Source: Dehalococcoidia bacterium (lineage in GTDB: Bacteria; Chloroflexota; Dehalococcoidia; UBA2979). From it: DNA of 42,843 bases. Positions 1 through 42,843 of the stretch are shown piece by piece. Position numbers and translations under genes: made by a program. How positions within the stretch are numbered: position 1 is the first letter of the stretch; each line of letters starts with the position of its first letter. The stretch lies in NCBI GenBank assembly GCA_030745285.1, contig JASLOV010000063.1, positions 1 through 42,843 on the forward strand, given 5' to 3'. The notes below the pieces were generated by a model. The model saw only the letters and a program-made list of their open reading frames with translations. It did no database searches and was not told the origin of the DNA.

Positions 1-1933
1 CGCCCGGGATGATTGTGAACGGGGCCTGCCCGTCGCCTCTCAGGGCATAGCGATAGTCGGCGCCGCCCAGGCTCTGCGCTGCCGCGTTCAGCTGGAACTG
101 GTGGTGCATGTAGAGCGGCAGCAGCACGTACTCGAGGTCCGACATCGGCTCGCCCGGCCGGATCGCCTCGGGCCCGAAGCGCGCGAGGCCGATCCGACGC
201 ACCTCGATCTCATGCTTGAGGTGCTCGACCAGATTGGCGCCATTGTCCCAGACCGACGCCGTGGGATGGCCCGCGCCGATGAAGCGATTGTCCGTGTGCC
301 CCATATAGATGAGGCCGGCCTGGAGGCCCTCTTCCGTGATCGCTAGAAGCTCGGTGACCTCGTTGGTGCCGGCTGGATAGTGCTGGTACAGCCAGGTCAC
401 CGACAGTTCGTCGTACTCGCCGATGCGCTGGAGATACGCGTTGGACAGGTCGAGGTCCCCGGACGCGGTGATCTCCACGAGCGGCGCCGGGTAGTCCATG
501 ACGCTTTCCCGCCCGAACGCGCTGGCCATGTAGTTATGCGGGAATCCCAGGGTGTGACCGACCTCGTGCGCCGACAGTTGCCGGACCCGAGCCAGCGCCA
601 TTTCCACGGCGTCTGAGTTCTCGGCGACTTGCGCGAGATACTCAAACCCGGCGGCGCTCGACAGTCCGCAGGACTGGTAGTAGGCGCCCTGCCCGTCCAC
701 GAAGGGCGGCACGACGCCCTGGCCGTGCAGGTAGTCCTGGCGCAGCCGCAAGCTGCCCAGGTTGACGTTGCCCTTGATGATCTCGCCCGTCCGCGGATCG
801 GCGACCGACGACCCGTACGAGTAGCCGCGCGTGCGCCGATGGGTCCAGTGGATCATGTTGTAGCGGATGTCCTGCGGGTCGGCATCGGGTGGGAGAACCT
901 CGACGCGGAACGCGTCGATGTACCCCGCGGCTTCGAACGCCTGGTCCCACCAGGACGCCCCCTCGATGACGGCGCTCAGGATCGGCTCGGGGATTCCGCG
1001 ATCGACGTAGTAGACGATCGGCTCCACCGGTTCCGACCTGGCCGCACCCGGGTCGCGCTTCTCCAGGCGATGTCTGGCCACCTGCCGGACCTGCAAGGGC
1101 TGGTCGATCGGACTCGCGTAGTCGAAAATCGTGGGCCCGTTCGCCCCGACCCGAGGATCGAGCACCCGCGGGCGGTAGCCGTCGTCGGGAAGCCTCACGA
1201 ACGAGTGGTGCTGCCGGAGCGTCACGGCTTCTCCGGTCGCCGCCACGCCGTCGACCAGGGATCCCGGGTCGTCGCTGGTGAAGGTGAGGAGCGCCTCCAC
1301 CTCGGTGTTTTCCGGAAACGAGCGGGTGCGGGGCAGGTGGATCACGCTGCGATCGGCGTCCAGCTCGTAGCGGCCCTGCCCGCGCCGTGCCAATTGCTCG
1401 ACGACCCGGCGCGCGTCACGCAGGAAGAACTCCGTCCCGTCGACCAGCACGCTCGTCCCAGTCGCGGCCACGACCTCGAAGCCCCAGTGCACGGATGGGG
1501 CAAAGGCGTCGCGCACCGCCTGCACCTCATCCAGATTGTCCGAGCGCGCCTGGTAGCGATAGTTGGGCTCCATCAGGATGACGCGGGGGCCGACCCGTCG
1601 CGCCGCGAGTACGAAACTGCCGCCGAGCTGGCCGCGGTCGATCCCGACCGGATTGCTCCCCAGGCCGGAACCCATGGAGACCAGGTAGATGAACTCGGTG
1701 TCGAGCTCGTCGATCTCCCAGTACAGCCTGCCCTCGGCATCGTCCCAGTGGAGGTTGAAGAAGCCCTCCATGGCCGTCGTCCCCGCCGTCGCGTCGGCGA
1801 TGGACGGCAGCGGCTGGGCCTCGGCCGCAGAGGGGGCCGGACCCAGCAGAAGTCCACAGGCCAGCAGTCCGACCGCCCACAGCCGTGCCCCCGCCCCGAT
1901 CAGCATCTCCGCGCGACGTGATGATGTCGTCAT
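1..1933 (-). CDS. Secreted zinc-dependent metalloprotease (DUF5117/DUF4953-type zincin); the 3' end runs off the left window edge
   Basis: Absent from the supplied ORF track because it has no stop in the window. My reverse-complement translation from the ATG at 1933 stays open to position 1. A GGAGGAG Shine-Dalgarno (rc of 1938-1944) lies 4 nt upstream. The N-terminus MTTSSRRAEMLIGAGARLWAVGLLACGLLLGPAPSAAEAQ is a signal peptide. The HExxHxxGxxH motif HEVGHTLGFPHNY lies around 554-590. Codon GC3 is high throughout. Confidence 0.8.
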   Translation of the reverse strand, partial: MTTSSRRAEMLIGAGARLWAVGLLACGLLLGPAPSAAEAQPLPSIADATAGTTAMEGFFNLHWDDAEGRLYWEIDELDTEFIYLVSMGSGLGSNPVGIDRGQLGGSFVLAARRVGPRVILMEPNYRYQARSDNLDEVQAVRDAFAPSVHWGFEVVAATGTSVLVDGTEFFLRDARRVVEQLARRGQGRYELDADRSVIHLPRTRSFPENTEVEALLTFTSDDPGSLVDGVAATGEAVTLRQHHSFVRLPDDGYRPRVLDPRVGANGPTIFDYASPIDQPLQVRQVARHRLEKRDPGAARSEPVEPIVYYVDRGIPEPILSAVIEGASWWDQAFEAAGYIDAFRVEVLPPDADPQDIRYNMIHWTHRRTRGYSYGSSVADPRTGEIIKGNVNLGSLRLRQDYLHGQGVVPPFVDGQGAYYQSCGLSSAAGFEYLAQVAENSDAVEMALARVRQLSAHEVGHTLGFPHNYMASAFGRESVMDYPAPLVEITASGDLDLSNAYLQRIGEYDELSVTWLYQHYPAGTNEVTELLAITEEGLQAGLIYMGHTDNRFIGAGHPTASVWDNGANLVEHLKHEIEVRRIGLARFGPEAIRPGEPMSDLEYVLLPLYMHHQFQLNAAAQSLGGADYRYALRGDGQAPFTIIPG

Positions 1934-2051
1934 CCGGCTCCTCCATTCGCTGGCGTTCGCATCTACCGTGGCGCCAGACCGACAAGTATGTATCATGGAG
2001 CGTTTGATGAAGGGGACGATCGTCGGTCATTCATTCAAGAAGCGGGAGCGC

Positions 2052-4103
2052 ATGATGAATCGCAGGATCCTGACCCTGAGTGCCGTCTTCGTGTGCGGGT
2101 TGCAGGTGGGGGTGTCGGCTCAGGCGCCCCGACGCGCCGATCGGCCCGGGCGGGCGATCCGCCTCGACATGCCGATGACGAATTCGATCGAGCGGGCGCA
2201 CGCGGCCGGCACCCGTGACACCACCGGGCGGCCGGGCCCGAACTACTGGCAGCTGACGGCCGACTACACGATCGACGCTCGACTCGATACGGACACGCAG
2301 ACCATCACGGGCAGCGAGACGATCGTCATGCACAACGCCAGCGACGAGGCGATGACCGAGATCGTCCTGCGCCTGGACCACAACGTCTTCCGTGCGACGG
2401 TCCCTCGTGGCAGTTCGGTGCCGGCGGAGACGACCGACGGGATGATCGTAACGCGCCTCAGCGTCGACGGGCAGACCGTCGATCTCGATGCGCCCCCGCC
2501 GCCGCGCGGCCGCGGTCGCGGCTCCCAGGCCCCCGCCGGCCCGCCTCGCCTGGCGGCGTCGGGTATGGACCAGACCGTGGCGGTCGTCACGCTGGCGACG
2601 CCAATCGCTGCGGGTGCTTCGGCGACACTCGAGATCGACTGGCACACCAAGCTGCCGGGAGGCCCGAGCGGCCGGGGCCACCGGATGACGCAGCGCTGGG
2701 ACGACACGCTGTTTCAGCCGACCCAGTGGTTCCCGCGGGTGGCCAAGTTCGACGACCTCCGGGGCTGGAATTCGGGCGTGTATCTGGGACCCGCGGAGTT
2801 CTACAACAACTTCGGTCGTTTCGACGTGAGGCTGGACGTGCCGGGCGGCTGGATCGTCAGCGGCACGGGTGTGCTGCAGAATCCCGACGAGGTGCTCACG
2901 CCAACCGCCCGCGAACGGCTCGGGCGGGTGCTGGACTCGGATGCGGTGGTGACGATCGTGGGCGAGGACGAGGTCGGCCCCGGCCGATCCACGGCGCCTG
3001 GCGAGCGCCTCGTCTGGCACTTCGTCGCCGACATGGTGAACGACTTCGCGTGGGCGACCGCCGACCGGTTCATCTGGCAGGCGTCGCGGGCGACCATTCC
3101 CGAAAAAGGCCCCGTTCCGATCCACATGGTCTACCTCCCGGAGCGCGCCGACCGGTTCGAGAACGCAATCGCTCTGACGCGTCACGCGCTCGAGTTCTAC
3201 TCCGCACTCTGGGTGCCCTACCCGTTCCCGCAGCTCACCCTCCAGGACGGCCCGAGCGCGGGAATGGAGTATCCGATGGTGATCAACTCCAACCAGGGAG
3301 CGGCCGATCACGAGACCGGGCACCAGTGGTGGCCGATGATGGTCGGCACCAACGAGCGGCGCTACGGGTGGATGGACGAAGGCTTCAACTCGTACATGGG
3401 GATGTTCTCCAGAGCGCACCGCAACGGCGAAGAGCCGGATCTGGACGGCCTGGGACAGAGCTACGGCAGCATCAGCGGCGACGAGGACGAGCCGCCATCG
3501 ATGTGGGCCGCCAACTACGCCGGTTCGATGTACGGCTTCCAGACCTACCGGAAGACGCCGCTCATGCTCTCCATGCTCGGAGGGATCGTCGGCGATGCCG
3601 AGGTCCAGCAGGCGATGCGCGGGTACACGCGGGCCTGGAGCTTCAAGCATCCGTCGCCGTGGGACTATGCGTTCTTCATGAATAACGCACTAGGGCAGGA
3701 CCTGGGATGGTTCTGGTACTACTGGTTGTGGACGACCGAGTCGGTCGACGGCTCGATTCAGGACGTGGCTACAGCCGAGACCGGGTCGGAGACCGTCGTG
3801 ACCGTTCACCAGGATGGCCAGATGCCGTCGCCGGTCGTGCTGCAGGTCCGATTCTCAGAGAACGGCAGCGCACCTCGTGCGATGTCCAACGCGGAGATGG
3901 TCGACGACACGACGGCGCTCGTCACCTGGCCGGTCGACGTCTGGTTCGGAGGGAGCCGGACGTTCGACGCGCGGTTGGACTTCGGCTCGCGGGTCATCGA
4001 GGAGATCGTGCTCGATCCGTCCTGCCGGTTCCCGGATCGCGATCCGAGCGACAACGTCTGGTCACGGCAACCCGGTGCCGCGGCGACCGGTGCTTGCCGC
4101 TGA
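2052..4103 (+). CDS. M1-family (gluzincin) metallopeptidase, secreted
   Basis: Part of ORF 1689..4103. HETGHQWW, then 18 residues, then E in WMDEGFNSY gives the HExxH-x18-E signature. An AGMEYP motif replaces GxMEN. The start is moved to the ATGATG at 2052, which has GGGAG a few nt upstream and yields the signal peptide MMNRRILTLSAVFVCGLQVGVSAQA. The upstream part of the ORF overlaps the divergent gene and promoter region. Confidence 0.85.
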   Translation: MMNRRILTLSAVFVCGLQVGVSAQAPRRADRPGRAIRLDMPMTNSIERAHAAGTRDTTGRPGPNYWQLTADYTIDARLDTDTQTITGSETIVMHNASDEAMTEIVLRLDHNVFRATVPRGSSVPAETTDGMIVTRLSVDGQTVDLDAPPPPRGRGRGSQAPAGPPRLAASGMDQTVAVVTLATPIAAGASATLEIDWHTKLPGGPSGRGHRMTQRWDDTLFQPTQWFPRVAKFDDLRGWNSGVYLGPAEFYNNFGRFDVRLDVPGGWIVSGTGVLQNPDEVLTPTARERLGRVLDSDAVVTIVGEDEVGPGRSTAPGERLVWHFVADMVNDFAWATADRFIWQASRATIPEKGPVPIHMVYLPERADRFENAIALTRHALEFYSALWVPYPFPQLTLQDGPSAGMEYPMVINSNQGAADHETGHQWWPMMVGTNERRYGWMDEGFNSYMGMFSRAHRNGEEPDLDGLGQSYGSISGDEDEPPSMWAANYAGSMYGFQTYRKTPLMLSMLGGIVGDAEVQQAMRGYTRAWSFKHPSPWDYAFFMNNALGQDLGWFWYYWLWTTESVDGSIQDVATAETGSETVVTVHQDGQMPSPVVLQVRFSENGSAPRAMSNAEMVDDTTALVTWPVDVWFGGSRTFDARLDFGSRVIEEIVLDPSCRFPDRDPSDNVWSRQPGAAATGACR

Positions 4104-4193
4104 TCGGGGACGCTCGCCGGCGGGTGTCCGACGCCCAATTCGACCGCTCGCGATCGGTTGCGACCTATGGTTGAGGCCGATCGCCGGGCCAAG

Positions 4194-4221
4194 TTGACAA
4201 TCATCACATCGTTGATATATT
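4194..4221 (+). promoter_or_regulatory. Candidate sigma70-type promoter (TTGACA, 16 nt spacer, TATATT) in a local AT-rich island
   Basis: TTGACA lies at 4194-4199 and TATATT at 4216-4221. The surrounding stretch caagTTGACAatcatcacatcgttgaTATATTtcc is the most AT-rich in the first 10 kb. It lies about 240 nt upstream of the CDS starting at 4460. Confidence 0.4.
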
Positions 4222-4459
4222 TCCCCGATTCGCTAGATAGGAGCGGCAGGAATGCCGCACGAGTCGACTCGTCTCCGGTCAGACGACGCGCCGAGTTGCG
4301 CGTTTGACCCGATTCGGTCCGCGAGCCTGGCGAGCCGCTTCGTGGCGGACGTCCACGACGGGCTCTTGGCCGGACGGCTGCGGCCGGGACCTGGCGGAGT
4401 GGGTCCTCGCGAGCCACCGTGCGATAGACGGCAGAGCCTCGAGGCAGGAGTAGCGTCTC

Positions 4460-5344
4460 ATGAGCAAGTTCATCGTCGTGCCGCATATGCGGCTGCAAGA
4501 GTACGTGGCGGAAGAGAAGGGATACTTCAAAGACGAAGGCCTGGACTACGAATTCCGATCGGGCGAGCGGATCGTGGCCAGCATCAAGACGGCCGATGAG
4601 CTGCCGCCTGAGGAGTGGCGCGGCGCCTACCAGACGTTCGAAGGCGATGGCCGGGGCTGCTCGCTGAGCTCCGCGTGTCACTGGACGGTCAACATGGCCG
4701 CCTCGGCCGGCCACGGCCGGGTCTGGGGTGGGGCCTACTCGGTGAGTCCGTCGGGAATCTACGTTCCGCCCAGCTCGGACATCAAGCGGCCAGAGGACCT
4801 GGCCAACGTTCCCATCACCGTGGGGTATCAGTCGGGCAGCCACTATTCGACCATTCAGGCACTCGAGCCGTTCCTCGGGCGCGACAAGATCAAGCTGCAC
4901 TTCGGTGGCATGCTGTTCCAGCGGCTCGAGTTGCTGGTTGACCGTGAAGTTCCGGCCGGGAACGCGTTCGGCGGACCGGCCTATCTGCTCGAGCAGCTGG
5001 GTTACGTCAAGATTCTGGACACCACGTTCATGGTCGCCGCGATGGTTCAAGAGGGCGTCGACCTGGCCGACGTCGAGAAGTGCTACCGCGCGCTGAAGCG
5101 GGCGCAGGCCGATCTCGATCTCCGTCCGGAGCTGTACACCCACTACTACAAGAACATCTTGCCGAAGCGCTTCCACGATCTGATGGACACCCGCACCTTC
5201 GGTCCGGGTGAGCGGATCGTGTTCCAGCCGTACTCGAAGGAGATGTTCGACGCGACCCAGAAGTGGGTCGAGCAGTGGCAGATCTTCTCAGACGACAAGA
5301 TGGGCAGCGACAAGTACGAGGAGGCCGTGGTCGCGGCTGGCTAG
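4460..5344 (+). CDS. Cytoplasmic NMT1/THI5-like (periplasmic-binding-protein fold) protein; possibly a non-transport enzyme such as a dihydroxyphthalate-decarboxylase-like protein
   Basis: 294-aa ORF with no signal peptide. The N-terminus MSKFIVVPHMRLQEYVAEEKGYFKDEGLDYEF is typical of NMT1/SsuA-like folds. GC3 is high. It sits 35 nt upstream of a LigB-like gene. The specific function is uncertain. Confidence 0.65.
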   Translation: MSKFIVVPHMRLQEYVAEEKGYFKDEGLDYEFRSGERIVASIKTADELPPEEWRGAYQTFEGDGRGCSLSSACHWTVNMAASAGHGRVWGGAYSVSPSGIYVPPSSDIKRPEDLANVPITVGYQSGSHYSTIQALEPFLGRDKIKLHFGGMLFQRLELLVDREVPAGNAFGGPAYLLEQLGYVKILDTTFMVAAMVQEGVDLADVEKCYRALKRAQADLDLRPELYTHYYKNILPKRFHDLMDTRTFGPGERIVFQPYSKEMFDATQKWVEQWQIFSDDKMGSDKYEEAVVAAG

Positions 5345-5379
5345 CCGGCTTCCGCCGCACGACGACGGGGAGAGCGGGA

Positions 5380-6390
5380 ATGGCAAGGATCGTGTTCGGG
5401 CTGGGCAGTTCACATGGGCCGCTGTTGTCGACCCCGCCCGACCTCTGGACGGGTCGGGTCGAGGCAGACAAGCAGAATCCAGCCCACCCCTTTCAGGGGG
5501 GCACCTACACGTTCGATGAGTTGGCGAAGCTCCGCGCGCCCGAGCAACTGGCGGCGCAAGCCTCGCTGGAGGAGCGCACCAAACGGCACGCGACATGCCA
5601 GACGGCCATTGCCACGCTCGCCGAGCGCTTCGCGGCGGCCAAGCTGGATGTCGTCGTGATCGTCGGGAACGATCAACGGGAGATGTTCAAGGAAGAGTTG
5701 ACGCCGCCGTTCAGCGTCTTCCACGGCGAGTCGGTCGAGAACATCCCGATCTCGAAGGAGCGGCTGGCCAAGCTGCCGCCCGGGCTGGGCGCATCATACT
5801 GGGCGAACAGCCCGCCGGAGAAGGCGGTCTACCCGTGCGTGCCGGCGCTCGGTGAGCACATCCTGCAGACCGCCGTGCAGGACAGCTTCGACGTCGCCTC
5901 GATGAAGGGGCTGCCCGAAGGGCCGCGGGACCACAAGGGGCTGCCCCACGCCTTCGGCTTCATCTACCGGCGCATCATGAACGACGCGGCCGTGCCCTCG
6001 GTCCCAGTCGTGCTCAACACGTTCTTCCCGCCGAACCAGCCGAGCGTGGAGCGCTGCTTCGAGTTCGGACGGATGATCGGACGCGCCGTCACGTCATGGG
6101 GTGAAGAGGCCCGTGTCGGGGTGGTGGCTTCCGGCGGCCTGAGTCATTTCGTCATCGACGAGCAGTTCGACGAGCAGTTCCTGGCCGCTCTGAAGACGGG
6201 GGACAAGGCGCAGTTGGCGGCGATCCCGCCCGATCGGTTCCGCTCGGGGACTTCCGAGGCCAAGAACTGGGTCACCACCGCCGGCGTCCTCGCCGAGGCG
6301 AACCTCGAGATGACGGTCGTCGACTATGTCCCGTGCTACCGGTCCGAAGCGGGGACCGGCAACGCCATGGGGTTCACGGTCTGGGGCTAA
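5380..6390 (+). CDS. LigB-superfamily (class III extradiol ring-cleavage dioxygenase-like) protein
   Basis: Internal ATG of ORF 5263..6390 with GGGAGAG upstream. Motifs align by eye with LigB/MhpB: GSSHGP (N-terminal His ligand), GGLSHFV (catalytic His) and SGTSEAKNW (Glu ligand region). The conserved (N/P)-D-H ligand motif reads GNDQ here (see findings). Confidence 0.75.
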   Translation: MARIVFGLGSSHGPLLSTPPDLWTGRVEADKQNPAHPFQGGTYTFDELAKLRAPEQLAAQASLEERTKRHATCQTAIATLAERFAAAKLDVVVIVGNDQREMFKEELTPPFSVFHGESVENIPISKERLAKLPPGLGASYWANSPPEKAVYPCVPALGEHILQTAVQDSFDVASMKGLPEGPRDHKGLPHAFGFIYRRIMNDAAVPSVPVVLNTFFPPNQPSVERCFEFGRMIGRAVTSWGEEARVGVVASGGLSHFVIDEQFDEQFLAALKTGDKAQLAAIPPDRFRSGTSEAKNWVTTAGVLAEANLEMTVVDYVPCYRSEAGTGNAMGFTVWG

Positions 6391-6407
6391 CCCGCGGTCG
6401 GGGCGTT

Positions 6408-7223
6408 CTAGAGGAAGTTCGTCGGCCAGATCAGCGTTCGCCACTGGTGCGACACCGGCGTGTTGTCGAACCCGAGGCCTTCCTCGGGCTGCTTGAAGTG
6501 GCGGCCGATGATGTCGACGAACAGTTCCAAGCTCGGATTCGCGTCGGGGTCGAAAGAGTAGATGTCGTTGATGCAGATCTGCCGCGCGGTCATGTACCAC
6601 CGGTGGTTCTGGGCGTACTCCGCATCTCTCTGAATATGAGGCTCCGGCTTGTAGTCGGTGCCGAAGTAGCGGATGTAGGCCTCCGGGTACTCGTAGCCGG
6701 CGGCGAGGTCGGGATAGAAGCGCAGCGCCTGGTGGTAGCGGACCGCCCAGCTGACGCGCTCCGACACGTAGGGTTCGATGAGCGCCGCACCCCAGTAGCC
6801 ATGCTCCGATCGAGACAGCGCGAAGACGCCGATGTCGTGCAGCAGGCACGCCAGGACCGTCTCCTCGTCGAGGCCGGCCTTCAGCGCGAGCGCGCCGCTC
6901 TGCAGCAGGTGGCTGGCGGGCGCGAACCGGTACTTGAAGAAATCGATGAGTGTCGGTTTGTCCGGAATCCGAGGCAGCCGCGGATCGTGGCCCATCTGAA
7001 AGTGCCGGCCCTGGTTCCGCTCGCTCGCCTCGGCTCGGGCCGCGACGATGTCGGCTTGCGGCGTGCCGAACTGGCAGAATCGCGACCGCACGATCACGCC
7101 CTCCTCCAGTTCCTGCATCATCCGCTCTTCCAGCGCCTCGGCCTGCTGGGAGATCGACAAGGCATAGCCCGCGCCGGCCGCTGCGCCCGTGGTCAGAAAC
7201 TTTCTCCGGTCCATGTGATTCAT
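6408..7223 (-). CDS. HD-domain metal-dependent phosphohydrolase-like protein with a twin-arginine (Tat) signal
   Basis: The Tat motif is MNHMDRRKFLTTGAAAGAGYALS. The HD motif is CLLHDIG, with an upstream His in ASHLL. The second ATG at 7214 (MDRRKFL) has GAGG 9 nt upstream and may be the true start. Confidence 0.75.
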   Translation of the reverse strand: MNHMDRRKFLTTGAAAGAGYALSISQQAEALEERMMQELEEGVIVRSRFCQFGTPQADIVAARAEASERNQGRHFQMGHDPRLPRIPDKPTLIDFFKYRFAPASHLLQSGALALKAGLDEETVLACLLHDIGVFALSRSEHGYWGAALIEPYVSERVSWAVRYHQALRFYPDLAAGYEYPEAYIRYFGTDYKPEPHIQRDAEYAQNHRWYMTARQICINDIYSFDPDANPSLELFVDIIGRHFKQPEEGLGFDNTPVSHQWRTLIWPTNFL

Positions 7224-7267
7224 CCTCGTGGGCTTGGGCGAGCGTCATCGACCCGCTCGTTCGTGCC

Positions 7268-8587
7268 TCACTCTACAGGGTCGGTCGAAACGTTGGCAAG
7301 TGAACCGGGCGCTTCGTCTTCGCTCTCGGTCTCGTTCTCGATCCGGGCGGCGCGTTCCGCACGCCGCGTGGCACGCGTCACCCGGCGCGCCAGGAAGTGC
7401 ACGGTGACGAGGTTGACGAATCGGCCCGTCGCGAGCGACGCCAGGGCGCCGGCGATGCCGTAGGTGGGGATGAACAGTGCCGCGCCGCCGAGTGCGGCGA
7501 TGGCACCCGCCGCGCGCGCGACGAACATCGCGCGGGACTGGCGCAGGACCAGGAGCTGTGTGTTCTTTGGCTGGATCAACAGGTTGAGGAACGACGCGAT
7601 CGTCCATAGCCGGAGTTCGAGGACGTAGTCGGTGAAGGCATCGCCGTAGAAGGCACCGAGCGTCCACGGCGCGGCGAGGAAGAGCAGCAACAAATAGGGA
7701 CCGGCCAAGACGACCATGTAGGTGCGCGTGCTGCGCACCGACCGGACCAGGCCGGCGACGCCGTCGGTGCCGTAGTGGGCGCCGGCGCGCACCTTGTCGA
7801 AGCTGTCGGTGGAGGTCACCAGCGTCTGGGCCGGCACGACCATCTGGCGCGTGGCCGACATCACGCCGGCGGCCGCCGCGCCCTGGATCGAGGCCAGGAG
7901 CAGGTTCATCCCGTGGTTGAACGTGGCGCCGACGGCGAAGCTCAAGGCCGTCCAGCTCGAGAACGACCGCGTGTCCGCCCAGCAGCGCAGCGGGTTGCGG
8001 GTGGGCGTCCAGCGGGCGGGTCGCATGAACGGCACGGCGGCCAGCAGGCCGGAGGCACTGGCGGCGGTGAACGAGAGTACGGCGGCCCACGGCGTCGGAT
8101 ACCAGGTGCGCGTCACGGCGATGGCGACGGCGTAGGCCAGCACGTAGGCGACGACCACGACGATGAGGCCGCGGCGCTGGCCGATCTGGTAGAGCCAGCG
8201 ACGATGGAACATGTAGACCGACAGCGTGGGCAGCGTGACGCTCGTGTAGGTGAGGATCGTCGCCAGCGACGGCGGGCCGCCGACGGCGGCGACGAACTGG
8301 GCCACCAGCAGCAGCCCGCCCGCGAGTGCGGCGGCGATCAGGTAGTTCAGCCAGAGCCACGTCGGACCATCGTCGCGGAGCCGCTCGGGCGAGTTGCACG
8401 TGATGATGAACGGCAGCACGACGAGGTGATGCTGCAGCTGGTTGGTCATGTAGGACAACGTCAGCGCCAGCGTGAACGCGCCGAAACTGTCGGGCGGGAG
8501 GACCCGGGCGAAGACCATGAATGCGACGATGCGAACCAGGGCGACCGACCCCTGGTCGGCGAGCGCGACGCCGCGCTCGGCGTTCAT
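7268..8587 (-). CDS. Polysaccharide/oligosaccharide flippase-like membrane protein (MOP/Wzx superfamily)
   Basis: This is the C-terminal 439 codons of ORF 7268..9772. It has many hydrophobic helices. The N-terminus RIVAFMVFARVLPPDSFGAFTLALTL resembles the Wzx ARxLxPxxFG motif. The ORF upstream of 8587 is antisense to a well-supported plus-strand gene. An alternative GTG start lies at 8626. Confidence 0.7.
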   Translation of the reverse strand: MNAERGVALADQGSVALVRIVAFMVFARVLPPDSFGAFTLALTLSYMTNQLQHHLVVLPFIITCNSPERLRDDGPTWLWLNYLIAAALAGGLLLVAQFVAAVGGPPSLATILTYTSVTLPTLSVYMFHRRWLYQIGQRRGLIVVVVAYVLAYAVAIAVTRTWYPTPWAAVLSFTAASASGLLAAVPFMRPARWTPTRNPLRCWADTRSFSSWTALSFAVGATFNHGMNLLLASIQGAAAAGVMSATRQMVVPAQTLVTSTDSFDKVRAGAHYGTDGVAGLVRSVRSTRTYMVVLAGPYLLLLFLAAPWTLGAFYGDAFTDYVLELRLWTIASFLNLLIQPKNTQLLVLRQSRAMFVARAAGAIAALGGAALFIPTYGIAGALASLATGRFVNLVTVHFLARRVTRATRRAERAARIENETESEDEAPGSLANVSTDPVE

Positions 8588-8761
8588 TTCGAAGGTGGGG
8601 AAGTGGCGAATGGCTCGTCGGATCACGTGTAGCAGTCTGCGGGTTGCCCGGTCGCAGTGGGCAGCCCTCGATCGTAGCGCCTCGTGCCGAGCCGCGCCAG
8701 TGCTCGGCGGCGTCGGCTCGTGCGCTTCTGACGAATCGGGTGTGAGGGAGGGAGGAGCGTA

Positions 8762-9757
8762 ATGGGAGAGGTCAATGTCGAGGGCGCCCAGCGGCCGACC
8801 CGGACGAAGCAGGAGATGGGGGGCACCGGCCGCAGTCAGATGTTCAGGCGCCGGATGCCCGCGTCGGCACGGCGACAGACCTTCCTGCGCCGGTTCGTCC
8901 TGGCGCCGGCACGGGACGCGCTGGTCAACGAGGCGCGGACCGAGGTCGACGACGTCGAGGCGATGACCACCGAGATCAAGGCGCTCGTCAGGGAGATGGG
9001 CGCGGAGGCGGTGGGGATCGCCGCCTACGACCCGCGCCTGGTGTTCGCCGACGCGCCCGAGCGAGACCATCGCCACGTGATCGTCTTCGGGTTGTCGATG
9101 AAGTACGACTGCCTGATCGACATCGGCCCGCGCTCGCAGGCTGAGGTGCACCGCGTGTACTACACGCTCGACGACATGGCCGTGCGGCTCGCGCAGCAGA
9201 TCGGCTCCTACGGCTACAGCGCCTGCGCGCAGCCGAACATGGGCGACATCCCACTGCCGGCCTACGGCTATCTGGCGGGCCTTGGCGAACTGGGCAAGCA
9301 CGGGTCGCTCATCTCGCCGGAACTCGGGTCGTCGTTCCGCCTGGTCGCGGTCTCCACCGACCTGCCGCTGCTGGTCGACGGGCCGAAGGACCACGGCATC
9401 GACGAAGTGTGCGCGTCGTGCAACGTCTGCACCCGCTTCTGCCCCGGCGACGCGATCAAGCCGGACAAGAAGGAAGTCAACGGCGTACTGCGCTGGCACG
9501 TCGACACGCCGGCCTGCCAGCCGTGGTTCTACAAGATGCATGGCTGCAAGATCTGCCTGATGGTCTGCCCGCTCAACGCCCGCGGCCGCTTGAAGGCCGA
9601 ATTTCAGCAGGTGGCCGCCGACATCCGTCAGGTCAAGGATGCGCAGGGGATGGTGCGACTGATCGAGCAGCGGACGGGCGAGGAATACGCCGACGGCGAC
9701 GGCAACGGTGACGATGACGATGACGATGACGGCGGGGTCAGTTCGACGGACCGCTGA
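8762..9757 (+). CDS. 2x[4Fe-4S] protein related to the epoxyqueuosine reductase (QueG) / reductive dehalogenase family
   Basis: A strong SD (GGGAGGGAGGAG) lies 5 nt before the ATG at 8762. The stretch YGYLAGLGELGKHGSLISPELGSSFRLVAVSTDLPL is QueG/RdhA-like. The cluster motifs are CASCNVCTRFCPGDA and CQPWFYKMHGCKICLMVCP. The C-terminal tail is acidic (DGDGNGDDDDDDDGG). Confidence 0.7.
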   Translation: MGEVNVEGAQRPTRTKQEMGGTGRSQMFRRRMPASARRQTFLRRFVLAPARDALVNEARTEVDDVEAMTTEIKALVREMGAEAVGIAAYDPRLVFADAPERDHRHVIVFGLSMKYDCLIDIGPRSQAEVHRVYYTLDDMAVRLAQQIGSYGYSACAQPNMGDIPLPAYGYLAGLGELGKHGSLISPELGSSFRLVAVSTDLPLLVDGPKDHGIDEVCASCNVCTRFCPGDAIKPDKKEVNGVLRWHVDTPACQPWFYKMHGCKICLMVCPLNARGRLKAEFQQVAADIRQVKDAQGMVRLIEQRTGEEYADGDGNGDDDDDDDGGVSSTDR

Positions 9758-11081
9758 GGTCGGGCTTGGCACCCACCCAGGCTGGGGTGCCCCCCACCTC
9801 GTTTAGCCCGGCCTTGCCGAGTTCGGCCACCCGTTCGCGGTAGGTCGCCCTGACGCCCAGGAGGGTCAGCGCCGCGGCCACCGACACGCCGATCAGCAGC
9901 AGGAACGCGTTCCGGTAGCTGCCCTGTGTGTCGTACATGTACCCGACGAGCGGCGGCCCGATGGCGAAGCCCACCGCGACGCAGGCGGTCAGCACACCGA
10001 TCGTCCGGCCGAGCACGCGCGGTCCGAAGCAGTGCTTCGACAGGACAGGAATGTCGACGATGGCACCGCCGTGCGCCAGGCCGCGCGCGACCGTGAACAG
10101 CACCAGCATCGGCAGCAGCTGGACCGAAAACGCCAGAACGATTGCCACCGCCATCAGGCCGTAGCACCACATCACGCCCTTCACCGACAGCTTGTCGTAC
10201 AGCCATCCGAACCCGAGCTTGCCCGCGATGCTGACGACGAAGACGGCGCTCAGCACGGTGGCGGCGATAGAGCGGGCGAACCCGACGTCTCGCTCGAGGT
10301 AGAGCATGAGGTGCTGGCCCATCGACTGATCGGCCAGGCCGATGAGCATGACCGCCAGTGCGACCAGCCAGAACGAGCGGCTGCGGAGCACCGCCGAAAA
10401 GTCCATCTCGGCCGGGGCTAGCGGGTTGTTGGGCGGTTGTGGCCGCGGGCCCGCCCCCGCCGTGGCTGCCGCGTCGGCAGCGTCCGGCTCCTTCACGATC
10501 CAGAGAAAGACCGGGATCGCGACCAACCAGATCCCGCTGCTCAGCAGCGCGACGGTCATCCGCCATCCGTAGGCCGCGATCATCGCGGTCGCCAGGAGCG
10601 GCGTGAACGATCCAGCCACGCTCGTGCCCAGCAGCGCGGCACCGATGGCGAAGCCTTGCCGATGCAGGAACCGCTGCGAGACCAGGACCTTGACGGCGAT
10701 CATGACGGCGATCGCCCCGGCCCCCATCACGAGGCCGGCCGCGTAGAACTGCCAGAGCGTCTCGATCCACAGGAAGCCCACCATCGCCGCGATTGACACG
10801 AGCGAGAAGACGACGACGATCTTCCGGATGCTGAAGCGATCGGCGAGCGCGCCGAAGAAGATGCCGAAGACGGCGCCCGCGCCGAACTTCAAGCTGGCGA
10901 CGAATGTGACCTGCGCCCGGCTCCATCCGAACTCGTCGATGATCGGCGAGTAGATGACCGGCATCACCATCGTCGGCACGCCGAACGCGAAGACGATGCA
11001 GAGAAACCCGGCGGCGACGACCCGCCAGTCCTCGGTCGCTGCGCCCGCGACGTCGCTCCGCGGTTCCAGGTCTGTGGCCAT
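9738..11081 (-). CDS. MFS transporter (oxalate/formate-antiporter or monocarboxylate-like)
   Basis: 447 aa with about 12 hydrophobic helices and a central hydrophilic loop. GALADRFSIRK is an MFS loop 2-3-like motif. The start lies 9 nt after the stop of the upstream amidohydrolase gene. Confidence 0.85.
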   Translation of the reverse strand: MATDLEPRSDVAGAATEDWRVVAAGFLCIVFAFGVPTMVMPVIYSPIIDEFGWSRAQVTFVASLKFGAGAVFGIFFGALADRFSIRKIVVVFSLVSIAAMVGFLWIETLWQFYAAGLVMGAGAIAVMIAVKVLVSQRFLHRQGFAIGAALLGTSVAGSFTPLLATAMIAAYGWRMTVALLSSGIWLVAIPVFLWIVKEPDAADAAATAGAGPRPQPPNNPLAPAEMDFSAVLRSRSFWLVALAVMLIGLADQSMGQHLMLYLERDVGFARSIAATVLSAVFVVSIAGKLGFGWLYDKLSVKGVMWCYGLMAVAIVLAFSVQLLPMLVLFTVARGLAHGGAIVDIPVLSKHCFGPRVLGRTIGVLTACVAVGFAIGPPLVGYMYDTQGSYRNAFLLLIGVSVAAALTLLGVRATYRERVAELGKAGLNEVGGTPAWVGAKPDLSGPSN

Positions 11082-11090
11082 GCGTCGTGC

Positions 11091-12098
11091 CTAGAACGTC
11101 AGCGTGTACACCTCGGTCGCCGTGCCTTCGTAGATCCGGGTGCGGTCGGCGTCGGTTAGCCAGTCGATCGCGTCGATCTTCTTCTTGACGTCGTCGATCC
11201 ACTCGCCGGTCTTCGGGTCCTTGGCGGTGCCGATACCCGGCTTCTCCGACCCGAACATGCAGCGGTCCGGGCCCACCCACTTGAACAGCAGGTCCAGTGA
11301 CTCCTGCGTGTACAGGCAGGTGTCGAAGTAGAGCTGCTTCAAGTGGTCCTCGAAGGCGCCCTGCTTGCGGCGTGACCACATCGCCCGATACCGGCCGATC
11401 TGATAGGGGATGGCGCCGCCGCCATGCGAGATGATGATCTTCAGTGTCGGGAAATCCTTGAACACGGTCGAGCTGAGCAAGGAGACGATCGCGATGCTCT
11501 CCTCGTTGATGAAGTGCAGCGAGTAGGGCTCGCGCGGCGACCGGCAGCTCGCGGAGTGCACGAGCGCCGGAATGTCCAGGTCGACGAGTTTCTCGTAGAT
11601 CGGATACCAGTATTCCTCGCCCAGGCCCGGCGGCGGCTCGCCTTGGCCTTCGTTCGGGTCGGGGTTGAGCAGACATCCGACGAAACCCAACTCCTTGACG
11701 CAGCGCTCCAGCTCCTCGATCGAGTTCTCGGGGCTGACGCCCATGTTCTGGGGCAGGCCGGCGACGCCGCGGAAGATCTCGGGGAACAGCTCGCACTGCC
11801 GGTGGATGACGTTGTTCACCGCTTCGATGTACCAGCGGACCAGCTTCTCGGGCTTTTCGCTGTGCATCATCGTGTACGGACGCGGCGAGACGAGTTGCAT
11901 GTCCGTGCCGACCTCCTTCAACTGCTCGAGGTGCGACACCGTGTTGAACGTCGGCGTGTTGAGCGCCGCCACGATCTGGTCGTCGGTGATGCCGAGGCGA
12001 CCGCGCCCGTGCGCGCCGCGATGGGCCAGCAAGCTGGCCTTGTAGGCGTACAGTTCCTGGGGCGCCGTAACGTGGGCATGCGTATCAATGACTCGCAT
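11091..12098 (-). CDS. Amidohydrolase-2 family enzyme (LigJ 4-oxalomesaconate hydratase / ACMSD-like)
   Basis: The N-terminus MRVIDTHAHV carries the HxH motif. NPDPNEG...WYPIYEKLVDLDIPALVHSAS, FKDFPTLKIIISHGGGAIPY and YFDTCLY resemble LigJ-type hydratases as I remember them. GAGGA SD lies upstream. Confidence 0.8.
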   Translation of the reverse strand: MRVIDTHAHVTAPQELYAYKASLLAHRGAHGRGRLGITDDQIVAALNTPTFNTVSHLEQLKEVGTDMQLVSPRPYTMMHSEKPEKLVRWYIEAVNNVIHRQCELFPEIFRGVAGLPQNMGVSPENSIEELERCVKELGFVGCLLNPDPNEGQGEPPPGLGEEYWYPIYEKLVDLDIPALVHSASCRSPREPYSLHFINEESIAIVSLLSSTVFKDFPTLKIIISHGGGAIPYQIGRYRAMWSRRKQGAFEDHLKQLYFDTCLYTQESLDLLFKWVGPDRCMFGSEKPGIGTAKDPKTGEWIDDVKKKIDAIDWLTDADRTRIYEGTATEVYTLTF

Positions 12099-12110
12099 CG
12101 TTCAGTCCTC

Positions 12111-12142
12111 TACCGATCTCCGGGAGTACCGATCTCCGGGAG
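12111..12142. repeat. Perfect tandem duplication of the 16-bp unit TACCGATCTCCGGGAG, directly upstream (minus sense) of the LigJ-like gene
   Basis: Read directly: 12111-12126 and 12127-12142 are identical. Each unit contains the near-palindrome CTCCGGGAG. An AT-rich stretch (12150-12190) follows. Confidence 0.9.
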
Positions 12143-12224
12143 CTCGGGCCGAAGCAATGAAATATGGGAACGATATGATATTTGCCCGACCGGGCTGGGT
12201 CAACGCCAGATCGCCGGCTCCGAT

Positions 12225-12530
12225 TCACGCGCGCCGGCTCAGCCACATGTTCACGTCGAAGGCGTTGAGGTCGGCGAAGCGCATCATCTCGGCCACGGCG
12301 ACGATGGCGTCGGTCGCCGTGGCGTCCGGTGTCAGCGGCGCTGGATGCTGTCCGGTCTGTTCGGCGCGATCGGCGTAGAGTCTGACGGCCGCCGTCACGG
12401 CGCGCGCGAGGTCGTCGTCGGACGGGATGGCGGTGTCGGCGCGACGTCGCGATTCGTCAGCCAGGCTCACGAACGCGTCTACGACCTGGGCGGCCGCCTG
12501 CTCGTGGCCGGGGTCATGCGTGGTTGCCAT
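12225..12530 (-). CDS. Small acidic hypothetical protein (101 aa), no recognisable domain
   Basis: Internal ATG of ORF 12225..12800, giving MATTHDPGHEQAAAQVVDAFVSLADES...FDVNMWLSRRA. GC3 is high in this frame. It lies between the Rieske and LigJ-like genes on the same strand. The longer ORF would overlap the Rieske gene. Confidence 0.45.
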   Translation of the reverse strand: MATTHDPGHEQAAAQVVDAFVSLADESRRRADTAIPSDDDLARAVTAAVRLYADRAEQTGQHPAPLTPDATATDAIVAVAEMMRFADLNAFDVNMWLSRRA

Positions 12531-12559
12531 GGGCACCTGTCTTCTTGGAATCTGGTGAG

Positions 12560-12949
12560 CTAGCGCGCCGCGCCACTCGTGCGCGGCAGGGTGATGAAGA
12601 CGTCGTTCCCGTCGGTCCGCACCTTGACCGGCCGCAGCCGGTACGTCGAGACGACAACGTGCTGGCCGGTCCGGATGTCGAACTCGAAGCCATGCCACGG
12701 ACAGATGATGTTCAGCTGGTCTTTCGAGAAGACGCGTCCCGCGCTCTTCCCGCCCTCCCCGACGTCCTCGAGGACGAGCGGGAGCATCTTCCCCTGACAC
12801 GCCGGGCCACCCAGATGCGGGCAGCGGTTCTCGTAGGCGTAGAACTCGCCGTCGAGCCGGAAGACGCCGATCTGGACGCCAGCGACGTCGACGACCCGCC
12901 GTCCTGGATCCTCGAAGCTGGAGGTGGCGCCGATCTTGACCTCAGGCAT
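12560..12949 (-). CDS. Rieske [2Fe-2S] domain protein (small ferredoxin/NirD-like)
   Basis: CPHLGGP ... CPWHGFEF gives the CxH...CxxH ligands. The start at 12949 (MPEVKIGATSSFEDPG) overlaps the upstream stop by 8 nt (CCAGATGCCTGA), suggesting translational coupling. The ligand spacer is unusually long at 37 residues. Confidence 0.8.
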   Translation of the reverse strand: MPEVKIGATSSFEDPGRRVVDVAGVQIGVFRLDGEFYAYENRCPHLGGPACQGKMLPLVLEDVGEGGKSAGRVFSKDQLNIICPWHGFEFDIRTGQHVVVSTYRLRPVKVRTDGNDVFITLPRTSGAAR

Positions 12950-14261
12950 CTGGCATGCCCGCGTCTCTGGCCCGAGCATCTCTCGCCGCCGGCGCCCCAA
13001 TGCCCGCGGGTTCGTGTTCGTCCGCGCCGTCTTCGGGCCGGGGCCGCACGCGTTGGGCGGGCAGTCCGAAGAGGCGCGCGGCGTTCAAGCCGAGAATGTT
13101 CCGCTTCGCCTCGTCCGACAGGAACGGCAGTGTCGAAATCGTATGAGGCGGGTCGAAGTCCCAGTGCGGCCAGTCCGAGGCAAAGAGCAGCTGGGTCTCG
13201 GCCTTCATCATCTTCATCGTGAGTTCGAGCGCCTCGGGATGCGCGCGTTCCATCGGCTGGCTGGAGAAGTACATCTCCTGCATGTACTCGCTCGGCAGCT
13301 TCTTCAGGCCTGGGGCTTCGTTCTGCCGCATGAGGAACTCGTGATCGAGGCGCTGCATGAGGTAGGGAATCCAGGCCATCCCAGCCTCCACCCACAGGGT
13401 CTTGAGCGTCGGGAACCGCTCGGGCATCGCGTTGACGATCCAGTTCGTGAGATGAATCAGGTTGTAGTGCGGGAACGACAGCGAGTGCATCGAGATGAAA
13501 CGGTTCAACGTGTGAAACGACGGGTCGTTCCAGTTGGGGCCGGCATGGAAGACGAGCGGCTTGCCGGTGTCCGCGATCATGGCGTACAGCCGCATGTAGG
13601 CCGGGTTGTGCACCGGTGCGTGACGCACCGAGGTGACGGTGAACCCGACGACCCCGGGTACGGCGCCGAACTCCTCGACCAGCTTCTCGCAGGCCTCCGG
13701 CGAGTTGAACGGCAGGTAGGCGAGACCGAGGATGCGCCGCTCCTGCGGCAGGATGATGTCACGTAGCCAGCGGTTGTAGGCGCGCGCCAGGTACAACTCC
13801 GCACCTTCGACCGGGCTCAACCCCAGCAGCAGCATCGCCGTCGGAAAGATGACCTGATAGTCGACGCCCATCGTGTCGATGGTCCGGCGCACGATCTGGA
13901 CGAAGCGATGACCCGCCGTGGCCGGATCGTCCGTGGGCTCGCGCGGCCCGCTCTGGTGTGGCACCCGGCCGGCCATTGACTGAAAGTTCTGCCCGGGCAT
14001 GAGATTGCTCAAGGGCATCGTCACGCCCTTGAGCATCGCCTGGGCGGTCTGCTTCAGGACGTCGTTCTCGAGCAGGTCGATGATCTCAGGGAAGAACTGC
14101 GCTTCCTGCAGGTGCGCGTCGACATCGACGATCAGCTCGTAATCGGCGTGACGCCGCGCGAACCTCCGAGCGTGCGCCAGGTAGTCCCGGGTGTCGGTCG
14201 CCGCCGTGATCTCGGGCAGATCGCGCACTGGCTTCGGAGCGGGCTCGTTCGTTGTCGACAT
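12942..14261 (-). CDS. Amidohydrolase-2 family protein (large ACMSD/LigW-like decarboxylase or hydrolase homologue)
   Basis: ATG at 14261 inside ORF 12942..14765, giving MSTTNEPAPKP. Motifs are VDVDAHL near the N-terminus, LVFHAGP, and ASDWPHWDF near the C-terminus (the Asp/His of the amidohydrolase-2 fold). The upstream ORF portion is low-complexity Arg/Gly/Pro. Confidence 0.8.
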   Translation of the reverse strand: MSTTNEPAPKPVRDLPEITAATDTRDYLAHARRFARRHADYELIVDVDAHLQEAQFFPEIIDLLENDVLKQTAQAMLKGVTMPLSNLMPGQNFQSMAGRVPHQSGPREPTDDPATAGHRFVQIVRRTIDTMGVDYQVIFPTAMLLLGLSPVEGAELYLARAYNRWLRDIILPQERRILGLAYLPFNSPEACEKLVEEFGAVPGVVGFTVTSVRHAPVHNPAYMRLYAMIADTGKPLVFHAGPNWNDPSFHTLNRFISMHSLSFPHYNLIHLTNWIVNAMPERFPTLKTLWVEAGMAWIPYLMQRLDHEFLMRQNEAPGLKKLPSEYMQEMYFSSQPMERAHPEALELTMKMMKAETQLLFASDWPHWDFDPPHTISTLPFLSDEAKRNILGLNAARLFGLPAQRVRPRPEDGADEHEPAGIGAPAARDARARDAGMPDA

Positions 14262-14345
14262 TCTCGCGCATTGTAGCGATTTCTCTAGGCGCGGGAGCGC
14301 GAATTCGGAAAGGATAGATGGCTGACCGCCTGAGGAGCAACACCG

Positions 14346-15269
14346 ATGCTGCACCCGAAAACCCCTGGAATCCCTTGGCCGGCCGTTGCCCTGCTGGCCG
14401 TTACGGTCGCCTGCGCCGGCGACGCGCCGGTCGAAGATGCGCCCCTCAGCGCGGCGCCTCCAGGCCCGGCAATGGGGGAGGGCACCTGGACGACGCTCGA
14501 CGGAAACGCCGTGCCGTACTCGGTCGCCGGCCGGGCCGACGCCGACGTGACCGTCGTCTTCGTGCACTGCTGGATGTGCAACAAGTCGTTCTGGGACGCC
14601 CAGCTGCCGGCGCTCGCCGGGGTGTACCGCACCGTGACCTTCGACATGCCGGGCCACGGCGAGGCGACATCCGAGCGCGACCAATGGACCGTCGCCGGTT
14701 ACGGCGCGGACGTCGCCGGGCTGATCCGGGAGTTGGGCCTCACCGACATCGTGCTGGTCGGCCACTCGATGGGGGGTCCCGTCTCGCTACGGGCCGCGGC
14801 GCTGCTGCCAGGCATCGTGCGCGGCATCGTGGCCGTCGACACGCTGCACGACGCGGAGTTCAGGTTCGAGGGGGACCAGATCGAGGCGATGATGCAGGCG
14901 TTCGAGACCGATTTCGTCGGCACCTGCGGGCAGTTCGTTGCACAGATGTTTCCCGAAGACGGCGTGGAGCCGATCGTCGAACAGGTCCGAGCGGTGGGAT
15001 GCGACGGGGCGAGAGCCGAGGTAGGGGCTGCGCTGATGCGCGACTTCGCGACGATCGACAGCCCGGCCTGGTTTCGGGAGGCCGGCGTTCCGATCAGGGC
15101 GGTCAATGCGTCGGCGCCGAACCCGACCAACATCGAAGCGAACCGCGCGTACGCGGACTACGATGCGGTGCTGATGGATGACGTCGGGCACTACCTGCAC
15201 ATGACCCGGCCCGAGGCGTTCAATCCACTGTTGCTGAATGCGGTCGCCGACATCGTCGGCGCGTCGTAG
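14346..15269 (+). CDS. Alpha/beta hydrolase, probable lipoprotein
   Basis: GAGGAG SD lies 8 nt upstream. The signal is WPAVALLAVTVAC with a lipobox-like Cys. The nucleophile elbow is GHSMGG, and the C-terminal catalytic His is in DDVGHYLH. Confidence 0.85.
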   Translation: MLHPKTPGIPWPAVALLAVTVACAGDAPVEDAPLSAAPPGPAMGEGTWTTLDGNAVPYSVAGRADADVTVVFVHCWMCNKSFWDAQLPALAGVYRTVTFDMPGHGEATSERDQWTVAGYGADVAGLIRELGLTDIVLVGHSMGGPVSLRAAALLPGIVRGIVAVDTLHDAEFRFEGDQIEAMMQAFETDFVGTCGQFVAQMFPEDGVEPIVEQVRAVGCDGARAEVGAALMRDFATIDSPAWFREAGVPIRAVNASAPNPTNIEANRAYADYDAVLMDDVGHYLHMTRPEAFNPLLLNAVADIVGAS

Positions 15270-15297
15270 CTGGTCGATCTGATACGAGTTCGCGAGG

Positions 15298-16266
15298 ATG
15301 TGGCTTCGTCGTGGAGTGCTGCTCGGCTGTCTACTGATGATCGGCGGAGGCGTTGCCTCCGCGCAGCAGTCTGCCGAAGAGGCACGCGAGCTCGGCTGGT
15401 CCAACGCGACGGACCTGAGCTACGTGCAGACGGACGGCAACTCGGCGGCGCGTACGCTGGGCTTCGCGAACCGTCTGCGATACGTCTGGCCCGACGCGCG
15501 CTTCCAGTTCGATATGACGTCGGTTCGGTCGGACACCTCGGACGACCGGTTCTATCAGGTCGACCCCGGGTTCGTGTTTCCCGTGGGTACCACGCCGGAC
15601 GACCTCACGTTTCAGCTCGTCGCACCATCGCCGTCGCCCGATGTGGCCAACTATCTCGCTGGCGGCAAGTACGACAAGAACATCAGCGAGCAGTTCTTCT
15701 GGAACGCCGGCGCGAGTTGGGATCGTAACGAAGACGCCGGGCTCCTTCACAGGTACATCGCCTTTGCCGGCGTGGGTAACACCTGGAGCGACACCGAGGA
15801 TCGGCAGTTCTCGACGAGCTACGGGCTCAGCGTGACCGATCGCGAGGAAGAGGCCTCCGACCCGGAGAAGGACCGTCGGTTCGGCGGTGCGCGGCTCGGG
15901 GTGGACTACCTGGAGCGGCTGAGTGCGATGACGGTCTTCGAGAGCGACTTCACGACGAACGTCAACGTGGCCAACGTGTCTGACTATTCGTTCAACACGA
16001 CGAACAGTGTCACGGTGTCGATGAGCGAGAACCTGTCGCTCAAGGTCAGCCTGCAGCTGCTGTACGAGAACGAGCCGGCGCTGGAGACCGGTCTCGACGT
16101 CGTCGCGCACGCCGAACTGCTCGATCCAGACGGCATTCCCGGCTCGGGCGATGAGCTGTTCGAGACCGTGGCATCAGGCGGGGCGATGCTCGTACTCGGG
16201 TCGGCCGACGCTCGGAAGGGCAGCCTGGACACCGTCTTCCGGACGGCGCTGGTGATCACGTTCTGA
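15298..16266 (+). CDS. Outer-membrane beta-barrel protein, DUF481/YdiY-like
   Basis: The signal peptide is MWLRRGVLLGCLLMIGGGVASAQQ. Amphipathic strands alternate, there are many D/N/S/T turns, and the protein ends in TALVITF (aromatic OMP signature). The N-terminal GWSNATDLSYVQTDGNS resembles DUF481. Confidence 0.7.
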   Translation: MWLRRGVLLGCLLMIGGGVASAQQSAEEARELGWSNATDLSYVQTDGNSAARTLGFANRLRYVWPDARFQFDMTSVRSDTSDDRFYQVDPGFVFPVGTTPDDLTFQLVAPSPSPDVANYLAGGKYDKNISEQFFWNAGASWDRNEDAGLLHRYIAFAGVGNTWSDTEDRQFSTSYGLSVTDREEEASDPEKDRRFGGARLGVDYLERLSAMTVFESDFTTNVNVANVSDYSFNTTNSVTVSMSENLSLKVSLQLLYENEPALETGLDVVAHAELLDPDGIPGSGDELFETVASGGAMLVLGSADARKGSLDTVFRTALVITF

Positions 16267-16354
16267 GCGTGACGCCGGCTGGGCTCCGGAACCTTTCGGC
16301 GGTGTCGCCGTATCTGCTAGTGCAACCTTGGCTTGCTCTGCTGGCGACTCGCGC

Positions 16355-17308
16355 ATGCTGAAACCCGCCGCCGTCTTCCTCGCTGTCGTTGCGACCATCC
16401 AGTTCGTGACCCTGAGACCCGCAGCCTCGACGCCTTTCCACGGGGACGGGCAGGGCGAGGTCGACGCGCTCATGGAGCGCGCCCTGGAGTCACGGGCTGA
16501 GAACTGGCTCACGCTGCACGATTACATCCTGGACGAGCGCGAGACCCTGACACTGGAGGGGCCCGGAGCCGTCAACCTGTACGGGTTCGACCACGAGTTC
16601 ACATGGTACATCCGGGACGGCTTCTTGATCCGCAGCCCGGTGCGCTACGACGGCGTCGCGATCGACGGCGCCGAGCGGGAAGAGTTCGAAGCGGAGTGGC
16701 TTCGCGACGAGCGGCGACGCTACGCGCGGGCCGAGGAGCGTGACGTGGCCGACGAGTCTGACGTCGACACCGAGTCAGTCGAGCCTCGGTTGATCTCCGA
16801 GGCCAACTTCTTCGACTTCGAGTTCGAGCCGGGGAACTACTACTTCGCCGGTCGAGAGATTCTGGACGGGCACGAGGTCCTGATCATCGAGTACTACCCG
16901 ACGCGGTTCGCCGCGGACGAAGACGAGGAATGGGACGAGCCCACGGACGACGAGGACGAGAAGCGCGAGCGGGAACGCGAGCGGGAAATGGAGAACATGT
17001 TCGCCAAGACGTCGCTCGTGACGATGTGGGTCGATCCCGAGGAGGCCCAGATCGTGAAGTTCACCTTCGAGAACGTCGGGTTCGACTTCCTGCCGCTCCG
17101 ATGGCTGGTGCGCGTCGACGAGATGCGCGCGTCGATGGTCATGAGCCAGCCGTTCGACGGCGTCTGGCTGCCCGAGGAGATCACGATGCGCGGCCGCGTG
17201 ACGTCCGCCTACGGTTCGCTACAGATGGCCTACACACGGGCTTTCTCGAACTACAAGGAGGCGGAGGTCAGTGCCACGATCCGGTCGTTCCGGCCTCCCG
17301 GGGAGTAG
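16355..17308 (+). CDS. Secreted LolA-like (outer-membrane lipoprotein-sorting-protein fold) protein with an acidic low-complexity insert
   Basis: ATG at 16355 (MLKPAAVFLAVVATIQF); the ORF-track start at 16328 is a TTG. NYYFAGREILDGHEVLIIEYYP, VTMWVDPEEAQIVKFTFEN and DGVWLPEEITMRG match the LolA_like pattern as I recall it. The acidic insert is DEDEEWDEPTDDEDEKREREREREME. Confidence 0.6.
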   Translation: MLKPAAVFLAVVATIQFVTLRPAASTPFHGDGQGEVDALMERALESRAENWLTLHDYILDERETLTLEGPGAVNLYGFDHEFTWYIRDGFLIRSPVRYDGVAIDGAEREEFEAEWLRDERRRYARAEERDVADESDVDTESVEPRLISEANFFDFEFEPGNYYFAGREILDGHEVLIIEYYPTRFAADEDEEWDEPTDDEDEKREREREREMENMFAKTSLVTMWVDPEEAQIVKFTFENVGFDFLPLRWLVRVDEMRASMVMSQPFDGVWLPEEITMRGRVTSAYGSLQMAYTRAFSNYKEAEVSATIRSFRPPGE

Positions 17309-18614
17309 CATCCCGCGAACCGCCGGGCGAGCGCTGCTGGCCTGCGCGTTCGCGTCTGTCTACCTCTTCACCGCCCCCGTCTCCGTCCGGGGACAGGCGG
17401 TGGCCCCAGCCCAGCCCGCAGCGCTCGCGCCGCCCGAGGTTGTCGTCGAGGTCCGCGTTCACGGCAACTACTCAATACCCGACGGCGACGTGATCCGGCT
17501 GGCCGGGATCGCGCCGGGCGATTTGCTCGGGCCTGGCGCGGTTGAGTCGATCGAGGGGCGCCTCAGGCAGAGCGACCGCTTCGACGGCGTCGAGGTTCGC
17601 AAGCGCTACCGGTCATTCACGGCGACGCAGGATGTTGCGCTGATTCTGGTGGTCCGCGAGCGGGCGTCCGAGCCGACCGGCAACGTGCTGCTCCGGACCG
17701 GCCAGGTGCTGGCGCGGAAGTCGCTGTTCATGCCGGTCGTGTCCTACGCCGAAGGCTACGGCTTCACCTACGGTGTCCGGGCCAGCACGCTCGATCTGTT
17801 CGGTGCGGGCGAGCAGCTCTCGATCCCGCTGACCTGGGGCGGCAACAGGCGCGCGGCGGTCGAGCTGAACCAGGCATTCGAGCGCGGAACGCCCGGGCAG
17901 CTGCGGGCCGGGGTGGGCGTTTCCAGCCGGGAGCATCCCCATTTCGAGGTGGACGATCGCCGGGTCGAGCTGTGGGCGGGCGTTGACGTCGAGGTCGTCG
18001 ACGGCCTGCGCCTCGGAGGAGACGCGGGGTGGACCGACATCGAATTCGATCAGACGAGTGACCGGTTCGCGACCTACGGTCTGAACCTTTCGTTCGACAC
18101 CCGACACGATCCGACGTTTCCGCGCGATGCCGTCTTCGCCGAAGTGAGAAGGACTTGGCTCGCCCCGGCTGCGTTCGACGCGGTTGTCGGTCGCACCCGG
18201 GTCGATCTGCGCGGCTACAAGGGCGCCTTCGGTCAAGCCGTCGTGTCGGTGCGGGGGCTGTACGAAGGCGCCGACAAGGCGCTACCCGCCTACGAGCAGC
18301 CGCTGCTGGGCGGCGGCCCGACCGTGCGGGGCTACTCGTTCGGGCAGTTCGCCGGCGACAGCCTTGCGGTCGCGTCCGCCGAGCTTCGCCTGCCGCTCAC
18401 CTCGCCGATGAACATCGGCAACGCCGGCGTGACGGTGTTCTACGATACGGGCGCGGCCTACGACGTCGGCCAGCGGCTGCGGAAGACCCGCTTCCACCAG
18501 GGCGTCGGCGCGGGGCTGTTTCTCATCGCGACGGTCTTTCAGCTGAAGCTCGACGTGGCCAAGGGGTTCGACGACGGCACGCACCTGCACCTGTCGGCCG
18601 GGTTCCAGTTTTGA
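17271..18614 (+). CDS. Omp85/BamA-superfamily outer-membrane protein with a single POTRA domain
   Basis: GTG start with AAGGAGGCGGAGG directly upstream. It overlaps the previous gene by 38 nt. The signal peptide is followed by one POTRA-like unit (VVVEVRVHGNYSIPDGDVIRLAGIAPGD...VALILVVRE). Barrel motifs are LGGGPTVRGYSFGQF and VFYDTGAAYD, and the protein ends in SAGFQF. Confidence 0.85.
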   Translation: MPRSGRSGLPGSSIPRTAGRALLACAFASVYLFTAPVSVRGQAVAPAQPAALAPPEVVVEVRVHGNYSIPDGDVIRLAGIAPGDLLGPGAVESIEGRLRQSDRFDGVEVRKRYRSFTATQDVALILVVRERASEPTGNVLLRTGQVLARKSLFMPVVSYAEGYGFTYGVRASTLDLFGAGEQLSIPLTWGGNRRAAVELNQAFERGTPGQLRAGVGVSSREHPHFEVDDRRVELWAGVDVEVVDGLRLGGDAGWTDIEFDQTSDRFATYGLNLSFDTRHDPTFPRDAVFAEVRRTWLAPAAFDAVVGRTRVDLRGYKGAFGQAVVSVRGLYEGADKALPAYEQPLLGGGPTVRGYSFGQFAGDSLAVASAELRLPLTSPMNIGNAGVTVFYDTGAAYDVGQRLRKTRFHQGVGAGLFLIATVFQLKLDVAKGFDDGTHLHLSAGFQF

Positions 18615-18791
18615 ACGGTGTCGCGCCCCGGGCCGATTCTCATCTCTGAGGGGCGGTCGGGCTGCTCGCCTTCGGGATAGTCCATCCCAGGAACGGACAG
18701 ATCCCGCCGCCGGGCGGTCACGCGGCGGGCGGGAATGGACGCTGCCAGAGGGCGACGCCCCTTGGCACGTGACTTGCGACCCGTCCTCGGC

Positions 18792-21215
18792 ATGAACAGC
18801 CTCCTTCAAGATCTGCGATACGGCGTGCGGCTGCTCTGGCAGAACCCCGTCTTCACCGTCGTGACGCTGGCGACCCTGGCCCTGGGCATCGGTGCCACCA
18901 CAGCGATCTTCAGCGTCGTGAATGCCGTGCTGCTCCGGCCGTTGCCGTACGCCGAGCCGGACCGCCTGGTGCGGGTCTATTCCTTGACCGAGGGCGAGCG
19001 CTGGACCGCGTCGCCGCCGGACTTCGTCGATTGGCAAGAGTCTGACGCCTTCGACGCGATTGGCGCCTTCAACATGAATGCCTTCGCGCTCACGGGCGAC
19101 GGTCCGGCAGAGCAGGTGCAGGGTGCGGCGGCGCGCGCGGCGTTCTTCTCGGTGCTCGGCGTCTCACCGATGCTCGGCCGCACCTTCGTCGAGGCCGACG
19201 AGACCGCAGGGCAGGACCAGGCGGTCGTCCTCGGCCACGGCCTCTGGACGCGTCGCTTCGGTGGCGATGCCGAGATCGTCGGGAGCGACGTGACGCTCGA
19301 TGGCCGGAACCGCATCGTCGTGGGTGTGATGCCCGCCGGCTTCGAGTTTCCGAGAGGCGTCGAACTCTGGACGCCGCTGGCGTTCACCACGGACGACCTG
19401 ACGACCCAGCGCGGCGCGCACTACCTGACGGTGGTCGCCCGGCTCGGGGACGGCCGGTCGGTCGATCAGGCCGACGCGGCCATGCGGGCGCTTGCCGACA
19501 ACCTGGCCGCCGAGTACCCCGAGACGAACGAGGGATGGACCGCGACGGTGGTTCCGCTGGGCGAATCGATCGTGGGGGATCTCAGCAGCGTCCTCTGGGT
19601 GCTCGCCGGCGCCGTCGGGGTCGTCCTGCTCATCGCCTGCACGAACGTCGCGAGCCTCCAGCTCGTTCGGTCGTTCGGTCGCGAACGCGAGCTAGCCGTA
19701 CGCGCGGCGCTCGGCGCGTCGCGGCGGCGGCTGGTGCAAGCCCTGTTGTGCGAGAGTCTGGTGATCGGCCTGATCGGCGGGGCGACGGGCGTGCTCCTGG
19801 CCCAGTGGCTCATCGAGGTGCTGACGTTCCTCGCACCCACGGGAATCCCGAGGCTCGAGGAGACGCGGATCGACGGCACGGTGCTCGCCTTCACGGTCGG
19901 GCTGTCGATCCTCGCCGGCGGACTGTCGGGCGTCGTGCCGGCGGTCCAGGCTTCGCTCCCGACCGGCCTCGCCGAGCGGCTCAAGGAGACCGGCGGCATC
20001 CTGTCGAGCGACCCGGCCCGGCGGCGCAGCAAGGCCGCGCTCGTCGTGCTCGAGGTGGCGCTGGCCGTCGTCCTCGTCACCGCGACCGGCCTCCTCCTCA
20101 AGAGCTTCGTCCGGCTCCAGCAGGTCGACCCCGGGTTCGACCCCAGCGGCGTGCTTACCTTCAACGTGTCGCTGCCCGACGCGCGCTATCCCGAGCCGCC
20201 GGCGTCGCGAGAGTTCTTCGCGGAGTTGCTCAACCGGGTCGAGCAACTGCCGGGCGTACGCGGCGCGGCGGCGATCTTCGGGCTTCCGCTCAGCGGGTTC
20301 GGCTATCAGATCTCGGTGGAGAGCGTGGACGGCAGGAGCCGCCGGACCTCTGACGCGGAGCGCAGCGTCCAGGTGCGCGTCGTCACGCCGGGCTACTTCC
20401 GTCAGATGGCGATGCCGATCGTCCAGGGGCGCGGGTTCGAGGAGCGTGATGGCCCCGAGGCGCCGCAGGTGGTGGTCGTGAGTGAGTCGACGGCGCGCCT
20501 ACTCTGGCCCGGGACCGATCCGCTCGGGCACACCTTCTCGGTTGGCACGCGGCTTGGGCTCGGCGGCGAGCGCGTCGGCGGGGAAGTCGTCGGCATCGTG
20601 TCGGATGTCAAGGACCGCGGCCTCGCGGCCGACACCAGTCCGACCATCTATGCCGTGCACGCGCAGTTTCCCGAGAGCTTCATGAGTGTGACGGTTCGCA
20701 CCGACGTCGCGCCAGTGAGTCTCGTCGGGCCGATCCGCGCCGAGATGGCCGACCTGGACGCCGAGCTGCCGATGTTTCGGGTGCGGGCGATGACGGACTT
20801 CGTCGACGACGCCGTCGCCGAGCCCCGGTTCGTCATGCTGCTGGTGGCCTGGTTCGGCCTGTCAGCGATCGCTCTGGCGGCGATTGGCACCTACGGCGTC
20901 ATGGCCCATGCCGTCGGCCAGCGCCGGCGGGAGTTCGGCATCCGGTTGGCCCTGGGGGCGCGTGCGCAAGACATCGTATCGATCGTGCTGAGGCACGGCG
21001 TCGCGCTGGCGGCGCTCGGCGTCGTAGGTGGGCTCGCCGGCGCGCTCATGACGACCCGCCTGCTCCAGGGCCTGCTCTTCGGCGTCGCGCCGAACGACCC
21101 GGCGACGTTCGCCGCGGTCGCGGCGCTGCTGCTCGCGATCGGTGTGGCGGCGTCCTACCTGCCGGCGCGCCGGGCCACGCGCGTCGATCCGCTCGTGGCG
21201 CTGCGCGACGAGTGA
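18792..21215 (+). CDS. MacB-like duplicated FtsX permease of the ADOP (acidobacterial duplicated orphan permease) type
   Basis: ATG at 18792 gives the hallmark N-terminus MNSLLQDLRYGVRLLWQNPVFTVVTLATLALGIGATTAIFSVVNAVLLRPLPY. There are two FtsX-type 4-TM modules, each preceded by a large periplasmic domain. The C-terminus is ARRATRVDPLVALRDE. No ABC ATPase gene is adjacent. Confidence 0.9.
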   Translation: MNSLLQDLRYGVRLLWQNPVFTVVTLATLALGIGATTAIFSVVNAVLLRPLPYAEPDRLVRVYSLTEGERWTASPPDFVDWQESDAFDAIGAFNMNAFALTGDGPAEQVQGAAARAAFFSVLGVSPMLGRTFVEADETAGQDQAVVLGHGLWTRRFGGDAEIVGSDVTLDGRNRIVVGVMPAGFEFPRGVELWTPLAFTTDDLTTQRGAHYLTVVARLGDGRSVDQADAAMRALADNLAAEYPETNEGWTATVVPLGESIVGDLSSVLWVLAGAVGVVLLIACTNVASLQLVRSFGRERELAVRAALGASRRRLVQALLCESLVIGLIGGATGVLLAQWLIEVLTFLAPTGIPRLEETRIDGTVLAFTVGLSILAGGLSGVVPAVQASLPTGLAERLKETGGILSSDPARRRSKAALVVLEVALAVVLVTATGLLLKSFVRLQQVDPGFDPSGVLTFNVSLPDARYPEPPASREFFAELLNRVEQLPGVRGAAAIFGLPLSGFGYQISVESVDGRSRRTSDAERSVQVRVVTPGYFRQMAMPIVQGRGFEERDGPEAPQVVVVSESTARLLWPGTDPLGHTFSVGTRLGLGGERVGGEVVGIVSDVKDRGLAADTSPTIYAVHAQFPESFMSVTVRTDVAPVSLVGPIRAEMADLDAELPMFRVRAMTDFVDDAVAEPRFVMLLVAWFGLSAIALAAIGTYGVMAHAVGQRRREFGIRLALGARAQDIVSIVLRHGVALAALGVVGGLAGALMTTRLLQGLLFGVAPNDPATFAAVAALLLAIGVAASYLPARRATRVDPLVALRDE

Positions 21216-21388
21216 CGAGGTTCATCGCCGCGTGCTCAGCGCGCATCAGGCTCCCGATCTCGACGGCCTGATCCTGAAGGGTTCGATGACCCTGCCCATG
21301 CCTGTTCGGCTCCTCCGAGTCGCACCGGCGAACTCACTTCACCGTGATCTGGACCACCACGGAGGGGTAGAATTGGCGCGTGCCGCCG

Positions 21389-21408
21389 GGTATGAGCGTG
21401 GTCATACC
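21389..21408. promoter_or_regulatory. Inverted repeat GGTATGA-N6-TCATACC upstream of the ferredoxin/AOR operon (candidate operator)
   Basis: Read directly: GGTATGA at 21389-21395 and TCATACC at 21402-21408. It lies 35 nt before the GTG start at 21443 and about 16 nt downstream of a TAGAAT -10-like hexamer (21368-21373). Confidence 0.3.
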
Positions 21409-21442
21409 TTGGGCCCGGGTCGGCACTTATAAGGAAGACGTA

Positions 21443-21958
21443 GTGATTCAGTGCGATATCGGGCTCTGTGTCGGGTGCAGGATCTGCGAGGTGACCTGCA
21501 GTGCCGCGCACTTCGGTGCGGTCCTGCCAGCGCTCTCGCGCATCCGCGTCGCCAAGCTGGAAGAGATCGGCATCGACATGGCGGTCGCGTGCATCAGTTG
21601 CGCCGAGAAGCCCTGCCTCGTCTGTCCGACCGACGCGCTGGCGGTCGGGGAGCGGGGAGAGATCGTGCTCTCCGCCGAGTTGTGCACCGCGTGTCAGGAG
21701 TGCACCGACGCATGTCCGGTCGGCGCGGTCGGATTCTACGAGGACCATCCGCTCTTCTGCGATCTCTGTGACGGCGATGTCTCGTGCGTCTCGACGTGCC
21801 CGACCGACGCGCTGTCCTACGTGGACGAGTGCGGCGCGTCGCTGGAGGCATTTGCCGAGTCCGACGGGTGTCCGGCCGAGAAGCGCACCATCTACGTCGC
21901 GGTGCAGGGCGTGCCGATTCGTGAGAACTGGGCCGCCGGCCGGAGAGTCGATTCATGA
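21443..21958 (+). CDS. Polyferredoxin, 4x[4Fe-4S] (AorA/HybA-like electron-transfer subunit)
   Basis: Four Cys clusters: CVGCRICEVTC, CISCAEKPCLVCP, CTACQECTDACP and CDLCDGDVSCVSTCP. I prefer the GTG at 21443, which has AAGGAAG 6 nt upstream and gives (M)IQCDIGLCVGC. The ORF-track start at 21380 is the alternative. The stop overlaps the AOR start (ATGA). Confidence 0.8.
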   Translation: MIQCDIGLCVGCRICEVTCSAAHFGAVLPALSRIRVAKLEEIGIDMAVACISCAEKPCLVCPTDALAVGERGEIVLSAELCTACQECTDACPVGAVGFYEDHPLFCDLCDGDVSCVSTCPTDALSYVDECGASLEAFAESDGCPAEKRTIYVAVQGVPIRENWAAGRRVDS

Positions 21959-23751
21959 GCATCTGTCGCGGAACGGCTCTGCGCGTCGATCTCACGACCC
22001 AGGAGATCGTCAAGGGCGAGACTCCCGACGACGGCATCGGCGGACGGAGTTGGAACAGCCAGACACTCCTGCGCGAGTTGGCACCGGGCATCGATCCACT
22101 CGGTTCCGAGAACATCCTCTGCCTGTCGGTTGGCCCGTTGACGGGCAGCGAGTTGATCGGCAGCTGTCGCTTCATCGCGAGCGCGAAGAGCCCACTTACG
22201 GGCTTCCTGGGCGATTCCGGCGCGCGCGGCTTCTTCGCGCCCGAGCTGCGCTGGGCCGGAGTCGATCAGATCGTGCTCACGGGCGCGGCCGACCGATGGG
22301 TCTATCTGCTCATTGACGATGGCACGGCCGAGCTTCGAGACGCGTCGCATCTCGTCGGACGCGACATCACGGAGACGACCACCGACCTTCGTACCGAGTT
22401 GCACGACCCCGACCTGCAGGTGGCCGCCATCGGCCCCGCCGGAGAACACCTCGTCCGATACGCGATCATTTCCTGCAATCTGGCGCGTGCGGCCGGCCGG
22501 ACCGGCATGGGCGCCGTGATGGGGTCGAAGCGGCTGAAGGCGATCGCCGTTCGGGGCCGCCAGCCCGTGAAACCGGCCGATCCCGATCGGTTCCGGCGGG
22601 CCTGCGCGGCTCTCGCGGCGTCCATCGAGGGGCACCCCGAGTTCGAAGCCCGCCGACTGTACGGAACGACCCGGATCATGGACTCGCTGGCGGAGATGGG
22701 GGTGTTACCCGCGTATCATTTTCGCAGCGCCCACTTTGACGAGGTCGAGAAGGTCAACGGGCAGGCGCTGCGACGGGACCATGTCGTCAAGCCGAAGTCC
22801 TGCTACAACTGCAACATCTACTGCTCGCGGTACAACGTCACGGAGTACAACGAGGGTGAGGGCCCCGAGTACGAGGCGCAGGCCGGGTTCACCGTCAAGT
22901 GCGGGAACACCGACCTCGAGTTGGCCGTCGGCGTGTCGAATACGGTCAACCGGCTCGGGCTCGATTGCATCAGCACCGCCGAGGTCATCGCGTGGCTGAT
23001 GGAATGCCGCCACGAAGGGCTGATCACCGACGCGGACGTCGGCGGCATCGATCTCGGGTGGGGCTCGCGAGAAGCCCTGCTGCGACTGCCGGAGATGATC
23101 GCGCGGCGCGAAGGGATCGGAGACCTGCTCGCCGACGGCTCGCGACGCGCGGCCGAGGTCTTGGGGCCCGAGACCGCTAGACTGACCGCGGAGGTCAAGG
23201 GGCTCGAGCTGTTCTCAGCCGATCCGAGGGGGATCAAGGGGTACGGCCTGATGAACGCCGTGAACTCCCGGGGCGGCGACCACTACCGGGCGGAACCTTC
23301 GATCGAGTTGACGGGAGACGAAGCCCTCGCCATCCGACGGGTTGGCAATCCCGATGCGGCGCATGCCAAGAAGGAAGAGGGCAAGGGCGCGCTGGTCAAC
23401 TACGCCGAGCACCTGGGCATCCTCTCGGACAGCCTGACGATCTGCAAGAACATCTCGTGCTGCATGGACGTCGTCGACTTCGACCTCGCATCCGATGCCT
23501 ACTCCGGGCTCCTGGGCACGGAGGTGTCGGCAAGCCAGCTCTGGGACGTCTGCACCCAGGTCGGTCAGGCCGAGCGCGACTTCAACCTTCGAGAAGGGCT
23601 CCGACCGGACGACGACACGTTGCCGCGGCGCTTCGTGGAGTCCCCGATCCCCGATGGCCCGGCGGCGGGCACGACCATTGACATCGCGAGGCTGGTCAGC
23701 GATTACTACCGTGAGAAGGGATGGCCCGAGCCGCCACGAGGGGAGAGCTGA
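21955..23751 (+). CDS. aor: Aldehyde:ferredoxin oxidoreductase (AOR) family tungsto/molybdopterin enzyme
   Basis: The N-terminus TALRVDLTTQEI and AAGRTGMGAVMGSKRLKAIAVRG match the AFOR_N domain. CYNCNIYC (CxxCxxxC) plus a distal Cys in LTICKNISCC provide the [4Fe-4S] ligands. GPEYEA and SRGGDHYRAEP are pterin-binding motifs. Confidence 0.9.
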   Translation: MSICRGTALRVDLTTQEIVKGETPDDGIGGRSWNSQTLLRELAPGIDPLGSENILCLSVGPLTGSELIGSCRFIASAKSPLTGFLGDSGARGFFAPELRWAGVDQIVLTGAADRWVYLLIDDGTAELRDASHLVGRDITETTTDLRTELHDPDLQVAAIGPAGEHLVRYAIISCNLARAAGRTGMGAVMGSKRLKAIAVRGRQPVKPADPDRFRRACAALAASIEGHPEFEARRLYGTTRIMDSLAEMGVLPAYHFRSAHFDEVEKVNGQALRRDHVVKPKSCYNCNIYCSRYNVTEYNEGEGPEYEAQAGFTVKCGNTDLELAVGVSNTVNRLGLDCISTAEVIAWLMECRHEGLITDADVGGIDLGWGSREALLRLPEMIARREGIGDLLADGSRRAAEVLGPETARLTAEVKGLELFSADPRGIKGYGLMNAVNSRGGDHYRAEPSIELTGDEALAIRRVGNPDAAHAKKEEGKGALVNYAEHLGILSDSLTICKNISCCMDVVDFDLASDAYSGLLGTEVSASQLWDVCTQVGQAERDFNLREGLRPDDDTLPRRFVESPIPDGPAAGTTIDIARLVSDYYREKGWPEPPRGES

Positions 23752-24980
23752 TGAATGCACGAGAGCAGGATCGCAGGCGCTTCTTGAAGAGCGGCGCAGC
23801 GCTGGCCGGATTGGCGGTGGGCGGGACCCCGTCGGCATACGGCCAGCCGATGTCGAGAGATGTCTCCAGGATTCCTCCCTACGGCATGCGCTCGCGGTTC
23901 GAGACCTCGCACCGGGGTAGCGGGAGACTGCACTCGGGGCAGTCGCCGCTTCAAGATTCGGTGGGGATCATCACCCCGAACCCACTTCACTACGTGGTGA
24001 GTCATGGGGCCTGGTCGCCGGATATCGATCCGCAGGCACATCGTCTCCTGGTCGACGGCATGGTCGACCGTCCGCTGGTCTTCACGATGGACGAGTTGAA
24101 GCGCCTGCCGTCCGTCACGCGGACCCATTTCCTCATGTGCGCGGGCAGCAGCTACGTGACGCGCGGACCGAGGCGGAACGCGCGGACCGTTCAGGAGACC
24201 CACGGGTGGACGAGTTGCGCCGAATGGACCGGGGTGCCGCTCTCCATCGTGCTCGCTGAGGCGGGCGTGCAGGACAGGGCCAGCTGGGTCGTCGCGGAGG
24301 ACGTGACGCGGAAGTGGACGGTGAGCATCCCCCTGGCCAAGGCGATGGACGACACGGTGCTGGTCTACGGCCAGAACGGCGAGGCGATACGCCCCGAGCA
24401 GGGCTACCCGCTGCGGATGCTGGCCCCGGGCTTCGAGGGCACCCGTAGCACGAAGTGGTTGCGGCGAATCAAGGTCGTGGACGAGGCCTATCTCACCCGG
24501 TGGGAGATCACCGTCTACACGAACCTGATGCCGGACGGTAAGGCACGCTGGTTCCAGTTCGAGTTCGAACCGAATTCCGTGATCACCTTCCCGTCGGGCG
24601 AGCAACAGCTGCCGGGTCCAGGATTCTTCGAGATCACCGGCTTGGCGTGGTCCGGCGGCGGCGCCGTCCGCAGGGTGGAGGTGTCCGTCGACGGCGGTCG
24701 CACCTGGGCGGACGCGCAGATTCAGGACCCGGTGCATCGGATGGCACACACCCGGTTCCGGTTCCCTTGGCAGTGGCAGGGCGGCGAGGCGACGCTGCAG
24801 TCGCGCTGCACCGATGAGCGGGGGGACATCCAGCCATCGCTGGCCGAGTTGAACCAGATCTGGGGTGTGGACAACGAATACTGGACGACATCCACCAACC
24901 GGGTCCAGCACCTCAACGCCATTCAACCCTGGAAGGTCGATCGAGACGGGAGCGTTCGCAATGCGATATGGGAATCGTGA
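23751..24980 (+). CDS. Sulfite-oxidase-family molybdoenzyme, SoxC/SorA-like, Tat-exported
   Basis: The ATG at 23751 overlaps the AOR stop by 1 nt (TGATG). The Tat signal is MNAREQDRRRFLKSGAALAGLAVGG. LMCAGSS contains the Mo-ligand Cys. GYPLRMLAPGFEG is present, followed by a C-terminal dimerisation/Ig-like domain. Confidence 0.9.
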   Translation: MNAREQDRRRFLKSGAALAGLAVGGTPSAYGQPMSRDVSRIPPYGMRSRFETSHRGSGRLHSGQSPLQDSVGIITPNPLHYVVSHGAWSPDIDPQAHRLLVDGMVDRPLVFTMDELKRLPSVTRTHFLMCAGSSYVTRGPRRNARTVQETHGWTSCAEWTGVPLSIVLAEAGVQDRASWVVAEDVTRKWTVSIPLAKAMDDTVLVYGQNGEAIRPEQGYPLRMLAPGFEGTRSTKWLRRIKVVDEAYLTRWEITVYTNLMPDGKARWFQFEFEPNSVITFPSGEQQLPGPGFFEITGLAWSGGGAVRRVEVSVDGGRTWADAQIQDPVHRMAHTRFRFPWQWQGGEATLQSRCTDERGDIQPSLAELNQIWGVDNEYWTTSTNRVQHLNAIQPWKVDRDGSVRNAIWES

Positions 24981-25653
24981 CGTGATCGTGCCACTCGCCG
25001 TTGTGATGACCCTGGCCGCCAGCTCCGCGCTGGCGCAGGGACCCGCGTATGGACTGGGCAGGGCGCCCACAGCCGACGAGGTCAGTGCCTGGGGGATCAT
25101 CGTCGGTCCCTCCGGACAGGATCTGCCACCGGGGAGCGGCACCGCCGAGGACGGCGCGAGCATCTACGGCGCGAAGTGCGCCTACTGCCACGGTCCGACC
25201 GGTGCGGAGCCGTACATGTCTCGGAGACGAGAGCGGCCGTTCACGCCGGAGATGTACTGTTGCTTCCCGGCGCCACTGGTGGGAGGCGAGTCCTCGCTCA
25301 CGACCCTCATTCCCGTGAAGACCGTCGGAGCCTACTGGGCCTCGGCGACGACGCTGTGGGACTACATCGCGCGAGGGATGCCCCCGAACGAGAACTACCG
25401 GAACACGAGAGGGGGCTACGAGTTCGCCGAGCGAGTCAATGCGCAGGGCCCGCTCAGCGACGACGACGTCTACGCGCTCACGGCGTTCATCCTGTTTCAG
25501 AACGGCCTCGTCCAGGAGCGCGACGTCATGAACGCCGAGAGTCTGCCGAACGTCAAGATGCCTGGCCGTGACGTGATGATCCCCGCCGACCCGAACACGT
25601 GGTATCCGAAGCGGCAGGTCGATCCGCACGTCAGCCCGAACTCGCGGCCGTAG
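24961..25653 (+). CDS. Monohaem cytochrome c, SoxD/SorB-like partner subunit
   Basis: ATG at 24961 inside ORF 24865..25653. The signal peptide is MRYGNRDVIVPLAVVMTLAASSALAQG. The haem motif is CAYCH. KTVGAYWASATTLWDYIARGMP and DDDVYALTAFILFQNGLV resemble SoxD. It overlaps the upstream gene by 20 nt. Confidence 0.85.
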   Translation: MRYGNRDVIVPLAVVMTLAASSALAQGPAYGLGRAPTADEVSAWGIIVGPSGQDLPPGSGTAEDGASIYGAKCAYCHGPTGAEPYMSRRRERPFTPEMYCCFPAPLVGGESSLTTLIPVKTVGAYWASATTLWDYIARGMPPNENYRNTRGGYEFAERVNAQGPLSDDDVYALTAFILFQNGLVQERDVMNAESLPNVKMPGRDVMIPADPNTWYPKRQVDPHVSPNSRP

Positions 25654-25677
25654 CCGTCGGCCCTCGTCGCGTGCCGC

Positions 25678-28311
25678 TCAGGCGCCTTGCGCCGGGCCGG
25701 CCGACTCGGGACTCGGATGCGCCGCGGTCCTGGGCACGACGGTTGACGCGGGCAGTCTCAGGAATCGCTCGAGCACGCGCTGGAGATCCGGCACACGGAG
25801 CGGCTTGGAGAGGTAGTCGTCCATGCCGGCTTCCAGACACCCATCGCGATCGCCGGCCATGGCGTTCGCCGTCAGCGCCACGATCGGCGTGTGGATGCCA
25901 GGGGCCTCCTGCCGACGAATCTCGGCCGTGGCCTGAAACCCGTCCATTTCCGGCATCTGGCAGTCCATGAGCACGACGTCGTACGTCCGCGCGCTGAGCG
26001 CGTCCACCGCGTCCCGGCCGTTCGCGACGACGTCGGCACGATAGCCCAGCCGTTCGAGCGTGAGCACGATCACCTTCTGGTTGACGACGTTGTCCTCTGC
26101 CACCAGGATGCGGGACTTCGCCTGGGATTCGTGTTCAGCGAGATCGTGGCGCGTTACGAGCGGCGCGTCCGGGGTCGTCGTGACCTGCGCCAGCACGGTC
26201 TGGACGCACGCGAGGAGCTGGCGGCGCCTGACCGGCTTCGTCAAGTAGCCGGCGAATCCGGCCGCCCGGGCCTCGGCCGCCTGTCCGCGCTGCCCGCTGG
26301 AGGTCAGCAGAATGAGCGCACCGTTGGCGAACGCCGGCGCCTGGCGGAGCCGGCGTCCCAGCTCGAGGCCATCCATGCCGGGCATCATCATGTCGAGGAC
26401 CGCGATCGGATAGGCGACGCCGGCCTCGTGTGCGGCGGCCAGGTGAGCGAGCGCCGCCTCGCCTCCGATCTGGGCTTCGACCTGCATTCCGGCCGCGCCC
26501 AACTGCTGGGTGAGCAGCGTTCGATTCGTCGCGTTGTCGTCGACGACGAGGACGCGTACGCCCGCCAAGGCGGAGAGATCGACCGGCGCAGGGGCGGCGG
26601 TGCTCTCGGCCTTGGCCAGGCGCACGGTGAACCAGAACGTGCTGCCTTGTCCCTCGGCGCTCTCGACGCCGATGGTGCCGCCCATGAGCTCGACCAACTG
26701 CTTCGAGATGGCCAGGCCCAATCCGGTGCCGCCGTACTTCCGCGTCGTCGAGCCGTCGGCCTGCGAGAACGGCTGGAACAGCCGCGGCTGTGCCTCGGCC
26801 GGAATTCCGCATCCCGTGTCACGCACCTCCACGCGCAGGATGGCCGCGTCGGCCGAGTCGTCGTGCCGCGTCGCGCGCACGACGACCTCACCCTCGGCCG
26901 TGAACTTGACGGCGTTGCCCACGAGGTTCATGAGCACCTGCCGCAACCGGCCGGGATCGCCCGTCACCGTCACGGCGATGTTCGGATCGATGAGTGCCGT
27001 GAGCTCGACGCCCTTGTCGTGCGCGCGCGCCGCCAGCAGCTCGACGACGTCCTCGACCGTCGTGCGAAGATCGAACTCCCGCGACTCGATCGTGAGGCGA
27101 CCCGCCTCGATCTTCGAGAAGTCCAGGACGTCGTTGATGATCGTGAGCAGCGCTTCACCCGAGCCGCGGACGGTCTCGGCGTAGTCGCGCTGCTCGCGGT
27201 TGAGCGATGTTTCGAGCAGCAGGTCGGTCATACCGATGATCCCATTCATCGGCGTCCGGATCTCGTGGCTCATCATGGCGAGGAAGGCGCTCTTCGCCTG
27301 GGTCGCCTGTCGCAGCGCCTCCCGTTCGCGGAGCGTTTCGATCTGCTTCGTGTGGGCCCGCTCCACGGCCAGCCGCGCCATCAAGATCAGCAAGACCGAG
27401 ACGATCGTCAGCGCGGCGGACAGGTCGCGGAACCCGTCCAGCACGTCGGGCAACGGCAGCGCCGAGCGCAGCGCGTAGTCGAGGACGGGAATGAGGCCGA
27501 GCGCCGCGAAGATCAGCCAGGGGCGAGAGGCGGTCGTCGCCTCGTCCTCACCGGGCGCCGGATCCGCCGCCGTGGCCGGGGCGTCGTAGGCGGCCCACGC
27601 GTAGAAGAAGAACGGCAGGATCCAGGTGACGTCGTAGACGAAGACGCTGCGATAGACGCCCTGCCAGATGTCGATGTAGCTGATGGTCGACGTGACGAAG
27701 TAGACCAGGAGGCCGAACGCGAGGCGCCGGTAGGTCGACTCCCAGCGCGTGCCCCGCGTCGCGACCATGATGCCGGCCATGCCCGCCACGGCCAGCAGTT
27801 GCTGCAACTCTGAGAGCCACAGCAGCGACAACGACGCGCGATCCACGCTGTCCGGCGCGGCGACCAGGCTGGTGACGACGTGCGAGTAGAGGAAGCCGAC
27901 GAGCACGGCCAGTCCGGCGATGTCGACGGCCGTGGTGGGCGCCGCGGCGTCGCGGCTCCCGCGATGGGGCTGCGCGAGGAGCGCCAGCAGCGGCGTCGCG
28001 CCGCCGAAGAGCGCGAAGACCGCATGCCAGCCCAGCCAGGAAGTTTCGCGGGCAAGCAGAAACTCGTCGAGCGTCCAGCCGATAAGTCCAATGGAGGAGA
28101 CGGCGAGGCCGAAGGCGATCGTGGCCCAGAAGAGCCAATGACACCCGGACCACTCCCGGCGCCGATGGGCGATCACACCGATGCCCAGCAGCGGCGGGAC
28201 CAGCAGCGTGCCGCATCGGAACCAGAGCAGGGCGGCCGGGAGATCTCGGAGGAGCCAACCCACCGTCAGGTAGACGAGCGAGTAGGCGGCTCCCGCCGCA
28301 AGCCAGAGCAT
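25678..28311 (-). CDS. Hybrid sensor histidine kinase: polytopic membrane N-terminus, HisKA, HATPase_c, REC, REC
   Basis: There are about 8 hydrophobic helices in the first 300 aa. The H-box is [23 protein letters not shown]. The ATPase boxes are [16 protein letters not shown] and [11 protein letters not shown]. Receiver 1 contains LVVDDNATN...[12 protein letters not shown]...YLTKP. Receiver 2 contains LVAEDNVVN...[12 protein letters not shown]...LTANA...YLSKP. Confidence 0.9.
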
Positions 28312-28497
28312 TCACCAGGATTGTCGACCGGATCGCGCGAGGAAGACAGCAGATTGAGAGGCATCCTTGCACCGGATTCGCAGCATCCTGACAGCAGCTG
28401 ACACCAGCGGACAGAAGCGTTGGTGAGCGACGGCGTGTTCGAGGCCAGCGTCCGAACGTCGTATCATGACGTCCGAACCACGAGCCAGGGGGAAGCG

Positions 28498-28983
28498 GTG
28501 AGCGAACAAGACGACTCGGGCGAGGCCAGGCGCCTGGCCGACGAGGCGATGGCGCAGATTGCGGAGGTGGCGTCGCGGCCGCCACCGCCTCCGGCGGCCG
28601 AGGTGCGCGCTGGGACGAGACGGCGTGTGGCGCTCATCGGATTGGCCGTCGGTGTACCGACGCTTGCGTTCCTGCTGGTGCAGGATTTCGCCGTCGGCGG
28701 CGTACGGGCGTTGCTCCAGCCGCGCCTCCCCGAGGCCGAGCTTCGCCTGCAGATACTGAGCACGGTCAACGACCTCGTCATCGAGATCGATGCGTTCTAC
28801 GAGGACTACGGTGAGTTGCCCGAGAGCCTCGTGGAGGTGGCCTCGCCGTCTGCCGCCGGGTGGCGTTACACGCTCGTCGGGCGCGACAGGTATCGCGTCG
28901 AGCTCACGCAGGATGGGCAGTCGGTGACCTACGACTCGGCGGACGACGCCGACGAAGTGTTCGAGGAGGTACGGCAGCCATGA
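28498..28983 (+). CDS. Hypothetical single-pass membrane protein, Pro-rich N-terminus, translationally coupled to the prepilin gene
   Basis: Part of ORF 28420..28983, whose track start is a TTG. I favour the GTG at 28498 (GGGGGAAG upstream) or the ATG at 28549. The one TM helix is RRVALIGLAVGVPTLAFLLV. The stop overlaps the pilin ATG (ATGA at 28980-28983). Confidence 0.5.
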   Translation: MSEQDDSGEARRLADEAMAQIAEVASRPPPPPAAEVRAGTRRRVALIGLAVGVPTLAFLLVQDFAVGGVRALLQPRLPEAELRLQILSTVNDLVIEIDAFYEDYGELPESLVEVASPSAAGWRYTLVGRDRYRVELTQDGQSVTYDSADDADEVFEEVRQP

Positions 28984-29531
28984 CCGGTAGGAATCCTCGT
29001 CCGGCGCGGAGTGATCTCGGGTTCACGCTGATCGAACTGATGCTGGTTGTCACGATCATCGGCATCGTCGCGGCGATCGCGATTCCGGCCCTCGGCCGGG
29101 CGCGGATCGCGTCGTTCGAAACGGCGGCGATAGGAGCACTGCGGACATTGGGCAGCGCGCAGTCGGCCTTTGCGGCTTCCTGTAGCGGTGGCTACTTCGC
29201 GCCGTCCCTCGTCTGGCTGGGGCGTGCGCCCGCCGGTGGGGATGCATTCGTCCAGCCCGATCTGGTGGGGAACGGGCGACGCGTGGATCGGCAAGCCTAC
29301 CAGCTGCGATTCGCGGCCGGCCGGCGAGCCCGGAGCAGCCCGGCGGCGTGCAACGGGCTGCGGCCGGGCCGTGCCGTCGAGAGCTACTTTGTCGGCGCCA
29401 ACCCGCGGAACCGCCGGGAAGGTGCGAGGTACTTCGGGACCAACTCGAGCGGCACGATCTACCAGAGCACGCGCCGCGTACGGGTCACGCAGATGGGCGT
29501 GCCGCGGGCACCCGCCCGACCGATTCAGTAG
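28980..29531 (+). CDS. Type IV pilin / pseudopilin with prepilin-type N-terminal cleavage/methylation motif
   Basis: The leader MTGRNPRPARSDLG|FTLIELMLVVTIIGIVAAIAIP shows G|F cleavage and Glu+5. AAIGALRTLGSAQSAFA is typical of PilA-like pilins. Two Cys residues (ASCSGG, AACNG) could form a disulfide loop. Confidence 0.85.
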   Translation: MTGRNPRPARSDLGFTLIELMLVVTIIGIVAAIAIPALGRARIASFETAAIGALRTLGSAQSAFAASCSGGYFAPSLVWLGRAPAGGDAFVQPDLVGNGRRVDRQAYQLRFAAGRRARSSPAACNGLRPGRAVESYFVGANPRNRREGARYFGTNSSGTIYQSTRRVRVTQMGVPRAPARPIQ

Positions 29532-29549
29532 CGGCGCTGCAGGTGTGAC

Positions 29550-29918
29550 CTAGGAGGGTAACTTGGCCAGGAGCTGCCCGAGTTCGGTGACCTGCCGCTC
29601 GAGGTCCGCGTAGGCCTGCTCGGCCCTCGACAGGTCGGTGGCCCGACCGAACGATTCGAGCCGACGCGCCGTCTCGTAGGCGCCGTCCGTACCGAAGATG
29701 CCGACCGACCCCTTCAGGATGTGGGAGGTCCGGGCCACGGCCCCGGCATCCCGCCGCTCGACCGCGTCACGCACCGCCGAGAGCTGTGACGGGTAGGCTT
29801 GCAGAAACGCCTCACCGACCTGGCCCAACATCTCCGCGTCACCATCGAATCGGTCGATCAGCACGTCCATCGGCGTCTTCGCCTCTGTCGCGTGTTTCGT
29901 TCGACCCTGTCGGCCCAT
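29550..29918 (-). CDS. Stand-alone histidine phosphotransfer (Hpt) protein
   Basis: ARTSHILKGSVGIFG is the HxxKG phospho-His motif. DRFDGDAEMLGQVGEAFL is the usual Hpt N-terminal helix. The start is at ATG 29918 (122 aa) or ATG 29870 (106 aa). The longer track ORF (to 30095) is Arg-rich and unlikely to be coding. Confidence 0.8.
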   Translation of the reverse strand: MGRQGRTKHATEAKTPMDVLIDRFDGDAEMLGQVGEAFLQAYPSQLSAVRDAVERRDAGAVARTSHILKGSVGIFGTDGAYETARRLESFGRATDLSRAEQAYADLERQVTELGQLLAKLPS

Positions 29919-30111
29919 CAGGTGTGCCCGCTTCGTTCGGGCCACACACCCACCTGTCAAAGCAGGAACGGTGCCAGTGCGGCCCCGGCGACGATCGACG
30001 AAAGAACCAATGCTAGCAACTGTTTCGGTCACTGTTCTTCTTGGCTTGAGTACGGGAGCGGGCGGAAGCGCACACAAGCGGGCGCCCCGACGCACAGGTG
30101 TGCGCTCGGTC

Positions 30112-32280
30112 TCAGCCCCGCGCCCGACGGAGGGCCGCCTTGGCGCGCGCCAGGAACCGCCGGGGCTCGATCGGCTTCCGGATGTAGTCGTCGGCGCCGC
30201 GATCGATCAGCTGAGTCTCGGCGTCCGGGTCGGGGCTGCTCGTGAACACGATGATCGGCAGCCCCGCGGTTCCGACGGTCGCGCGGGCCCGCGCGAGGAC
30301 GCCCCAGCCATCCAGCCGCGGCATCTCGAGGTCCAAGATCATCAGCGAGTAGACCTCCTGCTCGAGGGCCAGGAGGGCGGTGACGCCATCGGCCGCCTCC
30401 GACACCTGGCAGCCTTCCCGTTCGAGTAGCGCCTTCGCGAACGTCCGATTCGTCGGGTCGTCGTCGACGACGAGGATGCGTGCGCCGTCCAGGGACGCCG
30501 TCGGAAGTCCAGCCGCCGAACTGGTCGTCGGATCGGCCGCGCGCGAGATCAGTTCCGTGGTCGATGACAGCCCGGCGTCGACGGGCTCCGTGCCCGGGCC
30601 GCCGACGACCCGCTCGATCTCTCCGAGCGTCGTCAGGCACTGCTGCTCCATGGCCAGGCCGACCTGGCGCAGCGTTCGCATCCCTTCCTTGACCGCCGCG
30701 GCTTCGAGATCGGTTGCGGTCGCCCCCGAGGCGATCAGCGTCTGGAGCGCCGGACTCATCATCAGGGTTTCGACGACGGGAAGTCGGCCGACGAACCCGG
30801 TGCCGTCGCACTGGTCGCACCCGGATACCCGCATCGTCGCGGTGACGCCAAAGAGTTGGCCGAGCCGTTGCTCGTCGTTCGAGAGGTCCCCGACAATCCG
30901 GACGCCGCACGTGGCGCAGACACGCCGGATCAGCCGCTGGGCCACGACGCCACGCACCGTGTCCACGAGCGCCGAGGGGTCGAGGCCCAGGTCGACCAGC
31001 CGGCGGACGGCGCTCGCGGCGTCGTTCGTATGCACCGTGGCCAGCACCAGGTGGCCCGTCAGACTCGCCTGGACGGCGATCTCCGCGGTCTCGGCGTCCC
31101 GGATCTCACCGACGAGGATGATGTCCGGATCCTGTCGGAGGATCGCGCGCAGCGCCGAGGCGAACGTCACGCCCTGCTTCGGGGCGACCTGCATCTGCGT
31201 CGCCGCGGGCAGCTCGTACTCGATCGGATCCTCCACTGTCATGATGTTGACGTCCTCGGTGGCCAGCTCCCACAACGCGGCGTAGAGCGTCGTCGTCTTG
31301 CCCGATCCGGTGGGGCCGGTGACGAGGATGATGCCCTGTCGTTCCTTCAAGAGCGTCCGGAGGCGCTCGAGCTCCGGGTCGGCAAGTCCCAGCGTGTCGA
31401 GGCGCGCTGAGGACGTCGGATCGAGGAGGCGGATGACGGCCTTCTCGGACCCGCGCGTCGGCACGGTGGAGATCCGCATGTCGAAGACGCGGTTGGCGAT
31501 CGCGAGGCTCGTCCGCCCATCGTGCGGTTTCAGGCGGTTCGACAGGTCGATATCGCTGAGCACCTTGATCCGGGACACGACCCGGTCCATGACCGGCAAC
31601 GGCAGCTGCATGTAGTGACTGAGCACGCCGTCGATCCTGAATCGAACGACACCGCCGCCTGCGCCGGGCTGGATGTGAATGTCGCTGGCTCGGCGCGCGA
31701 CGGCATCCCGGAAAATGAGGTTCGTCAGCTTGATGACGGGGCCGCCCTCGACCTCATCGGCCGTGACCTGGGCGGGGCCCTGGTCATCCACGTCACTGAC
31801 GAGCGTCTCGAGATCCTCGTCGACGTGGGCGAGCAGCGTCTCGACGGCGCGGTCGGGCGAGTACCGTGACTCGATGATCTTCGAGAGCGCCGCGGGCGGC
31901 GCGACCGCCATCACGGGCTTGCGACCCGACGCGAACGCGATGGCTTGCTCGGTGTCGAGGTTCAGCGGGTCGGCGCTCGCGACGTGCAGGTTGCGGTCGT
32001 CCTCACGAAGTGGGAAGACCTGGAACTGCTGGACGACGCTGCTCGGCAGGAGCCGCGTGGCAGCCGAACGCGCCGCCTCGAGATTGGCGACCTCGAGGTT
32101 GAGTGCGGTGGCAATCGACTCAGCCAGATCGGTCTGCGAGACGCCGCAGTGCCGTGAGACGGCGGTCCAGGCGTCGGCTGCCGGCGTCTTCGGTTCGACC
32201 GCCAGATGCTCCGCGTCCTGGAGTCGGGCGGTACGGGCGGCGCGAACGAGCCAGTGGACCGGTTCGGATTGGGGAGCCAT
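30112..32280 (-). CDS. PilB/GspE-class type IV pilus / type II secretion assembly ATPase fused to a C-terminal response-regulator receiver domain
   Basis: - GSPII_E N-domain: LLPSSVVQQFQVFPLREDDRNLHVASADPLN.
- Walker A: GPTGSGKTTT.
- Walker B/Asp box: DPDIILVGEIRD.
- His box: TGHLVLATVHTNDA.
- Tetracysteine: CATCG...GCDQCDGTG.
- Ser/Thr/Pro linker.
- REC (about 30115-30486): ILVVDDDPTN, LMILDLEMPRLDG, IIVFTSS, DYIRKP. Confidence 0.9.
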   Translation of the reverse strand: MAPQSEPVHWLVRAARTARLQDAEHLAVEPKTPAADAWTAVSRHCGVSQTDLAESIATALNLEVANLEAARSAATRLLPSSVVQQFQVFPLREDDRNLHVASADPLNLDTEQAIAFASGRKPVMAVAPPAALSKIIESRYSPDRAVETLLAHVDEDLETLVSDVDDQGPAQVTADEVEGGPVIKLTNLIFRDAVARRASDIHIQPGAGGGVVRFRIDGVLSHYMQLPLPVMDRVVSRIKVLSDIDLSNRLKPHDGRTSLAIANRVFDMRISTVPTRGSEKAVIRLLDPTSSARLDTLGLADPELERLRTLLKERQGIILVTGPTGSGKTTTLYAALWELATEDVNIMTVEDPIEYELPAATQMQVAPKQGVTFASALRAILRQDPDIILVGEIRDAETAEIAVQASLTGHLVLATVHTNDAASAVRRLVDLGLDPSALVDTVRGVVAQRLIRRVCATCGVRIVGDLSNDEQRLGQLFGVTATMRVSGCDQCDGTGFVGRLPVVETLMMSPALQTLIASGATATDLEAAAVKEGMRTLRQVGLAMEQQCLTTLGEIERVVGGPGTEPVDAGLSSTTELISRAADPTTSSAAGLPTASLDGARILVVDDDPTNRTFAKALLEREGCQVSEAADGVTALLALEQEVYSLMILDLEMPRLDGWGVLARARATVGTAGLPIIVFTSSPDPDAETQLIDRGADDYIRKPIEPRRFLARAKAALRRARG

Positions 32281-32304
32281 GAGGCGCTGAGGGAGTCTCG
32301 TCAG

Positions 32305-32874
32305 CTAGCCCTTGGTGTAGGCCGTCCGGTTCGACGATGACGGGCCGCCGAGTACGCCGCTGAGAGTCGTTTCGACCACGAGCGACGGCGGGCTCGCCAA
32401 CCGGGTTGAGGGTTCGAACGAGAGTTTCCGTTTCACCTCGCTCGTCAGCGGCTGGCCGTCGTCAGGGTCGGGGAAGCTGTGGAGCGTCGTGATCACCAGC
32501 GTGTCACCTTCCCAGGCTGTCCACGAGACTTGCTCCTGGATCCCGCGGCCCATCATGACCGTGTGCTGCGTCTCGGTCCCGTCCAGCGGGTAGGTAAACT
32601 CGAGCGGCGGCTGCAGGTCGCCTCGCGAGAAGAAGACGTACTCGACGGTGAGCGTGTCGGCGTCCTGCGCGATCGTGATCGTCGACCCCCAGCCGCTGCC
32701 CATCGTGCCCGTCGGCGCGCCCCGGCCGCCGGGTGTCGGCCTCGCCTCGGCCGCCGCGGTCCAGTGTCCGGAGAAGTCGGGTCGCTCCTGCGCCGCGGTG
32801 CCGGTTGCCAGCAGGCCGGCCACGGCGGCCGCCACGATGCACGTCAATCTCGGTGATCTCGATCCTGCCTTCAT
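32305..32874 (-). CDS. Secreted hypothetical protein (small beta-rich, lipocalin-like pattern)
   Basis: The signal peptide is MKAGSRSPRLTCIVAAAVAGLLATGTAAQ. It is followed by DFSGHWT and alternating beta-like segments. It lies 24 nt upstream of the ATPase gene on the same strand. I recognised no catalytic motif. Confidence 0.6.
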   Translation of the reverse strand: MKAGSRSPRLTCIVAAAVAGLLATGTAAQERPDFSGHWTAAAEARPTPGGRGAPTGTMGSGWGSTITIAQDADTLTVEYVFFSRGDLQPPLEFTYPLDGTETQHTVMMGRGIQEQVSWTAWEGDTLVITTLHSFPDPDDGQPLTSEVKRKLSFEPSTRLASPPSLVVETTLSGVLGGPSSSNRTAYTKG

Positions 32875-32909
32875 TCGCTCTCTCCTCGTGCACCCGCTGT
32901 GCGCCGCAC

Positions 32910-34355
32910 CTACCGCGTGCCGCCCGGTGGGACGTACGGGTCGTCGGCGCCGGCCGGCACGTTGGGGTACAGGTCGGTCGACGCCATGAACTCGGCCACG
33001 ATTCGATCAGCCACACTCTTCACCCACGGGTTGGCGTCCTTGACGTCCGATTCCTCCTTCGGATCGGATCGCAGGTTGAACAGCCGCATCGTCGACGTCG
33101 GGTTCGGATCGCCCGGCTCCGGCCGGAACGCGTACCAGAACTTCCAGTCCTTCCATTTGACCGCGAGCACCCGGCCCCCCATGGCCATGAAGATGACGCT
33201 GTCACGGTTCGAGTGTGCCTGCTGGCCTTCGAGGAACGCGAGCTGATTCACGCCGTCGATCGCGCGGTCGGTCGGCACGATCTCCGGCGCCCCGACCGCG
33301 GCGGCCAGCGTCGGGAAGAAGTCGACCTGATGGACGATCTCGTTCGACACCTGCCCCGCGGGGATCCGGGCGGGCCAGCGGATGACGCACGGCGTCCGGA
33401 TGCCGCCTTCCATCGCCGAGTTGTAGAACCCGTTCCAGGGCCCGGCCGAGCCGCGCCAGGGCCGCCGCCGCTCCGCGCCGTTGTCGGTGCACCAGAAGAC
33501 GATCGTGTTCTCCGCGATATCCAGGCGGTCGATCGCGTCGAGCACGAGCCCGACGTTGTGGTCGACGTCCGCCATCGCGTCGCCGATGTCGCCCGCGCCG
33601 GTCGCGCCGGCGAAGTCGGGATGCGCCAGGGTGGGGAAGTGGATCTGGGTCATCGGATAGAAGAAGAAGAATGGGCGGTCGGCGTCGATCTGCCGCTCCA
33701 TGAAGTCGATGCCGCGCTCGGCGGCCTCGCGGTCGAGCGTTCGCCGCGTCTCCATGTCGAATGGTTTCAGCTTCCGCGGCCGTTCACCGGCCCGACCCTC
33801 CCAGATGTAGGGCGTCTCCATCGTGGCCGGATCCCAGGTGTCGAAGGTCGTGAACTGCGAGGTGTGGCTCGTGCCCGGGATGCCGTACCACTCGTCGAAG
33901 CCCTGGTCGGTCGGCTCGCGCCGCCCCTCCCAAGTGTTGTCACCGCCGACGTGCCACTTGCCGAACAGTCCGGTCGCATAGCCCACCGACTGCAACGCCT
34001 CCGGGAGGGTGACCTCCCACAGCGTCATCCCGCTCCGCTGGGTCGCGCCGGCGCGCACGGCGTAGCGCCCGGTAAGCAGCGCCGTCCGGGAGACGGTGCA
34101 CGAGTACTCGACAATGAAGTTCGTCAGCCGGATCCCCTCGGCGGCGATCTGGTCGATCCGGGGCGTCGGCACACCACGGACGCTGCCGTAGGCCCCCACC
34201 TCGCCCCAGCCCAGGTTGTCGGGGAACATCAGGACGATGTTCGGCCGCTCGGGCGCGGTGTCCTGCGCGGCGACCGGCGCCGCGGCCCCGGTGAGGCCGA
34301 GTCCGGCGAGGAGCCAGCACGCGATGAACCGACGTGGTCTCCTGAGCATCTCCAT
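32910..34355 (-). CDS. Arylsulfatase-family (formylglycine-dependent sulfatase) enzyme, secreted
   Basis: The signal is MEMLRRPRRFIACWLLAGLGLTGAAAPVAAQ. Motifs are NIVLMFPDNLGWGEVG, active-site SCTVSRTALLTGRY, GKWHVGG and WCTDNGA. Confidence 0.9.
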   Translation of the reverse strand: MEMLRRPRRFIACWLLAGLGLTGAAAPVAAQDTAPERPNIVLMFPDNLGWGEVGAYGSVRGVPTPRIDQIAAEGIRLTNFIVEYSCTVSRTALLTGRYAVRAGATQRSGMTLWEVTLPEALQSVGYATGLFGKWHVGGDNTWEGRREPTDQGFDEWYGIPGTSHTSQFTTFDTWDPATMETPYIWEGRAGERPRKLKPFDMETRRTLDREAAERGIDFMERQIDADRPFFFFYPMTQIHFPTLAHPDFAGATGAGDIGDAMADVDHNVGLVLDAIDRLDIAENTIVFWCTDNGAERRRPWRGSAGPWNGFYNSAMEGGIRTPCVIRWPARIPAGQVSNEIVHQVDFFPTLAAAVGAPEIVPTDRAIDGVNQLAFLEGQQAHSNRDSVIFMAMGGRVLAVKWKDWKFWYAFRPEPGDPNPTSTMRLFNLRSDPKEESDVKDANPWVKSVADRIVAEFMASTDLYPNVPAGADDPYVPPGGTR

Positions 34356-34379
34356 CCTCCGTGGTCTTGCGCGGTGGCG

Positions 34380-35837
34380 CTAGTCGCTGGTGCCCCTGAC
34401 GTTCGCGATCAGATCGTCGAGTGTGACGATCGGGCCGTGAATCGGCGCGATCCGGTCGACCCGCAGGCCCAGCCGCTCGATGTTCTCGAGGAGGTTGGCG
34501 GCAAACGGCTGCAGATCGCGGCCCGGACTGTACGCGTCGGCCTCCACGAGCAACCGCGCCTCGGGGAAGTACGCCATCAGGAGCGAATCGGCGTGCGGGC
34601 TGCCCGGGATGTGATGGAGGTGCACCGTCATCGACGCATCTTCCAGGGTCCTCTCGTCACCGACCGTCTCGAGCGTCAGCTCCTGCGGATTCCGACTGAG
34701 CGCATCGGGCGCAATCGTTCGTTCCCGGTCGACCAGCGCTCGATAGAACGGGCCGTTCGCCTCGTGCGTGATGATGGTGAGCCCTTCCGAGACCGCCGCG
34801 CGTATCCCGCCGGAATGGTCGAAGTGGTGGTGCGAGTTCACCAACTGCGTTAGCGGCTTGTCCGGCACGAGTTCCCGGGCCCTGGCAATCACGGCGAGGG
34901 TCCGGGCTTCGTTCGGCGCCTCGAAGAGCATGAGGTGATCGTCGAACTCCACGAGGACGCTATGGTGGGACTGTCCACCCAACAGCCAGATGCCGTCCGC
35001 CAGCTCCTCCGTGACGACGTTGACCGGTGGCGGGCCAGCCGGCGGATCCGCCGACGCCGCGCCGGCCGGCGCGGCGAGGTCGCCGACATCCCCGTTGACA
35101 CTCTGTGCCGTCACGTTGACGTCGGTCGTCGGATTGCCGGCGGTCGATGTCGTCAGGCGCGTCGGCAGCATCAACCCAGCGGCCTCCTGGTAGCCCGCAA
35201 ACGTGGTCTCGACGGTGACGTCGCCCAGATTGGCGTTGTGCGCCATTGACGTGACGCGGCTGGGCAGCCCGGACTCGGCGTCGATCGCCAGCGTGAACGC
35301 GGCACCGCCGGCGGTCGTCACGTCGACGAACGCCTCGCCCGCGGTCGTCCCGGCGTTCGCGAGCGTCGACGCGGGATCCAGCGCCGCATGCACGCTCGTG
35401 ATCGGGTGGTGATAGACCTCGGCGAGTCGATCGCGCGCGGCGCCGCTCGCAATCCGCGTCGCGGTGCCGTCGGGCGCGACATCGTAGCCGACGTCGCCAT
35501 CGACGCCGAAGATCTGCGGCTGGGGATCCGGGCCGCGGAAGTAGGTGAAGGCGGGCGTGCGCGTCCGCTCGATGCGGGATCGCCCCTCCGCCAGGTCGAC
35601 GCGCTGGCTGTAGCCGCTGACGATGTATTGCTGCCCGGTGGCGTCAGGGGTCATGTCCTGGCCCAGGTTCCCGGTTGTGCCGTCGCCCTCGATCGCGAGC
35701 GTCGTGACGCCCTCGACGAGATCGCGGCCGCCGAGCGCCGCCGCGGCATCCGCGACGACCTGCTGTTCCGGGGTGAGCTGCGTGCAGCCAGTCAGGGCGG
35801 CGATGACGAATAGGGTGATCCAGGGGCCTCGACTCAT
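34380..35837 (-). CDS. Metallo-beta-lactamase-fold hydrolase lipoprotein with a large N-terminal domain
   Basis: ATG at 35837 with GAGGAG upstream. The lipobox is FVIAALTGC. The HxHxDH motif is NSHHHFDHSGG, with later His and Asp residues (HLHHIPGSPHADS). Confidence 0.85.
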   Translation of the reverse strand: MSRGPWITLFVIAALTGCTQLTPEQQVVADAAAALGGRDLVEGVTTLAIEGDGTTGNLGQDMTPDATGQQYIVSGYSQRVDLAEGRSRIERTRTPAFTYFRGPDPQPQIFGVDGDVGYDVAPDGTATRIASGAARDRLAEVYHHPITSVHAALDPASTLANAGTTAGEAFVDVTTAGGAAFTLAIDAESGLPSRVTSMAHNANLGDVTVETTFAGYQEAAGLMLPTRLTTSTAGNPTTDVNVTAQSVNGDVGDLAAPAGAASADPPAGPPPVNVVTEELADGIWLLGGQSHHSVLVEFDDHLMLFEAPNEARTLAVIARARELVPDKPLTQLVNSHHHFDHSGGIRAAVSEGLTIITHEANGPFYRALVDRERTIAPDALSRNPQELTLETVGDERTLEDASMTVHLHHIPGSPHADSLLMAYFPEARLLVEADAYSPGRDLQPFAANLLENIERLGLRVDRIAPIHGPIVTLDDLIANVRGTSD

Positions 35838-35961
35838 GATCGTTCTCCTCTTCGTGGCCACTTGCATTGGAATGTGAGGCCGAAGCATACCAGGGACCGA
35901 CGGTCGGTGTCTCCACGGCCCGCGAGTTGTGGGGGCGCGTCGCAGCGTCTACCATGAGGCC

Positions 35962-36735
35962 GTGAGAATCGACCTCAATTGCGACATGGGCGAGTCGTTC
36001 GGCGCCTACACGATCGGCAACGACGACGCCGTGATGCCCAGCATCACCTCGGCGAACATCGCCTGCGGGGTCCACGCCGGGGATCCGTCGGTACTGCGCC
36101 GGACGATCCGTCTGGCGATGGCGAACGACGTCGCCATCGGCGCGCACCCGGGTTTTCCCGACCTGGTCGGCTTCGGTCGGCGTGAGATGAACGCCACCCC
36201 GGCCGAGGTCGAAGACCTCGTCCTCTATCAGGTCAGCGCCGCGGCCGGCATGGCCGCGGCCGAAGGTGCGCGATTGCAGCACGTCAAGCCGCACGGTGCG
36301 CTCTACCACCAGGCGGTGCGCGACGGGGACATCTCGGCCGCAATCGCTCGAGCCGTGGCCGCGGCCGACCGGTCGCTGATCTTCTTCGGCCAGGTCGGGT
36401 CGAAGATGCTCGATGCGGGTCGGGCGGCCGGCCTGCGCGTCGCGGCGGAAGGATTCGCCGACCGTGCCTACGAGCCCGACGGGTCCTTGGCGTCCCGCCG
36501 CAAGGCCGGTTCAGTCATTCACGACCCCGATCGCGTCGTCGCGCGCGTGCTCCAGATGGTGACCGACGGGACGGTCGAGGCGACCGATGGCTCGACGGTC
36601 GCCATCGTCGCCGACACGATCTGCGTCCACGGCGACACCCAGGGCGCGGAGCAGTTGGCGGCAAGAATCAAGGCCGGCCTCGAGCGGGTCGGCGTGGCGT
36701 TGCTGCCCGTGGGTTGCGAGGACTCGGACGGGTAG
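35962..36735 (+). CDS. pxpA: 5-oxoprolinase subunit A (LamB/YcsF family)
   Basis: The GTG at 35962 gives (M)RIDLNCDMGESFGAY, the canonical family N-terminus. GAHPGFPD and HVKPHGALY are present. No pxpB or pxpC is adjacent. Confidence 0.85.
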   Translation: MRIDLNCDMGESFGAYTIGNDDAVMPSITSANIACGVHAGDPSVLRRTIRLAMANDVAIGAHPGFPDLVGFGRREMNATPAEVEDLVLYQVSAAAGMAAAEGARLQHVKPHGALYHQAVRDGDISAAIARAVAAADRSLIFFGQVGSKMLDAGRAAGLRVAAEGFADRAYEPDGSLASRRKAGSVIHDPDRVVARVLQMVTDGTVEATDGSTVAIVADTICVHGDTQGAEQLAARIKAGLERVGVALLPVGCEDSDG

Positions 36736-36747
36736 CCCCGAGGCCCC

Positions 36748-37731
36748 CTAGATCTTGACGACGAAGCGGCCGCGCGCATCTCCCTTGAGCAAGGTGGCGA
36801 ATGCGTCGGGCAGGCCGTCGAGTGCGATCTCCCGCACGATCGCGTCGGCGTGGGTCAGTGCCATGTCGGTGGCGAGTCTCTGCCACACCTCCCGGCGCCG
36901 CTCGGCGGGGCACATCACCGAATCGATCCCGAGGAGCTTCACGCCGCGGAGGATGAACGGCAGCACCGTCGTGCTCAGCTCCACGCCGGCGGTCAGCCCG
37001 GAGCTGGCGATGCACCCGCCGTGCCGCATCGTGCGGGTCAGCCAGGCGAGGATCGCGCCGCCGGCGGGGTCGACGGCGCCGGCCCACCTGGCTCTTTCCA
37101 GCGGGCGGGTGCCCATCTCCAGCGAGTGCCGCGACAGCACCTCCCGCGCACCGAGTGCTCGGAGGTAGTCGTGCGCATCGTCCTTGCCGGTCAGCGCGGT
37201 GACCTCGTAGCCGAGGGTCGCGAGCAGCTCGACGGCGATGCTACCGACGCCGCCGGTCGAACCGGTCACGATCACCGGGCCCGCTTCCGGCGTGAGGCCG
37301 TTCTGCTCCATTTCGATGATCGACAGCGCCGCCGTGAAGCCGGCGGTCCCGATGGCCATGGCGTCGAACGGTGACAGTTCGTCAGGGAGGGGCACCACCC
37401 AGTCGGCGGGCACGCGGACGTACTCCGCATACCCCCCATCGTGGGTCACGCTCATGTCGTGGCCGGTCACCAGCACGTCGGTGCCCGCGGTGAACCGAGG
37501 GTCGGTGCTCGACACGACCGAACCGGCGACGTCGATCCCGCCAACCCGCGGGAAGCCCCGGACGATCCTGCCGGTCCCGGTGCCGGCGAGCGCATCCTTG
37601 TAGTTGACACTCGAGTAGGCCGTGCGAATGACGACGTCACCCGGGCTGAGCTCGTCGAGGGCCATGGTGACGATCCGGCCTTCACTCCCGCCGTCCGCCT
37701 CGAAAATGCGAAATGCCCTGAAATCGTCCAC
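36748..37731 (-). CDS. acuI: Acryloyl-CoA reductase AcuI/YhdH-type MDR oxidoreductase
   Basis: GTG start at 37731, 7 nt after the upstream stop, with AAGGAAGGG inside the end of the upstream gene. YSSVNYKDALAGTG and the NADPH motif VTGSTGGVGS are present, with YhdH-like overall order. Confidence 0.85.
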   Translation of the reverse strand: MDDFRAFRIFEADGGSEGRIVTMALDELSPGDVVIRTAYSSVNYKDALAGTGTGRIVRGFPRVGGIDVAGSVVSSTDPRFTAGTDVLVTGHDMSVTHDGGYAEYVRVPADWVVPLPDELSPFDAMAIGTAGFTAALSIIEMEQNGLTPEAGPVIVTGSTGGVGSIAVELLATLGYEVTALTGKDDAHDYLRALGAREVLSRHSLEMGTRPLERARWAGAVDPAGGAILAWLTRTMRHGGCIASSGLTAGVELSTTVLPFILRGVKLLGIDSVMCPAERRREVWQRLATDMALTHADAIVREIALDGLPDAFATLLKGDARGRFVVKI

Positions 37732-37738
37732 CGATCCG

Positions 37739-39673
37739 TCACCCTTCCTTTGTGTCCGCCGGCGCCATGTCGGCCTTCATTTGCTCCCAGGCCTGCCGGG
37801 CCTCCTCGACCGACCCCTCTTCCTCGATCGTCGTGATGTCACCCGGTTCGCGATCGAGGACGACCGCCTTCAGCACGCGACGCATGATCTTGCCGCTCCG
37901 GGTCTTCGGGAGCATCGTCACGAAGTTCAGCTCACCGACGACGGCGATCGCGCCCAGGCCGTGGCGGATCGTGGCGATCAGCTCACGGCGTAGCTCGTCC
38001 GACGGACGCTGGTCGGTCTTCAGGAGCACGAACGCCGAGATCACCTCGCCGCGTGTCTCGTCGGGGCGGCCCACCACGCCGCACTCGGCGACCGCCGGAT
38101 GCTTGAGGCAGGCGCTCTCGACCTCGATCGTGCTGAGGCGGTGCGCTGCGATCTTGATGATCTCGTCGGCGCGTCCGCCGAACCAGACGTAGCCGTCATC
38201 GTCGACATGCGCCGAGTCGCCGGTGTAGTAGGCGCCGGGGATCTTCTCCCAGTAGTCGCGGCCGTAGCGCTCCGGCTCGCCCCAGAGCCTGGCGGTGAGG
38301 CCGGGAAACGGCTGCTGCAGCACCATGATCCCCTTCTCGCCGACGTCGCACCGGGAGCCATCCGGCCTGACGACCGCGGCTTCGATGCCGGGCAGCGGGA
38401 TCGTCGCCGAACCGGGTTTCACCGGCAGCAGGCCGAGGCCGTAGGGGTTCCCGAACACCGGCCCGCTCGTCTCGGTCTGCCACATGTTGTCGAGCACCGG
38501 CACGCGGCCACCGAGAATGGTCTTGGCCAGCCACTCCCACGCCGGGGGGTTGAGCACTTCGCCGGCCGAGACGATCCGTTCGAGCCGCGAGTGATCGACG
38601 CTGGCGAGCGGTCCGTCGCCGTAGCGCATCAACGCGCGGACCGCGGTCGGTGAGGTGAAGATGCCGGTGACGCCCAGATCCTCGACCGCCGTCCGCCAGT
38701 TGCCCTCGGGTACCGGATAGTCGAGCGCGCCCTCGAAGACGACCGTCGTGCAGCCGGCCAGCAGCGGGGCGTACACCATGTAGCTGTGGCCGACGATCCA
38801 GCCGATGTCCGACGTCGCCCACCAGACGTCGGTCGGCTTCAACCCGAAGCACCAGTGGCCCATGCTGGAGACGTGCACCTGGTAGCCGCCGTGCGTGTGA
38901 ACCGCGAGCTTCGGTTTCGCAGTCGTGCCGGAGGTGGCGAGGATGAACGCCGGCGCGTTCGCCTCCATCGACACCCAGTCGCCGGACTGCCCCTCGGCAC
39001 CGGCCAGGAAGTCGTCCCAGGCGACGTCGCGACCGGGTTGCATCGGCCCGTCCTCGGTGCGCCGCAGGACCACCACGCGCTCGACGTCGTGACCGCCGCC
39101 GGCGAGCGCTTCGTCGACGATCGGCTTCAGCGGAACGTGTTTCCCTTTGCGATAGGCGACGTCGGCGGTGAAGACGACCCGCGACCCGCTTGCCGAGATC
39201 CGGTCGGCCAGCGCGAGTGCCCCGAACCCGGCGAAGACGACCGAGTGAATCGCGCCGATCCGGGCCGCCGCCAGCATCAGGACGATCGCCTCAGGGCAGG
39301 TCGGCATCGACAGCGTGATCCGATCGCCTGTCGCGACGCCGAGGCCGCGGAGCGCGGCCGCGACGCGCGTGACCTCCTGAAGCAACTGCGCGTACGTGAG
39401 CGCGACCCGGTCGCCCCGCTCGTTGAAGTAGACGAGCGCCGTGCGATCGCCCGCGCCGTCGGCGACGTGCCGGTCGACTGCGTTGTGCGTCAGATTGGTC
39501 TCGGCTCCGACGAACCATCGAAACGTCGGTGGATCCGATTCGTACACGCGGTCCCAGGGTCGGAACCACGGCAGCTCGCGGGCCGCGCGTTCCCAGAACG
39601 CTTCAGGGTCGCGCCGCCCGTCCTCGATCCAGCGGGCGACCTCCGGCGGTGCCAGGCGACTGGTGATGGTCAT
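37739..39673 (-). CDS. AMP-forming acyl-CoA synthetase of the acetyl/propionyl-CoA synthetase (Acs/PrpE) type
   Basis: WFVGAETNLTHNAVDRHV, ARIGAIHSVVFAGF, the AMP motif TSGTTAKPK, YYTGD and KTRSGKIMRR are present. Length is 644 aa. Confidence 0.9.
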   Translation of the reverse strand: MTITSRLAPPEVARWIEDGRRDPEAFWERAARELPWFRPWDRVYESDPPTFRWFVGAETNLTHNAVDRHVADGAGDRTALVYFNERGDRVALTYAQLLQEVTRVAAALRGLGVATGDRITLSMPTCPEAIVLMLAAARIGAIHSVVFAGFGALALADRISASGSRVVFTADVAYRKGKHVPLKPIVDEALAGGGHDVERVVVLRRTEDGPMQPGRDVAWDDFLAGAEGQSGDWVSMEANAPAFILATSGTTAKPKLAVHTHGGYQVHVSSMGHWCFGLKPTDVWWATSDIGWIVGHSYMVYAPLLAGCTTVVFEGALDYPVPEGNWRTAVEDLGVTGIFTSPTAVRALMRYGDGPLASVDHSRLERIVSAGEVLNPPAWEWLAKTILGGRVPVLDNMWQTETSGPVFGNPYGLGLLPVKPGSATIPLPGIEAAVVRPDGSRCDVGEKGIMVLQQPFPGLTARLWGEPERYGRDYWEKIPGAYYTGDSAHVDDDGYVWFGGRADEIIKIAAHRLSTIEVESACLKHPAVAECGVVGRPDETRGEVISAFVLLKTDQRPSDELRRELIATIRHGLGAIAVVGELNFVTMLPKTRSGKIMRRVLKAVVLDREPGDITTIEEEGSVEEARQAWEQMKADMAPADTKEG

Positions 39674-39696
39674 CCGATGTCTATCGTTCTAGTGTT

Positions 39697-41247
39697 CTAG
39701 CGGTCAAGGCCGGTGCCCGGCGGCCGCTTCAACACACTGAGGTCCAGCGTGTTCACCTCGTCGATGATCCGGGCGTAGGCGCGGGTCGTGTTCTGCAGAC
39801 CGGTCCACGGCACGGTTTCCACCGTTTCCAGGTCGCTGTGGAAGTAGTGGAAGAAGTCGGTCGTCGTCAGCCCCGGCACGAACTGAAACACTCGGCTCAG
39901 GTCGCCCGCCGGGGCCCGGGGATTCGGCTCCAGGTAGGTGCTGATGCCGAACTCCCTGAACGCGTCGAGGGCGATCTGGTTCAGCTCGGGCCGGGTATCA
40001 CCACCGGCATACCAGTGGAATGCCGTGTAGGAATTCGACCAGATGACCTCGTCGTCCCGGTTGAGATAGCGCGGACGGATGATCGTCTGCACGGTCGACG
40101 GGTGCTCCGCATTGATGAGCAGCGCCGTCTTGTCGAACAACGTCTCGTGGTTGGCCGCCAGCCACATCCGGCCGACGCCGAACCCCGGGCCGCTGTTGTG
40201 GTGGCCATCGAGGCCGATGAAGATCAGCGTGCGCGGGCGATCGGCCTCGGGCACGGCAGCGTAGTGCTTGGCCAGGGCGATGACCGACGCCACACCCGAC
40301 GCGTTGTCACCCGCGGCGTCGAAGAACCCGTCACGGTGGGCCATGAGGTAGATCGTCTCGTCCGACCGGCCGGAGAGCGTGCCCCAGACCATGGCCGTCT
40401 GGAGGTCGGGCACGGTCTCGACGTCGAGGCGGACCCGCACTCGCGGTGCCAGGCCGCGTTCGATCAGTTCGCGCAGCGCCACGCCGTCGTCGTTGCCCAG
40501 CGACAGCGTTGGCACACCCGTCGCGACCGGGTAGGCCTGGTATCTGAGGTTGCCCGGCAGCAGCCGGGCGTTGAAGATCGCCGCGGCGCCCTTCTCGGCG
40601 GCTCGCTCGAGTGCGTTCTCGTCCGGCAGTCCGAGCAGGGCCGAGACGAGCACCGCCTTGCCGGCGACGTCTCGACCGGAGAAATCGGCTTCGGTCCCCA
40701 GGCCGACGTAGACCAGTTCCAACTCCAGCCCTTCGCCGGTCGTGCCCTCCGATCGATAGAACGGATGGGCGGTGGCCAATCTGAATTCACCGGCGCTGGT
40801 GGTGACGGTGACGGTCCAGGACTGCGGAAACCACTGCGGGGTCAGGTCGAACGGCTGGACGTGGACATCGCTCAAGCCGATCTCCTCGAACCTGTCTTCC
40901 AGCCATTCAGCGCTCTCCCAGTCCGAGGACGCTCCGATGATCCGACCCCAGTACTGCGAGTTGACGGTGTCGCGATAGCGGCGCGAGATCTCTTGCTGTT
41001 CGATGATGTCGAGCTGCATCGCCCGGCCGTCGATTCCGGGATAGTCATCGGTGCCTGGTGTCGGCCATTCCAGGAAGAGGTCGTCCAGTGCTTCGAGCGT
41101 GTAAGGCGCCACGCTGAGCGGTCGCAGCGGCCGGAGCGGGCGCAGCGGGTCCAGCGCCTGCCCGCTCGACGCACCCGGCGACAGCCAGGCGAACGCGCCC
41201 AGCACGATCGCGATCGCGACCCGGACGACGCGAATCCTTGGCGACAT
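39697..41247 (-). CDS. M28-family aminopeptidase with a PA (protease-associated) domain, secreted
   Basis: The ATG at 41247 gives the signal MSPRIRVVRVAIAIVLGAFAWLSPGASSGQA. The metal-ligand motif is HRDGFFDAAGDNASGVA. GLDGHH is present. A (PLR)x4 repeat follows the signal peptide. Confidence 0.85.
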   Translation of the reverse strand: MSPRIRVVRVAIAIVLGAFAWLSPGASSGQALDPLRPLRPLRPLSVAPYTLEALDDLFLEWPTPGTDDYPGIDGRAMQLDIIEQQEISRRYRDTVNSQYWGRIIGASSDWESAEWLEDRFEEIGLSDVHVQPFDLTPQWFPQSWTVTVTTSAGEFRLATAHPFYRSEGTTGEGLELELVYVGLGTEADFSGRDVAGKAVLVSALLGLPDENALERAAEKGAAAIFNARLLPGNLRYQAYPVATGVPTLSLGNDDGVALRELIERGLAPRVRVRLDVETVPDLQTAMVWGTLSGRSDETIYLMAHRDGFFDAAGDNASGVASVIALAKHYAAVPEADRPRTLIFIGLDGHHNSGPGFGVGRMWLAANHETLFDKTALLINAEHPSTVQTIIRPRYLNRDDEVIWSNSYTAFHWYAGGDTRPELNQIALDAFREFGISTYLEPNPRAPAGDLSRVFQFVPGLTTTDFFHYFHSDLETVETVPWTGLQNTTRAYARIIDEVNTLDLSVLKRPPGTGLDR

Positions 41248-41276
41248 CTCTTGGCAGCCTGCTTCGTGAGGGACCG

Positions 41277-42843
41277 CTACGGCGTCATGTAGGGCGTCAG
41301 CCATGCGTCGCGCAGCGTGACGGCACGCGCCGGGGCATTCGGAATCTCGACGATCTCGTAGGTCGTGGCGCGGTCGTCCTGGAGACGCACCGGCACCGTC
41401 ACGATCCGATCGCTCCGGGCGACGAGCAGTTCGATCGCGTCGCCTGCGGCCTTCTGTTGCAGGCGCGCCTCGAAGGTCGAGGGGACCGCACGATCGCCGT
41501 CGAGCATCAGGATGACATCGCCCGCCATCAGGCCGGCGTCGTAGCCGGCGCCGCTCGGGGGCATCGCGGACACGATGACGCGGTCGGCGTCGACCGCCGT
41601 CGAGACGCCGAGGGACCGCCGTGGTGGCCCCTGGCCGATCTCGAGGCGTAGGCCAGCGTGGCGCAGGTAGGCGTTGTAGTCGAGTTCTTCGACACCCGAG
41701 ACGTAGCGCGCGAACAGATCCGAGAAGTCCCGGTCGCCGCCCGCCTCGGCAGTGATCAGTTCGACCGCCTCCTGGAAGCCGCCGTCCTCGGCGAAGCCCG
41801 GCTTCGGCAGGCCGTGTTCGGCCATCAGGTAGCGGAAGACGTCGTCGAGACTCGCGCGACCGTCGGTGCGGGCGCGCATCTCCAGGTCGATCAACAGGCC
41901 GATGAGGCTGCCCTTGATGTAGTACGAGATCCCGGTGTGGGCCGAATTGTCCGACCGCGTCCAGGCGTTCCAGCTGGCCGATTCGACGGAGGTGACCAGC
42001 CGACCCGGTGCGCTCCGTAGCGTGTCGATGACCTTGGCCAGTTCGGCGTAGAACTCCGGCCGCGTCCAGAGGCCGGCACGCGTCACCGAGAGGTAGCCGT
42101 AGTAGTCGGACATCCCCTCGGAGACGTACAGATTGCGGGTGTGCTGCGGCCCCGAGTAGTCGAACGGCCCGAGAATCTCCGGCCGGATCCGCTTCACGTT
42201 CCAGAGGTGGAAGAACTCGTGGGCGAAGAGGAACTGCAAGCGATGGTAGTCGGCCGAGTCGAGGTCGTCGTAGCGCTTGAAGCTGATCGTCGTCGAATTC
42301 AGGTGTTCGAGCCCGCCGCCGCGCCGGTTCTGGCCCGTGAGCAGGAAGACGTAGCGATCGAACGGCACGCCGCCCATCATCTCGGCCTGCTCGGCCACGA
42401 TCGCCTTGATCTCACCGATGAAGTGATCGGGGTCGTAGCCGTGCGGGTTCCGGATCGCAACCTCGTAGCGGGCGCCGTGATCGTCGAAGGTCAACAGATC
42501 CAACTGCTCGGCGACGTCGATCGGCGAATCGATCAAGGTGTCGTAGTCGGGTGCCGTGAAGACCCCCGGCCCGGTCGCCGTGAGCCCGGTGGCGAACGTC
42601 CATCCCGCGGGCGCGTCGACGGCGATCGTCACTGGCCCGGTGGCCGGATAGGGCGGGTCGCCGACGACGTACATCAGCGAACGGGTGCCGCTGATCCTCA
42701 CGAACGAGTCGTCCATCGAGCGCGGGCCGACGTACACCTTGTAGTGCACCCGCACCGTCGGCGCGGCGGGCCGGATCCGCCATCGGCTGGTGTCCACCTG
42801 CACCGCATCCAGCGGCTGGCCGTCGCCGTCCTCGGCCCGGAGT
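41277..42843 (-). CDS. M61 glycyl-aminopeptidase-family metallopeptidase with a C-terminal PDZ domain; the 5' end probably lies beyond the right window edge
   Basis: HEFFHLWNVKRIRP is the M61 signature. The PDZ motif is GLMAGDVILMLDG. The track start at 42803 is a GTG, and the frame stays open to 42843 (..LRAEDGDGQPLDAVQVD..). HExxH sits unusually close to the apparent N-terminus. Confidence 0.85.
   Translation of the reverse strand, partial: LRAEDGDGQPLDAVQVDTSRWRIRPAAPTVRVHYKVYVGPRSMDDSFVRISGTRSLMYVVGDPPYPATGPVTIAVDAPAGWTFATGLTATGPGVFTAPDYDTLIDSPIDVAEQLDLLTFDDHGARYEVAIRNPHGYDPDHFIGEIKAIVAEQAEMMGGVPFDRYVFLLTGQNRRGGGLEHLNSTTISFKRYDDLDSADYHRLQFLFAHEFFHLWNVKRIRPEILGPFDYSGPQHTRNLYVSEGMSDYYGYLSVTRAGLWTRPEFYAELAKVIDTLRSAPGRLVTSVESASWNAWTRSDNSAHTGISYYIKGSLIGLLIDLEMRARTDGRASLDDVFRYLMAEHGLPKPGFAEDGGFQEAVELITAEAGGDRDFSDLFARYVSGVEELDYNAYLRHAGLRLEIGQGPPRRSLGVSTAVDADRVIVSAMPPSGAGYDAGLMAGDVILMLDGDRAVPSTFEARLQQKAAGDAIELLVARSDRIVTVPVRLQDDRATTYEIVEIPNAPARAVTLRDAWLTPYMTP

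Follow-up and report, generated by a model that had tools for sequence, protein, structure and literature searches.

Does the sharing of one operon by a cytoplasmic enzyme of the aldehyde oxidoreductase (AOR) family and an exported SoxCD-like pair mark a new functional system, or have two unrelated enzymes simply come to lie side by side? The locus that raises this question lies in a window of 42,843 nucleotides on contig JASLOV010000063.1 (C63) of the metagenome-assembled genome GCA_030745285.1 (G000), deposited as a Dehalococcoidia bacterium. Four genes, all overlapping, occupy positions 21443-25653 of its + strand, with open reading frames and junctions checked. We found a real, lineage-specific operon fusion, in which both module types are already known. 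The two enzymes most likely lie together through local juxtaposition rather than as a new system, because their pairing occurs in one narrow lineage while its halves are separate everywhere else. The features are as follows:

21355-21442, + strand: conserved 5' control region, with the palindrome GTATGAgCGtGGTCATAC at 21390-21407 and an AAGGAAG Shine-Dalgarno sequence
21443-21958, + strand: WorS/AorA-like electron-transfer subunit (Fd), 171 aa, with four Cys motifs for 4x[4Fe-4S]; Fer4 families
21955-23751, + strand: AOR-family W/Mo-bis-pyranopterin enzyme (WorL), 598 aa, cytoplasmic; PF02730 and PF01314
23751-24980, + strand: SoxC-like SUOX-fold molybdoenzyme, 409 aa, with the twin-arginine signal MNAREQDRRRFLK; TIGR04555
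24961-25653, + strand: SoxD-like monohaem cytochrome c, 230 aa, with a Sec signal and one CAYCH motif; match to 2xts_B

The Fd gene starts at a GTG (21443) preceded by AAGGAAG, and an ATGA overlap at 21955-21958 joins it to the AOR gene. The AOR and SoxC-like genes meet in a TGATG (23749-23753) with a GGAG Shine-Dalgarno sequence 5 nt upstream, and the SoxD-like ATG at 24961 precedes the SoxC-like stop at 24978-24980, giving a 20-nt overlap. These three overlaps, and the discreteness of the four-gene unit, are as claimed in the initial annotation; the internal junctions leave no intergenic space, and GC3 is identical in all four genes (0.85). The annotation had further taken the overlaps to imply stoichiometric co-expression, which we do not uphold: overlapping or near-zero junctions are common among the co-directional genes of the window (on longest-ORF calls, overlaps are present in about 9 of 19 pairs), so overlap within the operon is normal packing and no special evidence of stoichiometric coupling. 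We infer co-transcription of the four genes for just two reasons, namely these overlaps and the single conserved upstream region. Pfam and NCBIfam domains and the best PDB matches agree with the gene identities proposed initially. The proposed compartments hold as well: Fd and AOR carry no signal, whereas the SoxC-like protein has a Tat and the SoxD-like protein a Sec signal. Measured against the sister species described below, all four genes are under purifying selection (dN/dS 0.08-0.35: Fd 0.35, AOR 0.11, SoxC-like 0.08, SoxD-like 0.14).

We considered whether the adjacency could be a chimeric join, produced during assembly or binning. In favor of this, the contig is mis-binned and is a contaminant in G000: the rpoB of this bin is 81-86% identical to genus mates and 55% to the sister genomes, the acetyl-CoA synthetase of the window shows the reverse pattern (93% vs 35-37%), and other G000 contigs match, at 80% identity or more, only about 3.6 kb out of 398 kb of sister-genome sequence. 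Its own bin is therefore unsuitable for genome context, and the sister genomes G099 and G100 were used instead. However, mis-binning touches the bin and not the internal continuity of the contig, and the same gene order with the same junctions recurs in a sister species at 88% nucleotide identity, the sister population as a whole spanning two GTDB species and several independent assemblies, from NCBI, ENA, JGI and Tara (L006, L011, L033, L053-L056, L106 and L107). The probability of an artefact is negligible.

Beyond this population, the two halves of the operon were found only apart. Fd and AOR genes with the identical ATGA overlap occur at about 45 loci (72-83% identity) in at least seven phyla, including Acidobacteriota, Gemmatimonadota, Phycisphaerae, Myxococcota, Anaerolineae, Zixibacteria and Marinimicrobia, and among these loci SoxCD adjoins them only in the window and the sister population. 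None of the 38 other genomes carrying the AOR has a SoxC-like gene (E<=1e-60). Conversely, relatives of SoxC were recovered at about 100 loci (49-76% identity), where a SoxD gene overlaps downstream in nearly all cases with room downstream, and no AOR or Fd gene was found near any of them. Among 301 genomes of the sister's order, orthologues of the AOR and of the SoxC-like protein occur only in the two sister genomes, the next best matches reaching 46% and 59%, respectively. The pairing thus appears to be limited to one narrow, genus-level lineage of marine Acidobacteria (Vicinamibacterales-like). Uniqueness to this contig, which the initial annotation had named as a refutation, does not apply, given the sister species and its several assemblies; uniqueness to one genus-level lineage does, and together with the separate AOR and SoxCD loci it speaks against the proposal that the linkage marks a functional system. 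Since the ATGA and the SoxC/SoxD overlaps are present in the separate modules elsewhere, they were inherited with each module, and only the TGATG junction is new; this junction and its own Shine-Dalgarno sequence are conserved in the sister. A literature search on a link between AOR and SoxC returned nothing relevant.

What, then, are the two modules? Placement of the AOR and SoxC-like proteins is based on HMM and PDB scores. The best PDB match of Fd is 8c0z_C (AorA, E 2.9e-25), its nearest types being AorA and WOR5-S, and its N-terminus opens directly at the first cluster motif, with no signal peptide and no RR motif. The AOR scores 223 bits with PF02730 (AFOR_N) and 342 bits with PF01314 (AFOR_C); against PDB entries, it reaches 354 bits with 1aor/9mqx, 284 bits with AorB and 162 bits with WOR5/ASOR. 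In the alignment to 1aor, the cluster ligands Cys288/291/295/494 and the catalytic Glu313 and His448 (numbered as in P. furiosus AOR) are all conserved. Both Fd and AOR lack signal peptides and transmembrane segments. It had been suggested that an FAD/NAD subunit is missing here and that SoxCD takes its place. This interpretation is not borne out, as an FAD subunit is absent both from the window and from the approximately 45 orthologous loci, and WorL plus WorS without it constitutes the Class II WOR, a common named architecture found in 40 of 92 clades (PMC13328260). With its AFOR_N and AFOR_C domains, its ligand residues and a four-cluster small subunit lacking a Tat signal and an FAD partner, the Fd-AOR pair is, as far as sequence can tell, an ordinary Class II WOR (WorS and WorL).

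Comparison with characterized systems places this module more closely. Class II WORs such as P. furiosus WOR5/ASOR and C. bescii GOR likewise consist of two genes, a 4x[4Fe-4S] small subunit and an AFOR_N/AFOR_C large subunit, with neither an FAD subunit nor a Tat signal; the window AOR keeps the cluster ligands, Glu313 and His448. The catalytic subunit is nearest to P. furiosus AOR (1aor) and A. mobile WOR1 (9mqx); unlike the characterized Class II WORs, it belongs to an uncharacterized clade of mostly aerobic soil and marine phyla. In AorABC of Aromatoleum aromaticum, a Class III WOR (8c0z; PMC6365974, PMC10413684), AorA matches Fd and AorB matches the AOR, but the AorC-type FAD/NAD subunit has no counterpart next to Fd and AOR. 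The E. coli operon ydhYVWXUT (Class V WOR), offered initially as a loose precedent, also combines an AOR-family protein with Tat-dependent redox proteins, yet it is not a close one: there, the Tat and membrane components are part of the WOR complex itself, while the exported enzyme of the window is an unrelated SUOX-family module; Fd lacks the Tat signal or membrane anchor of the Ydh small subunit; and the YdhV model (PRK09849) gives the window AOR 152 bits against a cut-off of 868. Genes for an amino-acid permease and an aldehyde dehydrogenase recur beside the orthologous AORs, as does one for a TIGR04076 protein. This small TIGR04076-family protein flanks the AOR clade almost always elsewhere and is missing in the window and sister lineage; in the closest outgroup (83% AOR identity), Fd and AOR are followed by a peptidase. 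A C-terminal extension of the AOR was considered as a scar of the fusion and rejected, as members of the clade carry anything from 0 to 12 residues beyond the conserved KGW. ModA was found in the sister genomes.

The second module resembles SoxCD but apparently does not belong to a Sox system. The SoxC-like protein carries PF00174 and PF03404, passes TIGR04555 marginally (441 bits vs a cut-off of 420) and has 2xts_A as its best PDB match (247 bits), whereas its scores with the NCBIfam equivalogs SorA (148 bits vs 600) and SorT (120 bits vs 570) are far below cut-off. Its start at 23751 agrees with the way in which 11 relatives begin (MN/K...RRxFLK); the Tat motif DRRRFLK is therefore retained after revision of the start codon, a point on which the initial annotation had made its reading depend. 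The Mo-ligand Cys and the equivalents of His57 and Tyr236 are kept; the position of SorA Arg55 and the SoxC Arg is a Val here and in most close relatives, although the alignment could be shifted there. The SoxD-like protein begins with a Sec-type signal peptide and matches 2xts_B (E 8.6e-25). Among solved structures, the Mo subunit and the cytochrome thus both match SoxCD of Paracoccus pantotrophus (2xts) best. This enzyme shares the SUOX-fold and dimerization domains, the Tat signal on SoxC, the overlapping downstream cytochrome gene and the Mo-ligand Cys; the window pair differs in having a cytochrome with a single haem domain and in the replacement of the Arg common to SoxC and SorA by Val. 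SorAB and SorT, too, are periplasmic SUOX-fold Mo enzymes with a dedicated c-type cytochrome. As the initial annotation had noted for the window, other sox genes are lacking, even genome-wide: SoxB (TIGR04486) and SoxY (PF13501) were not found in G099, G100 or G000, where the controls matched, these MAGs being incomplete. Without SoxY and SoxB, the SoxY-bound substrate of the P. pantotrophus enzyme is absent, and for lack of a Sox system free sulfite is the probable substrate of the SoxCD-like enzyme. The other neighbors of SoxC relatives are heterogeneous, the largest neighbor cluster comprising 9 loci. A TPP enzyme beside the relative with 76% identity was examined as a candidate Xsc and dismissed (99 bits vs a cut-off of 676).

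Approximately 90 nt upstream of the operon are conserved with the sister species, the sequence further upstream being unrelated, and this one conserved region is shared by all four genes. Its palindrome belongs to a class, GTATGA(C/T)-N4-(G/A)TCATAC, with 10-11 sites per sister genome as opposed to 0-1 for a reversed control. One site is placed 31 nt before a Crp-family regulator gene at 81280-81969 of G099 contig C40, one precedes the TPP gene beside a SoxC relative, and others precede genes for peptidases, TPP enzymes, FAD enzymes, a CoA ligase and an alcohol dehydrogenase; no cofactor-biosynthesis genes were among the annotated palindrome-preceded genes. We suggest that the palindrome is a Crp-type operator, to which the product of the Crp-family gene may bind. 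It is not an ancestral part of the AOR module in other phyla, where it was not found upstream of Fd-AOR, the sole exception outside the lineage being a degenerate copy upstream of the Fd-AOR pair of the 83% relative. A consensus promoter and terminator scan of 21.0-26.0 kb gave no match, such a consensus being uninformative for this high-GC organism.

All told, the locus probably arose when two portable two-gene redox modules, each self-contained, were fused into one transcription unit within a single lineage. The SoxCD pair would have landed directly behind the AOR pair in an ancestor of one genus of marine Acidobacteria (Vicinamibacterales-like), and would now be expressed from the promoter region of the AOR module with its Crp-family-type operator. 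The first module would be a cytoplasmic Class II W/Mo aldehyde oxidoreductase, in which WorL turns an aldehyde into an acid and electrons pass from its [4Fe-4S] cluster through the four WorS clusters to a soluble ferredoxin-type acceptor. The second would be a periplasmic SoxCD-like enzyme, its Mo-pterin subunit exported folded via Tat, that oxidizes sulfite or a related small substrate and delivers electrons through the monohaem cytochrome c to the aerobic respiratory chain. Residing in separate compartments with no membrane link, the modules would exchange no electrons, and their substrates, metal and lack of metabolic coupling are proposed here on the basis of sequence.

One rival holds that the fusion is kept for regulatory economy, with one Crp-family regulator serving a shared need for nucleotide-free molybdopterin/tungstopterin or a global signal, and no shared substrate. 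Such a rationale is possible because nucleotide-free MPT is the cofactor form used by AOR-family and SUOX-family enzymes alike. The cofactor of YdhV, for instance, is bis-Mo-MPT (PMC9103625). The recurrence of the palindrome of the single upstream region about 10 times per sister genome, its position before the Crp-family gene and its degenerate copy before the 83% relative's Fd-AOR point in the same direction. Against it, the remaining regulon is a broad catabolic mix devoid of annotated cofactor-biosynthesis genes, no moa or moe genes lie near the operon in the window, and the pairing of regulator and site is itself putative; we consider this explanation rather doubtful. A new trans-membrane redox loop, joining cytoplasmic aldehyde oxidation to periplasmic sulfite oxidation through a membrane partner encoded elsewhere, is highly improbable. 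Cytoplasmic and periplasmic redox enzymes do share the operon, but no membrane subunit lies in or beside it in either species, both modules seem to function alone in all other genomes, and as both donate electrons, such a loop would have no acceptor arm.

A further idea is that of one pathway, in which an organosulfonate or other sulfur substrate yields an aldehyde, processed by the AOR in the cytoplasm, and exported sulfite, detoxified by the SoxCD-like enzyme in the periplasm. Co-directional overlapping genes kept in the sister species under one control region would fit, as would free sulfite as the likeliest SoxCD-like substrate, and a TPP enzyme adjoins SoxC relatives in L057 and in contig C45 of G099, the latter gene preceded by the operon palindrome. 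A sulfonate link is not absurd, as P. furiosus ASOR/WOR5, a Class II enzyme of the WorLS type, acts on aliphatic sulfonates (PMC13328260). The window AOR is, however, far nearer to P. furiosus AOR and 9mqx than to WOR5/ASOR in the bit scores above, its orthologues in the 38 other genomes do without a SoxC-like gene, and their recurrent neighbors are not sulfur genes. Moreover, no Xsc candidate of the sister genomes exceeded the cut-off (best 293 bits vs 676), the TPP enzymes next to different relatives of SoxC share just 27% identity and do not qualify as Xsc, and in the window the operon is not flanked by any gene for sulfonate transport or desulfonation. We judge this pathway unlikely. Its adaptive form, a Crp-family-switched transcript that handles both toxic products of a sulfur substrate, the aldehyde inside and sulfite or a related oxyanion outside, with a non-canonical SoxCD-like partner devoid of the usual active-site Arg, is a little less likely again; if true, it would represent a new catabolic logic, by which an aerobe connects a tungsten-type enzyme with sulfur oxidation in the periplasm.

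Should the fusion prove functional, abundant marine Acidobacteria would have tungsten-type aldehyde chemistry tied to sulfur oxidation in the periplasm. As a fusion of independent modules, it illustrates how easily two portable redox cassettes are packed into a seemingly coupled operon, and calls for caution in guilt-by-association annotation. Perhaps more useful than the operon itself are three by-products of the analysis: a very widely spread, highly conserved and uncharacterized AOR clade, found in mostly aerobic phyla and constantly accompanied by a small TIGR04076 partner; a large clade of SoxCD-like enzymes that stand free of any Sox system and lack the canonical active-site Arg; and, in the sister genomes, a Crp-type regulon motif.

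In two to three species the four genes have kept together even as both flanks were rearranged. This contiguity, and the tidy, conserved TGATG, are compatible with selection for co-expression and count against independence of the modules.

Between a permease gene and a histidine kinase gene of the window lie four genes, all on the + strand, which together constitute the operon:

18735-21215, + strand: MacB/FtsX-type (ADOP-type) permease gene, 5' flank of the operon
21443-21958, + strand: ferredoxin-like subunit (Fd), 171 aa, four Cys motifs for [4Fe-4S], no signal peptide
21955-23751, + strand: AOR-family enzyme, 598 aa, PF02730 and PF01314
23751-24980, + strand: SoxC-like SUOX-fold enzyme, 409 aa, NCBI SoxC model, twin-arginine signal
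24961-25653, + strand: SoxD-like cytochrome, 230 aa, Sec signal, one CAYCH motif
25678-28311, - strand: hybrid histidine kinase gene, convergent, 3' flank of the operon

The three gene overlaps of the initial annotation were reproduced exactly, and overlapping junctions were generally common among co-directional genes of the window. Among solved structures, Fd was closest to AorA of Aromatoleum aromaticum (8c0z_C, E = 2.9e-25) and next closest to the WOR5 and 9mqx small subunits. The AOR scored 354 bits against P. furiosus AOR and 9mqx and 284 against AorB, with lower scores for FOR (197 bits), BamB (180), and WOR5 (162); it conserves all of the three-plus-one cluster cysteines, Glu313, and His448. 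The SoxC-like protein narrowly passed the NCBI SoxC model (441 bits, cut-off 420), fell below the SorA, SorT, and MsrP models in the profile comparison, and had P. pantotrophus SoxC as its best solved relative (2xts_A, 247 bits). Its N-terminus, MNAREQDRRRFLK, is a twin-arginine signal with the same spacing to the start codon in relatives. For the SoxD-like cytochrome, SoxD (2xts_B, E = 8.6e-25) was the only significant solved relative.

The contig carrying the operon (C63) is a contaminant, mis-binned in its MAG. The rpoB of the bin was 81-86% identical to that of its genus mates and 55% to that of two marine Acidobacteria genomes, G099 and G100; the acetyl-CoA synthetase of the window was 93% identical to that of G099 and G100 and 35-37% to that of the genus mates. 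Substantial matches to these sister genomes (~88% DNA identity) were found in the bin only on C63 and the small contig C197: 398 kb of G099 matched the bin contigs other than C63 over about 3.6 kb at ≥80% identity, chiefly 3.2 kb on C197. By contrast, the sister locus L011 matched the window over 12.4 of its 13.8 kb at 88%. Our statements on genome context therefore rest on the sister genomes, in which ModA was found.

In the sister population, represented by the genomes of two GTDB species, Acidobacteria bacterium NP133 (G099) and UBA2161 (G100), the four genes occur with identical order and overlaps. The operons share 88% nucleotide identity, and amino-acid identity is 80-84% for Fd, 92% for AOR, 97% for SoxC, and 89% for SoxD. 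The NCBI source name of the sister SoxC is Vicinamibacterales bacterium. Purifying selection acts on each of the four (dN/dS of 0.35, 0.11, 0.08, and 0.14, in gene order), and GC3 is equal among them (0.85). Wider synteny extends upstream to Omp85 and downstream to a 64-aa ORF, a metallo-beta-lactamase-fold protein, an alcohol dehydrogenase, and the acetyl-CoA synthetase. The immediate neighbors are not shared on either side: the upstream neighbor is the permease gene in the window and a DUF4399 gene in the sister, and downstream, a 6.6-kb kinase-Hpt-pilin-PilB/receiver block (25678-32280) is inserted directly after SoxD in the window. The operon thus remained intact while both its flanks were rearranged. 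The same arrangement was also found in independent NCBI, ENA, JGI, and Tara contigs; the linkage is not unique to one contig, and misassembly as the source of the AOR-SoxCD adjacency is effectively excluded.

The linkage is phylogenetically very narrow. Orthologues of the AOR (72-83% identity) were found at about 45 distinct loci in Terriglobia and other Acidobacteriota, Gemmatimonadota, Phycisphaerae, Myxococcota, Anaerolineae, Zixibacteria, and Marinimicrobia. In all cases with upstream DNA available, an Fd gene preceded the AOR with the same 4-nt overlap, and at none of these loci outside the sister population was SoxC or SoxD nearby. In the closest outgroup (83%), a trypsin-like peptidase comes after Fd and AOR. 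No SoxC-like gene at E ≤ 1e-60 was found in the whole genomes of 38 hosts of AOR orthologues; the same query matched 63 of the 301 genomes of the sister's order. Only G099 and G100 among these 301 carry the AOR and SoxC orthologues, the next best matches being 46% (AOR) and 59% (SoxC). Conversely, at about 100 loci with SoxC relatives (49-76% identity), a SoxD-like gene nearly always overlapped the SoxC 3' end where the contig continued, neither AOR nor Fd was ever nearby, and the other neighbors were heterogeneous. Since each pair occurs without the other outside the sister population, each is a portable cassette of two genes with an inherited overlap of its own, and only the middle TGATG junction is lineage-specific.

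The initial annotation held that an FAD/NAD subunit was missing from the AOR and that SoxCD took its place. In a recent classification covering over 4,000 enzymes of the AOR family, Class II WOR, the second most common class (40 of 92 clades), is defined as WorL plus a four-cluster WorS using ferredoxin (PMC13328260). The Fd-AOR pair fits this class and is complete as such, so no subunit is missing and none is replaced by SoxCD. Elsewhere in the AOR clade, the constant neighbor is a small TIGR04076-family protein with conserved cysteines, in single (92 aa) or tandem (211 aa) form. Its gene lies directly beside Fd-AOR at 39 loci from at least six phyla (e.g., L002:5843-6478 and L001:8793-9071), across which AOR identity is 72-79%. 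It was absent from the window, the 83% relative, and both sister genomes; the positive control performed well in two other genomes. TIGR04076-Fd-AOR is thus a very widespread three-gene module of mostly aerobic bacteria, whose TIGR04076 partner is absent in the SoxCD-linked lineage.

The gene linkage stands as observed; the analysis does not support reading it as a new coupled system. We consider it most likely, and rather probable, that in one genus two independent modules came to lie side by side and are expressed together. A redox loop joining AOR and SoxCD is effectively excluded. A link at the substrate level, in which one sulfur compound yields both aldehyde and sulfite, seems unlikely; the sister genomes gave no above-cut-off match to sulfoacetaldehyde acetyltransferase. 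We regard a purely regulatory or cofactor rationale for the fusion as equally unlikely.

SoxB and SoxY were not found in the sister genomes, which are incomplete MAGs; a classical role on SoxY-bound sulfur is thus unlikely, and free sulfite is presumably the default substrate of the SoxCD-like enzyme. Aligned to P. pantotrophus SoxC and Starkeya SorA, the enzyme keeps equivalents of the Mo-ligand Cys, His57, and Tyr236. SorA Arg55, also Arg in SoxC, is Val in the window protein and most close relatives, although the alignment there could be shifted; the substrate is accordingly only presumed. The window protein belongs to a free-standing SoxCD-like clade (with P0125-P0145) that is large, Acidobacteria-rich, and present in soil and marine samples. 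This clade carries Val, Ile, or Thr at the Arg55 site and Tyr at the position of SorA Arg109; judging from these residues, sulfite may not be its substrate, or not its sole one. Separately, thiamine-diphosphate (TPP) enzymes at three loci (L057:4425-6329, L197:4376-6580, and L193:7361-9319) have apparent twin-arginine signals (RREFLKGAAVSAAS in L057, a Pfam TAT_signal match in L197), and two of them adjoin SoxC relatives. If exported, such enzymes would be unusual.

Immediately upstream of the operon, conservation with the sister is limited to about 90 nt 5' of the Fd start codon, a stretch that includes the palindrome GTATGAgCGtGGTCATAC (21390-21407). A consensus promoter scan of 21.0-26.0 kb was empty, the consensus being uninformative for this high-GC organism. 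Each sister genome contains 10-11 sites matching GTATGA-N6-TCATAC when up to one mismatch is allowed, compared with 0-1 for the reversed control. Unconstrained flanking positions favor C and G there, giving TATGAC-N4-GTCATA as a candidate regulon motif. The sites are mostly intergenic, 5' of mixed catabolic genes, including those for two TPP enzymes, two S15 peptidases, FAD enzymes, a CoA ligase, and an alcohol dehydrogenase. One lies 31 nt upstream of the gene for a Crp-family regulator without an FNR-type cysteine cluster. These recurring sites suggest that the operon is part of a broad Crp-type regulon, and we infer regulator binding and co-transcription of the operon. In the 83% relative, which has no SoxCD, a degenerate palindrome, TCTGACGGCCGTCACAC, lies about 100 nt 5' of the Fd gene (L203:178-198), hinting that the operator arrived together with the AOR module.

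Follow-up and report, generated by a model that had tools for sequence, protein, structure and literature searches.

Type IV pili have a two-component system of their own, PilS-PilR; PilS has a polytopic membrane sensor, and the output is transcriptional, sigma-54-dependent and reached in two steps. CpaE/TadZ brings a receiver-fold domain into the Tad pilus assembly apparatus, namely an atypical, non-phosphorylatable receiver on a ParA/MinD-like protein that serves localization. The ArcB, BarA/GacS, TorS-TorR, LuxQ-LuxU-LuxO and RcsC-RcsD-RcsB relays follow an H1-D1-H2-D2 logic and end on DNA-binding regulators. In the Synechocystis Tax1 system (PixJ-PixL-PixG/PixH), PilB1, the extension ATPase of the type IV pilus, is under post-translational control by His-Asp phosphotransfer, and PixG binds PilB1 only in its phosphorylated form (PMC11181946). 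Xanthomonas campestris DrdR, an orphan consisting only of tandem REC domains, binds to both PilB and PilT, whose ATPase activity it increases (PMC13507683). In Pseudomonas aeruginosa, the multi-Hpt phosphorelay Pil-Chp (PilJ-ChpA-PilG/PilH) steers type IV pili via CheY-like receivers (PMC12632253, PMC11656802). MshE/MshEN ATPases have a regulatory input domain within the PilB/GspE-class ATPase itself, and REC is among the domains listed as co-occurring with MshEN (PMC5013675).

Here, we analyzed a five-gene locus in a window of 42,843 nucleotides (42.8 kb, the whole stretch of DNA studied). It encodes a hybrid histidine kinase, a bitopic protein termed U, a prepilin, a stand-alone Hpt protein and a PilB/GspE-class ATPase with a C-terminal receiver (PilB-REC). 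The locus has the H1-D1-H2-D2 logic of the classical relays, of which the BarA/TorS/ArcB/LuxQ models are closest to its kinase core, and its Hpt stands alone as LuxU does; in contrast to these relays, the sole non-kinase receiver in cis is located on a secretion-superfamily ATPase. Tax1 differs in that its PatA-type receiver protein is separate, acts in trans and is unfused to the motor, and in that it combines a CheA-like kinase with a photoreceptor of the MCP type and has no stand-alone Hpt leading to the motor. DrdR is a trans counterpart of the cis receiver-motor arrangement proposed here, but is unfused, has neither a known cognate kinase nor an Hpt, and acts on extension and retraction motors. 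Pil-Chp is chemosensory (MCP, CheW, CheA-type ChpA), works through free single-domain regulators and has a partly transcriptional output through cAMP/Vfr, whereas no CheA, CheW or MCP genes occur in the window. MshE shares the N-terminal fold (PF05157) with the ATPase of the locus, but receives a nucleotide ligand there and not a phosphoryl group at a C-terminal receiver. Like PilS, the kinase has a polytopic sensor, but the window contains no sigma-54 activator. Unlike that of CpaE/TadZ, the receiver is of the canonical type, and the protein carrying it is the motor. We found no paper describing a PilB-REC phosphorelay module, in agreement with an initial sequence-only reading that had considered a dedicated phosphorelay on an extension ATPase undescribed; the closest known cases (PixG, DrdR, PilG/H) act in trans.

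Organization of the locus

The five genes lie where that reading had placed them, as judged by Pfam and by the JGI gene calls for the contig, which contain the same five genes. Two samples independently yielded an assembly of this contig.

25678-32280, mixed strands: five-gene locus (kinase, U, prepilin, Hpt, PilB-REC)
25678-28311, minus: hybrid histidine kinase, 877 aa (H1 + D1)
28312-28419, no strand: divergent intergenic region, 108 bp, with the kinase on one side and the U-pilin pair on the other
28420-28983, plus: U protein (orf187), 187 aa, bitopic
28980-29531 (ORF from 28860), plus: prepilin, 183 aa
29550-29918, minus: stand-alone Hpt, 122 aa (H2)
30112-32280, minus: 722-aa type IV filament ATPase of the PilB/GspE class, carrying a receiver at its C-terminus (motor + D2)

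All ORFs of the window were scanned. Kinase core, Hpt, PilB-like ATPase and prepilin motif each occur once, and there are exactly three receivers, two in the kinase and one on the ATPase. The latter is thus the only non-kinase acceptor in cis, as had been proposed. No DNA-binding response regulator was found in the window, extending what had been claimed for the locus, and neither were PilC, PilM-Q, PilD or PilT. A consensus scan of the 108-bp intergenic region revealed neither a sigma-70-like promoter nor an intrinsic terminator. The catalytic and phospho-accepting residues are intact in every component.

A canonical receiver is fused to the motor ATPase

The domains of PilB-REC, all on the minus strand, are:

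31849-32097: N-terminal T2SSE_N/MshEN-fold domain, aa 62-144 (Pfam PF05157, 5e-16)
30610-31749: T2SSE ATPase core, aa 178-557 (Pfam, 2.5e-119)
30496-30594: A/P/S/T-rich disordered tether from ATPase to receiver, aa 563-595 (AF2 pLDDT 31-41)
30142-30477: canonical receiver, aa 602-713, with D650 at 30331-30333 (Pfam Response_reg, 4.6e-25)

The ATPase core bears Walker A (GPTGSGKTT, K328), the Asp box, Walker B with E392, the His box and the tetra-Cys motif (CxxC...CxxC). The earlier reading of the protein as an ATPase of the PilB/GspE class that ends in a canonical receiver holds. Since the N-terminal domain lacks c-di-GMP-binding motifs in 40/40 family members, even in a relaxed 24-residue form, a c-di-GMP route to the ATPase can be discounted.

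The receiver is fused to the ATPase in all 120 of its best database relatives. The fusion is therefore not a frameshift artefact, a candidate that we rejected, but the norm of a large family and not peculiar to this locus. The tether varies between 18 and 138 aa among 40 relatives. AF2 predicts a (beta-alpha)5 fold for the receiver (pLDDT >90), and its nearest solved counterparts are PleD, RpaA, PhoP and MtrA. D606, D607, D650, T680, Y699 and K702 are invariant in 40 diverse relatives, as is the PhoB-like beta5-alpha5 motif GADDYIRKP...R. A T/Y switch together with a PhoB-like motif is typical of allosteric terminal receivers, unlike intermediaries (PMC9981736).

These residues also bear on the idea that the receiver acts independently of phosphorylation, as a localization or oligomerization domain resembling that of CpaE/TadZ, with the relay genes linked through co-regulation only. 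Pseudo-receivers are reported to be common (PMC12632262). Nevertheless, as all phospho-chemistry residues and the aromatic switch are invariant, the receiver does not match the pseudo-receiver pattern, and we regard this explanation as very improbable. It draws on the atypical receivers known from Tad systems.

The kinase and the Hpt protein

The kinase (Pfam HisKA 5e-22, HATPase_c 5e-34, two Response_reg, 4e-49) has the following parts, again on the minus strand:

27352-28311: polytopic membrane sensor module, aa 1 to about 320, with 8-10 hydrophobic segments by hydropathy and no assigned family
27100-27297: HisKA domain, aa 339-404, H-box SHEIRTP (Pfam), with the phospho-accepting H349 at 27265-27267
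26614-26961: HATPase_c catalytic domain, aa 451-566 (Pfam)
26197-26556: receiver 1 (REC1), D640 at 26392-26394, with DD, D, S and K complete
25774-26109: receiver 2 (REC2), aa 735-846 (Pfam), D783 at 25963-25965, LMDxQMPxMDG type

A hybrid kinase with a polytopic sensor and two complete receivers had been predicted, and both D640 and D783 are present; REC2 is the likely D1. The best NCBIfam similarities are to BarA/TorS/ArcB-type hybrid kinases, all under cutoff. An ortholog (71% identity) adjoins the closest PilB-REC relative, L084.

The Hpt protein, read earlier as stand-alone, matches Pfam Hpt (6.5e-10) and carries its phospho-accepting H66 at 29721-29723 within the motif HILKGS. Its gene is most likely the 122-aa JGI call at 29550-29918 rather than the whole 181-aa ORF at 29550-30095.

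U defines a new family that is coupled to a prepilin

The two genes divergent from the kinase had been taken for a prepilin operon. One of them does encode a prepilin (N_methyl 4e-07; TIGR02532 over cutoff), with the leader MTGRNPRPARSDLG / FTLIELML and G-1, F+1 and E+5. The other, orf187, lacks a class III signal peptide and was rejected as a prepilin. It founds the new family U and combines a cytoplasmic helix and a TM helix with a periplasmic helix + 3-strand domain. U has no sequence match in Pfam, NCBIfam or the PDB; its 38 homologs are all annotated as hypothetical and all come from Gemmatimonadota. A Foldseek search with its AF2 model (pLDDT 76) yielded no significant hit; small type IV pilins (E 0.4-1.1) were the best among the plausible ones. 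The prepilin start overlaps the U stop (ATGA), and the two genes are translationally coupled. In L167, a homolog of the prepilin (46.5% identity) is likewise paired with a U homolog.

The gene neighbourhood is conserved

We compared the 10-kb neighbourhoods of 38 PilB-REC loci with those of 54 ordinary PilB control loci. The sequence-only reading had named an association of ATPase-REC genes with Hpt and hybrid kinase genes as a test. Hpt was found in 14/38 loci compared to 1/54 controls (p=8e-6), in a modest and not fully unbiased sample (L003 was picked since its listing showed Hpt) and with an Hpt HMM seeded on sequences from these same loci. A hybrid kinase is nearby in 15/38 loci compared to 1/54 (p=3e-6). 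U adjoins PilB-REC in 12/38 loci compared to 0/54 (p=8e-6), was seen solely there, and is paired with a pilin each time. In the controls, PilS/PilR come after PilB-PilT-PilC.

In 10 of the 14 Hpt-bearing loci, Hpt lies ≤250 nt from the ATPase ORF. It is fused to the ATPase in L003 (a Rosetta-stone Hpt-PilB-REC) and abuts or overlaps the ATPase gene in L085, L169, L170, L172, L007 and L168, while in L086 and L171 the ATPase start is flanked directly by kinases with REC-Hpt at their end. All five parts form one co-directional operon in L169 and L170, and U-pilin-Hpt-PilB-REC forms one in L172. Hpt is present in 8/8 members of the window's subclade and is linked on four other branches; the gene set recurs across Gemmatimonadota. 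The conserved core consists of Hpt, PilB-REC, U and pilin, and the locus is a real, conserved module. An assembly artefact, a frameshift fusion or a chance neighbourhood of unrelated genes is refuted by the duplicate assembly, the universal fusion, the conserved synteny and the enrichment of Hpt, hybrid kinase and U over ordinary PilB loci.

Hpt adjacency is frequent, but not obligatory, because 24/38 loci lack Hpt within 10 kb and some PilB-REC genes are isolated among metabolic genes (the L004 group, L173). About 60% of the family members have neither Hpt nor kinase nearby. In addition, extra receivers or NtrC-type regulators, sigma-54 activators among them, adjoin the module in L003, L169, L172 and L086, and could be the main acceptors there. 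Both observations would fit a receiver that is not the terminal output, either a phosphate sink or side branch tuning Hpt flux to a regulator elsewhere (NtrC-type or a single-domain receiver) or the target of a different kinase while the local kinase and Hpt serve another one. We consider this improbable: the window offers no other acceptor, many genomes have Hpt either fused to the ATPase gene or in translational coupling with it, and a mere sink need not keep an invariant T/Y switch and PhoB-like dimerization face.

The earlier reading had also noted that the platform gene is missing. This holds for the window, but PilC adjoins PilB-REC in a sister clade (L011/L014/L016), and the family can therefore belong to a real filament system. 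PilC is near these 3/38 loci only, compared to 35/54 controls, and no secretin, PilMNOP or PilT was found near any of the 38. Together with the single pilin per module, this would be compatible with a relay as proposed in which the ATPase, U and the pilin drive a pseudopilus that is short and periplasmic (resembling type II secretion, or with another type IV filament function, e.g. uptake), or with PilB-REC being mainly a signalling ATPase. The latter role has been proposed for Myxococcus xanthus PilB in EPS control, and the title of a report presents that protein as a signalling protein (PMC5544727). NCBIfam scores GspE slightly over PilB (492 compared to 464 bits), both under the equivalog cutoffs, and the tools used here cannot tell a pilus from a pseudopilus. 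However, among solved structures type IVa PilB/PilF come out as better relatives than GspE (best PDB match Geobacter PilB 5tsg, 352 bits), and the GspH-K pseudopilin sets typical of T2SS loci are absent, whereas control GspE loci have 3-4 pilin-like genes in a row. We rate a machine other than a surface pilus as unlikely, although less so than a sink.

A model for phosphorelay control of the filament motor

The comparative genomics supports wiring from kinase via Hpt to the ATPase receiver, the central idea of the sequence-only reading. We infer phosphotransfer, its direction and its effect on the motor from these data, and consider it fairly probable that the five genes form one module, with the filament-assembly ATPase itself as the end point of a multistep phosphorelay. 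A signal, probably membrane-borne, would act on the polytopic sensor and lead to autophosphorylation at H349. The phosphoryl group would then pass to a kinase receiver, most likely to D783 of REC2, with D640 of REC1 as a modulator or alternative, from there to H66 of the free Hpt and finally to D650 of the tethered receiver. Phosphorylation of D650 may flip the switch formed by T680/Y699 along with the PhoB-like alpha4-beta5-alpha5 face, upon which tethered receivers might pair between protomers, or release or engage either the ATPase or the domain at its N-terminus. This could gate hexamer activity or docking to the membrane machinery and thereby control polymerization of the co-encoded prepilin. 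U may serve as a membrane adaptor from the cytoplasmic motor to the pilin in a GspL/PilN-like role, and the PilC platform and any outer-membrane parts would have to be encoded elsewhere in the genome. The model suggests phosphorylation as a direct switch of filament assembly, a mode of control for which we found no description in the literature.

The input sensor, by contrast, does not belong to the core in which it had been included: relatives use CHASE8/HAMP or PAS inputs, and the sensor is interchangeable. Its description as uncharacterized stands, as kinase aa 1-330 match no Pfam family. The sensor family is small, with 213 clusters among 1.84e9 representatives. In the 10 full-length members scanned, all of them histidine kinases, the module is N-terminal; eight are hybrid kinases, and nine have a PAS domain after the sensor.

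The five-gene locus

The five genes in 25678-32280 each show a high third-position G+C signal and agree with the JGI gene calls for the same contig. Together with the sensor module of the kinase, they are as follows.

25678-28311, (-) strand: hybrid histidine kinase, 877 aa; HisKA aa 339-404, HATPase_c 451-566 and two Response_reg domains (Pfam)
27352-28311, (-) strand: polytopic sensor module of the kinase, ~320 aa, without a Pfam model
28420-28983, (+) strand: U (orf187), 187 aa, without a prepilin signal peptide or family match
28980-29531, (+) strand: prepilin, ...SDLG/FTLIELMLVV; N_methyl and TIGR02532 above cutoff
29550-29918, (-) strand: stand-alone phosphotransfer protein Hpt; PF01627 (Pfam), 6.5e-10
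30112-32280, (-) strand: ATPase with C-terminal receiver (PilB-REC), 722 aa; MshEN/T2SSE_N 62-144, T2SSE 178-557 (2.5e-119), Response_reg 602-713 (4.6e-25)

By domain and residue tests, all parts of a His-Asp-His-Asp relay (H1, D1, H2 and D2) are present. The kinase, whose nearest NCBIfam models are hybrid kinases of the BarA/TorS/ArcB/LuxQ type, has both HisKA and HATPase_c, with H349 of the SHEIRTP motif as H1. Acidic pocket, Asp, Thr/Ser and Lys are complete in both of its receivers (REC1, D640; REC2, D783). The H2 residue is H66 within HILKGS of Hpt, and the D2 receiver is attached to the ATPase. Across all ORFs of the 42.8-kb window, scanning detected a single kinase core, a single Hpt, a single prepilin motif, no PilC and only three receivers, of which the kinase carries two and the ATPase one; the remaining window genes are metabolic or transport genes.

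A previous sequence-only reading had described this locus as five parts with H1-D1-H2-D2 components. The Pfam domains, the catalytic and phospho-accepting residues and the window ORF scan confirm this observation, as well as its statements that a DNA-binding response regulator is missing from the locus and PilC from the window. One correction concerns the supposed two-gene prepilin operon: the gene at 28980-29531 does encode a class III prepilin (basic leader ending in Gly, F at +1, Glu at +5, hydrophobic helix), while orf187 was rejected as a second prepilin, having neither an N_methyl motif nor a Pfam or NCBIfam match.

The signal input is interchangeable

As the same reading had noted, the sensor domain is uncharacterised: residues 1 to ~330 of the kinase have no Pfam match. 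Hydropathy analysis gave 8-10 hydrophobic segments with very short loops. The sensor-module family is small, with 213 clusters among 1.84 billion representatives, and all 10 full-length members scanned carry the module N-terminally in a histidine kinase; 8/10 of these are hybrid kinases and 9/10 have a PAS domain after the module. We rejected the idea that this module is the system's conserved signal input, since among the collected relative loci (L numbers) it is common to the window and the closest relative, L084, only, and the kinases of other PilB-REC relatives carry CHASE8/HAMP, PAS or multi-PAS inputs. Because the module is not kept with the ATPase and relatives use other inputs, the input is interchangeable and the output conserved. 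A PilS-like, pilin-sensing role for the module is left as speculation, as it is shared with L084 alone.

PilB-REC is an extension-type ATPase with a canonical receiver

The ATPase core has the Walker A (K328), Asp box, Walker B/catalytic Glu (E392) and His box motifs, which do not vary across an alignment of 40 diverse family members (50-69% identity to the window ATPase); nor do C455, C458, C488 and C491 of a CxxC...CxxC zinc motif. Such a tetracysteine zinc motif in the C-terminal domain is typical of extension ATPases and missing from PilT. Among solved structures, the window ATPase matches type IVa PilB/PilF best (Geobacter 5tsg, 352 bits) and GspE next; it reaches the NCBIfam cutoff of neither GspE (TIGR02533, 492 bits; cutoff 630) nor PilB (TIGR02538, 464 bits; cutoff 676). 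Judged by its sequence, it belongs to a distinct clade of the superfamily that is neither orthodox PilB nor orthodox GspE.

The sequence-only reading had named a sequencing frameshift as a possible origin of the fusion. We rejected a frameshift or assembly artefact, as the contig is found in two samples and the MshEN-T2SSE-Response_reg fusion occurs in 120/120 best-scoring relatives from a database of 5.8 billion proteins. Where named, these 120 belong to Gemmatimonadota (Gemmatimonadales, Longimicrobiales), at least one being labelled Acidobacteriota. Receiver fusion is thus the norm of a large PilB family, and a T2SSE-receiver fusion was found in no solved structure on comparison with the PDB.

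The receiver, whose nearest solved counterparts are PleD, RpaA, PhoP and MtrA, has the residues of a canonical, phosphorylatable domain and not those of a pseudo-receiver: D606, D607, D650, T680, Y699 and K702 are invariant in the 40 members. That its role is independent of phosphorylation is accordingly highly unlikely. Its beta5-alpha5 stretch, GADDYIRKPIEPRRFLARAKAALRR, is PhoB-like. According to a study of relay receivers, a T/Y switch pair together with conserved ionic beta5/alpha5 residues marks allosteric, dimerising terminal receivers, not intermediary ones (PMC9981736). AlphaFold2 (AF2) models the receiver as a (beta-alpha)5 fold (pLDDT >90) and confidently folds the core and the N-terminal T2SSE_N domain (N1E/MshEN fold; PF05157, 5e-16; pLDDT >90). 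The linker between ATPase and receiver, in which A, P and E abound, is modelled at pLDDT 31-41 and spans 18-138 residues across the 40 members.

We also considered control by c-di-GMP through the N-terminal domain. MshEN domains that bind c-di-GMP carry two tandem 24-residue motifs, RLGxx(L/V/I)(L/V/I)xxG...LxxxLxxQ (PMC5013675). Even in the authors' relaxed form, this motif occurs in 0/40 PilB-REC family members, compared with at least one motif in 23/70 control PilB N-termini, and this mode of control was rejected. A 297-aa protein in one relative locus (L009:6235-7125, (+) strand), 3 kb upstream of that locus's PilB-REC, joins the PilB N-terminal (MshEN-fold) domain straight to a receiver without an ATPase core (Pfam). 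It looks like PilB-REC minus its motor, a hint that N-terminal domain and receiver work together.

Relay genes are linked to the receiver-fused motor

We compared 38 loci with receiver-fused PilB with 54 loci of ordinary PilB/GspE, which had room for a receiver but none present. Hpt and U were scanned for with profile models; kinase core, receivers and PilC with single-sequence phmmer queries.

Genes near the ATPase at PilB-REC and ordinary PilB loci (neighbourhood of ~10 kb for Hpt, hybrid kinase and PilC, 4.5 kb for U). The Hpt model was seeded from collected loci, yet also finds Hpt in unrelated loci.
Gene; PilB-REC; ordinary PilB; p
Hpt domain; 14/38; 1/54; 8e-6
Hybrid kinase; 15/38; 1/54; 3e-6
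U family; 12/38; 0/54; 8e-6
PilC; 3/38; 35/54; 2.5e-8 (commoner at ordinary loci)

Enrichment of Hpt and hybrid kinase genes within 10 kb of the fused ATPase, a check named along with the earlier proposal of a phosphorelay leading to the motor, was thus found, and it supports that interpretation in its corrected form. In 10/14 Hpt-positive loci the Hpt domain lies no more than 250 nt from the ATPase ORF, and across relatives it adjoins, overlaps or is fused to the ATPase, linking D2 and H2 genetically. The Hpt gene overlaps the ATPase start in L085, L169, L170 and L172, and in L086 and L171 this start is abutted by a kinase ending in REC-Hpt. In L003, a locus picked because its listing showed Hpt, Hpt is fused to the PilB-REC N-terminus as an 871-aa Hpt-MshEN-T2SSE-REC protein (10001-12616, (+) strand); a CHASE8 hybrid kinase, itself ending in Hpt, lies nearby.

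Gene orders vary around this core. L169 and L170 have hybrid kinase, Hpt, PilB-REC, U and pilin in a single co-directional operon; the order is REC, U, pilin, Hpt, PilB-REC in L172 and PilB-REC, Hpt, hybrid kinase in L168. Ordinary loci show PilB-PilT-PilC-PilS-PilR or GspE-GspF-pseudopilin orders. In L084 (68% identity), the kinase is orthologous (71% identity, same sensor), and PilB-REC is separated from Hpt solely by an inserted IS element with two transposase ORFs. In a neighbour-joining tree, the window falls within a clade of eight with Hpt in 8/8, and Hpt linkage recurs on four further branches. The module is real and conserved, and it is probably functional; that the grouping arose by chance or artefact has a negligible likelihood.

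The reading that we consider fairly probable is that a His-Asp-His-Asp relay gates the motor. We infer its route, its direction and its effect: the kinase would pass the phosphoryl group through free Hpt to D650 of the motor's tethered receiver, phosphorylation of D650 would alter how receivers pair or how they contact the motor and would thereby gate the assembly of the pilin encoded alongside, U acting as membrane adaptor. It is quite improbable that the ATPase receiver is instead a sink or side branch of the relay; bearing on this are the terminal-type signature of the receiver and its linkage to Hpt on one side, and on the other the ~60% of family members that have no relay genes nearby, some of them isolated among metabolic genes.

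Two observations concern single loci. In L084 (6403-9013 and 12345-13483), the kinase falls into two ORFs, one of 247 aa for the sensor and one of 642 aa for the kinase; with this split and the IS element between PilB-REC and Hpt, the module there may be a decaying copy. In L172 (8383-12181, (+) strand), a 90-aa gene directly upstream of PilB-REC has no precomputed Pfam match; it scores E = 6e-13 against the Hpt profile of this analysis, and its product contains HALKSAS. Surveys based on annotation are likely to under-count such short Hpt proteins. All-against-all clustering of neighbouring ORFs, which is confounded by conserved antisense ORFs in high-GC DNA, picked out the syntenic group L004/5/6/8/13, which is without signalling genes.

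U, a partner family of the prepilin

The stop codon of orf187 overlaps the pilin start (ATGA), and wherever U occurs (window, L167, L169, L170, L172) it precedes the prepilin with this 4-nt overlap. A word-indexed search with orf187 alone gave 2 relatives; a profile of locus-derived homologs was required to detect 38, all annotated as hypothetical and all from Gemmatimonadota. U and its relatives have no Pfam domain, and a profile search of PDB sequences gave no match. The AF2 model of U (pLDDT 76) has a cytoplasmic helix, a long transmembrane helix, a second, periplasmic helix bearing a nearly invariant G-x-L-P motif, and a three-stranded sheet. Foldseek with this model returned nothing significant, the sole plausible partial matches being small type IV pilins (E 0.4-1.1). 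By PDB and Pfam profiles and Foldseek, U was thus not demonstrable as a recognisable pilin, GspL/M or PilN/O homolog. GspL and PilN/O are membrane adaptors between cytoplasmic ATPase and periplasmic pilin, and the modelled topology of U would fit such an adaptor.

PilC adjoins PilB-REC in L011, L014 and L016 only (3/38), and the window has one adjacent prepilin. In these three loci, U-pilin-PilB-REC is convergent with U2-PilC plus two further pilins, and the family can therefore sit in a real, compact filament gene cluster. An alternative reading of the machine, as a pseudopilus, a secretion system or a signalling ATPase, we regard as unlikely. As a tentative extension of the gated-motor reading, doubtful when all its parts are taken jointly, U, prepilin and PilB-REC (with PilC) might form a minimal type IV filament machine that is self-contained, gated by phosphorylation and characteristic of Gemmatimonadota; in it, U would replace PilM/N/O or GspL/M as the link between motor and pilin, and the dedicated Hpt would switch the motor on or off within seconds. 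If true, this would be the first case of an assembly ATPase that serves as response regulator in a type IV filament. In L167 (3523-8840, (+) strand), a row of four genes (205, 183, 368 and 1008 aa) lies upstream of the U-pilin pair; the first two start with prepilin-like GFSLVE motifs, and the row resembles a minor-pilin/tip-protein set.

Relation to known systems

The inputs known to switch type IV pilus motors on and off comprise c-di-GMP, PilZ/FimX and free CheY-like proteins; to our knowledge, all work via diffusible partners, and it is hard to establish how these contact the motor. A canonical receiver on the motor with a dedicated Hpt offers a simple case, both genetically and biochemically, in which a single aspartate, D650, is expected to govern the ATPase activity, the oligomeric state or the docking. 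The PilB-REC family is large, is the usual form of PilB in Gemmatimonadota and is accompanied by the unannotated partner family U. Gemmatimonadota are an abundant soil phylum for which we know of almost no described surface-appendage biology. A secretion-superfamily ATPase is also added to the list of response-regulator output domains.

In line with the sequence-only reading, which did not recognise a motor-wired phosphorelay as a described system, full-text searches of the literature yielded no description of a receiver-fused PilB, and a 2024 review on how PilB is regulated is silent on receiver fusion. The MshEN paper lists REC among co-occurring domains and does not discuss a receiver-fused ATPase (PMC5013675). 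The architecture is visible in database annotation, for example in the JGI name 'GspE/PulE/PilB-like protein/CheY-like'. Receiver proteins are known to control PilB post-translationally in trans: phospho-PixG binds PilB1 in Synechocystis (PMC11181946), DrdR binds PilB and PilT in Xanthomonas and stimulates the ATPase activity of both (PMC13507683), and PilG and PilH act in Pil-Chp (PMC11656802), whereas the window receiver is fused to the motor. MshE has a covalent regulatory input to the same ATPase class, but its signal is c-di-GMP. Pil-Chp uses a CheA-type kinase, CheW and MCP, none of which is among the window's annotated genes, and the sole window kinase is of the HisKA type. PilS-PilR uses a sigma-54 activator with receiver and HTH, whereas the window has no receiver beyond those of kinase and ATPase. 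Machine and signalling logic are thus each known; their joining, together with the new partner family U, is not yet described.

Surroundings of the module

Consensus scans for promoters and terminators over 25400-32600 gave no match, which is uninformative in a non-proteobacterial genome of 68% GC. A redox cluster (21380-25653, (+) strand; Fer4 ferredoxin, aldehyde:ferredoxin oxidoreductase AFOR, molybdopterin oxidoreductase of the Oxidored_molyb/Mo-co_dimer type, cytochrome c) abuts the kinase gene, with no evidence tying it to the module. PilB-REC is preceded by three genes of the same orientation (32305-35888, (-) strand), with gaps of just 24-35 bp. They encode a metallo-beta-lactamase-fold protein, a sulfatase and a protein of 176 aa whose N-terminus is hydrophobic and signal-peptide-like. 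This trio is not conserved beside PilB-REC in other loci; its co-transcription with PilB-REC is possible. A protein from the window contig is labelled 'Dehalococcoidia bacterium' by NCBI. Despite this label, the contig is probably mis-binned, because named relatives of the ATPase are nearly all Gemmatimonadota/Longimicrobiales (one Acidobacteriota), those of U are all Gemmatimonadota/Longimicrobiales, and G+C is 65-70% throughout the window.

Follow-up and report, generated by a model that had tools for sequence, protein, structure and literature searches.

How the motors of pili and secretion systems are switched is an active question, and the known inputs to them are c-di-GMP, adaptors of the PilZ/FimX type and, lately, separate response regulators that touch PilB. 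The window analysed here, the whole 42,843-nt stretch of a Dehalococcoidia contig (JASLOV010000063.1), raises this question within a single gene, in which one reading frame encodes a PilB/GspE-class ATPase followed by a receiver domain (REC). It was asked whether this frame represents a real gene and what a receiver attached to such an ATPase might do. The features of the locus are collected in Table 1.

Table 1. Features of the ATPase-REC locus (positions in the window; residues refer to the protein named)
Feature	Position	Strand	Size or residues	Basis
MshEN(N1)-T2SSE ATPase-linker-REC fusion	30112..32280	-	722 aa + stop	ORF, Pfam
N-terminal MshEN/N1 region of fusion	31831..32256	-		Pfam MshEN, pLDDT >90
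PilB/GspE-type ATPase core of fusion	30610..31749	-	residues 178-557	PF00437, motifs, fold
Walker A, GPTGSGKTTT	31288..31317	-	residues 322-331	
Flexible linker of fusion	30484..30600	-	residues 561-599	pLDDT 31-42
Receiver domain (REC) of fusion	30115..30483	-	residues 600-722	PF00072, predicted (beta-alpha)5 fold
Codon of D607	from 30460	-	residue 607	
Codon of D650, phospho-acceptor	30331..30333	-	residue 650	
Codon of T680	from 30241	-	residue 680	
Codon of K702	from 30175	-	residue 702	
Hpt phosphotransfer protein	29550..29870	-	106 aa from Met	PF01627, family Hpt profile
Prepilin-like protein	28980..29531	+	183 aa	PF07963 N_methyl, TIGR02532
Membrane-anchored protein	28420..28983	+	187 aa	one TM segment, ~residues 68-95
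Hybrid sensor histidine kinase	25678..28311	-	877 aa	Pfam HisKA, HATPase_c, two REC

ORF analysis showed an unbroken frame from ATG to stop, and its GC3 of 0.88 was typical of real genes in this window of 68% GC. The product is identical to MDP6605215.1 at NCBI, where it is named 'ATPase, T2SS/T4P/T4SS family'. A promoter/terminator consensus scan of positions 25400-33000 gave no match, which says little in a non-model genome of 68% GC. The central part of the protein scored 398.7 bits against T2SSE (PF00437; cut-off 24.9; E = 2.5e-119), which places it in that superfamily, and besides Walker A it carries the Asp box/Walker B DPDIILVGEIRD (residues 384-395), the His box GHLVLATVHTNDA (residues 409-421) and a tetracysteine Zn module (CATCG, residues 455-459; GCDQCDGTG, residues 487-495), all of which were invariant or nearly so among 120 relatives. 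A linker of 39 residues, GPGTEPVDAGLSSTTELISRAADPTTSSAAGLPTASLDG, follows and is predicted to be disordered. The receiver scored 88.4 bits against Response_reg (PF00072; cut-off 30.2; E = 4.6e-25) and contains D606/D607/D608, the phospho-acceptor D650, T680, Y699 and K702. Its predicted topology is five successive strand-helix units with a pLDDT of about 95 in the single-chain AF2 model, for which the mean pLDDT was 84 and the pTM 0.54. In the best 120 database clusters, D607, D650 and T680 were invariant (120/120), K702 was found in 119 and Y699 in 118. Score, DD pocket, Asp, Thr, Lys and predicted fold are thus those of a two-component receiver, and the domain is canonical and, as judged from these residues, almost certainly phosphorylatable. 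A preliminary description of the locus, made from the letters without database searches, had proposed a continuous 722-codon frame, an intact PilB/GspE-class catalytic core, a linker of about 40 residues and a canonical rather than degenerate receiver; each of these proposals held, and all the motifs that it quoted lie where it had placed them.

The identical three-domain architecture was found in one protein in all of the best 120 database clusters (48-68% identity) and in 103 of the 150 best representatives after clustering at 50% identity. REC was N-terminal in one of the 150 (P0266), which lies outside the clade of C-terminal REC (C-REC) proteins. The chance that an indel, introduced in sequencing or assembly, joined two genes into an artefactual fusion is vanishingly small, since more than 100 independent clusters from many assemblies, including contigs of 1-4 Mb, hold the architecture in one polypeptide, and a continuous family alignment spans the ATPase/REC junction. 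Because the architecture is conserved across independent assemblies, a frameshift or chimera is excluded. The fusion is thereby confirmed as a real gene of a large and widespread family, which is abundant in Gemmatimonadota and occurs in at least three further phyla. Its members are already auto-annotated as 'PilB-like protein/CheY-like', and the architecture, spread as it is over at least four phyla, is not rare. The preliminary description had also named the case of an architecture both common and already characterised; common it is, and no characterisation was found in the literature searched, a provisional result given that this literature was thin on subscription journals.

The genome collection was scanned with the full-length family alignment and the patterns TGPTGSGKT and GEIRDxETA, which are universal to PilB/GspE; the scan gave at least 600 matches, a random PilB-like panel rather than members of the family, and the loci were reused as an unbiased control panel that held, among the matches listed, at least four REC fusions from other phyla. 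A metagenome scan with the C-terminal alignment yielded about 19 true fusions in 80 loci among the matches listed, the rest being ordinary receivers. In a tree of the ATPase core, built by simple neighbour joining without support values from representatives picked with the full-length query, the C-REC proteins of four phyla formed one clade apart from ordinary PilB/GspE, and a single split left 115 of 116 C-REC proteins and 2 of 73 REC-less panel members on one side. Variants carrying three RECs or REC-TPR exist, and among sister proteins the tail is NUDIX or GAF-PAS-GGDEF-EAL. One locus considered as a 'canonical Gemmatimonadota PilB' (L007) was rejected, as it encodes a NUDIX fusion and has no pil neighbours.

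The fusion shares the N1 and N2/CTD ATPase, Walker A/B, Asp and His boxes and tetracysteine Zn module with PilB/PilF (Geobacter PilB, 5TSG/5TSH; Thermus PilF, 5OIU/5IT5; Myxococcus PilB, 3JC8). Its core was about 40-42% identical to PilB/PilF, with Foldseek TM values of 0.85-0.88 to Thermus PilF and Geobacter PilB, and the PDB sequence matches reached 352 bits for PilB and 316 bits for GspE. Unlike PilB, however, it bears a C-terminal REC on a flexible linker, belongs to a separate clade and has no pilC/pilT/pilMNOPQ alongside; neither these genes nor pilD were found in the window or within 10 kb in nine related loci, and the score of 464.3 bits against the PilB equivalog TIGR02538 was below the cut-off of 675.65. 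With GspE/EpsE/XpsE it has the superfamily and motifs in common, but it differs by the extra REC and the lack of gsp neighbours; the GspE equivalog TIGR02533 gave the highest NCBIfam score, 492.2 bits, against a cut-off of 630.25.

The N-terminus was compared with MshEN_N, defined by two tandem 24-residue motifs, RLGxx(L/V/I)(L/V/I)xxG(L/V/I/F)(L/V/I)xxxxLxxxLxxQ, with 5-residue spacing. The best single window in the fusion protein matched 4-5 of 11 positions and the tandem 7 of 22; none of the 120 relatives came within four mismatches, and the tandem score of the family was 6-8/22. Among the controls, ordinary PilB-like proteins scored 9-11/11, including a REC-less one from Gemmatimonadales, NfrB scored 10/11, and many PilB-like proteins, likely binders, reached 17-21/22 in tandem. 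In a PDB search, the N-terminal 158 residues did not hit V. cholerae MshEN (5HTL), even with E values of up to 10 allowed, and the N-terminus could be aligned to the N-domains of PilB/PilF/XpsE only from about residue 47. Pfam MshEN did match residues 62-144 (E = 5.4e-16); this model is confined to the N1 sub-domain and leaves out the helices that bind c-di-GMP (supplement to Wang et al. 2016, PMC5013675). [quoted passage not shown] It had further suggested that phosphorylation may replace c-di-GMP as the input; this fits the data, with the motif absent in all 120 relatives, but does not hold generally, as a deltaproteobacterial fusion (L006) retains both the motif and REC.

Many PilB/MshE N-termini carry the c-di-GMP motif that the fusion lacks, whereas XpsE resembles the fusion in being without c-di-GMP-binding residues. 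ATPases of the MshE type (V. cholerae MshE, P. aeruginosa PA14_29490; PMC5013675) likewise have a regulatory input in cis on a PilB-like ATPase; in the fusion, in contrast, the input would be a C-terminal phospho-receiver and both 24-residue motifs are missing. A REC-MshEN-T2SSE protein, Geobacter metallireducens Gmet_3473, is catalogued in Supplementary Table 4 of Wang et al. 2016 (PMC5013675), in which MshEN-T2SSE-REC is not listed. Gmet_3473 has REC at its N-terminus and the window fusion at its C-terminus, so that the latter is not of the Gmet_3473 type, and no functional study of Gmet_3473-type proteins was found in the literature searched.

The gene directly downstream of ATPase-REC, on the same strand, encodes an Hpt protein (ORF open to 30095) with the phospho-His motif SHILKGS and E values of 6.5e-10 to PF01627 and 7e-41 to the family Hpt profile. 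Of 24 family loci, 16 had an Hpt that was either adjacent or fused; in P0003 and L092 the fusion partner was the ATPase itself. The hybrid kinase has a polytopic membrane N-terminus, the H-box SHEIRTP at residue 349 and two receivers, both of which retain D/T/K and are canonical. It matched the BarA/TorS/ArcB NCBIfam models best, below their cut-offs, and a closely related hybrid kinase was present in 12-13 of the 24 loci (core E values of 1e-54 to 1e-117). The fused ATPase gene of Omnitrophota is followed after 2 nt by the start of an orthodox PAS kinase gene. Genetic linkage therefore brings together the members of a His-Asp-His-Asp phosphorelay, namely a hybrid kinase, an Hpt with its His and a terminal receiver. 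Because the family sits beside its own kinase and Hpt, phosphorylation is the probable switch of the motor; against such a relay, no two-component genes were seen near the fusion in L167, L102 and L095. The relays BarA, TorS, ArcB and LuxQ-LuxU-LuxO likewise comprise a hybrid kinase, a separate or fused Hpt and a terminal receiver, but the terminal output here would be an ATPase of the secretion/pilus type in place of a transcription factor.

The prepilin-like protein has the class III signal ...RSDLG/FTLIELM, scored 30 bits against TIGR02532 (cut-off 16.3) and showed weak similarity to PilA/GspG/GspH. Its start is overlapped by 4 nt by the gene for the membrane-anchored protein, which had no match in Pfam or NCBIfam and only two relatives in a homologue search; our impression is that the membrane-anchored protein may resemble a GspG-like 'GxLPxSL' segment. 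A prepilin-like gene lay beside the fusion, with a membrane-anchored partner, in 5 of the 24 family loci (including L168, L089, L091 and L097) and next to the fusion in two of four members from other phyla (L008 and L006). The preliminary description had missed the Hpt, kinase and pilin-like neighbours. Together, these neighbour genes are the strongest functional evidence at the locus.

The ATPase could instead take a GspE role, driving a type II secretion-like pseudopilus with phosphorylation gating protein secretion and not an extended pilus. The GspE score was slightly above that of PilB (492 versus 464 bits), the c-di-GMP motif is missing as in non-binding GspE/XpsE, and the pilin-like neighbour is weakly similar to GspG/GspH as well as PilA; against this, PilB/PilF are the closer matches by PDB sequence and by fold, gspD/F/L/M are absent nearby and the score is well under the 630-bit cut-off, and we regard a GspE role as quite improbable. 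Between a pilus and a pseudopilus as such, the data do not discriminate.

Several observations count against a filament motor of either kind. No prepilin motif was found in 19 of the 24 family loci, and the pair of TM protein and pilin is present without the ATPase in L171. PilC/GspF (T2SSF), PilM/N/O, secretin and prepilin peptidase (A24) were not found in the 42.8-kb window or within 10 kb in nine related loci (10 loci annotated with the window), the absence of PilC near the fusion being based on Pfam annotation. The clade might thus be a phosphorylation-controlled NTPase for another process, beside which the pilin-like genes are coincidental. Such a reading accords with the lack of platform/alignment-complex genes near every member annotated, with the location of the fusion gene among signalling or metabolic genes, with a distinct clade that falls under both equivalog cut-offs, with the tails of the sister proteins and with a pair that can stand alone. 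It is nevertheless unlikely, as every PilB/GspE motor feature is retained, including the N1 domain and Zn module, and prepilin-like neighbours recur across Gemmatimonadota, Omnitrophota and Deltaproteobacteria beyond expected coincidence. Moreover, known systems often encode PilB and PilC apart from the other pil genes. It is rather unlikely that the C-REC ATPases are an ancient separate branch of PilB/GspE that does not serve the canonical machines and consists of self-contained phosphorelay-gated motors; one possibility within this reading would be a minimal filament or export unit of the membrane-anchored and prepilin-like proteins without a PilC platform, and another an ATP-dependent signalling output.

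In our preferred reading, the fusion is probably the terminal response regulator of a phosphorelay that gates a PilB/GspE-class hexameric type IV filament ATPase. The membrane hybrid kinase would autophosphorylate on His349 and transfer the phosphoryl group to one of the two receivers that it contains, from which the Hpt would carry it to Asp650 of the C-terminal REC. Phosphorylation may then alter the docking of the tethered REC on the ring, whether to the subunit that carries it or to an adjacent one, and so act as an on/off switch for ATP turnover or for engagement of the membrane machine. The near-invariance of T680, Y699 and K702 is typical of receivers with an activating conformational change. 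The preliminary description had suggested that six tethered receivers could gate closure of the hexameric ring, which overstates the case: the linkers of the family, 11-308 residues long (median 44.5) and rich in A/P/E/G/D, point to reversible docking of a tethered REC and speak against a gate of fixed mechanical form. The ATPase would power a type IV filament (pilus or pseudopilus) of prepilin-like proteins such as that of the neighbouring gene, with a PilC-type platform probably encoded elsewhere in the genome, and phosphorylation would hold the regulatory place that N-terminal c-di-GMP binding has in MshE-type ATPases.

Two-component signalling is also known to act directly on the pilus motor through separate proteins. 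The stand-alone receiver DrdR of Xanthomonas campestris stimulates the ATPase activity of PilB/PilT, to which it binds (PMC13507683), and the PatA-type PixE/PixG of Synechocystis bind PilB1, the contact being made by the PATAN domain and not by REC (bioRxiv 10.1101/2021.06.11.447907). Unlike these, the window receiver is covalently attached and has its own Hpt and hybrid kinase nearby. DrdR, which alters PilB ATPase activity in trans, also bears on whether REC is instead a localisation or scaffolding module, or a phosphate sink or relay branch point, with an ATPase that is constitutive where it is recruited, in the manner of FimX or FrzS, whose positioning depends on REC. A linker that varies from 11 to 308 residues is ill-suited to one precise allosteric geometry, the additional stand-alone receivers held by several family loci could compete for phosphate, variants with three RECs or REC-TPR occur, and REC-dependent localisation of FimX is described in a 2024 PilB review. 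On the other side, the phospho-acceptor set is almost invariant together with T680, Y699 and K702, a phosphate sink would not need a covalent ATPase fusion across four phyla, and DrdR provides a case of altered motor activity. A role in localisation or as a sink thus has a small probability, and gating of the ATPase remains the preferred reading.

As the architecture can already be seen in domain databases and conforms to a well-known type, the fusion of a receiver to an enzyme, the finding extends known principles and is no surprise in kind. The family hard-wires a phospho-receiver to a motor, and its signal, relay and motor can each be recognised in the sequence. The effect of phosphorylation on a PilB-type hexamer could accordingly be studied in a system rebuilt from three or four purified proteins, and the absent platform protein and lost c-di-GMP site are concrete oddities open to test. 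The mechanism would have wide relevance, since the fusion is abundant in Gemmatimonadota, a common soil phylum that has received little study, and extends to at least three further phyla.

As had been claimed in the preliminary description, the ATPase-REC gene encodes an ATPase and a receiver in one uninterrupted frame. Three Pfam domains were detected, and the coordinates of each part were confirmed by translation (table). All motifs quoted in that description were found at their positions, and its identification of a PilB/GspE-class ATPase with a canonical C-terminal receiver was largely right. The GC3 of the ORF was 0.88, which is similar to that of other real genes in the window (68% GC). 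With 40 relatives as input, AlphaFold2 gave a model with a mean pLDDT of 84. The N-domain and ATPase were confidently predicted, linker residues 564-595 were disordered (pLDDT 31-42), and residues 600-721 formed a textbook five-fold beta-alpha receiver (pLDDT ~95). The ATPase core was superposed on Thermus PilF and Geobacter PilB with TM scores of 0.85-0.88, with GspE/EpsE ranking next. No solved structure covering ATPase and receiver together was found by structure comparison and sequence-level search.

Coordinates of features in the window and in loci from other genomes or metagenomes
Sequence	Feature	Position	Strand	Description
Window	ATPase-REC ORF	30112-32280	-	722 open codons
Window	MshEN domain	residues 62-144		Pfam 5.4e-16
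Window	T2SSE domain	residues 178-557		Pfam 2.5e-119
Window	Response_reg domain	residues 602-713		Pfam 4.6e-25
Window	Hpt protein	29550-29870	-	directly downstream of ATPase-REC; PF01627 6.5e-10; phospho-His motif SHILKGS
Window	Hybrid histidine kinase	25678-28311	-	polytopic membrane N-terminus, H-box at residue 349, HATPase_c, two receivers
Window	Single-pass membrane protein	28420-28983	+	no family match
Window	Prepilin-like protein, 183 aa	28980-29531	+	RSDLG/FTLIELM; 4-nt overlap with membrane-protein gene
Window	189-aa protein	32305-32874	-	signal-like hydrophobic N-terminus; 24 nt upstream of ATPase-REC
Window	Redox gene run	21380-25653	+	immediately beside hybrid kinase gene
Window	Outer-membrane proteins	15298-18614		DUF481; POTRA and Omp85
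L171	Membrane protein and prepilin-like pair	8001-9037		without ATPase-REC
L006	C-terminal REC fusion	1465-3849		Deltaproteobacteria bacterium HyVt-30
L007	NUDIX-fused ATPase, 763 aa	9932-12223		Gemmatimonadetes bacterium fen_1247, PMEM01000021.1
L004	IS element/transposase	12345-13483		separates ATPase-REC from its Hpt gene
L001	IS element/transposase	4704-5891
L005	IS element/transposase	1-347

The rarity of the fusion that the preliminary description implied was overestimated. MshEN, T2SSE, and Response_reg were present in all 120 of the best clusters (90% clustering; 48-68% identity to the window protein), and the named members were mostly Gemmatimonadota (Longimicrobiales and Gemmatimonadales), with one Acidobacteriota. 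When 1.84 billion representatives (50% clustering) were searched exhaustively with HMMER, the ATPase was followed by the receiver in 103 of the best 150 matches and the receiver came first in one, the remainder being fragments, tandem ATPases, or other fusions. The database entry identical to the window protein (MDP6605215.1) is annotated as "ATPase, T2SS/T4P/T4SS family", and family members are already annotated by JGI as "PilB-like protein/CheY-like". Among the 120 relatives, Walker A, the Asp box/Walker B, the His box, and the four cysteines were invariant or nearly so, as were the receiver residues D607, D650, and T680 (120/120), K702 (119/120), and Y699 (118/120), and therefore purifying selection for function acts on both halves. 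The linker showed the opposite pattern: its length ranged between 11 and 308 residues (bimodal, with a median of 44.5), with 11-13 residues in about one third of members and >100 in others, and Ala, Pro, Glu, Gly, and Asp were abundant in it. The MshEN-T2SSE-REC fusion is thus not an artefact. The contig itself, labelled "Dehalococcoidia bacterium" by NCBI, is probably mis-binned, because the window encodes outer-membrane proteins and the ATPase-REC has its closest relatives in Gemmatimonadota, whereas Chloroflexota are usually considered to have no outer membrane.

Of 80 PilB-like loci sampled at random from reference genomes, 4 encode an ATPase fused at its C-terminus to a REC in which the receiver residues are canonical. 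Such fusions occur in Deltaproteobacteria (L006, with a prepilin-like gene upstream), Omnitrophota (L008, a 962-aa MshEN-T2SSE-REC), and Actinomycetota (L009 and L010, with an additional zinc ribbon ahead of REC). In L008, two prepilin-like genes, the fusion, and a PAS histidine kinase gene follow one another on one strand, the kinase gene starting 2 nt past the ATPase stop. When 224 ATPase cores were placed in a neighbour-joining tree (no support values), one split contained 115 of the 116 C-terminal-REC proteins, the four from other phyla among them, and just 2 of 73 REC-less panel ATPases, namely L007, with a NUDIX domain in the receiver's place, and L055, whose match lies near a contig end. 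Within the limits of an unsupported tree, the REC-fused ATPases appear to form one distinct clade rather than repeated accidents, in agreement with ATPase-REC scores under both the PilB (464 vs 676) and GspE (492 vs 630) cut-offs.

Other tails after T2SSE were found in or near the clade: three receivers (P0155), REC-TPR (P0124), a double Zn-ribbon-REC followed by ~750 residues without Pfam match (P0199 and P0191), and GAF-PAS-GGDEF-EAL (P0172, 1532 aa). Apparent tandem T2SSE ATPases were seen in P0136 and P0141. The L007 protein, a PilB-like ATPase with MshEN, T2SSE, and a C-terminal NUDIX hydrolase (PF00293), lies within the clade as though NUDIX had replaced the receiver; it is encoded among genes for trigger factor, ClpX, Lon, and thioredoxin, and pil genes are absent from this neighbourhood.

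Both receivers of the window's hybrid kinase retain D/T/K, and the plus-strand pair of membrane-protein and prepilin-like genes is placed between the kinase and Hpt genes. Searches of 24 family loci (the window, 8 long-contig loci with precomputed Pfam, and 15 from a targeted metagenome scan) were run with an Hpt profile specific to the family and with the kinase core and receiver from the window. Hpt adjoined or was fused to the ATPase-REC in 16 of them: as a small upstream gene (L005, L090, L099, and L168, the last a 90-aa ORF not detected by Pfam), as a small downstream gene (the window, L087, L088, L093, L094, and L169, with L004 past an IS insertion and L097 on the opposite strand), as the C-terminal domain in hybrid kinases that end right at the ATPase start (L002 and L166), or as part of the ATPase, at its N-terminus (L001 and L092). 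The 8 loci without Hpt were mostly contigs ending at or near the ATPase-REC gene. In 12 loci, or 13 with a contig-end-cut copy in L086, a closely related hybrid kinase was present (E-values for its core, 1e-54 to 1e-117), and two receivers followed wherever the gene was complete. Since gene fusion, adjacency, and domain shuffling agree, these arrangements point to hybrid kinase, Hpt, and ATPase-REC as one functional unit. IS elements or transposases lie within or beside the signalling cluster in several relatives (table). The rest of the window holds metabolic and envelope genes; its redox run comprises a 4Fe-4S ferredoxin-like protein, a tungsten/molybdenum aldehyde:ferredoxin oxidoreductase (AFOR_N and AFOR_C), a sulfite-oxidase-type molybdopterin enzyme, and a c-type cytochrome. 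The 189-aa protein had no family match, and none of the other loci collected contained a counterpart of it.

The Pfam MshEN match in the window protein spans the N1 alpha/beta sub-domain only. Because this model misses the c-di-GMP-binding helices (Wang et al. 2016, PMC5013675), the 24-residue motif published there was scored directly, the single motif out of 11 and the tandem out of 22. The window protein scored 4-5 and 7, and family members in the collected loci 3-5 and 6-8, whereas many ordinary PilB-like ATPases of the random genome panel scored 9-11 and 17-21, bearing out the earlier remark that the N-terminus does not obviously match this repeat. High scores were also obtained for the control E. 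coli NfrB (single 10), a REC-less PilB from Gemmatimonadales (L013; 11 and 21), and the deltaproteobacterial fusion L006 (10 and 19). None of the 120 relatives contained the motif within four mismatches; the family has its own conserved signature, HWLVRxARRAGL ... AWTAVxRxCGVSxxELA, predicted by AlphaFold2 as helical with high confidence. The c-di-GMP site is thus missing specifically in this family, and not throughout the phylum or in every REC fusion. The suggestion that phosphorylation replaces c-di-GMP holds in spirit for the family, but not for L006, whose near-perfect tandem motif makes it a candidate dual-input motor responding to c-di-GMP and phosphorylation.

Of the 24 loci, 5 had the membrane-protein and prepilin-like pair beside the fusion (the window, L168, L089, L091, and L097), and no prepilin motif was found in the others. 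As the pair also stands alone in L171, the pilin link is real but partial. The membrane protein evolves fast; only two relatives with enough shared exact words were retrieved from 5.8 billion proteins. No gene for PilC, PilM/N/O, secretin, or prepilin peptidase was found in the 42.8-kb window, and a PilC/GspF platform gene was consistently absent, by Pfam, near family members in the annotated loci. The platform may therefore be borrowed, or the ATPase may have a different role. The target machine may be a type IV filament, to judge from the intact N1, the Zn module, and the pilin-like genes that recur beside the fusion.

Precedents for receiver action on PilB are in trans only, unlike the fused receiver here: the receiver-only protein DrdR binds PilB and PilT and raises ATPase activity (PMC13507683), and PatA-type regulators bind PilB1 and PilC (bioRxiv 10.1101/2021.06.11.447907). 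The MshEN architectures of Wang et al. 2016 (PMC5013675) include MshEN-T2SSE-cNMP-binding and REC-MshEN-T2SSE (Gmet_3473), with the receiver N-terminal instead of C-terminal, but not MshEN-T2SSE-REC. A 2024 review of PilB regulation has no mention of a PilB with a built-in receiver, and full-text searches, provisional in covering few subscription journals, did not turn up any study of the function or structure of such a fusion.

In summary, a conserved kinase-Hpt-ATPase module, a partial link to a pilin pair, family-wide loss of the c-di-GMP site, a probable separate clade across four phyla, and a missing platform gene are added to the preliminary description. The components of the relay have been identified, with their catalytic residues intact and their genes linked, and the best-supported reading of the locus is a four-step phosphorelay, in which phosphate would pass from kinase His349 to a kinase receiver Asp, the Hpt His, and Asp650 of the ATPase; we infer this direction and its consequence for the ATPase. 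Because the linker is 11-13 residues in some members and >100 in others, the receiver is best viewed as a tethered domain that would dock reversibly close to the C-terminal lobe, either of the subunit carrying it or of an adjacent one, and phosphorylation would shift this equilibrium to either activate or inhibit the ATPase.
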